Source: Chara braunii
Lineage: Eukaryota > Plantae > Charophyceae
DNA: 64,000 nt
Direction of reading: 5' to 3'
Assembly (NCBI GenBank): GCA_003427395.1
Contig: BFEA01000013.1
Location: forward strand, 6,745,038 to 6,809,037
Part shown: in pieces, positions 1-64,000 of the stretch
How positions within the stretch are numbered: position 1 is the first letter of the stretch
Layout: each line of letters begins with the position of its first letter
The notes under the pieces: generated by a model
Databases searched by the model: none
Seen by the model: only the letters and a program-made list of their open reading frames with translations
Told to the model about the DNA's origin: nothing
Position numbers and translations under genes: made by a program

Positions 1-922
1 TTCTTTGAGCAACATTGAATCTTGATCGTATTCGGCAAACACACTCCCTCCCTTCACCTCCATCCAGCTCATATGCAGTTAGCCGGTTCGTCTCCCTCAC
101 CCTCGTCAGTACCCATCTGCCCCCNCAGATCTCGAGGTGGCCTGGCCCAACCTTCAAACAGTTATCAAGAAAGATTCTTGGCAGCTATACGTTAACNGCC
201 CCGGTTCTTTCCCGCTTTCCCTTCAGTTCCGTGGGTCAACTCNTTTCCGGCCACCTCGGCCTGATCGTTGNGCGGGGCAGTGCTCTCGTGTCGTGGTTTT
301 CCCGGTATCGCCAGAGGTCCGGTCTTCAAGGCTCTATCCAGGTTCACGTGCATCTCTCTTGGGCGCGAGGACAAGATCTCGCCTTCAACCCCAAANATCG
401 TGCAGGCCAGTCGAACGATTTTCATCGGCAANCCATACGANAGGCTGGTAACCCAGCGTCCTTAAGCCCTCGCATGTTCCACNTCCCCGCATCGTTGATC
501 CATCTCCCGCCCGACATNTGTGCCCCTGACAACCCAACTTCTGCTCGTAGTCACACCCCGTTCGTGGCTCTTGCTACCCCACTGCAGCTCATAGCCAATG
601 TCCGGTGCCTTTCCTCGAACTCTCCATCCTAGGATCTCGATGGCCCCAGTCAAAGACCTGCCGCATCCGCCCTTCCCCTGACTTAAAGCCTTGAGAATGC
701 CAATTTTTGTAGTCCGTGCGACCCCACCTGTGGCCGCTGTCCTTGTCGCCTCCTCCGGTCGTCGGAGGGTTAGTATCAGTCAAACAAACTCAAACCCCCC
801 TTGAAACCCTTCATGCATATGCAACCACATATCGAAACCATGCAAAAAATCAGACAGGGAAGGTAATTTCTCTTTCCTTTTCTTTAACGAAGATCCCCTT
901 GCTGGCAGGCAGCCGCCCAACA
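1..922 (-). repeat. 3' LTR of element A (partial, truncated by window start)
   Basis: Begins TGTTGGGCGGCTGCC on minus at 922. Ungapped reverse complement of 21512-22433 (position i maps to 22434-i); similarity stops exactly at the TG. Confidence 0.9.
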
Positions 923-944
923 ACCAGCCCACACCCCAATTCTC
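923..944 (-). promoter_or_regulatory. Putative polypurine tract of element A
   Basis: GAGAATTGGGGTGTGGGCTGGT directly before the 3' LTR TG; G-rich but imperfect. Confidence 0.4.
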
Positions 945-1291
945 GCCGTCCCCGACGAGCCTTTCCCCACAAAACCCCTTTTTCTTTGCCCCATGACCAA
1001 TGGTCATCCCATGGTTCATATTAACCCTCACCCCTCTTTCGTAAGATTCGGTTCTTCCCTTTGGTCTTCCTTTCTCGTGGACTTAACTTTTTGTTTTCCA
1101 TACTCTCACTTTTGGAATCACGACATATGTCTTTGCTTAACTATGGTACAACGTTCGCTTCGGGATTACGACACATGGCCTCTCTCGACACATGTTTCTA
1201 TAACTATGGTACATTTTTTCTAACAACCTCTCCTCACGATACAAGATTCCCTAACTAGGGTACATCACACCCCCTTCTCCACTAGGTGATT

Positions 1292-2720
1292 CTATATTCG
1301 TCTCCGCCTCCTCATCCTTTTCTCTCTCCTCTCTCTTTTTCGTTTTCTTTCTTCCCTCTCGCGTCTGTCTCTCAAGGCTTTTCTCGAAGCGCTCCTTCTT
1401 TCTCTCAACCTCCGTTTTCCTAATCGGTCAGTTTCTCCGTCGTCTTCCCTTGGCCGTTTCTTCCTTCTAGGGGTCTTTGGCAAGGGAGGTCTCCGAACCT
1501 TATACCCCCTCTTAGGCGGTCGCGAGGAGGCTCCTTGTTTTGAAGTCTCTCCCCTCTCGTGGGTGAGGGTTATTTCCGTGCCGACCACTTCCTTCCGCTT
1601 CCTCTTTGGTTCCTCTCTAAAGGTGCCCCGCCATCGGAAGAGTTTGAGGCGAACCCCCACGATAGGGTCCCGTAACTTGGTTCCGTCTAATTCGGCAAGG
1701 AGATATACCCCTCCATCCAATCTCTTTAGGACCCGGTACAGACCCATCCATCAGTTGGCTAGCTTCCTGCTCCAAGTCTTTTCCAGTAACGAGTCATACA
1801 TCAGGACTAGGTCTCTAGACCCTATCGGCTCTTTTCGGACTCTCAAATTCTTGTCCCACCTTTCCTTCCCCTTCGTCCTCTCCTTCTCAATGTTCTTTCC
1901 TGCCTCGGCAAGCCCCGCGTCCAGGTTTTCGGTTATTTGTTGTATCCTTGCCTCCAGTAGCTCAGTCTTCGTCATGTTGGTATTCCATGAGACACTCGTC
2001 CAGGTATCGACGTGAAGTTCGATGGGCAAGGGGCAATGTCTTCCGAACCAAAGGGTGTAAGGAGGATAACCAGTACTTGATTTGACCGTGATGTTGTCCG
2101 CCCAAACTGCATACCGCAAGTAGTTCGACCATTGTTCCGCGCGCCCCTTGCACCATTTTGCTAAAGCGTCCACGAGCGTTTAGTGCCCTCTCTCGACCGG
2201 GGAGTTGCTCTGTGGATGATAGGCGGTCGTGTAGGCCGCTTTTATCCCCGCCCTTTCTAATATCGATTTGACCTTTTGGCTCGAGAACTCGGATCCTCTA
2301 TCCATGACTATCTTCCCGACACACCAGTACCTGGCGATGTATTCTAAGAGAAAGTCACTCACCTCTTCGGTCGTCTTCTTCTTAATGATTTTTGCTTCCA
2401 CGAATCCAGTGAGATCGTCACGGATGTTGATTATGTACCGGAGTCCTCCGACCCCTTTTGGCATGGTTACTAGGTCAATGTGAACCTTCTCTCCTGGCAC
2501 GGTGGGGAGCGATGGAACCAGGGGTTCCTTGTAGCGGACCGTTGCTCTTTTTTGGCAGCCTCACAGGTCGAACAGTACCTTTCGAATCTCCGTACTGCCT
2601 GTCCCACCAATAGAGCCTACGGACTTTGTCAAAAGTGCCTTTCACCCCTCTATGTCCTCCGACGACCCTGTCGTGCAGCTCCTCTATGACTGCTTTCCTT
2701 TCTTCCGGATCGCAAAGCAC
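1292..2720 (-). pseudogene. Element A integrase (frameshifts and stops) with a very basic C-terminal tail
   Basis: HHCC-type ELHDRVVGGHRG...YWW; DDE core VHIDLV / VMDRGSEF / NSPVERGH; TGYPPYTLWFG; GPY-like GLYRV; K/R-rich tail; no chromodomain. Confidence 0.9.
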
Positions 2721-3600
2721 CCTCATGGGAATGGCAAACTTGGTAGGCCTCTTAAAGAGGTGTCCCCCTCGTAGGCAGTACCCGAGTGCCTCTCTCCTAA
2801 TCACCGCGGTGCCTTCCACCCGTCCCGCTAGGTATAATCCCATATCGCGGTACTTCCCATCGTAAAGGTTTGCCAGAAACGTCTCTGGCCCTCTTTCTTC
2901 CTCCCGGATGGTCACCCCCACTCGCGCCTTGTTAGAGGCCACTTGGGCCATCTCTCCCTTGGATATTGCTGCCCTGGCTTCCTCCAACTTCGGATAATCC
3001 TCCTCTTGGATCGGAAGTCGGGATTGTCCGTTGGCGATCTGATTTTTGGTCCTGGAGATCCTCTCGACCCTATAATCGTAGAGTCTAATATGGATCATCC
3101 ATCTAGCGATCGTCGGGTCGGTTAGCGAGAAGTTCTTTTGAAGGACAGCCGCTACCGCGGTTGGATCCACTCTCAGGAGGAAACGCCTCCCGTAGATATA
3201 GTGGCGGAAGGTCTTTAAGCAATGCAATACCCCCAGAACCTCTTTTTTGAACTGACTATAGTTTCTTTCGACGGGATTCAAGGCCCGACTTTCGAATCGG
3301 AGGGGTCTCTCTTTCCCGTTTGGATCCTTTTGCGACAGAAGTCCCCCTACGGAACAAGGAGCAGCGTCCGTAGAAACTATGAAAGGGCGGTTCCCCTCGT
3401 CCTCGAAGAACGGAACTCCTAGGACCTGCCCACCTTCGCGGAACTCCTCTTTAAGGACTTCCATTGCCGAGGCTTTCTCATCTCCCCAAATCCATCCCTC
3501 CGATTTTCTAAGCAGTCGTCTAAGAGGCTCCGCTTTCTCACTGTAGGCTCTTATAAAGATCCTCCAGTATCCCACCACCCCAAGAAATTGCCTAACCTCC
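2721..3600 (-). pseudogene. Element A RT connection / RNase H
   Basis: GYWRIFI, FIVSTDAA, ERPLRFESRALNPVERNYSQFKKE, FLLRVD, IARWMIHIRLYDY. Confidence 0.92.
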
Positions 3601-3623
3601 GTTATCGACTTTAGCGGTGACGG

Positions 3624-4700
3624 TCAGGTCATCAATTTCTTCAATTTCCCGGGATCGGGTCTCCGCCCATCCCTGTCACAAATGAAGCCCGATATCTTGA
3701 TTGACGACACTCCCCAGCGACTCTTAGTCCCACTCACCATAAGATTGGCGTCGTCTAATTTCACAAGGACGTCCCCGACATCCCTCATGTGGTCCACTAC
3801 GAACTTTCTCATCCCGGGGAAGACCTCCGTCTCGTCCCGTTCGACTGACCCTTTTATCGGGAAGTCATCAAGGAAGACCTCCACCTTCTCCGGTATGGAC
3901 TCCATGAGGACCGCAATCATGGCCCTTTGGAACACCGCCACGCCGTTCGTCCACCCCATTGGAACCACCATCATTTGGACCAGCCCTAGAGGCGTAGGCA
4001 TCGCGGTCATGTGCCTATCTCGATAGTCCAAGGGGATCTCATCATAGCCTGAGAAGAGATCGCAGATTGAGTATATTGAGCGACCTGCCGATCCTTCCGC
4101 AAGTAGGTCCGCCTCGGGTATGAACCCTACGTCCCTTATAGTGACCGCGTTGGTCCTTTGGAGGTTTTGAATCCACCTCAGTTTGTTGCTACCCCCTTTC
4201 CTCAGAAAGAACCATTTGTTGGAGTAGGCACTCTCGCAAGGCTTCGCGACGAAAGTCCTTATTTTTTCTTTAATAAAGGCCATGATCTTTTCTTTCTCCT
4301 TTTGAGCATACTTCCACTGGGGTCTATCTTTCCAAGGTACGTGAGGAATCGTGTGGATCCAGGTGGGCTTAGTGTACCTTGGGTCGATCCTCCCTCTTTC
4401 CGAGTCATCGAAGGCTATGGCCTTATCGCAGCCCCTTAGGGTCATTGCTACGAACTCCTCCTCTTTCTCCGTGAGGTTTCCATTCCCTATATCCATCTTG
4501 GCCAATCTATCAGCCGTAATTCTTTGTCCCTCGGTCTCCTTCCTTTTTCGGATGATATCGGCGATCTCCTCCTCCGATATCGAAGTTTCCCCCGTTCTAT
4601 CCCGGTTGACCGTGGCATGTTTTACTTTTTCCGCCACGGTTTTATGCTTCTTGATTCCGCTGGCTAGGGGGATTCCTCCAAAAACGACAGCCTCACGCAC
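3624..4700 (-). pseudogene. Element A reverse transcriptase
   Basis: SAYSNKWFFLRK, DLFSGYDEIPL, PMGWTNGVAVFQ, catalytic VFLDD. Confidence 0.95.
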
Positions 4701-5471
4701 CCACCGAACTCCTCCTCCTCGTCCTCCTTCTCATACCCCACCCCGTTGATCACAACCCTGCCTCCGACATCCTCGACCTCTAATCGGTCCCCCGGGGGTT
4801 CCTTATCAGTAAAGAGTGTTTCCTCTAGAAGGACTTGGCATACCCTTGACTGGGCCCCCTTCCGTCTAGGAATGTTGGTCTGGTTCCGCTCATCTTGTGC
4901 GTCCACGGTCTTTAAGACCACCTGGATTCCATTTGGACTTTGGATTGAGAGGGTCTGACTTCCATCGGGTAGGTCAACCGTGGTAACGTGAACCACGCTC
5001 AACCAAGTCCTTCCGAGGATCAACTCGGAGGAACACTTCTTTACCGAAAATATTGGGACCGAGGCCTCGACGCCCGCGACCTCGATCACGGGGTTGTGAC
5101 ACACCCCCTCTACCGGTTGTAGTTTGTTATCCGCTACGACCATTGACATCGACACCCCTCTATCTATTTCCAACCCAACTTCCGGGCAATGGGGTCTCTA
5201 CATACCGTGGATTCGGACTCATTTTCCACCAGAGCCCTCATCTTCTTCCACTCACCACTGCTTGGAGCTAGCCGCTCCCTAATACATAGAACTTTTTTCC
5301 CTCTTCGCTCGAGAAAAAGCTTACTGGCAGCTCCTCCACGGTGATCCGGGAGGACTGCACTTCTTCTTTGGCCGGACCATCCCCCGGAACCGTGGGTCCT
5401 CCGGCGAGCGGGACTCTCACTTTCTTCGTGATGCTTATGACTTCTTCCCTAGTGTTCTTGCTGGCCGCCAA
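4664..5471 (-). pseudogene. Element A aspartic protease region (disrupted)
   Basis: FYVLGSG...ALVENESE (decayed D[ST]G-type motif), then ELILGRTWL retropepsin C-terminal motif; stops and frameshifts. Confidence 0.8.
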
Positions 5472-5474
5472 GTA

Positions 5475-7571
5475 TTACAGAAGCGTGCACTGCATAGGCT
5501 GCATTAGGGTCCTCCGTAGGGGATCTACCGTGTCTATCTCATCCAAGGTGCATTTCATCTCGAACTTTCCCCCCCCCCTCTTCCTAGGTGATTTGGGTGA
5601 AGTGGGTTCCTCCTTCCTCTCTTCCGCACCTTTGGCGTCGACCATCGGTTGGTCGTCGTCGCCGCGCCTTCTTCCTCCATCTTCCGCCACGCTCTCCTTG
5701 CCCTTAGACGTCTCGGCCCCAACCTGGGTTCTCACCCTTAGGCAAGGCCCTTTCTTTTCAGGCTGGGTCTCAACGAACTTGATGCTCGACACCTGGGGTT
5801 CCCTAATGGACACCCCCCCTGCGGATTCTGTCATTTGTATATGGGACGAGTTGGAGGTACCCCCAACCTCGGTCTTCTTCCCCAGCCTTGCCTCCTGGAG
5901 GGCTATCCTCTTGTCCACATTCACCTTCATTGAGGGATAGAAGGAGACTGCTTCCCCATCATCTCCCCAAACTACCCACTTATTCTCGTTTAATTTCACT
6001 ACCCCCAACCTCAAGGCTTCTGTAAGGTAAGGGCACTCTCGTTTGATATGACCTTCCTCATTACAATAGACACACCCGCTTCGAGGCGGTGGGTTGTTCG
6101 AGCGGGGCGCGACTTGAGGTGGCGCTCCTGTCGCCGTGGGAGGCCCAGGAGGCGGTGGCGTTCTGGCCTGACTTACCTCCGATCGAGCACCCATGGCCCT
6201 AGGTTGGGGAGGGTCTCCCCATCTTCCATCCCTCGCATCCTTCCACCGGGAATTTCCCCACTCCGACGCTCGATTACCTCCGGCCTCTCGATCGGCCCTC
6301 CAACTCAGTTGATTGCCGGGTTCGTTCCTCCAACCCGGGGGTCCTCCTCCCCAACGCTGGGCGGGAGGCCCCGGAGGCTGCCTTTCGTTCCCACGAGGAC
6401 CGTCGCTCTTTTGCGAGCGCATACTCCGGAGTGCCATGTCCAGACTCTCCTTCATATATTCCCGTACGTCTACACCCCCTCCAGTGAAGACTACTTCGGC
6501 GACCCTTTCAAAATTAGCGGAGTCCCTAGGGGCCTTCTCGAGGACCTCCGAGTCCCTCCTCTTTTCTTCAGGCAGGTGCAGCATGAACATCACACACCTG
6601 TTGACTTCCGAAAGCATTCGTCTATCCACCAAGGCCTGGGACAAGCGTTTGAACCGTCGGGTAAAAGCCACCAGGCTTTCTTGTTCTCCTCTCGTCACCC
6701 GACGCAGCCCTTCTATCGTAGGGATCATGTCGTCACACGCAAAGATCCTCAGTAGGCTGCTTTTGAAGGTCTTCCACCTTCCATTAGACGGATATACGGC
6801 CCTGATGGCTTGGTCCAACTCGTGGTCAGAATGTTGTATGAAGTGGTCGATCCACTCTTTTTCCGAAATTTTTTTCCGATAGGCGTAACTTTCCCACTTT
6901 TCCACGAACCCGGTCACGTCCCTTCCGTTAAAGTAGAGCGACTCTAGTCCCAGGTTTACATCGTAATAAGGGACTCGGCGGTTGTAATATCGACGGAAGT
7001 ACGGTCCGTCGGCCGGCCCATCTGGCGCTGGATCGTAAGGTTTGTACCAGGAAGGGTCCAGATCTTCCATCCGGGGTCGATGTCTCGGAGGTCCCCATGG
7101 TTCCTCCTCCCTGCGACCCCCATAACCCGGGTCCTCGCGTTCCCAGTGCACGGACTCCGGGGCCCTGGCCCCCCTCCAGATATCTCTGGGTCCTCCCATA
7201 TTCCTGCCCACCGCCTCTTCTCGTACCCAAGCGGGACCGATCTCCCTGCTTGCCCATCTTCGCGGTCCTCCCCCAATCTCAATTGTCCGTCCGTCCCTAA
7301 GTTCCCTCCTCCTCGGGCCACCTTCCTCGCTCCTCCTTGGCGCCCAGCATCCAGCCCTGTCATGAGGGCACTCCTGCCCCTCGCTGATTCTCTCTTCCAC
7401 GTGGTCCGCCCATCGGGTTTTGACGGGGAACCCCCTCGTGGCTTCGGCCACCCTTTCTCTCATAGGGACACGTGGTTCCATTTCTCGGTGCAAACGCTCA
7501 TCCGAGCTTGTGCGTGGTTCCGTAGCTTTCTCTCCTATGGGTTCTTCCTGGCTTCTTAGGGCCCTGCCCAT
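5475..7571 (-). CDS. gag: Element A Gag (698-aa open segment; an upstream in-frame ATG at 7703 lies beyond two stops)
   Basis: YFNGRDVTGFVEKWE capsid-like region; zinc knuckle CVYCNEEGHIKREC; immediately upstream of PR. Confidence 0.9.
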   Translation of the reverse strand: MGRALRSQEEPIGEKATEPRTSSDERLHREMEPRVPMRERVAEATRGFPVKTRWADHVEERISEGQECPHDRAGCWAPRRSEEGGPRRRELRDGRTIEIGGGPRRWASREIGPAWVREEAVGRNMGGPRDIWRGARAPESVHWEREDPGYGGRREEEPWGPPRHRPRMEDLDPSWYKPYDPAPDGPADGPYFRRYYNRRVPYYDVNLGLESLYFNGRDVTGFVEKWESYAYRKKISEKEWIDHFIQHSDHELDQAIRAVYPSNGRWKTFKSSLLRIFACDDMIPTIEGLRRVTRGEQESLVAFTRRFKRLSQALVDRRMLSEVNRCVMFMLHLPEEKRRDSEVLEKAPRDSANFERVAEVVFTGGGVDVREYMKESLDMALRSMRSQKSDGPRGNERQPPGPPAQRWGGGPPGWRNEPGNQLSWRADREAGGNRASEWGNSRWKDARDGRWGDPPQPRAMGARSEVSQARTPPPPGPPTATGAPPQVAPRSNNPPPRSGCVYCNEEGHIKRECPYLTEALRLGVVKLNENKWVVWGDDGEAVSFYPSMKVNVDKRIALQEARLGKKTEVGGTSNSSHIQMTESAGGVSIREPQVSSIKFVETQPEKKGPCLRVRTQVGAETSKGKESVAEDGGRRRGDDDQPMVDAKGAEERKEEPTSPKSPRKRGGGKFEMKCTLDEIDTVDPLRRTLMQPMQCTLL

Positions 7572-7713
7572 AGCCTATACCCCTTCGGTCACTCCTTCGG
7601 TTGTCTTGCTCAATCTCGCCCCTAACTCGACGTCTTCCTCGGCTCACGCCATAGCGGTGGTCTTGGGAGATTGGGCTACCCCGTGCTCCACCACACTTTT
7701 CATGCACCAGTTC

Positions 7714-8570
7714 TCAGCCGCTCTCCTCACTAGAGTCACTCCCTTGGCTGGTCGTCCCACTACTCTCCTCCGAGCCTCTTCCTTCTTTACTCGATCCTTG
7801 TGTCTTACTATCCCCTTCGGACTCCTCGTTAGTCACCGTCCACCAAGAGTCCCGCAGTTTCTTCTCCTCGCTAGCGGCCAGCGCAAGATTGACAATCTCC
7901 AGGTCCGAAATGCCCCTAATCCCTTCTTGCGCGCACCGCCTAAGCAGGTCTCTATCCACCTCGCCGGCTTGTCCGGAGAATAGGGGTTTGATGAAATCAC
8001 CTACCAAAGCCCACCACTCAAAATCCGTGAGCTCTAGGGACTCCCAACACAGGATGAACAACTCGTGCCCCTTTTCTTCCCCCAGGGGGAATTTCTCAAT
8101 CACCGGTCCTCTAATTTGGACTCTCCTCACCGCTGCATCGTCAGGGTAGAGCAATCGGTAGACCCAAGCAGGGATCTTCCAGGTCCGGCTGTGGGCTGCC
8201 CGCGGGATCTCTAACCGTCCTCGGTATTCAATCCTTTCTATCTCTCGCCTTCCGGCCTCTCCTCCTCTCAACCTTCTCAGTCGGTCTCGGGTTCTCTCTG
8301 CGATACTCAGAGGGTCCTTTCCTTCTGCCAACTCCGTGGCAAAGAACTGCCTGTCGTCTGGAGACAAAAAGATCTCCGCCCTCCGCGTGTGGGTACCCTA
8401 TCTCGGAACTCTCGAAAAACGGACTAGTGTTTCCTGGCCGTATATTTTGAAGAATTCCATAGTGACCTCCCCTTCTTCCTCAACCCTAGGGAGGGTCACT
8501 CCATACCTAGTTCCCGTCTTCCAGGCCCTTTCCAAGGTTCCGATAGGGTCCCCCTATCGTACCTAATCAT
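7714..8570 (-). pseudogene. Accessory ORF beta-5 (unknown function; frameshift and stop near the 5' end)
   Basis: Starts MIRYDRG (compare beta-2 MILFDQG); RRAEIFLS and IPAWVYRLLYP...VRRV...HELFILCWES motifs shared with the other beta ORFs. Confidence 0.6.
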
Positions 8571-9055
8571 TGGCCGGCTCACCCTACTCGAGCCAATCTC
8601 TCCGCTGCCTCCACGAGCGAGTCCTCACACCTTCCTCGAGAGCCTTCGCCCTGCCCGAGAATCGTTCGATGCAATGTGTGCTCGGATTCACCCGACCTGT
8701 CCCAGAAGCGTGCCTCTACTAGGTGCACTCTGGCCTCGAGTGGGTTTCCAAGCCACTTCCTCAAACCTTCCCTCGACCTCTGACAGGGGTTCTCTCCACG
8801 TTCTAGAGAACCGCACTCCTCTTGCCCCCCTAATAGCGATTGAAAACCTCGCTAAGCGGCTAAGGTAGTCCAGAACCTCCTTTTCCACAGGGCCAGTCAC
8901 CGGACCTCGACGAGGAAGCTCTTCTCGGCCCTAACCTCTTGGTCCTCTCCAAGGCCTAGGCCGAGATTCGCTATTCCTACTACCTCGACTTCCGAGCCGT
9001 CGTCCTTTGTCTCCAACTCCCAATCTATCGAGCTCGAGGTATAGGTGGTTCTCAT
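8567..9055 (-). pseudogene. Accessory ORF gamma-2 (unknown function, frameshifted)
   Basis: ATG 9055 overlaps the gamma-1 stop (ATGA); MRTTYTSSSIDWELETKDDGSEVEVVGIANLG; fragments 8900-8688 and 8764-8579 lead to an ATGA at 8570. Confidence 0.4.
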
Positions 9056-9252
9056 GCGTCTCCTCCCCCGGAGAGTAGCTCCTCTTTTAAGTCATCTAGT
9101 ACCTTGACCACGACAGCCTCTAACAACTTGATCCTCCGCAAGGCTCTTGGCCTCGCCCTTCTTTCTTCTTCCCAGCAAAGGGCTAATATCCGATATAACT
9201 CTGCCCTAACCCTTTATAAACCCACTAGTTCACCGATGTCGGGCTCACTCAT
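9052..9252 (-). pseudogene. Accessory ORF gamma-1 (66 codons, one internal stop)
   Basis: MSEPDIGELVGL*RVRAELYRILALCWEEE...KVLDDLKEELLSGGGDA*; its start overlaps the beta-4 stop and its stop overlaps the gamma-2 start. Confidence 0.5.
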
Positions 9253-9991
9253 GCCTCAAATTCCTCCGTCGGCAAGCTATAGCTATCCGTATGAGATCCG
9301 ACGGGTCTAATCCTTCTAACCCTGCTTCACAGATTTTTCCCAGGTATCTCCAGGTGATGGTCGAGACCCTTACGTGTTGGCCCCAACCCTCAAAGGCNTA
9401 GCCCAGACCCTCTAATGATGACCAATTATCCTCGTATGGACTCTGAAGGCACCAGGTTAATAGGGAATGCAGGTCCGTCCTTGTGAACNGAAATTGGCTC
9501 AGNATCGCGATCCTAGGTCCTACCACCTTCCGAACTGCTTCCGAGGGATAAATCCGCTCAAGAATAAATNGAGGGACTCCGCCGGGGTCACTGTCGAAAA
9601 ACCTAGGTATCTCTTCCCAACCTGCGTAGGTCACTCGGCAGACCCTAGGGTATTCTTCTCGAGGACTCCCTTCTTCCATAAGCTTTTCTAAACGCTCTTG
9701 GATCGCCGGTGCGTCCACAAGCGGGTCCTCCCTTAATTTTAAATTGNGGACCACCTCCAGAAACCCTCCCTTAGAAAGGAACACTGTGGCCTCTCTGACT
9801 GCCAACCCTTCTCCGCTGCTCACCGTCGCCCGAACAAATACTCTCCCTCGGTGTATCTNTGCCACCTCCTTCCGAATGGCCCTTGTCGGGTCCCTCTGAC
9901 TTTCCTTGGGCAAGGAGACTTGGACAATTTCCCCCTCCTCACTCACAGGCTCTATGGAGGCCCAAAGAGTCTCGGGAACCCCCCTTATCAT
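9245..9991 (-). CDS. Accessory ORF beta-4 (248 aa, unknown function)
   Basis: Open frame with GRVFVRAT, REATVFLS, EEYPR, VPxFILERIYP...VRKVV...LHSLLTWC motifs; ATGA junction with beta-3. Confidence 0.7.
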   Translation of the reverse strand: MIRGVPETLWASIEPVSEEGEIVQVSLPKESQRDPTRAIRKEVAXIHRGRVFVRATVSSGEGLAVREATVFLSKGGFLEVVXNLKLREDPLVDAPAIQERLEKLMEEGSPREEYPRVCRVTYAGWEEIPRFFDSDPGGVPXFILERIYPSEAVRKVVGPRIAXLSQFXFTRTDLHSLLTWCLQSPYEDNWSSLEGLGXAFEGWGQHVRVSTITWRYLGKICEAGLEGLDPSDLIRIAIACRRRNLRHE

Positions 9992-10782
9992 CGGGCTTCG
10001 TACCCCCGCCGGTTAGCCACTTGCTCTTCCCTGAAGAGGCGGGCGTACGGGACGTCCACGACGTGAGCTCAGATCCCCTCAAACTCTCTTAATCTCTCAA
10101 GTATAGAGGACAGCTCCCCCCTCGGGGGAAACCCCGCGTCCACACACCGCGTATAGAGCCAGAATAACCCTGTCGTCCATACCCCAGAATCCCATGCGAC
10201 TTTAAGTACCGCTACCACCCTTTCCCCCGTGCGACTTTAAGTACCGCTACCACCGCGTATAGAGCCANAATAACCTTGTCGTCCATACCCCAGAATCCCG
10301 TCCTCCCCAGGAATGAGCGTACNAGGAATTGGGGCAGCTCCGCGTGGAGGACTCCGGACGCACGAGGGACCTCTCCAGGTTCGGTGAAGGACACCTGTGT
10401 CCACGACTCGAAGGTCCCCTCTTCGTAATCACCCAGTACCAGGCTGTTTGCTAACAACCTTGTGGACTCACGATACTCCGTANGGGCCTCTTGGCCTGTT
10501 ACTAATCCCCTCCACACTTCAGTCCACCTCGTTGAGGAAGATCGTAGCCCGAATCTCAAGGAAACGACCGAGGTCTGGCGGGCCTCCTCTTTGCACTCCT
10601 TCCTTCCAGGTGAGCCTGCGAGTTCGAACCCACACGTAGGCCCCTTCTCGGATGACTCCGCCTTTCTTAACGCTCATTCAATAAGGTGTCACGCGAGGGT
10701 CTCCCGGAATCAAGACTTTACCCGCGTCACTAGCCTCTACTGCCTCTACCACCCCGTTTTCACTGAGCACAAATCTCACCAT
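9988..10782 (-). pseudogene. Accessory ORF beta-3 (stops, frameshift and internal duplication)
   Basis: MVRFVLSENGVVEAVE..., GAYVWVR, RATIFLNE, LPQF, ALYAVCGRGVSPEGELSSILERL (compare beta-2 TLYTHCIDQGIPPRGKLWGIFRRL). Confidence 0.6.
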
Positions 10783-11446
10783 CTACCAACGCCGTTTTGA
10801 AAACCCACCGGCGGTATCTTTCCGGCGAGAGAGTAAAGGGTTCCTCTAGGGACCCCAATCTCCTAAAAATACCCCAAAGCTTCCCGCGTGGTGGGATACC
10901 CTGATCGATACAATGCGTGTACAGCGTCCACATGGCCCCAAAGGGTAATCCCAAACTCCTCCCTCTTTCCAGGAGTCTCACCACTCTTCCCTCACTCTCT
11001 CTTGAGAACACAAAGTTTGGGACCCACACGGTCACAGGGTAACTTGCCCTTGGGAGTTCACCTGCCCTGGCGAACCTCCCGGCTTTCAACGCCTCAAACT
11101 CGACCTCCTTTCGGACCCTATCTATCCACCTCCTCCTGACTTCTCGAGCCTCCCTGATTAACAAGTCCAGCCCACCCCCTTGGCCCAAGGCCAGGGTTAC
11201 GATAATCTTCGACCAAGCCTCCGACTTGACGAAGATNACCGAGGTGACTTTAAGCCGCANCTCCGCCGTTCTCTCCTCAGCCCCTTCCNATTCTATCCAC
11301 ACGAAATTACCTCCAGCCGTAATCTCCCCTCCTTCCAACCTTCTCCAATCGGGGATTCTCCCGTTGCTCGGAACCAGGCTACACACCCCTCGTTCTTCTA
11401 GAGGGGACTCGATGAACCTACCNACGCCCTGGTCAAATAGAATCAT
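10760..11446 (-). CDS. Accessory ORF beta-2 (228 aa, unknown function)
   Basis: Open frame; GNFVWIE, TSxIFVKSEAW, SYP...VPNFVFSR...RVVR...TLYTHC; ATG directly follows the beta-1 TGA. Confidence 0.7.
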   Translation of the reverse strand: MILFDQGXGRFIESPLEERGVCSLVPSNGRIPDWRRLEGGEITAGGNFVWIEXEGAEERTAEXRLKVTSXIFVKSEAWSKIIVTLALGQGGGLDLLIREAREVRRRWIDRVRKEVEFEALKAGRFARAGELPRASYPVTVWVPNFVFSRESEGRVVRLLERGRSLGLPFGAMWTLYTHCIDQGIPPRGKLWGIFRRLGSLEEPFTLSPERYRRWVFKTALVDGEICAQ

Positions 11447-12190
11447 TCATTCCACCCTTTGACGCACCCCAAACACCCTTTGGTATCGGTAGTCCCGTCC
11501 GCCCTCACGGTCTCTCTCCGACTCAAGAGAGATCCTCTCCCTGATCTGATCTGCCCTAACCCNGTACAGGANAGGGTTGTCCATGCAATAGGAATAGAAC
11601 TAGTGGAGCGAGCGAAAGGACAGGCCCCTCCTTCTCTCCCGCCTAGAAGACCTCACTACTTTTTCGTACGCGCCCCCTTCTCCANACACCCTCCTGAAGA
11701 CGTAAGAAGGGAAGATAGCCTGGACGCAACCCGCGGCTCGAGGATATTCCTCGTCCCGGGCGGAAGTCACCCGCAAGCAGAACGATAGACTATGCTGAAG
11801 GGGCACCTCCTCCAAGATCCGCCTCAGGATAGGTTCCGCGCGTAACTCCCAGTGGTCCNCCCGATACCACCCTAAGGGCCAGTGGGTGACGTACTCGACC
11901 CACNCCTCCCGACTTAGATAGACCGTGCCCTCAGCACGAACCGCCGCTCGCCGGGCCTTCCCCCNGTTCCTAGGTCTATTCCTAGTTTACCGATATCCTT
12001 CCCAAATGCCTACGGCGAATCGTGCCCAAAGAAAGACTCCCTTCTCAAGTTCCACCCCTCTCTCACGCCCCGCTAGGTATCTCTCCGTCCNATGATCCAA
12101 GGGGACACTAAAGCATTCTCGTTCTTTGAGAAGGTCTACCTTCTCGATCTTCACTCTGCCGTCTTCTCCGGCTTCTACAATCCTAACCAT
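11447..12190 (-). pseudogene. Accessory ORF beta-1 (247 codons, two premature stops)
   Basis: Track ORFs 12190-11987 and 11815-11600 share one frame, which ends QRVE* at 11447; GVFLWARF, EGTVYLSRExW, EEYPR...FPSYVFRR...KVVR...LH*FYSYC. Confidence 0.65.
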
Positions 12191-12554
12191 GCCCCTTCCG
12201 ACTTTGCACCACCTTCTTAATGACTCCTATCNATACCTTCCACCCGTCGCACCCGTCGAGATAGGCCTCCGGTATGATCGGGGCGGGCCTCTCACCTCGT
12301 CGGAAAGTACGGTAACCTAGAGTATAGAAATACCGGGTCTCGTAGGCCCCCAGAAGTTCCTTTTCTAGCCGCGCGAGGCCAACAACCTCCTCCCAACTAC
12401 TAAGAAACCCTTCTCCCAACGTCCCCTCTTCAACGTAGAGGGCGATGTCCCAATCTCCGGTCCATAGGAAGAACTTGTAGCACCACACGTCTACTCCCCC
12501 ACAGTCACCCACGCTGATGCCTCCTGGCTCAAATTCTAAAACCCGTACGCTCAT
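12183..12554 (-). CDS. Accessory ORF alpha-3 (123 aa)
   Basis: MSVRVLEFEPGG...VDVWCYKFFLWTGDWDIALYVEEG...YFYTLGYRTFRRGERPAPIIPEAYLDGCDGW; paralogue of alpha-1 and alpha-2. Confidence 0.75.
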   Translation of the reverse strand: MSVRVLEFEPGGISVGDCGGVDVWCYKFFLWTGDWDIALYVEEGTLGEGFLSSWEEVVGLARLEKELLGAYETRYFYTLGYRTFRRGERPAPIIPEAYLDGCDGWKVXIGVIKKVVQSRKGHG

Positions 12555-12914
12555 ATGTTCTTTACTATCTCCTCTATAATCGATACTAACACTCTCCACC
12601 CGTCTGACCCATCCAGATATGCTTCCGGTACAACCGGGGCGGGTTGCTCCCCTCGTCGGAAGACTCGGCACCCCAGCGTATAGAAATATTTGATCCCATA
12701 CCCTCCAACAAAACCCCCTCTCTAGCTGCGCATGGGCAACCGCTTCCTCCCAACTGTTTAGGAAGGCTTCTCCTTGGTCAGTCCCTTCTTTTACGTAAAG
12801 TGCTATATCGAAGTCCCCAGTCCACAGGTAAAAATTGTAGCACCACACATTTACACCCCCACGGCTTCCCCCGCTAATGCCTGCTGGTTCAAACTCCAGA
12901 ACCTCTAAGCTCAT
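12551..12914 (-). pseudogene. Accessory ORF alpha-2 (~120 aa, 1-nt frameshift)
   Basis: MSLEVLEFEPAG...LWTGDFDIALYVKEG; after the frameshift FYTLG...RRGEQPAPVVPEAYLDGSDGWRVLVSIIEEIVKNI*. Confidence 0.72.
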
Positions 12915-13264
12915 AGGCGCCCCACTATTTCTTCTATAATCTTGACTAATACTCTCCACCCATCGGACCCGTCGAGATAGGTGTCCGGAATCACCGGCGC
13001 AGGCCGACCGCCCCTAGGATAAGTTCGGTACCCTAAGGAGTAGAAGTAACTGAATCTGTACCCTCGCAGCTCACCTCTAGCCCCACGGGAGTCGTTGACC
13101 GCCGCCCCCCATCCGCGGAGGAAATTCTCTCCCTGGTCTCGCCCCTCTTCTACATAGATAGTCACATCAAAGTCTCCCGTCCACAGGCGGAAGGTATTGG
13201 ACCACACGTCGACCCACCCATAGCTTCTTACGCTAATCCATTCTGGGACTGCTGCTAGGCTCAT
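12911..13264 (-). CDS. Accessory ORF alpha-1 (117 aa)
   Basis: VDVWSNTFRLWTGDFDVTIYVEEG...YFYSLGYRTYPRGGRPAPVIPDTYLDGSDGWRVLV. Confidence 0.75.
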   Translation of the reverse strand: MSLAAVPEWISVRSYGWVDVWSNTFRLWTGDFDVTIYVEEGRDQGENFLRGWGAAVNDSRGARGELRGYRFSYFYSLGYRTYPRGGRPAPVIPDTYLDGSDGWRVLVKIIEEIVGRL

Positions 13265-13881
13265 TCACCCTAATCAACGAGATATAATTTTAGTCCTCCT
13301 TCACTATTTGGCCACTCGAGAGACCACCCCTACCCTGCAAGAAGAAGGTGTCTGTGAGCCCAGCAGGATCAAATGGACCAGAGAAGGAACGCCGTCTCAC
13401 TCGGCTACCTTCCTGTCCTCTTCCGCTGAGAGGTCCTTCCACTTCCAGGTATAAGGACTAGCTGCGAACACAGGTTATCCCCGAAGAAGGGTGACAACCC
13501 CTCCTCCGGAGTCGGACTGAAGTCACACACCCGTGCCCTACGTCCCCCACCAAACCGACCCCTAGTCCTAGTTAGCCTATCCGGTACCACGCCTCTACTC
13601 GGCCCACCTCAAGCGTGGAATTATCCGGGTCCCCGGACTCGATCCACCTATCGATCAGATATCACTAGCCTGTTTACTCCCTCCCGTTCTCCTTCTCGCA
13701 TCGCGAACCCTTCTCACTTCGATCCCTTCCTTCTTTTCGCCACCGGCTGACTCTTTTCTCTCTTAGAATCAAAGAATTAGATCGGGGTATCCGAAAAAAA
13801 AAGGGTGGGTAAGCAGAGATTTAGGAAGAGTCTCTCAGGTCAGGCAGATATATATACGCACCTGGTGGTTCTTGAGCCCTT

Positions 13882-14457
13882 TCAATATTCGTTTTCGTAG
13901 TCCCAATAATCCCCTAGGTCCGAGTCCGAGAAATCGGCGAGGCACCGGTCTACCCAAGACCCGTCCTCCGACCCCTCGTCCAAGGTACCCCACGTATCCC
14001 TAACCTCTTCTTCCCGAGGTAGTTCCNTATCCCCCTCGTTCANAACGNCACTTGAGGTTTCCTCGCCCNNTAGTCCCGGAGCCCGAAGCACCACTCTCCT
14101 TACCCCCAAGTCCCGAACGGTCTCCGCTTGAGAACTCCGCTCCCNAGGGGGANGCATGTCTCTCGCGGGCCCCGCACACAACCCTCGCGGGTCGAGAACC
14201 GAGAACCCAAAACCTTCCCGCGGAACCCTTTCCGGTGCGGAAGTTGTNCCTCGTGCGGGTGCCCTCCACAGTCCGTGCGGGTCGAGGATGTTTGGCGACC
14301 CCCTTGGATCCCAAATTGATAACGCTCTCAGATCCTCCCGAGTCCCCCTTTCCTCTCTCACCCTTGAGTCCACTCTCTCTCCCCCGTGTGCGGACCCTAT
14401 CACACTATTTTCCCTCATGGCTCTTCTTACCGCCCTTTGGTTGCTTTTCACCCTCAT
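13882..14457 (-). CDS. Possible leader ORF0 of element A (191 aa, acidic C-terminus)
   Basis: First long ATG ORF after the PBS on the element's sense strand; no recognisable domain. Confidence 0.3.
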   Translation of the reverse strand: MRVKSNQRAVRRAMRENSVIGSAHGGERVDSRVREERGTREDLRALSIWDPRGSPNILDPHGLWRAPARXTTSAPERVPREGFGFSVLDPRGLCAGPARDMXPPXERSSQAETVRDLGVRRVVLRAPGLXGEETSSXVXNEGDXELPREEEVRDTWGTLDEGSEDGSWVDRCLADFSDSDLGDYWDYENEY

Positions 14458-14936
14458 TCAAACCCCCACAAGCAAACTGTTTAGCCCNCTTAGTCCGTTG
14501 ATTTTTGGAATAAACACTTNAAAAACATCACATTCCCNAGCAAAGACTGACCTGAATCATCTTGGAGCAGCAGGGCCGAAATCGCAAGCGGGGCCGGAGC
14601 GGACCTGCAAAAATCGAGAATTCCCGACACCCACAAGCCCTTTGCACCCAACAAGCCCGACACCCCTATCCCCATACCGAAACAAGGCCCCAATAGAACC
14701 CGCACCCCGATATCAATCAGAAACCCGAATGCCGCCAAGGAAAATAAGTCGTTGTGAACTGCTACGTAGGCCCGTGAAAAAAGACCCGAAGAAGTGCCCA
14801 TACCGAAAAACCCGATGCCGGAAAGCCGAACTCTTGACGCCNAAACTCCGAAGAAAGTCCTGNCACTACCTGTCACGTCGGTTCTCCTTCACCCGTAGTC
14901 CTCGAGCTGGTNGAGGCCGTCGGAGAAANCCTCCCA

Positions 14937-14950
14937 CNGNAACGGCGCNA
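14937..14950 (-). promoter_or_regulatory. Primer binding site, tRNA-Asp type
   Basis: TNGCGCCGTTNCNG, 3 nt after the LTR end GCCGACA. All called bases match TGGCGCCGTTGCCG, the complement of the plant tRNA-Asp 3' end. Confidence 0.8.
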
Positions 14951-14953
14951 CTT

Positions 14954-17167
14954 TGTCGGCTTGTCCTTCCCCCTGTTCCCCCGGTCTCGGATACCTGGGC
15001 CTCCAGGGGTCAGGGGCTTGTCTCTTTTCGACTCACTTTCCCGACCACCGCCTGATCCGCCTAGACTGCTTTTGGCAGCCCCTGAGCTCCCCTTCGTCAT
15101 GCCCCTTCTATGCACTTGCCCCGTCCCGGAACCGCGGCCCCGGTCGGACGTGAAAACCGCTTTCGAAACTCGAGTGGCTCTATCGGTTTGATCCCAGGCT
15201 TCGAGGGGCCGGAGTAACTTTCAGATCACAGGCCCCCCCCTTCGCTAGGCAGGCTAGTTCCTGCCCTGCAAGTCAGGTCACGCACAGACTGTTCNCGGAG
15301 TCTTCAGATTGAGATATCCAGACAACGAACAACCTGTTTCCGGGACNTCCGTCCAGGANTGACTTTCGGATTGCGAGAAGGACGNCCTCCTGGACTTCGG
15401 GTTTGGGCTGAAAGATAGATCGCAAACAGGCCAACTCCGGGGCTTTAGATTAGGACTGCCATTCCAGTCTGCGAGCAGATTGATTNCGGAACCCCAGAAT
15501 AAGTCCAATGCTCAGAGGGCGAACTAATGGAGCCCTCGACCAGGTAAGTATTCAAATNGTGGACAGACCNATCCCGGGTCTTCGGATCGGGACAGACCTT
15601 CTAGTTGCCAACTGTTTTGCCCCGAATTTCAGAATAAGACCGGTGCACATACNGAGTTGGGAATTTCAGATCAGGGATTGCATTCTAATAGCAGACAGAC
15701 TGGCTNCGNAACTTAGGAACGGGACCAACGCTCAGAAAGCGAATAGGTTGATTTCGAAACTTCAGAACAAGGNCAGNGCTCAGAGAGCGGATAGATTGAT
15801 TACGGAGCTTCTGAACAANACCTTGCGAACAGATTGACTCTGGAACTTTGGAACAGGACCTATTCTCAAAGAGCGAACAGATTGTCTCTGGAACTTCAGA
15901 ACATGGCCAACGCTCAGGGAGCAAACTGATTAATCCTGGAANCTTAGAACCAGACCAACTCTCAAAGANCGAACAGACNTACCCCCGAATTTCAGAATAA
16001 GACTTATGCACATAGCGAGAACAGACGGAGTCGGGAATTTCAGATCGGTGCTTGCATACTAATAGCAGACAGACTGACTCCGGAGCTCCGGGTTGGGACT
16101 GACATTCAAGTTGCGAACAAATCGACTCCAGAACTTAGGAACGAGACCAACGCTCAGAGAGCGAATGGGTTGATTCCGAAAATTCAGAACAAGACCAGCG
16201 CTCAAAGAGCGAATAGATTGACTCCAGAACTTCTGAACAAGACCAACGCTCCAGGAGCAAACAGATTGATTCCAGAACTCCAGAACAAGACCTTTGCGAA
16301 AAGATTGACTCTGGAACTTTGGAACATGACCAACTCTCAGAGAACGAACAAACTTTCTCCCGTATTTCAGAATAAGACCTATACACACAGCGAGATCAGA
16401 CAGAGTCGGGAATTTCAGTAGGCCAAGAGCGACTAGCACCTCCCCACTCGACAACTCTCTCCTTCGTCTCCCCGCATGGTCTTCTTCCACACCCTTTCCC
16501 TTTCTACCTTCCTGCCCCTCCCTCTCTCTCTCTCTCTCTCCGTGAGGGAGTTTTGACCAAGAACTTCGAAGGATGCGACTCCTAGTTTAGCCCGTCGAAG
16601 TTAGAGCGAGATAATACCCCACGACGACGCACAACCCCAAACCAAAGTAACGAGGTCGCCCAAACGAAGGCTTGGATTATAATGAAGTCGCCCAAACGAG
16701 GTTAGCTCGAGAGAAAGGGCCGCTGTAGAGGCGGCTTAATAGGTGAAGCGCAAGCGAAGTGACACCGCGAGGCGACAAAGGGGCTCAATTGTAGCGGCTC
16801 GAAAGGAGAAGCCCGCGCGAGGAAAAGCCTCGGCTTGGCCGGCTTAGTTCACGCGCGGAGTTGCCCCCTGGCCCGACCGAGGTGCCCGTTTGAGGAACCG
16901 CAGCCGAAGTGAAAGCTGCTGCGAACAAGCCGACTCGGTCAAGGGAGCACTGCGAAGCTCTTACCCGGCACAAGGGGCGTACCCGACCCCCCCTTTTTTA
17001 TCTTTCTCTCCCTCTCTTCCTCGCCCTTACTCTCTCTCGAGCTTTCTCGTACTGACGGCTTCTCTTCCCCCTCCCTCTCCGCTCTCTCTCCTTCTCTAGT
17101 CGCCTATGGCCGCGCTTCACCATCACTCCACATCTCCCCTTTCCCCTCTCTCATAGATTATGGTCGC
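14954..17167 (-). repeat. 3' portion of the element A 5' LTR
   Basis: Ends ...CCGACA, the inverse of the LTR start TGTCGG, and is followed by the PBS. Its GA-rich start continues the GA-rich LTR portion ending at ~23513. Confidence 0.7.
15300..16420. repeat. Degenerate tandem repeat array inside the element A LTR (~45-50 bp units, ~370 bp higher-order period)
   Basis: Recurring CAGAACAAGACCAACGCTCAGAGAGCGAATAGATTGACTCC-like unit; ATTTCAGAATAAGAC block recurs near 15625, 15990 and 16365. Confidence 0.8.
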
Positions 17168-17290
17168 CCAGTACTATAACGTCTCCTAGTGCGTGAACTT
17201 TTCCTAATCGAAATGCGACGTTTGGAAAAATGACAAACGTCGCATTTCGATTAGGAAAAGTTCACGCACTAGGAGACGTTATAGTACTGG
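17168..17290. repeat. Perfect 57-bp inverted repeat with 9-nt loop (fold-back inversion junction)
   Basis: 17168-17224 is the exact reverse complement of 17234-17290; loop GAAAAATGA. Confidence 0.95.
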
Positions 17291-19620
17291 ATTTGAACAC
17301 ATATGATGTCCTTCTGGGATTACCATCCCTCACAGCATTGCAGGCGAACCTGGATTTCGAGAGGCGATCCGTCATCCTTCGAAACACGGGCGGAAACGAT
17401 GCGGCTGACTCTTCGGACCATGCCGTCCTTGACTCAGAAACCCCCGACTGGAATCAGAGGACCCCTCCGAGTGATCATCTGGAAAGAACCAATCCACGAA
17501 TCGGATCAAAGAGGAAAGGAATTAAAACTAACGAGTGACTCTAACAGTGGAGACGAAGCCGATCCTGTGATACACGAGATGGTTCAACCGCTGATTCATT
17601 ACCATGTCCGATAGAAGACCACGAAAACGTTCGTCCTTACGGAAAGAAATCTACAACGAACACGTGCGTTAATCTTATGGGAACCACTCGTACAAATATC
17701 ACGGATGCTCGACTCTTTGAAACCCCATCGGACCCTATACAAAGCCACTGCTCCGCTTCACTCGAGATATAAAGACAAGGGAGCCTTTTGTGACATCTCA
17801 GGGCTACCTCGTTCCTTGCTGTCTTCCGGAAAGGAGGTGCGATTACTACGGTAGGGGGCCGAAGGCGAAGCTTTGGAACCCCTTGGACGCGACGACTCTA
17901 CACTCTATGAGCTCGGAATCAAAATCGTCGAGAAACCAGTATGCTGGCAGGATATCAGCGATGGCGTGACCCCGGAAGAATACGTGGCCATCCGAGAGGA
18001 GGATGCTCAAATGGTCGCCACCATGTTTTCCTGGCGGACAGACAACTCCTTCATCTCTGGCCCCCCTTTGGAGAGCAGCCCCAGAGTAGCCACGAAGCAC
18101 GTGACGGTTACCATACATGGACAACCCTACGAGCTACATGTGCCTCAGTTTGTACCCAATGAAACTCATCGATTGATTGCGGATATTCTGACCGAATACC
18201 AAGGGAGAATCAGTGTGACAGATACGGATATCGGATTGTCCTTAGTCATTCAACACAAAATTCAGACCGGAACGCACCCGCCGATCCACTGTAACCATAC
18301 CGATGTTCTCTCGCGGAACGAAAAGTGGCATTGCAAAGAATCAGAGAATTTGAGGCTAACGGATGGATCGAACCGGCAACCGGACCCTGGTCGTTTCCCA
18401 TGGTCTTAGTCCCGAAGAAAAATGGGTCGATTCGCATTTGCATTGATTACAGGAAGCTGAATGATATCACGATTAAGGATATGTACCCCCTTCCCCGGAT
18501 TGATGATCTATTGGATGCGATTGGGTGTGCTAAGTATTTTAGTAAGTTTGATATTTGTCATGGATTTCATCATATTCTGGTCAAGGAGGAGGATCGACCG
18601 AAAACGGCCTTTGTGTTATTCGAGGGCACTTGGTAGTGGGTCCGTTGCCCGATGGGAATCTGCAATGCGCCAACTACTTTTCAAAGAGCGATGAACGTCA
18701 CATTTCAAAATTTAGTCAACAAGACTAGACTAACTCAGGGCATGGTTAATTTCTGCATCATTGTGTACATGGACGACATCCTGGTCTACTCGGAATCATT
18801 CCACGGGCATGCACAACATGTTGAATGGACACTTTGGGCGTTGAAGGATGTTGGCTTCAAAATTGCGTTGGAGAAAAGTGAGTTTTTCCTTTCGGAAATC
18901 TCGTCCTTGGGGTACGTGGTGACCCAGTGAGGCTTACGAACGGATTCGAGAAAGGTCGCGGTCATTCGGGATGCCCCTACACCGACGACGTTGACACAAG
19001 TCCGGGCCTTGTTGGGACTGGCCTCGTACTATCGTTGATTTATCAAGGGTTTTGCAGCAATCACCTGGCCTCTGACGAATCTTATTCGGAAGGACCAACC
19101 GTTGAGTTGGGATGCCAAGTGTGAACGGCCCTTTGTCACCTTAAAGGAGGCTTTGGCCACGACACCTATTTTGATTCGGCCTGATCCAGGGAAGCAGTTC
19201 ATACTCATTACGGGCTGGCAGCCTTAAGCAATCTCTGCTATTTTGGCTCAGAAGGGGAAAGACGAACTCAAACACGTCATCGAGTACACTTCGCGAAGGG
19301 TACCGGACGACAGAAGAAACGATTCGGCTCCTCAGGGAGAGTGCTACGCGGTTGTATGGGGGATTCAACACCTCCATCCGTATTTGTACGGATAAAAGTT
19401 CCTCCTCGTTACGGATCATGAGCCCCTGCTGGCTCTCAAGAGGCTTACCAACTACACGGACATGATTGGACAATGGACTGTGCGACTGCAAGAATACGAT
19501 TTCGATATCGTCCACCGGAAGACAGAGAAGCACGGCAACGCCGACGGACTTACACGATTGTATCGGCCTAGCAGGGTGGTCAAGGGTGAAGAGATCACAC
19601 CGTGGAAGGAACCGTTGTAG
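17222..19620 (+). pseudogene. pol: Element B2 pol fragment (protease C-half, spacer, RT, RNase H); no integrase follows
   Basis: YDVLLGLP, VPKKNGSIRICIDYRKLND, YPLPRIDDLL, IVYMDDILVY, RH motifs ECYAVVWG / VTDHEPL; collinear with B1 from ~39880 to 43930. Confidence 0.93.
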
Positions 19621-21511
19621 AGCCAAACCCCGGTAGACTTTCGAGCCTCGGTCGACCCCACTACGGGTCCCATTTGGCTCGGCCCGCCCACGCTCACGCT
19701 CAGGGCACGACCCGTTCGTCCCAGGGTCACCCCCACCTAGTGCTTTGAGATGGATGGGGGTGGGCCATTGCGCGAGAGAGGTTTGACATTGGGGATGAAG
19801 CTCAGCCCTCACGCCGGGTGGCAGTCTCGCTGGTCATTTCGCAGACGCTGATTTTTTTTTTTCTTGGTCGTGTTCTCAAGCAAATGCTCCTTCCAATACA
19901 CAGGCACTCCAGGGGTTTTTTGTGAGTTCTTCTTTTGTGCGCAGGCTAAGCGTCATCCTTAGGCCACGCACCATTTCCCTAAGCACAACAATCTTATGGC
20001 GTCATCGAGGTGTGGCAATGTCGTTCTCCCCCTCGCCTCTACGCACTCCTTGTGCCCCACACATTCCATCCGTCGTCATTAGAACAAAGCCCTTTAGTCC
20101 TTTCGGGGCCTTCACACGCATGCACGGGTTACTTCACATTTCAATCAACAAAAGTCTCTTTCCTTTCTTTCATTCACGTTCCAAGTCTCATGCACAAAGG
20201 TCTTTTCCAGGCTTCCACGAGTCGATTTTACACCAAGGGTTTCGTAAACCCCGTTGTCGGTGCGAATACCCTTACAAGGGTATCCGCCCTGTGTTTTTGC
20301 AAAACACCAGAAAATAACTTAAAGTTTGGTTTAAAAATTGAAGTATTGCGCGCAAGGGCGTGGCCACGTCTGTGATTTACGTTGGCTGGATGGTTGACCG
20401 GAGTAGAGAGTGTGTATGTGCACAAGCTTAAGGCGCGCCTGATCTCTTTTGTTTTTTATGGTTGTGAAATCCAACGTTGGTCGCCGGCCAGGCTTTTATT
20501 TTTTTGATTAAGCTAGGGTTAAAAACAAATTGTCTCCTGATTGGTGCGCTTGGCTGTGACTTGTGCGTACGTGCGGAGGACGGCATCGACGACATCGTGA
20601 CTTTGAAGACGTTTAGGTAGGTCTGCGTGTCGCGCAGTACCGATTCTCTTGAGGTGTTCGTCAAGGCTAGGCTCAACCTTGAGTCAACACTATTGGTTAC
20701 AACATCAGACTTTCGCCAGAGAGATTCAGGGATTGAGACTGAGTGGCAACGACGCAGGAATATCAGAGTAGTGCGAGGAGACCGAGCGGTCGAGGGTCCG
20801 ACGGGGCTATCCTCCTTGGTTTTGCCATCGGCAGCGTCATAATGGTACTAGCGGCCTCTTTTTCCTCGTTCGTCATATTCTGACGATTAAAGGTTTCTAA
20901 ATACTTTTATTATTTATTGTTGTATTATTATTATTTTGCTCCGGTACGCCTTGACTCAGGCGCGACGAAGGAGTCGGAGGTCGTCGTGACAGTTGAGGAC
21001 TTTGAGCGTGCGCCTCCGTTGTTGATCTACGGGTACCCGTTGTCGGACCAAATACCCTTACAAGGGTATTTGGCTATAATTTTACAATCGGCGGGTCAAC
21101 TGTGCCGACCGCCTTGAAGGACTAGTTTGAGCCTAGAGTGTCGTATGAGCACGACCATCACTTTGGCCTGTGCCGCGATGGTTAGGATCGACATTGATAC
21201 CCTTCGACCAGAGGGGTTGAGGAGTCGATTTGGTTATTGTCATGATAAGGTACATCTAAGATACGTAGGTGGCGGCCTTGCTCGGCCGCAGAAACTCGGC
21301 ACGGCAACATTCGCTTGGTACAGTGCCACCCCTCCGCCGCCTGGGAATTCGTTCCCTACGGCGATTCTCTACGACGCCACATTAGGTAAGTACCGGCCCT
21401 TTGGACCTTCCAGGCAGACAAAGGGGCTTACGGGTCACACACACTCAACCAGCGAGCTCCCCGACAGCCATACAACCCAGCGGACATGCACACTCACAGA
21501 CTAAGACACGG

Positions 21512-23422
21512 TGTCGGGCGGCTGCCTACCAACTGAGGGATCTTCGTTAAAGAAAAGGAATGAGAAATTACCTTCCCTGTCTGTTTTTTTGCATGGTTTC
21601 GATATGTGGTTGCATATGCCTGAAGGGTTTCAAGGGGGGTTTGAGTTTGTTTGACCGATACTAAGCCTCCGACGACCAGAGGAGGCGACAAGGACAGCGG
21701 CCACAGGTGGGGTCGCACGAACTACAAAAATTGGCATTCTCAAGGCTTTAAGTAAGAGGAAGGGCGGATGCGGCAGGTCTTTGACTGGGGCCATCGAGAT
21801 CCTAGGATGGAGAGTTCGAGGAAAGGCACCGGACATTGGCTATGAGCTGCAGTGGGGTAGCAAGAGCCACGAACGGGGTGTGACTACGAGCAGAAGTTGG
21901 GTTGTCAGGGGCACANATGTCGGGCGGGAGATGGATCAACGATGCGGGGANGTGGAACATGCGAGGGCTTAAGGACGCTGGGTTACCAGCCTNTCGTATG
22001 GNTTGCCGATGAAAATCGTTCGACTGGCCTGCACGATNTTTGGGGTTGAAGGCGAGATCTTGTCCTCGCGCCCAAGAGAGATGCACGTGAACCTGGATAG
22101 AGCCTTGAAGACCGGACCTCTGGCGATACCGGGAAAACCACGACACGAGAGCACTGCCCCGCNCAACGATCAGGCCGAGGTGGCCGGAAANGAGTTGACC
22201 CACGGAACTGAAGGGAAAGCGGGAAAGAACCGGGGCNGTTAACGTATAGCTGCCAAGAATCTTTCTTGATAACTGTTTGAAGGTTGGGCCAGGCCACCTC
22301 GAGATCTGNGGGGGCAGATGGGTACTGACGAGGGTGAGGGAGACGAACCGGCTAACTGCATATGAGCTGGATGGAGGTGAAGGGAGGGAGTGTGTTTGCC
22401 GAATACAATCAAGATTCAGTGTTGCTCAAAAAACAAAGAGGATGCGAACGGGAGGAGTGCGCTACGATCGCAAATCGTTCGGGACGAAGGGGCTGGAGTG
22501 CGTGCCGCGACGAGAATCTATCAGGGCAAGGGGCCTTGCCAGGTACGCGGCCCCACGCGGCCAACAAAAATGTGGGGGAACCGGACGAAAGAAAGAAGGG
22601 ATGCTGAGAGGGAGAAAAGGCGGGGGTTTCGTCTACTGAAACGAGAAAGAGAGCGGGAACGCGAGTGAGGGCGTGGCTACGAAAAGAGGGAACGCACGAA
22701 CAGATTCGCAAATGAGCGGGAGATGAAAAAATTGTTAAGACAAGCCGCGGGACGTCGGAAGGGAATTGAGAGCGAGAAGGGTGCAAAGTGATTGGAGAAG
22801 AAGGAGGGAGGGAGGATTGATCAGGGAAGGTTGGGAGGAAAACGGAGAGTAAAAAAAGAGGAAGGGTCCCTTTCTTGGAGAGGGAGAGGAGGAAGGAGCA
22901 TANNNNNNNNNNNNNNNNNNNNNNNNNNNNNNNNNNNNNNNNNNNNNNNNNNNNNNNNNNNNNNNNNNNNNNNNNNNNNNNNNNNNNNNNNNNNNNNNNN
23001 NNNNNNNNNNNNNNNNNNNNNNNNNNNNNNNNNNNNNNNNNNNNNNNNNNNNNNNNNNNNNNNNNNNNNNNNNNNNNNNNNNNNNNNNNNNNNNNNNNNN
23101 NNNNNNNNNNNNNNNNNNNNNNNNNNNNNNNNNNNNNNNNNNNNNNNNNNNNNNNNNNNNNNNNNNNNNNNNNNNNNNNNNNNNNNNNNNNNNNNNNNNN
23201 NNNNNNNNNNNNNNNNNNNNNNNNNNNNNNNNNNNNNNNNNNNNNNNNNNNNNNNNNNNNNNNNNNNNNNNNNNNNNNNNNNNNNNNNNNNNNNNNNNNN
23301 NNNNNNNNNNNNNNNNNNNNNNNNNNNNNNNNNNNNNNNNNNNNNNNNNNNNNNNNNNNNNNNNNNNNNNNNNNNNNNNNNNNNNNNNNNNNNNNNNNNN
23401 NNNNNNNNNNNNNNNNNNNNNN

Positions 23423-23463
<41 letters not shown>

Positions 23464-23513
23464 CGACGACGAGGGGGCTACCATTGTCGGTGAGAGAGAG
23501 AGAGAGAAAGGGA
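21512..23513 (+). repeat. First ~2 kb of the element A 5' LTR, inverted (contains an N gap)
   Basis: Starts TGTCGGGCGGCTGCC; 21512-22433 is the reverse complement of 1-922. Confidence 0.85.
22903..23422. other. Assembly gap (520 N)
   Basis: Run of N. Confidence 1.
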
Positions 23514-23807
23514 GACGTTGTTATCGATTCGGGAGCCGCGGTACTGGCTATTTCATTGAGAGTCGTTGAACGAGCAGGAAGAGGAAGGATCTGATCACCT
23601 TGATGGAAAGAGATCATCTCGTCTCAGTGGACGAAGAGAAAATCAAAGGGGTTGGAAAAATGACAAACGTCGCATTTCGATTAGGAAAAGTTCACGCACT
23701 AGGAGACGTTATAGTACTGGATTTGAACACATATGATGTCCTTCTGGGATTACCATCCCTCACAGCCATGCAGGCGAACCTGGATTTCGAGAGGCGATCC
23801 GTCATCC
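23514..23807 (+). pseudogene. Inverted B2 protease fragment
   Basis: VVIDSGAAVLAISLRVVERAGR active site; 23652-23807 duplicates 17222-17377 almost exactly. Confidence 0.9.
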
Positions 23808-25485
23808 GCAAAAAATGATCATTTTTTTGGAGTATCCCCAACCGTATTGGGTCCGAAGCACTAGGAACGTCCGACCCGTCTTCGAGGGCCGGGGCTTTTC
23901 TTTTCTGAGCTGCCGATTTGGCGAGAGCAAATCATTTTTTGTTTGCTTTACAATGTTGTAGCATGAGCTCATTGGCTTGCTCTGATATGGACAACAGATG
24001 TCCAATAGGCAAAGGAATTCGGTGATCGAGAGCTCGGACGATGTCCAATACGTCGATCTCTCCACTAACAAAGGTGGGACCGCCCGACTCCATTTCTCTT
24101 GGAGAAGGTCTCCACTCGACCATCTCACGCTGTTCATTGGTGGGTCGGATGGTTCCGATCATTCCCAATCCTGGGTAACCCAATGCCACGTATTGGTCGA
24201 GTGGGATAAGTTCCACAACTTCTTAAGTGGTGGCTACCGCACTCCCTGCTCCTTCCATTTCTTCAATCATCGTGCCCACCCTCCCTAATCCGTTGGCAAC
24301 AGCCTCGTGCCACAGACGCAGCGGCCACAGGGGCGGGTCCAACTCGAGCTTGTGTAGGTCGGAGCAGACAGTCTCGGGCTATGGGGCCCGGCTGGTGACA
24401 CGTGTAACAAACACTCATATTTGTTGCTGCTCCGCCCATAGCCTGGGTGGGGGCGATACCTGACGCCCCTGGTGCGGCTCTGACGACAATGGGGCGCATC
24501 AACCGCATTAACGATTCTATCCGGGCATTGTGCTCACGTCGTTCCTTCTTACTTTCCTGCATCAAGTTGACTAACGTTCGGGTTAGTTCCGGTATGGCAC
24601 TTGATTCGTTCAGCCTTGCCGGGGGGTCCGGGGAAGTAGCGGAGGCGGTCATAGCCTGCGCAGGCAATCCCGTAACTGCATCCAGTACTGTTTTTTTGGC
24701 TGCAATTTGTTCGAGATAAGTGACAGGGCCAGAGACGAAGCCCATGTTTCCAAATTTGTTTTCAAGCGCTGCTAGCTCGGCCTTCGCTCTGGCCAGTCCC
24801 AAGGAATCCCCTTCCCTTAGGTAATCCTCTCCTTCTAGGAAACTGGCGGCAAATTTTCGTTCCATTCTGCCGCGGTCATGATCTGTTGCAGGGTATGATT
24901 GATCGGGGAGAACTGCTTTCGCAGTTTCACCCTCATTGTCCGGCTACGGGGCCCGTCAATGAACAGATCTCTCCCGACTTCTTCCCCTCTAAGTATTTTG
25001 ACGAACATCCTATAAAACCTTTTACGAGATTAAGTAATGGACTCGAGTGGTTTCTGAACCCGATCTTTGATCATAAAAAGGGCCTGCTCCCGGTGGATAT
25101 AGTCGAATCGGTTTAAAAAGTCTCGTTCGAAGGTAGGGAGATCCACCCAAACGTAAGTGTTGAACTAGTGGTGCTCATCTCCTCCTAGCCTGGTGGGGAT
25201 ATTGATGCGAGCCTCATCATTGTCGTACTGCTGCGCACGGAGTGTGGCCAGCCATGCCCCGGCTAGGTGATGTGCGAGGTAAAAAACATACAAATTAGGT
25301 GGAGCCACTGATGCGCGAGCTCGGATTGGTGGCGTGGGAATACATACCCCACCTAGCTTCACATTAGCGTTTTGCGCTGCATTGGCGTTCATGTTGGCGG
25401 CCCGCCGACCCGCCGACCTACTCCGGGTCAATATCGGGTCGCGTCTAGGCACGTTTCTTTGCCTAGGTCGCCCTCGGTTCGCCAG
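23804..25485 (-). pseudogene. gag: Element B2 gag (disrupted)
   Basis: Homologous to B1 gag: RRDPILTRSRS, HHLAGAWL, SFLEGEDY, decayed knuckle CYTCHQPGPIARDC, ELIPLDQYV; start codon decayed to CTG. Confidence 0.9.
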
Positions 25486-27205
25486 ATCGCTTGACTAGGG
25501 GGCCTATCCGCCTGTCACCCCGCGAGCTTGCCAGGTGTCGGCTACGATACCAACCTCACGCCTAGCGCAACTTCCTGATCGGAGTGGGATGGGGGCCCGA
25601 AAGTGTGAAAAAGGGGTGTGCCAAGGATTTTAGGATAGTGGGGTTGGAGTTCCAGGTCAGAACTGAAATCTCCTGTGGCAAACTTTAGGGGCAATTATGC
25701 AAGATAGTAAGCGTGAACCGCGTCCGGCGTTTATGCCTTGGGGGATGTCATCGCCATCCCCGCGAGTTTCGTTGCTGAGGCCGGACTCGGATTTGGTGAA
25801 CCGGTGGAACGCTATGTGTGTCGTGTTGCCTAACTAATCGCCAGCGTCGCTCGTGATAAGCCTCCGAGTCCGTCGAAGCGGGCCTTAGGCGCAGGCTGTG
25901 TGCTCACTGTTCGGCCTCAGTCCGGGTTCGTCGGACGAACCCCGCTGCTCGGTACTCACTGTCCTGCTGGCACTCGGAGCACGGGGTTCGAGGCCAGTAG
26001 GGGGCAAGTGCGTGCCACGAGGCCGCCGTCAGGCAGTGAAAAGGCAACACGAGGCAGTAGGAAGCGAAGTCTATCTCAATGATGATGACACTGGGTTCGG
26101 CGATGACGTGGCTCACGTGTGAGTTGGGGAATTGGGAGGGAAAAGGGATCGCGCTTTGGGCCCGTTCGATGTCCCACTCCCACTCACCAGGTTCGGCGAT
26201 GACGTGAGCGGGTCAGGAACATACATTAGGGAGGCGATCCGCTCACACAATTGAATCAACCTTCCATTAACCCCCTTCCCCCCCCCCCAAAGCCTACACC
26301 AACCGTGTTCGTTAGAAAACTGGCATGCACACTCAGGTATCGATCGATCTCATTTATCAATCAAACTCGAGGGCTGTGTGGATCTCCGAAAAAGCAGAGC
26401 AGGGGATTGACCAGGGGTTGCGCATCAGGCCACGTCACCGAGGAAGCTTACACCATCATAACCCATGTCCCCGAGGTCTCGCGCAGACAGTCGTCGTGCC
26501 CGATCTCATCATACCGCAATGAAACAAGGGTGAGGGAGAAAATCAAACCATTCACAGGAAGGACACAGACCAGGGGTAGTTCCGAACAGAAAGAGGACCC
26601 AAAAATTACAGTTACATATAGGATTAAGGGCGCGATACAGTCACAACCCAGTTCCCACTGCAGTGAGAGGTGCGTGATCAAGAAGCGCGGGGCAACAAAA
26701 TTCCAGAGCACCTAAATTCCTAGTCTAAATCCTATTTGCAAAAAGAAATTCTGAAAAGCTTAAAAAAAAGTTTTTTCAAGAACTCATCATCCGTTGTAAA
26801 TTTGAAAATGACATTCTCGCGCGCTAATCGTGCCAAAATTCTCATCTCCCACAGCAGAACAAGAAAGAAGTTATAACAACCGTTATTTATCGCGCTCACT
26901 AAGGCGCGATCACTCAATCGTCGTCGCGGGACTTTCCCGACTCTTGGTCCCGACAACAAAGAAAGAAAGAAGCGAGGGTATCCATGCAACTTGTCCGACC
27001 GAACCCCTATCTTCCACCTGACCAACCAGTTTCCAACCCCCGAAGCCGCTTCGCGCAGAAAGTCGTGCAATTGCAGAAAGTGGTTAGTGACATAGCTCCC
27101 AAATTCATCCAACTAGAAACGTTTCTACTTTATTTTTCTCTGCGGCCGATAGTTGGGCCAAGTACTGGTGGTTTAATCATCGTGGTCGAGTTAGGGCCCC
27201 TTACA

Positions 27206-27637
27206 ATATAAGGATTCGTAAGTAGTGTGGAACGAGGCCCAAAGGCCTTTGATGTGGCCAAGCTGGTTCCAGACTCTAGCAAGTTTTTGGTTTGTTCTGT
27301 TTTGCAGGCCTTGTGCCCTCACATTCTTCCAGGGTTGTGGAGAGTCAGAGCAACGATCTTGTTTTGGCCAAAGCTGGGTAATGGTCCCAACATCTTTTCC
27401 CAGTTTTTTTGTTGAGGAATTCCCGGCCTCTATCTTGTGTGGTTAGCAGCCTCGGACCACCGACGTCCTTGTTATGGAACCAGTTTCCACATGTCGTTTT
27501 TTGGGTATAGACGCAAGTTGGGCGATGGGTACAGCGGGAATTCCCATCATTCAATGCGGTAAAAACACAACCGGACTAGTGCCCCCCAGAATAGATTGGG
27601 GCAGTGTGTGTATGTGGAAAAAACAAACAAACAAACA
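27206..27637 (+). mobile_element. Probable 3' end of a truncated LINE
   Basis: 27328-27400 resembles the LINE 3' UTR at 35321-35430 (CCAxGGTTGTGGA...TTTGGCC...TGGGTAATG); ends in an A-rich AAAAAAC(AAAC)n tail. Confidence 0.4.
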
Positions 27638-27691
27638 TAATTTCTATGGCCACGCACCGATGCCCCCAGGTCACTCAAGAGGCAATTCATT

Positions 27692-28090
27692 GGGCCTCGT
27701 TCGACACCACTTGAACTCAAGGGTTGAAGGAAAATTCTTTGTTCCACCCCACACTAAGGTCCACGGGGGGTTGTTTCTACTTTCCAGCTCTCAAGTGTCC
27801 GCCCTCGAAACTGGGCAAAATCGCACTTGAACTCAGATACTTCTCTAGGGAGCCTTGAGTTCAAGTGCCATAGGATACCCCCAACACTCCAAGTGGGGCT
27901 TTTTGTTTCTCTTTTTTTCCAACAGGCCATCCTGGTCCAGGATTGGATAAGACGTGGAGTTCGGTTTCAAGTGCAGCCTGTCCAAGGAATTCCTTAAGTG
28001 TGCATGGAACCATAGATCGAGTAAGTGTAAATTGATCGTTGAGTGTGCACTTGAAACTCAAGTATTTTCAAGTGGTGTTGAACGAGGTCC
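27692..28090. mobile_element. 399-bp MITE, PIF/Harbinger (Tourist)-like
   Basis: 24-bp TIRs GGGCCTCGTTCGACACCACTTGAA / TTCAAGTGGTGTTGAACGAGGTCC (2 mismatches); 3-bp TSD ATT on both sides. Confidence 0.85.
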
Positions 28091-28532
28091 ATTGTCAGCT
28101 GAATCGAAGAAATGGCATCTGACCCTTCCCAATTTCCCTGAAGGGGGGTTCTACCGGAACGCTTCCGCCGGCGCTAATGCGCTCGGACCAAGCATTGTCC
28201 ACGCCGGTAACGGCAGAGTGGCTGACAGGGAGGCGTATCAACGCGATACGCCACTATAGGGTTTTGGGTGCCGTCACCTACCATTGTTTAGGTCATAGCA
28301 CTACTGAGCTATGGAGGCAACCCGAGCAGCCACCCGGATCGACCCATGTTTACTATGTTTACGAAGATGGATGAGTCGATAAGTGTTGTGAGTAACCGTC
28401 GAAGTAGCTCTAGAAGGGGTACATTTGTAAGTTTCCACGGTCAATAAGGACACTTTCTCTCAACTTCTCCCCTATCCTTATCCTCTCCCCTCCTACTACG
28501 CGAAGAATTTTTCTCATATTGCGACGGTAAAG

Positions 28533-30540
28533 ATGGAAGAAGAGAATGTCGATAGAGGTGCAAGATCCCCCCCTCCAGGTCCTGAGCTTACTGGGGAAGA
28601 CAATGATCGTCTAAAGGAATTAGTAAGGTTGTATTATATCGAGGGCATTACGCCAATCGATATAGACCATGGGTAATGACAGTGGAGGGCGGAGAGGTTC
28701 GGTTCAAAGTCAATGTGGCGCTTGATCAAGCCAAAATCAATTGGCTGAAAGAGCACACAGTGACTTTCATCTTCAGAGGAAGTGCGAGGCTCCTCCCAAG
28801 AAATGTCAAGGATGATATAGTACGGGCCTATAAAGACAAGAAGATGGCAGAAGGAAGCTTCGATGCACAGACGTTTCATAGAGGAAGAGTTAAGGTAGAG
28901 TCGCCCAACGTTGTATCGTACGTAGCGAAATCACCGAAAATTGCCAGATGGTTGGTTGCGAAAGGCCATGATGAATTCGCAATTGGCAATACTTCGTACA
29001 TCTTTGACTTTAAACCATGGCTGACCAAAGCACAATTGAGGCAGCAGAGAGTGTACGAGGATGAACAACAATTCTGGGTGATTGTCGTTCAAGTCCCGTT
29101 GGATGCCTTTCTTTTCCTTGAAGCGCAAGTTCGACGCGCAATCGGACCAGTCCTGCGAACGTATCCTCCACAACAAGACCGAATGAAACCTGCTTTAGTC
29201 AACATCAAATTCGACCTGGATCTTGCATCAAGAGTCAATCTGAAGGACAAAATTTGCATCGACACCTCAGAGGGAGACTCACTTGCAGTCAAACTTGCTT
29301 CCTCTTCGACATCACACTGTAGAAGATGCAGAGCTTTCTTCCATACAGAGACCGAATGCAGAAGGAATCCAAGACAGCAGAACCAAGAGCCAACCACAAG
29401 TTCAACAAACAATCAAGCACAAAGCGGAATCCAACAACGCGGGACTAATCAAGAATACCCAGGCCCATTGGGCCCGGCGGCTCAAGCTACTCCAAGCATT
29501 AGTGTAGCAGCATCTCAAGCAGGTACCTCTCAAGTACCAATTACAGCAGGGTACATGCAACACATGAACTCTATCTTTTCTCCGAACTTGCCGACAGTTC
29601 CTAGTTTATTGCAGATGCCCGGAATGTTTCCGCAAGGAAATATCCCGTGGAGTACATCGTCAGCTTTTCCATGGACCATGCAATAACTGTGGAATGCCAG
29701 GCACAACCCAACCGTCGGCCTTTTCTCCTTATCAGGGTACTCCGGCTATGGGAGTAGCCTTCACAACACATGTGGAGGTGGTACCTACCACGTCCGCCCA
29801 GGCTGCAGCGTCAGTTGGTACAGTCCCAGCAGTGAGTACAACCGTGACTAGGACAACTGATTTACCCAGCCCAACACATACCAGAGCAGAATCAAGCATG
29901 CCGCGGGGGACAACAGGAAAACAAAGGAGATTATCCTTTGAAGGAAGTTTTGCGACAGGTGGTAATATCATTGGTGAATCGTCAGAAACTTCGTCACAAG
30001 GCTCCGATGGCAACACAGTGATTGACATACCTGGGACTAAGACATCAAGGCGAAGGCAACCTATAGCTTTGGTGAAAGCACAGCTGTAGAACTTGGACTG
30101 TAAGATTTTGCCATTTTTCTGCGTAGCTGCTCGTAATGCCTATTGGACGATTGGATTCCTGGGGCCTGACGACCATCTTGCTATGGTAAGTCTTTCGTCC
30201 CCAGACTCGCCTATGCCGACGACAATAGGTACAATCGTAAGATTCACTATCCAAAACAAGTTTGCCTTCCGATTAATTATTGAAATCCTCATGGTACATA
30301 TCTTCGTGGACCATCCTGATGAACAAGGACGAAAGATAATTTTTTTTATCCCTCTGTTGGATGTCCGATTCCATGTTGGTCAACTCAAACATCTTGAGCA
30401 GGAAGGGCTACGCCTTCTCCCGTTGGGATGGTTCGCTGACAAAAGGAAACAGGATTCTAGACGAATTCGTATCCCTCCTCTGTAGACAGCGGAATGCTTG
30501 ACGGAATTGGAAGAATGACTACCAAAGAATAAGAAACTTC
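28533..30540 (+). pseudogene. LINE ORF1
   Basis: FDFKPW, FWVIVVQVPL, CRRCRAFFHTETEC (CX2CX4HX4C); Q/S/T/P-rich linker and further C-terminal region; several stops. Confidence 0.8.
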
Positions 30541-30640
30541 TCTCACCATTCTTACAGTCTTATTTATGTGCTGCGTGGACGTCGGATGAAACCCCCCCTT
30601 CCCCCGGAATCCAACAGGCGACGGGCACTGATAGGATTAT

Positions 30641-33600
30641 ATGAACAAAGTCATATTTCTCAGCTGAAATCTTCGGGGAATATGTGATATCTCGAAGAAA
30701 TTCAAGAAGGATAGGGTAAAATCTTGGATACACTCGGAGAAAATTCAGATCGCATGTCTTCAGGAAACAAAGTTAAATGAAGAAAGGATTAATTCGATCG
30801 GAAATTGGTGGGATGGTCCACAAATTTGGTCCCCCACATAGGCAGGGTAGGGATCTTAATCCGTCGTAACCTGAATGCCGAAATTGTGGATTACTACGCT
30901 GACCTGTGGGGCCGGTGGGCGTGGGTTAAAATACTAATTGAAGACCAATATTGGGTGGTGGCCACTGTGTATGCACCCACTGACTCAAGATTGCTTGTTC
31001 GTTTTTTTAAGATTTGAAATATATTATTCCTGATAGTGATAACTTGATTATATATGGTGATTGGAATGTTTCCCTAGATGTGTCGAATTCTACCCAAGCT
31101 TCAGACTGCCCTCGAGACAAGTTGGTGCTGACAAATATAATGAACTCCCTGAAATTGATTGACCCCTTCCGCTTAACTCACCCCGATAGTGATGGTTTTA
31201 CATGGTTCTCGAATTTGAAAGAAAATGTCGGGATTGTAAGCAGAAGGTTAAATTATTTCTTAACGTCTTCAAATCTTTGGAGTCCGATAGGTGAAAGTTT
31301 CGTAAAACGTCTGTGCATTTAGACCCAACATCAGATCATAAGCCAATAACGATGACCTTGGTGACGTCTCCGTTAACAAGAGGCAAAGGGATGTTTCGCC
31401 TCAACACCCTGAACTTGCAGGAGGAAGGCCTCTGTAAATGGATAGAAACTTATTAGTCCAGCTGGAAGGATACCCGTCAGATGTATGCATCAACCTTTGA
31501 ATGGTAGGAAGTAGGGTCACGTATTTTCTCAAACTTACTGTCTGTCTTCTCAAAAATAATGGCTGCAAACCGAAAAAATCAAGAAACAGCTCTGAAGCGA
31601 AAAATTGAATATGCGGAACTTAGAATCACCCAACACCCTGTTTCTAATTTAGTGTGGGAAAAATAAAAGATAAAACTAATGACTGAATGAGACAATCTAC
31701 AGAAGAAGAATTCAGAAGTGTAGTCGGAAAGACTTCAGATTAAAGGAATAATTGTCTACAATAGAATGACGAAGGAGTCCTTTCAGAGATTACTCCCTCG
31801 CTGTTCGACAATCCCAGTGAGAGAACTTGATCATCCGTTTGATAATTTGGCACCTAAAGCCAAAACTACTAGGGACCTCTGCAGCTATGCGTCCTTATAT
31901 TACCACGATATTCTAACATCTAGACTGCAGGGAGCAAACGTTGTAGACAATCTAGACCAAGATAATCCCCAGTGGGTTAACACAGAGGTCAGACTATCAA
32001 ATGCTGGTAAACTTGACTTGGACCGGCCTATCACGATGGAGGAAGTCTATTCTGCACTAAGAACAATGTCAAAAGGTAAGTCCCTTGGAGACGACGACCT
32101 CCCTATGGAACTCTATCTAACTATCTGGGACTCGGTGGGAGAAAGCCTTGTAGAAACATATAATGATATTCTGACCGGAGGAAAGCTCTCTGCCAGCATG
32201 CGCAGAGGCATCATTTTTATCCTCGTTAAGAAAGGCGAGAGGTCTGAAATTCATAATTGGAGACCCATTTCGGTATTAAACGTTTTCTATAAACTCCTCT
32301 CCAAAGTGCTTGCAAGAAGATTGGAAAAATATTTACCAAGTCTAGTACATCCTGATCAGGCTGCGTTTATCCAAGGAAGATCGATATTTACCAACATAGT
32401 AACGGCAGTAGAAACCTTGGAAATCATTCATAATGAAGACCTCAACTTCGCTGTACTCCTCTTAGATCTTGAAAAAGCGTATGATCGTGTCAACTGGTCA
32501 TTTGTCATGACCACACTAAAGGTAATGAGATTTGGCCAGGTGTTCTGCACCTGGGTTAGGGCTATGTACCCCACGGCGACAACAACTGTAATAGTTAACG
32601 GATATCTGTCCAGAGAATTCTCACTCACACGGTCACAAAGACAAGGTTGTCCATTAGCCCACATTCATTTTGCTATTCAGATGGAAGGGCTGCTGAACAA
32701 TATACGTGCGAACACACAGATCAGGGGCTTCCCAGTGGGCTCTAATCATTATAAGACTAAAGCGCTAGCTGATGATCTGTTTGTCGTAACGAAAAATACA
32801 CCACAGTCCCTGGGAGCCTTGAAAAGTTGCCTAGAGGACTACTCAGAGCTCTCAAACGCAGCAGTGAGCTGGCATAAATCGGTGTTTTTTCTGGCAGTGT
32901 CATTTGCAATGTCAGTCCAATGGGGCATGCGTAGGATAAGTGAGGACCAATCTGAGCGATTTCTTGGAATCCAAATCTCCCTGCTGTCATGCACAGGAGA
33001 CCAAGACAACCTGCTATTACAGAAACTGCTTCATAAAGTAACCACGTGGGGAAACGCACCTCACCTGTCATTATTCGGTAGGAGTATGGTTATTAACGAT
33101 GCCCTGTTCTCATTGCTGTGGTTTGTGGGCATGGTGAGAGGATTTGGAAAACAGTTACTTAACTTAGTAAAGGGTCGGACAACAAAATTCATGTGGAAAC
33201 CCCATGCAGGAGACAAAGATTATTTTTTATCTAAAGTGGCTTGGGAAATGCTGTGTTTGCCCCGAGAACAGGGAGGTCTGGGAATTCTGGATCCTAAGAA
33301 GCAAAACAATGCTATGTTAGTCAACTGGCTAATAAAGGCTATATCAGAATACCCAGAACCCCAATGGGTTATATTAGCTGAGCATGTCCTGTCACAAGAA
33401 TGGAATCTAGCACGACAGTCAGATGTTTGAACCTGCTTAATGATGTACTCATACCAACGCAGATTTGTTAAGTTCCCATTTTGGAAATCAATTATAACAG
33501 CATGGAAAGTCCTACGGTCGGATGCCTGGATAGAACCTGTGACAAAGTCAGAGGTCCTGTGCCAACCTCTTTTTGAAAATCTCTACATCAGAACAAGTTT

Positions 33601-34890
33601 TGGTGACTGGTTCAAAGCGGACACAACAACAGGAAGTTTCGGTCGAAAATGGATTGAAAAAGGTATCGTTCGAATTGGGGATCTATGGGATGAAACAACA
33701 GGTCTGTGGGTAGATGATCAAGAATTGCGAGGGGGTTTGGGCCAAATTCGCAATATGGAAGAAAAAAAACTTTCTCTTATTAATACGATTTCCCAGAATT
33801 GGAAGGATTTGCTGGACTTCACTACCACCAACCCCCCGAGGACGTGGTATATGGCGAACCAGCCTCAAAAAGTACATCAGATATGGAAACTGACATACAC
33901 CCGAATGAAAAACGCATTTTCCAGGGGTGGTCAATTGTGGATAACTACCTGCAATCGAACAGTACACTTCAAGAGACACAAGAAGAATCGGTATCTGAGA
34001 TCCAATCAACGATTGGCACAACGTTCACGCAAATCCGGGTCATTGAATCAGTGGCAAGCGACGACTCTGTTACAACAGCCTTATTTGCTAATGGGGAGCC
34101 CCTCAGACGGTTAAAGTTGGATTCAACAAAGTGGGAGTGGCGAGCAATGAACTATGGAGGTGAAAGCCTATGCTTATATTACACACAGAAGATAGGGTAC
34201 CAATTGTCGGCCCCCTCTCGAGACCCTCTGATAACACCAAGGTCTAAGTGGCAATCTCTATTGACGACCGAACCAGAGAGAATAAACTCCGACCTCAAGA
34301 AATGTTGGAAACAGCTGAAAAATATACCAAACCAAAGACAAGCAGCCATACTGTGGCTACTGTCAATGGTTGCCACCCCATCAGCCGTATGGCTAGTAGA
34401 GCATGGAATGAAGATTAAGATGGCATGTCAGCGATGCCAATGGGCATTCGAGTCAACAGTACATCTGTGGTGGGACTGCCTAACATCGACACAAATCAAG
34501 AAGTGGTGGACCAGTAAGTGGAGTCAACTATCAGATGCAGTTGTACCATGGGATAAGATCTGGACCTTGCTAGGGGGAGTACCAGACGGAATACCATTGA
34601 TAGAAGGTTGGGGCTATGTGGCCCAAGTCTCAAGGGCAGTAATCTGTGCAACGATATGGCAAAGCAGGAATGACCGAGTGTTTAAAGATGAAGACTGGAC
34701 AAACCAACAAATACGAGCTACAATTTAACAAGGCATCAGACAGGCAGTGTTAGCAGACTGGAGAAGAAAGGTAACGAAGGCAGACAGGACAACAAGAGGG
34801 ATCGTTTGGTTCAAGAAGACATGGTGCTGCAATGGCACTTTGCCTCCATCTCAGAGGAAGGCAAGTTGGTACTGAAGGAGTGGCTATATG
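30641..34890 (+). pseudogene. LINE ORF2 (endonuclease-RT-zinc finger)
   Basis: S*NLRG, CLQETKL, YGDWN, RRLNYFL, SDHKPI; RT WRPISVLN, LDLEKAYDRV, RQGCPL, LADD; CQRC...ESTVHLWWDC. Confidence 0.93.
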
Positions 34891-35446
34891 TTTAAATCTG
34901 TCAGAAGGAACAACCTATCCGCTCTGTTGATGGTTGGGGCGCAGTGGACAGGCAGAGGGTTTTCGAGGAAGGAGGGAGCGAGGGATGAAACAAGTACTCG
35001 GTATCTCAAGTGGAGTTACCCACCACCGCTTTAGGTGGTATGTAGTCAGAGAGGATTTTAGTTGGTGAGGTAGAGGGAGATAATTAGGGTTTAAAGTGAA
35101 GTACGAAACTAGTAGAATAGAAGTAGAATGCCTTGGTTGGAGTAGGAATGGGGTAGTTCATTGGTGAAGGAAGTTAGAATAGGGGGGAGGTGGGTTTTGT
35201 GGGTGGTTAGTGTGTTTTTCTTTCTCTTTTGTCGACTTGTGTGCCTTTGTAGGCCTTGGTGGCATTGGTGGTATTGATGCTTTTGGTTGTTTTCTTTTTT
35301 TTTCTTTTCCCTTTTTTTTTCCAAGGTTGTGGAATTTCAGGACAACGGTCTAAATTTGGCCATTCTATTCCGAGAAGGATTTTCCCAACGCCTAAAGCAA
35401 AATTGGGTAATGCTCCCAGACCTCTTTCTTTTTTTCTCTTCCAGGT

Positions 35447-37160
35447 TGTCACGAACCAATTTCTGTCCCGCGCGACTTTCTGCACAAAGACAATGAGGGG
35501 TCCTAAGTTGGCAAGGTTGGGCCAATTACGGGAGATTGGGATGGATGAGAAATTGCATTGGTGTCCTCGCTTCCTCGTCCTTTTGCATCGGTTCCTTTTA
35601 GATGACTAGGTTCGGCCCCGGGCAGGTCCCGGGATGATCGATTGGTTGATTGGCTGTGTGAATGGCGCACCGCTGCGCGCGATTAAGGGATGTTGACGTC
35701 GCTTCTTTTGTTTCGGTTTTCGGATTTTAGGCACGGAAATCGCACGGGAATTTTGCTTCGTTCTTTTTGAATTTTCTTTTTGAATCTTTTTTCAACTCTT
35801 TTCAAATCCTGATGGCTCTCGGAATTTCGGACTTTCTTTTCAGAGTTTGTGTTTTTTGCTTTTCCGCATTAAATAAGAATTTTGCAATTAGGATTTTCTT
35901 TTGCCACACGACGTTTTTTGCTTACGCGCTTCTTTGTGCGGCTGCAATGGAACTCTGATTAGTCGGCGCTTTTAATCGTGTGTGTAACTGTAATTTTGGG
36001 CGGACGCCATTGTAACTGTATCTTTCTTCTTAGACTTCGTCTTTCCCACTTTCGCTTTCTTCTTGCTGGTCTAGCAGCCCGCGGGCTGCATGATCGGATC
36101 GATGCGTGGAGAGAGGCTGCATCCCCCACGCCGCGGTCTGGCCATGCAGAACGTAGGTGCTTTCTCCCTTGATCTCTTTCGAAGTCCTTGCAGTTCCGTG
36201 TTCTTCTCGCATGCATGCACGCTACAAATTTCGGCTTCGTGATTAGATAGCTCTTTTAACCAGCTAGTGGGAACTCAGGGTCGCGCGATCAGTGAGGGTC
36301 GACTCACGAGCGAAGTAAGAGGTGAGTGAAGTGGGAGTCGGGTGACCCGACGAGCTGGTGCCGAACGCGCGGATTTGACGCGCGCCACGACGGACTGTGG
36401 GTGCGGGCGAACCTGACGGGTGCGGGAGGACTAAGCGGGGTGACGACTTCATGGGTTGGTGCGTGACGACGAACTGTCCGCATCGGAGAGAGAGAGAGAG
36501 GAAGAGGGAGTTGAGGTTGATGAACGTGGATTTGCAGCTTTCTTTGTCTTGTCTCCCTCTCTGCTTTTGTATATAAATTTTGATCTCAGCTCAGGGCGAT
36601 TTGCCCGATTTTCTTTGTTTTTTCGGAATCTTGATTTGGTTCTGGCCCACACTCGTTTTTGCAATTTCGATCCCGGTTATTGTGTGTTATGTTGAATGAA
36701 TGGATGAATGGATGTTATGTCTACTTGCTTTTCCTTGTACCTAATCTTTGCTTTTGCTTGTCGTTTTGATTCACTAATGAGCATAGTAGGAAAGTTCACG
36801 TGATCCTCACTATTGATGTTTGTCCTCTTTTGATCTACCATTGTTGCTGCGAATGAGTGGTAGCAGCTTGCGTATTCAGGAGTGTTTGCATGAGATGATT
36901 CGGTAGTTGTTTGTCCAAAAATAAGCAAATACCTCGCGGGGATGCGTATAAGCGCGATCTGATCTGCGCACTTCCACGTGCCCACGCGCGTCGATTCGTA
37001 ACCACCCGCGCATGACAAGGCTAACGATCGCAGGGATATTGACTGATTGGATGTGTTCGGTGACCATTCTGGATCTGCAAGGAAGCCATCATCCCGTGTG
37101 AAGACGTGTACGCGCAATCCAGTTCGCGCAGTCTACACGTACTCACACGCGGTGATCACA
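35447..37160 (+). repeat. B1 5' LTR
   Basis: TGTCACGAACC...GGTGATCACA; collinear with 47881-49613; TATATAAA near 36570. Confidence 0.9.
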
Positions 37161-38025
37161 ATCGTCGAATATCGGGACCGACACGAAATTTCTGAACGCC
37201 GAGCTCAAAAATTCCCCAGCCGTGCGGCCACGCGCTAAGGAATTTTGCGGCTTCACAATGACAAGATGACGGACTCGAGGGACTCAGACTCGTCGTGGGA
37301 CCCGGAGTACTTCACCCCTTGGATTGAAGAGTGCCTCCAACGGAGGTTCCCCTGCTTAACCGAGAATCGACTGTGTCCTAATGAGTTCCATTGTGCCACA
37401 ACCAGCGATCCATGATGCCCTGATTTCCCCACTTCGGACTACACACACTACTCTATTTCCCTCGGTTTCGTCGTTATCTCCACTAACTTCCCTCCTTCCG
37501 TCTTCTTCTCCCGTATCATCAACTCACGGTCGTCCCGTGGAACGCCATAGCCCCATACTAGCCCCACACGACCTGTGAAAATTGTCGGCGGTGCGGCAAC
37601 GAAAGAGCCCCGAAAACCCGAAGATCTAACCCGAACGTGCGACGACCGGTGCCACGTGGCGACATCCGACGGCCTGACTCATCAGAATCACTCACACCCC
37701 GGATGGACCTTTCGTTGAACCGTCGTCCTCAAAACAGACGGTTCGAACGACCTTGAATGACCCGCGCATGCCATCTGCCTTATGACCGGAAGTGGTCCGC
37801 CCTCTCAACCAAATTGCACTCGTGCCCACGAAAAACTCGGCCACAGGAGATCCCAGTTCTGACCTGGGACTCCACCCCCACTTTCCCAAAAATCCTTGGC
37901 ACACCCTTTTCGCACTTCCAGGCCCATCTCCTACTCCGAACAGGAAGTCGCGCTGGGCGTGAGGTTGGTATCGGATCCCGACACGTGGTCGGGTTGTAGG
38001 ATTAACCACACGATAATTAAACGAT

Positions 38026-39700
38026 ATGGCTAACCGAGGGCGACCTCGACCCCGGAACGAGCATAGACGTGACCCCGTCATCACTAGAAGTAGATCGGCT
38101 AATCGACGGGCCACCAACATGAAAGTTAATCCACAGAATCCGAATCCGCAGCAGAATGTCAATCAGCAACAAAATCCTAATCAACCCGTACCACGAGCAC
38201 GGGCTCCCATGACTCCACCTGATCTCAATCTATTTGACCCTGCACATCATCTGGCTGGAGCATGGCTAGTCACGCTCCGGGCGCAGCTGTATGACGATAA
38301 TGAAGCTCAGGTAAACATTCCCGCCCGATTAGGAGGGGACGCTCATCATTGGTTTAGTACCTATGTATGGGGGGATCTCTCGACTTTCGAGCGAGATTTT
38401 TTAAATTGATTTAACTATGTCCATCCAGAGCAAGCGCTCTTCATGATCAAGGACCGAGTTAAAAAACCTCTCGAGTCCATTGCAAAATATCGAAACCGGT
38501 TCTACCGAATGTTTGTGAAAACTGAGCAGGGCGAGCAAGTAGGGAGATATCTGTTTATCGATGGACTTCGCAACCGAACGATAAGAGCGAAACTACGAAA
38601 ACAGTTATCCCCCATCAATCACACGCTCCAACAGATTATGGCAGCTGCAGAGGAAATGGAATGGAAGTTCGTGGTGAGCTTCCTAGAAGGAGAAGACTAT
38701 CCTAGGGAAGGAGACTCGTCCAAACTTGCTAGGGCAAACGCTGAGCTGGCAGCGTTGCAAAATAAGTTTGAAAACATGGGGGTCGTGTCAGGCCCTGTTA
38801 CCTATCTCGAACAGATAGCCCCTAAACGACCGGCCCCGAGTGTGATCACGAGCGTCCCTGTTCCTGTGATGCCAGCACCTGTAATGACCGCACCCCCGCC
38901 ACCGATTGAGAACCCTGCAAGGTCGAATGAATCGACCGCCATTTTGAAACTTACCAAAACGCTAATTAGCCTAATCCAGGAAAGCAAAAAGGAGCAATGA
39001 GAGCATAATGCTCGGTTGGAGACTATGGTGCAGGATATGCGACCCATCGCAGTACGCGCCGCCCCGATCCAACAAGGACTGGCTCCGGCACACGTTCTCG
39101 GAGGAGCCGCGAGCAATCTGAACATCTGTTACGCATGCCATCAACCTGGGCATCTAGCTCGAGATTGTCCCCATCGACCCCGACAACCGAGGGTCGGGGT
39201 CGCTCCAATGGCAGCGGCTCCCGTCACTAACGAACTCATTCCGTTAGCTACCACGAAAGAAGCTGCCGAACTCATTCCGTTGGATCAATATGTATCGCTT
39301 GGATATCCAGGGCTAGGAATGATTGGAACGATCAGACCTGCGCCAGGACAGAAAGAGGTGGCGGAGTGGCGACCTTCTCCAAGAGAGATGGAGTCGGGAG
39401 GACCCATCTTCGTCACTGGTGAGATCGATGTTTTGAACATCGTCTGAGCATTGGACCATTGGATTCCTCTTCCAATCGGTCATCTGCTTTCTATATCAGA
39501 ACAGGCTAACGAACGAATGTTGCAACACTGCAAAGCCAATCGGAAACGAGTCGCTCTTGCCTGAACAACGAACACGAAAGCGAAAGGATCCACACCGGAT
39601 GAAAATGCTGCAGGCGCTTCCGATCCCATACACATAGGGCTGATACAGAAAGATGACCACTTCCTGCGGATTAAACCCATCCTATGGAAATCCGCGGAAT
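38026..39700 (+). pseudogene. gag: B1 gag
   Basis: One frame broken by stops; knuckle CYACHQPGHLARDC. Confidence 0.9.
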
Positions 39701-41562
39701 GTGACATTGAGGTTTGGGGAATTCCATACAATGCTATCATTGATTCAGGAGCTGCTGTTTTGGCTATCTCGCTACGAGTAGTTGAAAGAGCAGGGAGAAA
39801 GAACGATCTGATCATGCTCACTGAAAAAGATCAGCTCGTCTCAGCGGACGAAGAAAAGATCGAAACGGTCGAACGAATGACTAATGTTGCCTTTCGATTA
39901 GGGAAAGTGCACGCTTTGGGCGATGTCGTGGTCCTGGATGTTAATACCGACGATGTTTTTTTGGGTCTTCCCGCCCTTAGAGCGCTGCGAGCCAATCTGG
40001 ATTTTGAAAGACGATCGATTATCCTCCGAAACACAGGAGGAAAACCCTACGTAGTGCCGATGAGACTGACTCTGCGAACCACGACTAATGTAGCCACACG
40101 AGTGTCCTCTGTGATGACAGGGGCTCTCCGCGTGATTACCTGGGTCAACGGGCAGACATCCGAGGACGCAGAAAGTAGTGACGACGATGACGGTCCCGTA
40201 ATTTTGGAAATGGTACGAGAACGTATTTATTACCCCGTGCAGCGAACGAACGACAAAGTCCCGAGCAAAACTAACCAAGATTTACAGAGAACACAGACGA
40301 TGATTATGGGAGAACCTCTCGTACAGATTTTGAGGATGGTCGACTCTTTGGTACCCCCTCAAACCCTGTACGAAGGGATCTCCCCTCTCCTCGCCCGATA
40401 TAATGACAAAAGACACTACTGCGATATCACAGATCTCCCGAAGTCCCTGTTGACACCCGCAAAAGAAGTTCGATTGTTACGATTGGGGGCAGAGATCAAC
40501 TCTTTGGAACCCCCTGAGCGCCTCGAAAGTGGACTCGGGATCAAGATCGCAACCAAACATGTGTTGTGGCAAGACATTCGAGACGGGGTCACACCGGAAG
40601 AACACGTGGCCATCCGAGAATAGGATGCACAGATGATGGCCACGGTGTTTTCCTGGCGATCGGATAACTCGTTTATCTCTGCGCCCCCGCCGGAGAACAT
40701 TAAGCGGACAAACACCAAATACATCGATGTAAGAATATGGGGTAAGCCCTACGAGTTGCACGTGCCCCAATACATGCCTGATGAGATCCATCACTTGATC
40801 CCGGACATTCTGAAAGAATATAAAGACGCGATTAGTGTGACAGACACAGATATTGGGCTGTCGCTAGTCATACAACACGAGATTCAGACAGGAAATCATT
40901 CCCCAATTCACTGCAAACCGTATAGATATTCGCTGATGGAACGAAAAAAGGCTCTCGAACGGATTCGAGAATTCGAAGCAAGAGATGGATTGAACCCGCC
41001 ACCGGACCTTGGTCATTCCCAGTAGTATTGGTACCAAAAAAGAATGGATCGATTCGCATATGCATCGATTATCGCAAGTTCAATGACATCACGATCAAAG
41101 ATGTGTATCTCCTTCCCCGGATTGATGATTTGATGGATGCAATTGGGTGTGCTAATTATTTCAGTAAGTTTGATATCCGTCATGGCTTCCATCACATTCT
41201 GGTTAAGGAGGAAGATCGGCCAAAGACAACCTTTGTATTGTTTGAAGGCACGTGGCAATGGGTTCCTATGTGTCCGAAATCGGATTCAACGGGGGTTTTG
41301 AGTTGAGCAGTTCAACTCCCGTTCAACTCCCGTTTCAACTCCACGTTGAACCGAGTTGAACGTGGTACAACTTGGCCCGCGGATTTTTTTTTTTTGCAGG
41401 CAAAACATAAGTGAAAACAAAAACAAAAACATATGGGGGTGTAGATTGTTTTGCTCTCTACATCCCCATATTTTTATTTTTATTTTTTAAGAATCAAAAT
41501 TATTTAAAAAAAATCAAAAACAAAACTAGACTCAAAATAGATTTTTTTTTTTTTCCTTTTTT

Positions 41563-41566
<4 letters not shown>

Positions 41567-41638
<72 letters not shown>
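41567..41638. repeat. (GATT)n microsatellite
   Basis: Direct observation. Confidence 0.95.
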
Positions 41639-41641
<3 letters not shown>

Positions 41642-41692
41642 GGGGGATGGGGGATGGCATGGGCATGGACCCGGATTGGAATGATGGATTGA

Positions 41693-42363
41693 NNNNNNNN
41701 NNNNNNNNNNNNNNNNNNNNNNNNNNNNNNNNNNNNNNNNNNNNNNNNNNNNNNNNNNNNNNNNNNNNNNNNNNNNNNNNNNNNNNNNNNNNNNNNNNNN
41801 NNNNNNNNNNNNNNNNNNNNNNNNNNNNNNNNNNNNNNNNNNNNNNNNNNNNNNNNNNNNNNNNNNNNNNNNNNNNNNNNNNNNNNNNNNNNNNNNNNNN
41901 NNNNNNNNNNNNNNNNNNNNNNNNNNNNNNNNNNNNNNNNNNNNNNNNNNNNNNNNNNNNNNNNNNNNNNNNNNNNNNNNNNNNNNNNNNNNNNNNNNNN
42001 NNNNNNNNNNNNNNNNNNNNNNNNNNNNNNNNNNNNNNNNNNNNNNNNNNNNNNNNNNNNNNNNNNNNNNNNNNNNNNNNNNNNNNNNNNNNNNNNNNNN
42101 NNNNNNNNNNNNNNNNNNNNNNNNNNNNNNNNNNNNNNNNNNNNNNNNNNNNNNNNNNNNNNNNNNNNNNNNNNNNNNNNNNNNNNNNNNNNNNNNNNNN
42201 NNNNNNNNNNNNNNNNNNNNNNNNNNNNNNNNNNNNNNNNNNNNNNNNNNNNNNNNNNNNNNNNNNNNNNNNNNNNNNNNNNNNNNNNNNNNNNNNNNNN
42301 NNNNNNNNNNNNNNNNNNNNNNNNNNNNNNNNNNNNNNNNNNNNNNNNNNNNNNNNNNNNNNN
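41693..42363. other. Assembly gap
   Basis: Run of N. Confidence 1.
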
Positions 42364-42458
42364 AGAAGAGAACGCTCACGAAGAAGAAGAAGAAGAAGAA
42401 GCCGAAGAGGACGAGGAGGAAGAAACCCCGGAGGAAGGTACTTAGATTGAGCATAGTG

Positions 42459-42496
42459 CTGTCTCTTATACACATCTAGATGTGTATAAGAGACAG
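42459..42496. other. Nextera mate-pair junction adapter (artefact)
   Basis: CTGTCTCTTATACACATCT+AGATGTGTATAAGAGACAG, two Tn5 mosaic ends. Confidence 0.98.
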
Positions 42497-44083
42497 CACA
42501 CACACATGCACACACACGTACACAGACACACACCAACACACACGCAAAAAAAAAAAAAAAAAAAAAAGTTTTTTTTTTTTTTTTTTTTTTTTTTTTGGTG
42601 AAGATTTTTGATGTGACTCTGAGGAAAAATTTTTTTAGTTTTTTTTTCCGCATAACATAGTTTGTTTCCGGAATTTTTGGACGACGTCCTTTTTTTTTTT
42701 TTTCAACGAGATTCAACGGGATTCAACGGCGATTCAATGGGATTCAATGGGGATTCAACGGGATTCGACGGGATGATTTTTTTTTGGTTCACGTGCGTCC
42801 AGTGCCGTGTCCGAGGCCCAATGCACCCTCCTCGTTGAACAATATTCAACGGGGGGGGCCCGTTGTACTATTCAACGGGAATTCAACGGGGCCTCGGGGA
42901 CTATTCAACGGGTACAACGGAGTTGAAACTTTCCCGTTGCCCGTTGAATAGACACATAGGTGGGTTGGATGTCCAATGGGGATTTGCAAAGCACCGGCCA
43001 CGTTTCAACGGGCCATGAACGTCACGTTTCAGAACTTCGTCAACAAGACACGGTTAACGCAGGGGATGATTAACTTCTGCGTCATCGTGTACATGAACGA
43101 CATCCTAGTTTATTCGGAGACTTATCACGGGCATGCGCAGCACATCGAATGGACGTTGGGTGCGCTGAGAGACGCCGGATTCAAGATTGCGCTCGAGAAG
43201 AGCGAATTTTTCCTCTCGGAAATTTCGTTCCTAGGCCACGTCGTGATACGTGGAGGACTGTGGCCTGACCCAAGAAAGGTAGCGACGGTGAGAGCTCCTG
43301 TTCCCACGTCACTGATGCAGGTTCGAGCCTTCTTGAGGTTGGCTTTGTATTATCGTAGTTTTATCAAAGGTTTCGCCACGATCACGCGGCCTTTAACGAA
43401 TCTGTTACGGAAGGATCAGCCCCTCAGTTGGGACGCAGAGTGCGAACAGGCCTTCGCGACCCTCAAAGACGCTCTCGCAACAACGCCTATTTTAATTCGA
43501 TTGGACCCTGCGAAGCAGTTCATTCTCATCACGGACCGGCAGCCGGAGGCTATTTCCGCCATTTTGGCACAGAAGGGGAACGACTGTCATGAGCATGTCA
43601 TCGAATACGCGTCACAAACAGTGCCAGACGAACCGAGAAATGACTCGGCCCCACAAGGCGAATGCTACGCGGTAGTATGGGGGATTCAACACTTCCATCC
43701 GTATCTATACGGACAAAAGTTCCTCCTTGTCACTGATCATGAGCCCCTGCCATCACTAAAGAGACTTACTAATTACACGGGCATGATTGGATGTTGGGCA
43801 GTGCGCCTACAGGAGTACGACTTCGACATCATCAATCGAAAGACAGAAAGGCACGACAATGCGGACGGACTGACGCGTCTGCACCAACCAGTTGAAGTAC
43901 CTAAGGCAGAAGAGATCATCTCGTGAAAGGAACAGGAATCGGCGAACGGGCCCAAGTATAGACAAGTGGCAGTCCTTCCACGTGGCAAGAAGCAGGTCGG
44001 TGGCAATAGGTGATGGAGGTAACCATACAGCTCCCCTTTCTCCTCTCTCCCCCTCATCTCTCCTTTCCTTGCCTGATAAATTT

Positions 44084-44245
44084 TGTTATTTTTGCGAAGC
44101 AATTTCTCGCGTATACTCGGTCTCTATGCGCCCTAGCGGGGAGGGATATGCGGAATGGATAGACTGTCGACAGTGTGTCACACGAGCCCATGACTCGTGC
44201 ATCCAATACCGAAATGACAGCAAGCCTTGGCTGTGCCCCTTGTGT
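44084..44245 (+). CDS. PHD finger domain within B1 pol, between RNase H and integrase
   Basis: CYFC...EWIDCRQC...AHDSC...PWLCPLC is a C4HC3 pattern with typical tryptophans; same frame as the integrase ORF at 44351. Confidence 0.85.
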
Positions 44246-45623
44246 CGGATTGATAAGCTCCCGACCGAGGCTCGCTTTTTAGATGCCACATCAGAGGGGT
44301 TGGAGAAGACCCAGAAGTTTACAAGGGCCGAAGTTTGAACGGATATTGCCTTGATTGCTACCCTAGTAGGTAACCCCCTCCAGGACTTCACCAAGGAAGA
44401 TCGGAGGAGGGCCAATGAAAGGGCTCGGGACTACCACTGGAATGAAGGACGGCTGGAAAAACGGAAAACGGCTGGTAGTGGGATTTGGATGGTAGTGCCG
44501 CACCCGTTCATGAGGTATGACTGGGTGAAGACAGCACACGAGGAAACAACTGCCCATTTTGCCGTATGGATCATGGAGGCAGCCATCGACAAGAATGAGT
44601 GGTATTGGTCTAATATTCGTGACAATGTAAAATTCATCGTCGTGAACTGTCAGGTCTGCGCTGCGGATAAGGCGCCGATTCAGCCGCCCAGATCGATAGT
44701 ACCGACAGTAGTCGAACGGCCTTTTGAAAGGGTTAGCATGGATACTACCGATATAGTGGTGCCCCCTGGACCCAATAGCTGTGAATATTCAATCCTACTT
44801 GTGTTCGTGGACCATTTTTCGAAATGGATTGAGGCGTATCCCTGTTGTACGCAACAGGCGACCGAAATTGTGCGATACGTCAATCGGTTTTTAGGGATGC
44901 ACCAGGACACGGAGGAAATTCTGACCGACAATGGGGTAGAATTAGGGGGGGAAGTCTTGAGGAATCTGGTCATACATGGCGTCGCTATCCGGAATACCGC
45001 ACCCCACATGTCGCAATCCAACAGGCTGGTAGAGAATGCAAGGAGGGTGATAAGGACTGCGCTACGATGCAATATCGTGGCACGGGACCCCAGACCCTGA
45101 CCCGATATCGTAGATCACATCTTGGCGGTCCATCGAGGAACGACCCACGAATCTACAGGCCTGAGCCCGTTTCAGTTGAGGACCACCTGAAACTGATGGA
45201 GAGGTCCCTGCCCCGGTTAGCCGGAAAGCGCCAAAAAATGACCGAGCTGGCCCATGGCCGCCAGGTCCATAGTTACGAGGCCCGGAACGGGAACACGGGT
45301 CCACGGCCCCAGTACAAATTAGGGGACTTGGTGCAGATAAGGAAATGTGCTCGCCAAGGCAAGATAGCACCACGATTCTTCGGGCGATTTCACGTGATCG
45401 AGCTCGGCTCGAACGGAGTGAACACGGTGCGCCTTGTGCCAGAGGTCTCGGGGAGCCGATCGGCACGACCGATCGTTTGCCACATGTCTTACCTGCGTCC
45501 CCTCCCTTCCTCCGCATCTTCTGCACCATCTTTTTCTTCAGAAGAAGGCGACGACTCTCCATCGCCATCTTCTTCCCTTGCATCTCTTGCCTTATCTCCT
45601 ATTCCGTCCCCGCCACCATCGCC

Positions 45624-47161
45624 ATGAGCTTTCTCACGAAGCGAGCCCTCGACGACCATCTCTTAATGCCATGGGGTTACATCTCGGCGATTCGGCAGGT
45701 TCATCATCCACGGCTCTATCAGGATCTTCTACGACTGGCGCAGTTCTTTTGCACTTCGGGAGTGTACGCAGCGGCCGAGTTCCGATTTGCGAGCAATCCT
45801 CAGGCGGTCGTGCTGGCAGAAGCGGTGGCCGTCCATCGACGGTCAGCCCCGGGGATTAGCCACTTGTCCACGGTCGTCGGCTTCAGCGGCGATATCAATA
45901 TAGTCAGTGCGCTACGGCATACAGCCATTCGGACATCATTGAGGGAGTGGGCGCAACAACTGGCGATGGAGTGGAACTACTAGCTTACACGCCACGGGGA
46001 TAATCTTTTCCCACGGACGACATCAAACTTAGTGGAATTCACGCTGCGCAGCACGAGCCAGCGGTGGTGCTGCCGGAACTCATCCCCTTCCAACGTCCCC
46101 GATGAACCGCTCTCAACTCTCCACCTTCGCTCTCCCATCTCTCTTCCCCACCTTCTGGCAATCTAGTCTTCACCCTCGCCTCTCCTTTTGCCTGGAGCTG
46201 CTCGTTGTCCCCCTTCTCGATCCCGCGCAGTGGAGGCTCTGGTGTCAACACTTCGTTGATCTTTCGGTGTGCCTGGTCGGAGTACGAATCGCATGGACCA
46301 GGGATGAGGAACACCGTGAGTGGTTTGAGTACTTGGAGCTGATGATCGTTCAAGCTTGGAGGACGGATGTAGAAGGCAATCGTCTCGGATTCTTGTTTGG
46401 ATCGCCAGCTGATCATCCTGGAACTGACGGTCCCCCTTGCTCAGTTAGCAGACGATCTCCCACTTGAGATCGTCTCGCAAAGTGGTGACACCCCGATTCC
46501 GCACGTCCTCACACCCACTCTAACGCCGTATCTTCAGTGGTCGGCGTGCCTGGAGGAGCCACGAACAAGCCGCAACCCGCCGTCGCAGCGGGATTATCTG
46601 GACCCATGGGGGATCATCGATCTCGCCTTCTTCCAAGATCGGACGGCCTCCGAGGACGAAAAAATAGCTATCAAAGAAGAGAACGCTCACGAAGAAGAAG
46701 AAGAAGAAGAAGCCGAAGAGGACGAGGAGGAAGAAACCCCGGAGGAAGGTACTTAGATTGAGCATAGTGAGGGAGAGCAGAGTGAAGAGGAAGAAGAGGA
46801 AGAGGACGAGTTGGAACTGGAGGAGTCCGAGTGGGAGATCTCGACGGAGGAGCTCGAGTGAACAGAAGCGGAGCAGGCGAAAGACCCCGAAGCGGCGCGC
46901 AAAAGAAAGGAGATCGCAGCCGGGAAGCGACAGCTGGAGTTCGCCAGCACAACAAATTTGCTAATCACCGACGATCCGGCCCTCGATCCAGAACCGCCCA
47001 AGCCTGAGGATGGAGAACAGGCCGAGACTTCGAGCACACCGGCAAGGCGGCGACGAAGCCGATCCCCCTCCCCCTCCGCCTCCGACCGTCCATCAGTTCG
47101 AGCCCGTATTGATACGAGGCATCGGGCTTTGTCCCCTGTCATTATCCCGCCGTCCCCTTGA
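45624..47161 (+). pseudogene. B1 extra ORF after pol (~500 codons, unknown function, acidic C-terminal half)
   Basis: ATG 45624 overlaps the pol stop (ATGA); fragments 45624-45983, 46102-46467, 46397-46756 and 46958-47161 read as one disrupted protein. Confidence 0.65.
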
Positions 47162-47880
47162 CCATCTCACCCTCCGACAAATCACCACCCGTGTCACCTT
47201 CCCCCGCAACCCCTTCCCCACCGACACCTTCCGATTCTTCTACGCCACCCGTCTTGTTGTTACTGTCCACCCCCATCCCTCAATCCGGTGCGCCCTCCCC
47301 GATTTCTATCTTCACGCCCTTCTCCTGAGTGCTGCGTGGCGAGGCCACAATATCGTCGAGGTCTACTGCATGATTACGGGGACTATCCCCACATGCGAGA
47401 ACCACGACCATTTCCACGAGACGCTCTTCCGTACCTTCACCACCCTGTACCCCGACTACCTTGCCTCTGTCCCCCACAGTGGCAATCGCTTCCCCCGCTT
47501 CCATCGAATCGTCCACTATCAGGAGCTTCCAGAAATAGTGGCATGATTGGATAGCTTCTTACCCCCGCTTCCCCTCAACCCTCCCCCTCGCCATGCCCCC
47601 ATGTATCGACTTTCGTTTCCCCTTCCCGGTGGACACTGATGATCAATTAGTTGGTGTGTGTGCCACAGCGATGGCACATCCCCTCCTTGGATTGACGAGA
47701 GCCCTCCTGAAGAAATTGTAGGACAGAGCTTACATGCCACGTTGGATGACTATCACACTCCTTGACAAGGTAAGTGGCAACGAAAAGCTCCGCGCGTCGA
47801 TCGATTAGAGAAATCGGCACGTGTCAAGATTCAAGCAAGCAGGAGCTTGCTCAAGATTGGAACCCCCTGGGCGTCACATA

Positions 47881-49613
47881 TGTGACGAACCAATTTCTGT
47901 CCCGCGCGACTTTCTGCGCAAAGACAATGAGGGGTCCTAAGTTGGGAAGGTTGGGCCAATTACGGGAGATTGGGATGGATGAGAAATTGCATTGGTGTCC
48001 TCGCTTCCTCGTCCTTTTGCGTCGGTTCCTTTTAGATGGCGGGGTTCGGCCCCGGGCAGGTCCCGGGATGATCGATTGGTTGATTGGCTGTGTGAATGGC
48101 GCGCTGTTGTGCGCGGTTAAGGGATGTTGATGTCGCTTCTTTTGTTTCGGTTTTCGAATTTTAGGCACGAAAATCGCGCAGGAATTCTGCTTCGTTCTTT
48201 TTGAATTTTCTTTTTATTTTTATTTTTCAACTCTTGTCGAACCCTGATGGCTCTCGGGATTTCGGACTTTCTTTTCGGAGTTCGTGATTTTTGCTTTTCC
48301 GCATTAGATAGGAATTTAGGAATTTTGCAATTAGTATTTTCTTTTGCCACGCGACGCTTTTTGCTTACGCGCTTCTTTGTGCGGCTGCAACGAAACTTTG
48401 ATTAGTCGGCGCCTTTTATCGTGTATGCAACTGTAATTTTGGGCGGGCGCCATTGTAACTGTATCTTTCTTCTTGGACTTCGTCTTTCCCGGTTTCGTTT
48501 TCTTCTTGCTGGTCTAGCAGCCCGCGAGCTGCATGATCAGATCGATGCGTGGAGAGAGGCTATATCCCCCAGACCGAGGTCTCGCCATGCAGAACGTAGG
48601 CGCTTCATCCCTTGATCTCTTTCTAAGTCCTTGCAATTCCGTGTTCTTCGCGCATGCATGCACGCTATAAATTCCGGCTGCGCGATTAGATAGATCTCTT
48701 TACCAGCTAGTGGAAGCTCGGGGTAGCGTGATCAGTGAGGGTCGGCTCACGACTCACGAGCGAAGTAAGAGGTGAGTGAAGTGGGAGTCGGGCGACCCGA
48801 CGAGCCGGTGCCGAACGCGCGGGGTTGACGCGGGCCACAACGAACTGTGGGCGCGGGCGAACCTGACGAGTGCAGGAGGACTATTAAGTGGGGTGACGAC
48901 ATCGTGGGTTGGTGCGTGACGACGGACTGTCCGCATCGGAGAGAGAGAGAGAGGAAGAGGGGGTTGAGGTTGATGGACGTGGATTTGCAGCTTTCTTTGT
49001 CTTGTCTCCCTCTCTGCTTTTGTGTATAAATTTTAATCTCGGCTCAGGGCGATTTGCCCGATTTTCTTTGTTTTTTCGAAATCTTGATTTGGTTCTGGCC
49101 CACACTCGTTTTTGCAATTTCGATTTCGGTTATTGTGTGTTATGTTGAATGAATGGATGAATGGATGTTATGTCTGCTTGCTTTTCCTTGTGCCTGATCT
49201 TTGCTTTTGCTTGTAGTTTTGATACACTCACGAGCATAGTAGGAAAGTTTGCGTGATCCTCACTATTGTTGTTTGTCCTCTTTTGATCTACCGTTGTTGT
49301 TGCGAATGAGTGGTAGCACCTTGCGTATTCAGGAGTGATTGCATGAGATGATTGGGTAGCTGTTTGTCCAAAAATAAGCAAATACCTCGCGAGGATGCGT
49401 ATAAGTGTGATCTGATCTGCGCACTTACACGTGCCCACGCGCGTCGATTCGTAACCACCCGCGCATGACAAGGCTAACGATCGCAGGGATATTGACTGAT
49501 TGGATGTGTTTGGTAACCATTCTGCGTCTGCAACGAAGTGATCATCCCGTGTGAACACGTGTACGCGCAATCCAGTTCGTGCAGTCTACACGTACTCACA
49601 AGCGGTGTACACA
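47881..49613 (+). repeat. B1 3' LTR
   Basis: TGTGACGAACC...GGTGTACACA; diverged direct copy of 35447-37160. Confidence 0.9.
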
Positions 49614-49798
49614 AGTGAAGTCTGATTTCGTTTACCGTCCGTACCCTTGCAATGTTTCCAAGTGAAGGGAGAAGGGGTTAGTCATATGCCAAGTGAGGGA
49701 ATGGGAGAGAGAGAGAAAGGAAATGCGAGGTGGCAAAAGGGGCCGAAAGAGGGTCTAGAGGAGGGAGGAGGGAAAAGGAGGGAGAGAGAAGGGGGGGG

Positions 49799-49801
<3 letters not shown>

Positions 49802-49879
<78 letters not shown>
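49802..49879. repeat. (GA)n microsatellite
   Basis: Direct observation. Confidence 0.95.
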
Positions 49880-49883
<4 letters not shown>

Positions 49884-50039
49884 TGAGAGACAACAAAGAA
49901 GAACTCCTAATCAAAACAACTTCCCGTACCAACAACCAAAGGTTGATCACCCGTCCCATAGTGAGAGTTTATATAAGTATTTCATGGAATAACATGGCAA
50001 TGAGACGCTTAGACCAATGAAAAACACATACTCATAGGG

Positions 50040-51970
50040 AAAGAGATCAACTAAGCAACGAACTTGATAATGCACAAAGAGAAGAGAGCAACTAAGCAAA
50101 GATCCGGAACATGAACTTGACAATGCACAAGGAGAAGAGATCAACTAAGCCACGAACTAAACAATGCGCAAAGAGAAGAGAGCAACTAAGCAAGGATCCG
50201 GAACATGAACTTGACAATGCACAAGGAGAAGAGATCAACTAAGCAAAGATCTGGAATATGAACTTGACAATGCACAAAGAGAAGAGATCAACTAAGCAAT
50301 GAANNNNNNNNNNNNNNNNNNNNNNNNNNNNNNNNNNNNNNNNNNNNNNNNNNNNNNNNNNNNNNNNNNNNNNNNNNNNNNNNNNNNNNNNNNNNNNNNN
50401 NNNNNNNNNNNNNNNNNNNNNNNNNNNNNNNNNNNNNNNNNNNNNNNNNNNNNNNNNNNNNNNNNNNNNNNNNNNNNNNNNNNNNNNNNNNNNNNNNNNN
50501 NNNNNNNNNNNNNNNNNNNNNNNNNNNNNNNNNNNNNNNNNNNNNNNNNNNNNNNNNNNNNNNNNNNNNNNNNNNNNNNNNNNNNNNNNNNNNNNNNNNN
50601 NNNNNNNNNNNNNNNNNNNNNNNNNNNNNNNNNNNNNNNNNNNNNNNNNNNNNNNNNNNNNNNNNNNNNNNNNNNNNNNNNNNNNNNNNNNNNNNNNNNN
50701 NNNNNNNNNNNNNNNNNNNNNNNNNNNNNNNNNNNNNNNNNNNNNNNNNNNNNNNNNNNNNNNNNNNNNNNNNNNNNNNNNNNNNNNNNNNNNNNNNNNN
50801 NNNNNNNNNNNNNNNNNNNNNNNNNNNNNNNNNNNNNNNNNNNNNNNNNNNNNNNNNNNNNNNNNNNNNNNNNNNNNNNNNNNNNNNNNNNNNNNNNNGA
50901 TATCAACTAAGCAATGGACTTGACAATGCACAAAGAGAAGAGAGCAACTAAGCAAAGATTCAGAACATGAACTTGACAATGCACAAAGAGAAGGGATCAA
51001 CTAAGCAAAGATCCGGAACATGAACTTGACAATGCACAAGGAGAAGAGATCACCTAAGCAAATGGACTTGACAATGCACAAAGAGAAGAGATCAACTAAG
51101 CAAAGATCCGAACATGAACTTGACAATGCACAAGGAGAAGAGATCAACTAAGCAATGGACTTGACAATGCACAAAGAGAAGAGAGCAACTAAGCAATGAA
51201 CTTGACAATGTACAAAGAGAAAAGAGCAACTAAGCAATGAACTTAACAATGCACAAAGAGAAGAAAGCAACTAAGCAAAGATCCGGAACATGAACTTGAC
51301 AATGCACAAAGAGCAGGGATCAACTAAGCAAAGATCCGAAACATGAACTTGACAATACACAAGGAGAAGAGATCAACTTAGTAAAGATCCGGAACATGAA
51401 CTTGAAAATGCACAAGGAGAAGAGATCAACTAAGCAAAGATCCGGAACATGAACTTGACAATGCACAAGAAGAAGAGATCAACTAAGCAATGGATTTGAC
51501 AATGCACAAAGAGAAGAGATCAACTAAGCAAAGATCCGGAACATGAACTTGACAATGCACAAGCAGAAGAGATCAACTAGGCAAAGATCCGGAACGTGAA
51601 CTTGACAATGCACAAGGAGAAGAGATCAACGAAGCAAAGATCCGGAACATGAACTTGACAATGCACAAGGAGAAGAGATCAACTAAGCAATGGACTTGAC
51701 AATGTACAAAGAGAAAAGATCAACTAAGCAAAGATCCGGAACATGAACTTGCCAATGCACAAGGAGAAGAGATCAACTAAGCAATGGACTTGACAATGCA
51801 CAAAGAGAAGAGATCAACTAAGCAATGAACTTGACAATGCACAAAGAGAAGAGATCAACTAAGCAATGAACTTGACAATGCACAAAGAGAAGAGATCAAC
51901 TAAGCAAAGATTCGGAATATAAACTTGACAATGCACAACGAGAAGAGATCAACTAAGCAATGAGTTTGAC
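50040..51970. repeat. Tandem array of 53-bp and 41-bp unit variants (spans gap 50304-50898)
   Basis: 53-bp unit GAGAAGAGATCAACTAAGCAAAGATCCGGAACATGAACTTGACAATGCACAAG; 41-bp unit GAGAAGAGATCAACTAAGCAATGGACTTGACAATGCACAAA. Confidence 0.95.
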
Positions 51971-52049
51971 ATGGTAACAATAGACTAGTGGAAGCATATG
52001 CACATGGAGGGAAGATCATCCGGAACATCACATGCTATTGCGTGAGTGA

Positions 52050-53060
52050 GAACAAGAGTCTAAGTAGGCAAGATCATCAAGGTTGAATCAAAGGTCATCC
52101 ATGGGAGTAACGGTGCACTACTACCTAGTGTATGAGTGAGAATTACAAGTTTGGAGAGCCCATGTCACCATGATCGTATCATGGATCAACCATGGGTGTA
52201 GCGCTATACCACCTACTAGTGTGGGTGCGAAAATCACAAGTTTGAAGCTCCCATATCACTAAGATTGCATCAAGAAGCATCCATGTGTGAAACGCTACAC
52301 TACCTACTAGTGCGGGTGTGAAAAACAAAAGATTGAAGCTCTCAAATCACCAAGATTGCATCAAGAAGCATCCTTGTGTGAAGCACTACACTACCTACTA
52401 GTGTCAGTGTGAAATTGACAAGTTTGAAGCTCTCAAATCACCAAGATTGCATCAAGAAGCATCCTTGTGTAAAGCGCTACACTACCTACTATTGTGAGTG
52501 TGAAAAAGACAAGTTTGAAGCTCTCAAATCACGAAGATTGCATCAAGAAGCATCCATTGAAGAAGCGGAGTACTTCCTACTAGCATGTGAAAGAAAAACA
52601 AAAGTTGCACTAGGCGATCTCACAAGCTTTGAGCAAGAGATCATCCATGGAAGAATCGGATGATCTCCTACTAGTGTGTGAGTGATGAACAAAGGTTAGA
52701 GGAGCCCAAGTCACAAGTGAACAACTTGAGACCAACCATAGAATAATCGGAATACCACCTACTAGCATATGAATGAAAAACAAGAGATTGAGTAGCCCAA
52801 ATCACAAGTAATCAACTTGAGATCATCCATAGATGAATCGGAACACTACCTACTAGCATGTGAATGAAAAACAAGAGATTGAGTAGCCCAAATCACAAGT
52901 AATCAACTTGAGATCATCCATAGATGAATCAGAACACTACCTACTAGCATGTGAATGAAAAACAAGAGATTGAATAGCCCAAATCACAAGTAATCAACTT
53001 GAGATCATGCACAGATGAATCGAAACATTACCTACTAGCATGTGAATGAAAAACAAAAAC
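52050..53060. repeat. ~91-bp tandem repeat array
   Basis: CTACACTACCTAC recurs at 52295, 52386 and 52477; TACTAGCATGTGAATG recurs at 52851 and 52942. Confidence 0.9.
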
Positions 53061-53079
53061 TGCAATATCCCATTAATAG

Positions 53080-53334
53080 GGAGAAGGAGAGGGGAGAAGG
53101 AGAGGGAGAAGGAGAAAGGGAAGAAGAAGAAGATGAAGAAGAGGATGAAGGGGAAGGAGAGGCAGAGGGAGAAGAAGAAGAAGAAGAAGAGGAAGAAGAA
53201 GAGAAGAGGAGGAGGAAGAAGAAGAAGAAGAAGAAGAAGAAGAAGAAGAAGGAGGGGAGGGAGGAGAAGAAGAAGAGGAAGAAGAAGGAGGAGAAGAAGA
53301 AGAAGAAGAAGAAGAAAAAAAGAAAAAAAAAGAA

Positions 53335-53406
<72 letters not shown>
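53080..53406. repeat. (GAA/GGA)n low-complexity tract and poly(A)
   Basis: Direct observation. Confidence 0.9.
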
Positions 53407-53410
<4 letters not shown>

Positions 53411-54741
53411 TCTCTTCCTTCCACTCACCTTGCTAGTGTCTTATAAATGAATTCTCAATCTTGATGAAGTTCTCCTCCTTCTTGCACAACTTCTCCTTAG
53501 CTATGGTTTCCTCCTTCTTCAAGCCCTTCTCTCCTTCTTCCTTACTCTCTCTCAGGCTATGGCAAGTTCCCCCAGCTATGGTTATGGAGTCTTCCCCTCT
53601 ATGAGGGCTAATGGGGCTCCTCTAGCCTCTCCTTCTCTCCTACACCCAGGGGGAATATGGCGGATCACCTCCCAGGTGTCTCTCCTACCATCACTATCCT
53701 CTAGAGTCCTCTCCACTACCTCCTAGTCTCCCCTAAGCTCCTCCACTAGCATGGGCTCCTCTCCTCTCACTCCAAGTGCAAAGGTGCTCCTGTGAGCTCA
53801 CTTGGGCAGCATGGGCACTCATGCAAATGTGAGAGTGGCGGACTGCATCCTCAGCTTATGTAGGCTGAAACCAGCAGTCCGGCCAGCCCATGAGCCTCCC
53901 CATGAGCCTTGAGGTGAACCGAGGTACCCCCAAGGCAAAATTCCCTCACTAGGCCCTCCTGGAGGTACCTCGGCCTCATTTTGGCCAAGTACATGCAGTC
54001 CAAGTGGTTGGTACCAACTCAGACTGCCTCTTGGCCTACCCCGACCTCTTTTTCATTGCTCAAATGCTGCCCCCGAGGGTCCTAATGCCCAAGGGGCAGC
54101 AATACTTGAAAGAAAAAGGCCTTGTGGGTCTTTTTCTCAATTTTTTCAAGTTTCGGCCTCTTTTGAGTAGGCCAGAGCATTTTTCCATATGGCGGCACAT
54201 TTTCAGCCTTGGATCTGGCTGAGATCCGACGCCAACAATAATCCGAGCTACCCCCTAGTAGCCCTTGCTTCAATTTTGAGCCCCTAAGTCCAGTTTTTCA
54301 ATTTTTGGTGCATCTGGGTCTCTTTTTGGGCCAAATGCACAGTTTTTTCCTTTCCTCTCTTTTGTTTCTTTCCATTTTGGGTTGCCATCTCATTCCGGAG
54401 CTAGCCGTTTTGAGCTGGCCCACAAAAGACGGCTAGTTCCTCCCTACCATAAGGGTCATATCTCTACAATCCGGATTGCCCTCCCTCATTCTAGGAGGGA
54501 TGAGGTCACTGTTGGGACATGCCAGTCCCTACTGTGCAGGTCCCAATAGGCCGACACACTCTCCTCCACTCCTTTCTCCCTTTTGTCTCATTCTCCCTCC
54601 TTTTTCTCTCTTTTTTTTTTTCTTTTTATTTTATTTCTGTTGTGACAAGTGTTAAACTGTTGTGCACCCTCTTTCTAGGCCCTAGGGCCTCATTCAAGGT
54701 CAGGTTCATGGCCGTTACATCTCGGATTCTAGTCCCCTGCC

Positions 54742-54897
54742 ACTTGTCCCGTCGGTGGTCCCCTACACTTAGTCCCGTCGGTGGTCCCCGACACTTAGTC
54801 CCGCCGGTGGTCCCTGACTCTTAGTCCCGTCAGCGGTCCCCGACTCTTAGTCCCGTTGTCGGTCCCCGACACTTAGTCCCGTTGTCGGTCCCCAACA
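54742..54897. repeat. 26-bp tandem repeat, ~6 copies
   Basis: CTTAGTCCCGTCGGTGGTCCCCGACA and variants, head to tail with no spacers. Confidence 0.9.
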
Positions 54898-56549
54898 TTT
54901 TTCGCCCTGGACGCCATTATTTTTACTTAGTCCCACGTGGCCCCGGGTGCCTTTTCCCGAGGTGTCTCATGCCCCTTGGGCGTCTTGTCGCCCCATAGCA
55001 ACCCCTCTCCTTAGTCTTTCCTCGCGCCTTGTGCGTGCCGATCTTTTTGGTCGTGGGCCTCCGCTCCGAGGCTCCCATAGATGGTCCTCACGTTGGCCCC
55101 TCATTTTCTGGCTTCCCGCGGCTTCTGGCCGCCCATCTCTCGACTTCCTAATTCCCTTACTGTTGTTGCGCTGCAATTGCTAGTTCAAAGGACGCTTTGG
55201 CCTTAGTTTTATTGTATTCTGATGGCCCTCCCGGCCTTCTGCTATGTTCTATGTGCCCCTGTTCTTGCGCTCGCTTGCTTGCCGCCGCTAATCCTTTCCT
55301 CTTGTGGTTCTCTCCTCAGGGCACCACTCCCTTTTGCGGCCTAGTCCTTTGTCTTTTCTCTCTCCTGCTTCCTCACTCCAGATTTCTCTGTTGTGCACAA
55401 ATTGTCCGTATTCAATCTCTCGAGTGATGGGAAGTTATTCGGGACCCACCAGTCCCGACACATTACCCCCACTCATTCGCGATGTCCTCATCGCGCACCA
55501 ATCTCTTGTTAGTAGGTTTTGGAGGGATAGACGGGAGAGGAGGGTGAGGTGTTATGGGTGGTTAGTTTGCCAGGGTCCGTTTTGTTCTTTTCCCATTCCT
55601 TTCTCAATGTCTTCCTTAGCTTCCGCCCCTTGGGGTGGAGGAGGGTATGGGGGAGTCGAAGGTTCTACAGCTTAGACCAGGTTGCTAATTTCCATCATAG
55701 CTCTGCCTCTTTATCTTTCCCTCAATCGAGACGCGAACTTCTTCTTCAGTCAACTCTGTATACTCAGCAGGGCAGCCCATAATTCTTTCGCCTTCAGTAA
55801 CATGAAGCAGACGAGGCTCTCCTTGCTTCATGCACTTAACTACTGGTATGCTTGCTTTATTCCCAGGGTGACAATTTGTAGTCATAACACAATTGGTTTT
55901 CTCATTTTATGCCTTGGCTTTGTTGGTAACAAACTGTAGGCAAGTTTTTAGATGCGACTCAATGTCAGGCATTTGCTCCGGAAGGAAGATGTTTGTCTAG
56001 TACAACCGCCGCCTTTGCTGTGGTGATACCCACTTCGAATCGGTGAGCCCAGGCACAATTCCCCTTAAGTGTTTCGTAATCTCAAATCTGTCTTCTCATT
56101 TCATCGAGGAAGCATTCTTGAGCAGAAACCATTTTGGTCTTGCCTCATTCATTACTCTTATAAAAAAATAATCTACTTTTCGGCCCGTGCAATCCATGTT
56201 TTCCCTTTACCGTTCCCCGACGCTCAGGCCTTGCCAAATCCACATGCATCTCCCCCGGGTCCTTTCGCCCGACTTTCCTCAGGTCCTGCCAATTTTGCAT
56301 TCATATCACTCTTTGTCCTTTCTTGTTTCTTGCTTATTTTTAACTTTTTCATGCATGCTGCCCAGTTCATCCCTTGTGCATCTCTCTTTTAGACACCTTG
56401 TCAGACCGGTTTCCAAAGACTCATCTGTTTCCCAGCCTGCCAGTCCTTCTCTAAGATCCATACATAGTCCATCATATGAGTCTTTTCTTTTCCAGACGTC
56501 TTACTCGGCCCATTTTCAAGCTTATGTCAAATCAATCACACAAGTCGCT

Positions 56550-56975
56550 TGCCAGGCCTTTTCTCAAGCTCATGCAACGTCAATTTCTCACCCGTTTCTC
56601 TTCTGCACATCTTGTCAGGCCTTTTCTTAAACCCGCGCAAAGTTAATTACTCATCCATTTTTCTCTTCTGGACATCTTGCCAGACCTCTTCTCAAGCTCA
56701 TGAAACGTTAATTACTCATTCATTCTTTTCTTTTGGACATCTTGCCAGACTTTTTCTCAAGCCTGCACAAAGTCGATTACTCATCCATTTTTTTTTTCTG
56801 GACATCTTGCGAGGCCTTTTCTCAAGCCTGCGCAAAGTCAATTACTCATTCATTCTTTTCTTCTAGACATCTTGTCAGGCCTTTTCTCAAGCCTGCGCAA
56901 AGTCAATTACTCATTCATTTTTTTTTTCTGGACATCTTGCCAGACCTTTTCTCAAGCCTGCGCAAAGTCAATTAC
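56550..56975. repeat. 65-bp tandem repeat, ~6-7 copies
   Basis: CTCAAGCCTG recurs at 56756, 56821, 56886 and 56951. Confidence 0.9.
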
Positions 56976-57235
56976 AAAGTTCAAACTTCGAACTCATAGC
57001 TCAGTTTTTCAAGTGTGGCCCTGCTGATGAAAACGGAATATGGGAGGAATTAAAAAGGAGGGAAAAAGAGGAGAGAATGATGAGAAAGGAAGGAGGAGCA
57101 GGAGGAGGAAGACGAAGAGGAAATACTTATGATGATGATAATGTTGTTGATGATATTGATGAGATGACACTTCTGCTGCTCTTGACGATGATAAAGTTGT
57201 TGCTGCTCTTGATGCTGATGACCTTTTCAAGCAGG

Positions 57236-58585
57236 TGTAATGAACCCAGTCTCGTTGAGAAGCCAGTCAGTATTGCAATAGGAATCTGAACCCAGCACGC
57301 CTCATGAAGTCTCCAACATCAATTACAAGTCCATGTCACGATCATATGCACATCTCAAGAGTCTCGTCTCATCAAAGAAGAGCCTAAGAGGTAAGAGGGA
57401 GGAGAGAAGAGACAGAGAAGAGGAGGGAGAGTCACAATGATAATCAATAGTACATGTATGTTTCCCTCTCTCTCCCTCTCCCACTTCGGGCTTCTCCCCT
57501 ATCGACACCTCAGCAATGAATGTTTCTCTGACGTCCTCTCACATAATCACTTGTGCAGACCATTACAATACGCTCATCCTCCATTGCAATCAGACTCGCT
57601 TTCTTTCACAACTCACATACATGTAAACAGGTAGCGCAACAATCTGGCGACAAGCGCCCACTCAGAACTCAGAGATATGGTAACCAAGAACGCAGTTCAG
57701 ATACAAGCTCACTTCGAAGGGCTATGGCGCAACAGCGCCTGTACAACTCTCTGTTCGTCGCCAACCCAACTCTGTTGTTCACACACACAGGATCACCCTG
57801 GATATCCCACATGTGTCATACTGTACACACACCCACACACACACGCTACACTCCTCTACCAGCTATGGCGGCTATGGCCGCCACTACCCCTATCGCTATG
57901 GCTAAACTCTCCTTCTCGCCCACTTCGTCTTCGGGCTCACTGCAGACCACCTCGCACAAGTCGTTGTGGCAGCACTTCCGCATGGCTTACGCAGGAATGA
58001 ATGAATGGCTGGGCACTGCCTCTTGATTTATACTTCTGTATCTTGTTGGTCTGCCCCTTTTCCATGCCCCTGGTGCACACAGTCCCGCACGGTACTTGCT
58101 TGACTGGACTGTGACTGACTGGGACCGGTACCGCGGACTGCATTGGTTTGCACTGCCAACTCAATGCAGTCGCACTGCTGATGTACCGCAGTTGGGCTCA
58201 CCACTTGCCCACTTGCCTCTGTCTAAACGTGAGCCATACTTCGGAAAGCCACCACTAGGACCTTCCGGAAGGCTGCAGACTTGGCCTTTCGAACACTGTA
58301 GCAGCTACGACCTTGACCTTTCAGGACTGTAGCAGCTACAACCTTGACTTCTCAGGACACCTACAGCTACGACCTCTAGGCCTCACTATGACCTCTATCC
58401 AATAGGTCTACAGATCGAACCCCTACCACCTACGGACCTACGACAGGCTACCAACTGTTACAAATACACAGGTCACGGGTTCAACTCTCGGGGTCGACAC
58501 AGGTAATGTACACAGGTAAGGTAAAGTCTAAGGATCGAGCCCTGGGATCTGCATTTGCTACCGCTAGCAGGTGAATACTGTTTCA
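57236..58585 (-). repeat. Putative 3' LTR of the chromovirus remnant
   Basis: On minus begins TGAAAC after the PPT-like AGGCCGGCGGGAG and ends ...CATTACA; single copy, so boundaries are unverified. Confidence 0.4.
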
Positions 58586-58669
58586 CTCCCGCCGGCCTAA
58601 ATTCGAGGTCCTCCGATAATAACTCAGTCCAAGGCAGGACCTTTACCTTTCCTATCTCTCTCGTAGGCC

Positions 58670-61355
58670 CTAACTATGCCGGGAGCTGTTTCTAGAAGTT
58701 CTGTTCTAGTAAACCAGCGGTCGTCCTCTGGTTCCTGATAAGCAAACCGGACCTTATACTGTTTCTGTGGACGACCTCTACCTCCTGTTCTAAACACATC
58801 TTCACGTACAATGCAGTCAATGTCATACCTTCGTCCATGTCTGGAGGGATCATGGATCTTCTAGATGGAAACTGTTGACTTGTGACACGCGGCAACAACT
58901 TTGATGCATGAAACACAGGGTAGGTGTGGAGGTGTGTTGAGATCTCTACTGTGTAGGACGGCCCATTTTCTCTGCCCTTGACTTCTAGCACCGGCCATGG
59001 TCCCCTGTACGCTGGCAGTAACTTATGCGAGATGTTTTCCTCAGGAGCAAACTCTTTGGACTTGACCCAGACTAATGATCTTTCTCTTATGATGGATGCC
59101 TCACATGAGAATCTTGAGGCAATTCAACGTATTATGGATGAATTCCGCAAACTCTCTGACATGAAGGTAAACTGGGGGAATAAAACCATAGGTTGGTGGA
59201 TTCACTATCAGGGAGTTAGGCCCCACCTACTCCCGAAGAGGTTGACCCGCTTATGTGGTTGGAGAATCGCGCGTGGCCTCTCCCCAAATCATCCCCATCA
59301 GTCTCCCCAGATATAGTACTTTCTGATCGCCAGGCAGTTAGGGGGGATCTTTCCAGGGATCCTTTCTGGATTGACCTACTAAAAACTTGGAGAAAACTCC
59401 CCATTCCAGATAAAGTAACGCCGGAAAGATGGAAAGAAGTTTGCCAACAACCCTTATTCAATAATACTCTAATCAGAGATGCACATGGTTGCACCCTTCC
59501 CTGCACAGATTCCCCTTGGAAGGGTTGGATTTCAAGAGGAGACACAAGGATTAGAGATATCTGGAATAAGGAGACCAATGATTGGATTGATTTACCGAAT
59601 ATCAATGTCATATTAAAACATTGTCATTATTAGAAGGAAGGTTTGGAACAAATAATAGATATTATTCCTCTTGATTGGGTTAGGATTCTGAAGAAAGGTC
59701 CTACTCTCATGCCAAACGATTGGGTATCCACACATGATCAACCAGGGATAGTAGGAAAGATTAATGAAGTCCATGCTTCTGGCGATGTATTAATGACAGT
59801 TTTTGACTTGAGTGATGACGGATTCCTCAGGAACACTTCACAACAAATTGTGAGTCTAATCCAATCATTCCGCTCATTAAGGATTAGAGTTCTAACGATT
59901 AAGGATAGGNTGNTGGCTTACAAACCAGACACTCCTATTTCCCATCTCCCCATAGACCCTGTAAGTTGGTCCTGGTCTTCTTTTGCATATGCAGGACGCT
60001 CACATACCCAAACTCTTCATACGCTGACGGTAAAATCCACGTACAGAATGCTGCGCCCTATGATTAATTTAAAGGATAGAATTCAGGAGAGATGGATGAG
60101 ACACTTGAATATAAGCAAAGAAGATCTCCAGTCAGTTAAATGGTTCCATTCAACCAAATCCAAACCAGCGAAAGTTTGCATCACTACAATGGCAGATCAC
60201 TCACCGATGTTTGTCAACCAATGATTGGATTATTGATAGAACGACACTGGAGCAAAGGGGTATAGCCCTTCCCTGGTGCAAATTCTGCAGATCTGCCTTT
60301 CCATCCAAATTGATCCCGCAAACCATAGAGCATATATTTCTACAGTGCCCAGGTGCGGTATGGATCTAGCGCTGGTGGGATCGGATTTGGGATCAGATTG
60401 GAACCTCCCTGCCATGGCCATGGTATTGGAAAGCCCTCCTTCTGGAAACCTGGGTCCCATCCAGTGATGATAACTTCACAACCAATCTATTCACGATTGG
60501 AAGAAGAGCTATCATATGGTCCATATGGACGCGTAGGTGTACGTTTGAAATGGAGGGTGCACGGCTCGATGACTCTTCACAGACTCCATTAAACAGCAAG
60601 TCCAATTAGAAATCATTTTCAGATGGGATTTTGTCAAAGCAAAGATTAAAACTCTAAAAAAAGAAAAGAATATCGAGCAGCACATAAAAACATTTAATCA
60701 AAACTGGCTTGGAGGGGACCAAGGAGGTAAAATAGGATAGGTTAAATGGAATGGAGGGTGTGAGATTGCTCAGGATGAGCCCCCAAGAAAGTATATATTA
60801 CACTTTAATGACTGGACCAACATCGATCCCTCCATCCCCCTCAGACCCTTTTCTGAATTCCCTGATCCTTTTCCTCCATCCAAGCTTGCCTTAGTTCCTA
60901 TTTCATGGTATAGACATGCTTGACAGTAGTAGTCTCTGTATTTTGTCTACCTGTCTGCGGGGAAGGTTTTTGGCAGCTAGACACAAATTGCAGTTTTAAA
61001 AGATCGGTATCTCAGCAAGCATCAATATTAGTCCCAGACAAACCGCTGGGCCTATTTTTCAAGGGGGAAAGTCTCTTAAAACAGGAGGATTAGAGGTGCT
61101 AAATGGTCATGATTTTTTGGCGCCCTTTCAGGGTGAAGAGGCACAAGGATGCTCTGATCATTTCAGATGGGACGCTGGGCCCGGTTCCCAGCATGTGTAG
61201 TTCGGTGTCTCTTCAAGTGATCCTGATGTAAAGGGACGCTGGACCCGTTTTCCACCAGGTGCAGCTCCCCACCAATGGAACGGAGCCATCGCGCGCGAAG
61301 GGAGATTAGAGGGGGTATCTGCTCTTATCAGCATCCCCTCTTTTCCCCAGCAAGG

Positions 61356-61391
<36 letters not shown>

Positions 61392-61525
61392 ACCTACTTG
61401 GAACTGCGATGGGCGACGGTGCTTATTGGCTTGCTCTATCATACTATGTTGAGCCTTCCTGAGGTTCTTGACAATTGTAGCTAGTTCTCTCTCGTGCTGT
61501 ATCGCAAACTCCCTGGTACCGGTGT
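58670..61525 (-). pseudogene. Chromovirus-type integrase C-terminus and chromodomain remnant, split by a LINE (parts 61525-61389 and 59075-58670)
   Basis: NLRKAQHSMIEQANKHRRPSQFQVGD|LVWVKSKEF...LLPAYRGPWPVLE...YPVFHASKL; frameshifted chromodomain YDIDCIV...QYKVRFAYQEPEDDRW. Confidence 0.8.
59076..61388 (+). mobile_element. 5'-truncated, internally deleted L1/Tx1-type LINE with poly(A) tail
   Basis: Late RT EFRKLSDMKVNW; QQPLFNN and RIRDIW (homologous to CQPLFEN and RIGDLW of the first LINE); CKFC...TIEHIFLQC finger; A28 tail at 61361-61388. Confidence 0.85.
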
Positions 61526-63505
61526 AGGGCCTTACCCTGTTAGACTTTCAAGCCTGTGTCGACCCGCTGTGAGGAAACCCGGGGAGGGGTCGCCTACCGC
61601 TCGCTGAAGCCAAGGGCAACAACATCTATCACTCGCTGCGCCCGCTTCCAAGGTCCTCAACGACCATCAGGGTGACGGGGAATGTACTGCATGTCATGTT
61701 CCACTTCGAACTGGATTAGATGTCCTCTTTCGTTCCTTAAGAAAAACAACAATTATTTAAACAAAAATTGAATAAAACTTGTCTATCCTGCAAGTCTGTA
61801 ATCTAAGCTCAGTCCTGGGTAATGATCAATCATTCGATCTGCAGACTTGTTGAGGTAAAACAGTTGTTTGTTTCCCGTAGACTCACGCTGACACGATTGC
61901 ATGGATACGGGGGGGGGGAGAACTTGTAAAACACACAAGAGTGTATGAAGCAAAGGGGCAGGTTACAAGGGCAGCACTCAAATATGTCGCGAGTGTAAGA
62001 ATCAATAATGAATCGCAGTTGAATCACTTGGGATATTACCCCATCTCGTCCCAACCAGAAATGCACCATTCTCGAATAAGGATTTCGCTCCGAATGGACG
62101 ATGCAAGTGCCACTGACTCCACAATGAACAACAAATGTCTTGTTTCACGTTCTAGTGTGCAGCCAATGCCCGGGCTGTCTATGAGGTCCTCAGAGTTGGT
62201 TCGGTAAGCGTCTGCCTGCAACTATTCTGCCAATAGGGAATGTATGCTCGATCTAGTATTCGTTCTTTATTTCGCATGCACCTGGCAGCTGCTACGACAA
62301 AGATACCTAGAGCCTGATTAGATACAATTATAAACCTCCAATCTGCTCCCACTTGTGTGCCCTCACGCTACTCGCACTCCCCGCTTCATCTCACTTCCCT
62401 TAACATCTTTTTTTCGTTCACTGTTTCACTCTGGCTCTTAGCTCTCCCCCTTCCCTCTGTGAGCCAATTAGTTGCTCGCTTTCAAAGGACCCAGTCACTC
62501 AATGAGTAAATAACCTCGATTTGAGTGAACGGTCAGGCAAGTCATCAGGTTCAATTCTTGGGCGTGCCCCTAACCCAATCGAACGACTCGATTTTGAGTG
62601 GACCCGCGAGCTAGTTCTCTTACACGATTCTGCTCAAACTGGTAGGGTAGACATCAGGCTCGATTTGGGTGGACCAGCGACCCAACTCACAAACTCATTT
62701 TCGAGTGCCTCGAGCGAACGCAGCAGCCACTTCCACTTTGGCTGTAACTCAAGCCTCTCACGAAAGTTGGTCTTGAGTATGAGAGCAAGCCAACCAAAGA
62801 ACTATCTTTGAGTATGAAGGCGAGCCAATCAATGAACAAATTTTTGGATATGACAAGGAGCCAATCACTGAACTGTATTTTAAATATGAAAATGAGCCAA
62901 TTTTGTCGTCGAACTCGAGCACCCGATCACAGTTTTATGCCTGCTCGCTCACACTCAATGCTCCACGTCTCTTTCCTTTTTCCTCACTTGCTCAAACACA
63001 TGCATCCTGCTAGCAGTTTATATGGCAGTCAGACACATTTCTCTTTCTCTTCGTCTCGTCCCTCGCTCATGATAGCATTTCAGCAATTTGCTCGTGGTCA
63101 GGTTGTAGGCAAATCGAATCTAAGATAACATTATTTACAATTATCACTCGTTTTCCCTTGCTACCGAGGAGAGGGGAAATGGTCCCTCTATCGTACATTC
63201 ACTCACTCGGTCATTCTCTCTTTCTCTCTCTCATCCGACGCACATGCCTCCTCAATCACAAGCGCTCTCTCTCACTACCCACAGATTCTCTCTCACTTAT
63301 CCGCGCGCCCTAGAGGACGCACACATAGAAAAAATAAACCATAACTATGAAAATGTGTCTTCTTATTATTGATACAAGTGGACCCGCCGCGGTAGAGGAA
63401 TAGGGTCAGGCACAGAAGGGGACGAGGGCGAACAATGATTTTCTGTTTCACATATGATGCAATAATGACAACCTTGCATATCCTTCCCATGTCTCTCTCT
63501 TTCTC

Positions 63506-63543
63506 CTGTCTCTTATACACATCTAGATGTGTATAAGAGACAG
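63506..63543. other. Nextera mate-pair junction adapter (artefact)
   Basis: Exact 38-nt double mosaic end. Confidence 0.98.
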
Positions 63544-64000
63544 CCCTACCAATCGTCACCACTTCCCTCCCCCTCCCGTGTCTCGTCACCACCGTCGTCC
63601 TTCCTCTCGAGAGACAGCAACAGAATGCCCGCTCCTTCTCCCGCGCCTTCTCCACCCCGTCCCGTTTCTCCTGACGCTCCTTCTCCAGCCCCTCCTGCCG
63701 CTTCTCCCGGCGACTCCCGCCGCTCCTCCTGCTGCTCCTCCTGCTCCTCCTCCCGCGCCTTCTTCCCTCCTTCCGCTGCTCCCACTCCTTTTCCTGCTCC
63801 TCCTCCGCCAAACAACGTGACAAAGATCCCGCCATAGCCATCTCCTACGAAAAAAAAAGAAAAGAGGCTCCTGCTCCTTCTCCTGCTCCTCCTCCTGCGC
63901 CTCCTCCGCCCCTTCCCGTTCTCCAACTTCTCTGTCCTGCTCCTTCTCCCGCTCCTCCTCCCACTCCTCCTCCCCCTCCCGCTCCTCCTCCAGCTCCTTC

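Follow-up and report, generated by a model that had tools for sequence, protein, structure and literature searches.

A large Ty3/gypsy retrotransposon in the 64,000-nucleotide stretch of Chara braunii DNA analysed here (the window) carries ten same-strand open reading frames (ORFs) before gag, of which three form an alpha group of paralogues and five a beta group; the two gamma ORFs are unrelated. This accessory array is family-wide, tightly packed and under purifying selection, and the purging of AUG and Met from it is conserved in the window copy and its sisters. As a conserved feature, AUG depletion points to scanning, and by analogy with badnaviruses we see about an even chance that several of its ORFs are translated from one RNA by leaky scanning. 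The earlier note on this DNA had described a tiled array of about ten ORFs 5' of gag, and it is present: the ten frames fill 5543 of the 5561 nt of 7704-13264, and each of the nine junction strings was found as given there, as was the ATG of gag. The element is laid out as follows.

1..922, minus strand: 3' LTR, extending past the window edge; a second copy lies at 21512-22433 (98% identity)
1295..5474, minus strand: pol in PR-RT-RH-IN order, decayed; matches to RVT_1, RT_RNaseH, Integrase_H2C2 and rve
5475..7703, minus strand: gag; Retrotrans_gag and zf-CCHC matches, both under Pfam cut-offs
7714..8570, minus strand: beta5, ~285 codons ending in an acidic Ser/Glu stretch; broken by a frameshift and a stop
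8579..9055, minus strand: gamma2, broken in the window; open in sister DNA L002 (158 aa)
9052..9252, minus strand: gamma1, 66 codons, one stop; open in L002 (62 aa), dN/dS 0.12
9245..9991, minus strand: beta4, 248 aa, open; 3' half 67% identical to L002, dS saturated
9988..10782, minus strand: beta3, ~4 breaks; pieces resemble beta2 and beta1
10760..11446, minus strand: beta2, 228 aa, open; from the ORF and paralogue comparison
11447..12190, minus strand: beta1, 247 codons, two in-frame stops; resembles beta2 and beta4
12183..12554, minus strand: alpha3, 123 aa, open; dN/dS against alpha2 0.06-0.08
12551..12914, minus strand: alpha2, ~120 aa, frame shifted once near 12720; each half matches alpha1/alpha3 (58-71%)
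12911..13264, minus strand: alpha1, 117 aa, open; sister protein P0007 begins at the same Met, 77% identity over 71 aa
13307..13620, minus strand: leader segment common to many related elements; contig depth ~10x that of the array
13335..13861, minus strand: candidate leader intron, predicted from a donor-like GT at 13861 and an acceptor-like AG ending at 13335

Assignment to Ty3/gypsy follows from the domain order, gag then PR-RT-RH-IN. The reverse transcriptase shares 84-88% identity with 13 Chara braunii gene models, and models of this species account for 74 of the 86 matches in the RT search; the PR region resembles sister models bearing aspartic-protease domains. The gag ATG at 7703 is also the start of sister protein P0009 and of sister DNA L001, and the window copy of gag has two stops within its first 45 codons. 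The second LTR copy (21512 onward), the sole other one in the window, is inverted, lies past a fold-back and adjoins a gap. No primer-binding site (PBS) of the element was located in the window, and Rfam gave only sub-threshold miRNA matches, on the fold-back artefact. What had been called a giant element is instead a large one, measuring 16 kb or more with the 3' LTR left out, against the 20-kb internal-region criterion in the consulted text of PMC6431247.

As the earlier note had held, the window copy is decayed: alpha2, beta1, beta3, gamma1, gamma2 and beta5 are broken, with alpha1, alpha3, beta2 and beta4 open. One of the breaks in beta3 is a 49-bp internal duplication (10145-10193/10251-10299). 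Five starts (13264, 9252, 9055, 8570 and 7703) are independently backed by sister proteins or sister DNA, and the beta5 sisters P0002, P0006, P0088 and L002 share the start Met and read through both window break points. The proposed paralogy also holds, with alpha1-3 mutually 52-71% identical and, in a small all-against-all search, beta1 matching beta2 (E 2e-7), beta2 matching beta3 (1e-8), beta4 matching beta5 (7e-12) and beta1 matching beta4 (5e-4). The same search found gamma1 and gamma2 unlike each other and unlike alpha and beta. Single-contig joints with short sides give a mere hint of variable alpha copy number, which we do not assert.

No relative of the array ORFs outside this Chara family was recognisable in the searches made. 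Beta4 had no match outside the family among 5.8 billion proteins, an alpha profile matched none of 1.84 billion representatives, and alpha found no relative in the viral and metagenome contigs searched; a beta profile retrieved two proteins, both beta5 relatives. No array ORF had a Pfam match at cut-off, none of eight proteins matched PHROGs, and the best hit among PDB sequences (E 0.43) was no relative; the ESM Atlas gave no match for alpha1 and, for the beta5 part, only scores up to 0.78. AlphaFold gave poor models (pLDDT 45 and 44) and Foldseek with the beta model returned nothing at E 0.001 or better; therefore, no fold was assigned. Transmembrane segments are absent, with a maximum 19-residue hydropathy of at most 1.37 across all array segments. 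An env-like accessory ORF was rejected, as the array lacks such a segment and lies before gag, not after pol.

The claim of a selected, family-wide module is borne out by the sisters. A natural sister copy with 65% DNA identity keeps the order beta4-gamma1-gamma2-beta5 with open frames, so that frames broken in the window are restored elsewhere, and the proposed dN/dS check gave 0.05-0.16, far under 1, or saturated dS (beta5, 0.05-0.11), below the 0.21 of the gag N-terminus. All 30 bins of 6400-9488 are spanned by 1540 and 1624 contigs. Among the 63 coding variants listed, with 834 further variant rows beyond the listing, synonymous and nonsynonymous changes number 7 and 13 in alpha, 4 and 9 in beta (plus one at a stop), 1 and 7 in gamma, and 10 and 11 in gag; these are mostly private changes of the window copy, which makes the split uninformative on selection. 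Were the array a captured, non-functional or decayed passenger, such as an operon of viral or bacterial origin with ORFs that the element does not use, one might expect the ~13 breaks counted by eye in the window array, the lack of protein evidence for the ORFs and the low recognition of the alpha and beta5 queries in the ESM Atlas. However, gag-pol is broken at a similar density (~11 breaks in 6.4 kb), contigs lie over every bin of 6400-9488, and no viral or prokaryotic relative appeared in the searches made. Contradicted by the open sister frames and low dN/dS, a passenger origin is largely refuted, and we consider it very improbable.

Depletion of AUG is seen at both the protein and the nucleotide level. 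In six array ORFs, 4 of 1236 codons are internal Met, against 38 of 1518 for gag-pol (Fisher P 9e-7); the array/gag-pol ratio of 0.13 is the lowest of all residues (next is Asn, 0.40), and Leu, Ile and Phe are not lowered. Six sister gene models hold 2 internal Met in 1121 codons against 38 in 1200 in their own pol parts, four of them being beta5 relatives and so not independent, and sister DNA L001/L002 has none in 661 codons. On the sense strand of the window 34 ATGs occur where 62 are expected (z -4.9); neither the antisense control nor gag-pol is depleted. Out-of-frame ATGs are likewise scarce in window beta (5 against 13.6 expected; 2/1000) and in L001/L002 (9 against 16.9; 3/2000 synonymous shuffles), but not in window alpha (8 against 8.1). 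Sister gamma1 and gamma2 contain none of these, and sister beta5 has seven, one common to the window. The badnavirus-type feature, AUG-depleted upstream ORFs, is present as strong depletion, not full absence.

The residual internal AUGs of the window copy look like decay. Judged from the 42 array variants listed, four of the 16 internal ATGs in the stretches compared are altered among sister contigs (0.65 expected) and none of eight start ATGs is, and no listed variant gains an ATG. None of the 11 internal alpha ATGs is common to a paralogue. Weak start context is only suggestive: a pyrimidine occupies -3 at 9 of 11 window starts including gag (8 of 10 array starts, P 0.015), and a purine does so at two of three sister array starts, gamma1 and gamma2 having G.

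Under leaky scanning, transcription from the 5' LTR would give a capped RNA, possibly minus the leader intron, that loads 40S subunits before alpha1. Each start would capture a share of them and the remainder would scan on through an AUG-poor cistron; most of the AUGs left in the sister begin ORFs of 1-18 codons, and scanning could resume once these end. As gag is eleventh in line, its abundance would call for a shunt or for an RNA that is shorter or spliced. The array may have grown by tandem duplication of alpha and beta units. Against scanning, ten starts over 5.5 kb far exceed the 900 nt of RTBV in the consulted text (PMC5902531), and close stop-start spacing is retained though scanning does not need it.

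That spacing counts for termination-reinitiation, in which a polycistronic RNA is reinitiated at each junction through a TURBS-like element or a TAV-like transactivator encoded by the element. An ATG lies within -5..+3 of the stop at 7 of 10 window junctions (6 of 9 independent ones, P ~0.005 at gag-pol ATG density) and within -21..+13 at 9 of 9 (P ~0.002, with the range fitted to the data). All four sister junctions (one 20-nt overlap; gaps of 4, 8 and 19 nt) fall within the 20 nt reported for TURBS (PMC10275272), and SART1 offers a precedent for use by retrotransposons. However, AUGA reinitiation as the earlier note proposed it is not supported by the comparison: the overlaps expected to persist are not conserved, none of the four sister junctions being ATGA, and at gamma2/beta5, in place of the supposed ATGA at 8570-8567, 8 nt separate the stop at 8581-8579 from the start, exactly as in the sister. 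UGGGA, the TURBS core motif, is missing within 100 nt of 9 of 11 window starts and all four sister starts, its two occurrences matching background frequency. Reinitiation alone does not demand purging of Met and out-of-frame AUGs, the strongest signal and the one conserved instead. Leaky scanning therefore fits better than calicivirus-type reinitiation, and we regard reinitiation at each junction as unlikely.

A nested series of mRNAs from the leader donor, spliced or subgenomic, mono- or oligocistronic and with scanning or reinitiation over short range only, seems to us no more probable than reinitiation. Donor-like and acceptor-like sites flank the common leader segment, gag requires some such route, and RNA coverage is patchy: the 98 and 90 reads (one run, 101-nt) do not reach gamma1/gamma2, alpha2 or part of alpha1. 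Most of these reads (94 of 98 and 87 of 90) fall short of 95% identity to the window copy and therefore derive from relatives. Against nested mRNAs, no RNA joint occurs in the 188 reads, at low power and with the two stretches handled separately; the sense strand has fewer CAG than expected, and pyrimidine tracts before the starts (8-15 of 19) are unremarkable against 13 at the leader site. Strictly monocistronic RNAs would, moreover, place no selection on internal Met. No read was seen spliced across the candidate leader intron, and none of the 188, at low depth, bridged two array genes. Leader folding was not significant (z -1.26). A candidate ORF of 191 codons without a Pfam match, ORF-U, lies at 13882..14457 on the minus strand.

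Eukaryotic nuclear RNAs seldom give more than two proteins, and LTR elements in the reviews consulted carry one or two extra ORFs; like the earlier note, our literature searches found no LTR element with such an architecture. Ten selected cistrons in a high-copy family offer a natural test of the limits of scanning and reinitiation in a plant-lineage cell and might provide a compact way to express several genes. A scanning chain, if true, would greatly exceed in length the leaky-scanning units that these searches turned up. Alpha, beta and gamma are new protein families under purifying selection, making them candidate factors in transposon-host conflict in an alga closely related to land plants. 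Their products would be soluble and lineage-restricted, and our best guess, held tentatively, is that they serve as host-interaction factors, for example in counter-silencing or RNA binding. We speculate, as a possible rather than a probable reading, that a ten-cistron scanning chain, AUG-purged over 5.5 kb, doses an expandable alpha/beta/gamma arsenal against host silencing.

Several known systems share parts of this organization (the cited texts were consulted in part). Ogre/Tat elements are likewise large Ty3/gypsy elements with extra ORFs of unassigned function, but carry one or two (PMC6431247) compared to ten here, and usually an additional aRNH domain (PMC4408406); in the scanned pol segments only RT_RNaseH families matched, with no second RNase H (aRNH). 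Neither Ogre/Tat hallmark is therefore found in the Chara element. Planarian Burro and rotifer Terminons are also oversized retroelements with accessory coding capacity, but Terminons, despite many accessory ORFs, are Penelope-like, lack LTRs and encode recognisable enzymes, and Burro places its domains in one ~5000-aa polyprotein plus an upstream ORF (PMC6431247). Calicivirus TURBS and SART1 share stop-start overlap or spacing of at most 20 nt; each of their RNAs has a single junction and an RNA element is required, whereas here the TURBS core is missing and exact overlaps are not conserved. Bicistronic nuclear genes of chlorophytes resemble the array in start-codon depletion before the downstream ORF and in leaky scanning (PMC11291117), but are host genes, mostly of two ORFs, and the array sits in a mobile element. 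Caulimoviridae membership is ruled out by rve and Integrase_H2C2, badnaviruses and RTBV having neither integrase nor LTR, and no sequence similarity to the array was found. Like the Chara element, however, these viruses are reverse-transcribing and place small ORFs before a Gag/PR/RT/RH gene; badnavirus ORFs 1-3 join by ATGA overlaps, as in the window array, lack the internal AUGs that are strongly depleted here, and are read by leaky scanning (PMC5799344; PMC5902531), with two upstream ORFs over ~900 nt in place of ten, in paralogous series, over 5.5 kb.

The ten-ORF array upstream of gag is a real and selected architecture. As claimed in the earlier note, same-strand ORFs tile the region before gag: ten minus-strand frames occupy 5543 of the 5561 nt from 13264 to the gag ATG at 7703, and each junction string it listed was found where it had been placed. 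The alpha ORFs share 52-71% identity, the five beta ORFs are connected by weaker similarity (E 1e-8 to 5e-4; beta4-beta5, E 7e-12), and gamma1 and gamma2 matched no other ORF when array ORFs were compared with each other. The window copy is decayed, as had been proposed, with four array ORFs open and six broken. Counted by eye, breaks are similar in the array (~13) and in 6.4 kb of gag-pol (~11), so decay has gone no further in the array than in the core genes. Per-ORF dN/dS, on which the earlier note had made its reading depend, is 0.05-0.16 or dS-saturated rather than about 1: 0.05-0.12 or saturated between window and sister for beta4, gamma1, gamma2 and beta5, and 0.06-0.16 or saturated among alpha paralogues, with 0.21 for the gag N-terminus between window and sister. 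These Nei-Gojobori estimates lie close to saturation, so that their direction is firm and their values rough.

The array is shared across the family. Contigs from two DNA runs of one sample, which may itself be the source of the window, covered 30/30 bins (1540 and 1624 contigs over 6400-9488; 1355 and 1343 over 11966-14026), mostly at 85-95% identity. Of the 13 nearest gene models with an RT, six also include array sequence. The predicted models P0002, P0006 and P0088 start at the beta5 Met and read through both window break points; the start of P0007 coincides with the Met of alpha1, and that of P0009 with the Met of gag. Unlike these predictions, two contigs of a natural sister copy, L001 and L002 (395-nt overlap, zero mismatch), are direct DNA evidence. 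In L002, 65% identical to the window, the 3' half of beta4 is followed by gamma1 (62 aa), gamma2 (158 aa) and then the 5' half of beta5, all open and in array order. L001 spans most of beta5, with one stop, and includes the start of gag.

Seven of ten window junctions are tight (6/9 with both alpha-alpha junctions scored as one; P about 0.005 given the ATG density of gag-pol). The four visible in the sister are a 20-nt overlap (beta4/gamma1) and gaps of 4 nt (gamma1/gamma2), 8 nt (gamma2/beta5) and 19 nt (beta5/gag). Open frames and stop-start proximity are kept, as predicted earlier, but the AUGA motif is not; the ATGA proposed for gamma2/beta5 at 8570-8567 is an 8-nt gap in window and sister alike. 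Both copies close gamma2 with two in-frame stops four codons apart (window 8581-8567; L002 1097-1111), the second overlapping the beta5 start.

Sense-strand ATGs are depleted in the array (34 observed, 62 expected), with no such deficit in the antisense control or in gag-pol. Internal Met accounts for 4/1236 array codons vs 38/1518 in gag-pol, for 2/1121 in sister gene models, which are not independent, and for 0/661 in L001/L002. Out-of-frame ATGs are also fewer than expected in window beta genes (5 vs 13.6) and in the sister (9 vs 16.9), with no depletion in window alpha genes (8 vs 8.1 expected). None of 11 internal alpha ATGs is common to a paralogue (five face ACG), and where contigs align, sister contigs differ at 4/16 internal ATGs vs 0/8 start ATGs; much of the leftover ATG content therefore looks like recent decay. 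Seven out-of-frame ATGs remain in sister beta5, six of them beginning ORFs no longer than 18 codons. An internal beta5 ATG opening a two-codon ORF (window 8504; L002 1175) is common to these two copies, whose identity is just 65%.

RNA reads aligned from one of three runs, 98 over gag-beta5 (nearly all in sense-RNA orientation, assuming the usual stranded library) and 90 over beta1-leader. Since 94/98 and 87/90 are <95% identical to the window, they derive from its relatives. These reads leave gamma1/gamma2, alpha2 and some of alpha1 uncovered, and no RNA joints were listed; they establish low transcription of relatives rather than one single transcript. A leader segment found in many more elements lies between donor-like (13861) and acceptor-like (13335) sites, and splicing between these sites is predicted. 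Leader segments 13307-13620 and 13898-13966 have contig depth about ten times the array's, and at 13307 the alignment loses 11-12 contigs, which would fit related families placing different first genes after the same leader. A 191-codon minus-strand ORF (13882-14457) stops 20 nt short of the donor-like site; its 3' end falls within a high-depth bin, and it could be a further first cistron.

Purging of AUGs both in frame and out of frame is needed by scanning ribosomes, and for translation of the array we favor leaky scanning, though at even confidence. In badnaviruses, ATGA overlaps and upstream ORFs free of AUG go together with leaky scanning (available parts of PMC5799344 and PMC5902531), and chlorophyte bicistrons behave similarly (PMC11291117, in part). 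Termination-reinitiation at the junctions (PMC10275272, in part), which the earlier note read from the AUGA overlaps, has no need of purging, and AUGA is absent from the four sister junctions; we consider it unlikely. The core motif of TURBS, the calicivirus-type reinitiation element, is UGGGA. It is absent from most starts, occurring within 100 nt of 2/11 in the window (not above background) and 0/4 in the sister. Nested spliced RNAs seem just as unlikely; one-gene mRNAs likewise do not require purging. The three mechanisms may also act in combination, and Gag would likely be expressed by a separate route.

Array proteins have no transmembrane segments, no relative beyond the element family in protein, profile, Pfam, PHROGs, PDB, ESM Atlas and viral/metagenome contig searches, and no reliable fold in AlphaFold models or in a Foldseek search with the beta model. 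Having duplicated and diverged under purifying selection, they may be host-conflict factors, for which transposon anti-silencing proteins offer an analogy.

Downstream of the array, gag precedes PR-RT-RH-IN, the Ty3/gypsy order; among 86 RT relatives, 74 carry the name Chara braunii, and 13 of those are 84-88% identical. No PBS was found in the window element. Its surroundings comprise:

1-922 (minus strand, starting at 922): LTR, downstream of pol
21512 onward, inverted: sole other LTR copy in the window
17168-17377 and 23652-23807: perfect 57-bp fold-back (17168-17224; itself the source of sub-threshold Rfam miRNA matches) and 156-bp 99% duplication, flanking the segment with the inverted LTR
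15400-16420: degenerate tandem repeats (48-bp unit) in the element's 5' region
17675-19612 and 40304-43933: further related pol-like segments
35447-37161 and 47881-49614: 1.7-kb direct repeat (92% identity), probably paired LTRs belonging to a different element
50017-53400, 54720-54918 and 56530-57040: satellite-like arrays (units 41/53, 91, 26 and 65 bp)

Because the inverted LTR shares all 9 N positions with that at 922 and sits beyond the fold-back, the 5' end of the element is probably misassembled locally, hiding the 5' LTR, and LTR identity is unusable for dating the insertion.

In agreement with the earlier note, literature searches, whose reach stopped short of the Chara genome publication with its supplements, turned up no comparable array in an LTR element. 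Plant LTR elements that have extra ORFs mostly carry them 3' of pol (PMC7264820, in part), and the aRNH of Tat elements (PMC4408406, in part) was not detected in the window element. According to the available part of PMC6431247, Ogre carries one or two extra ORFs, Burro encodes a polyprotein, and Terminons bear many accessory ORFs without LTRs.
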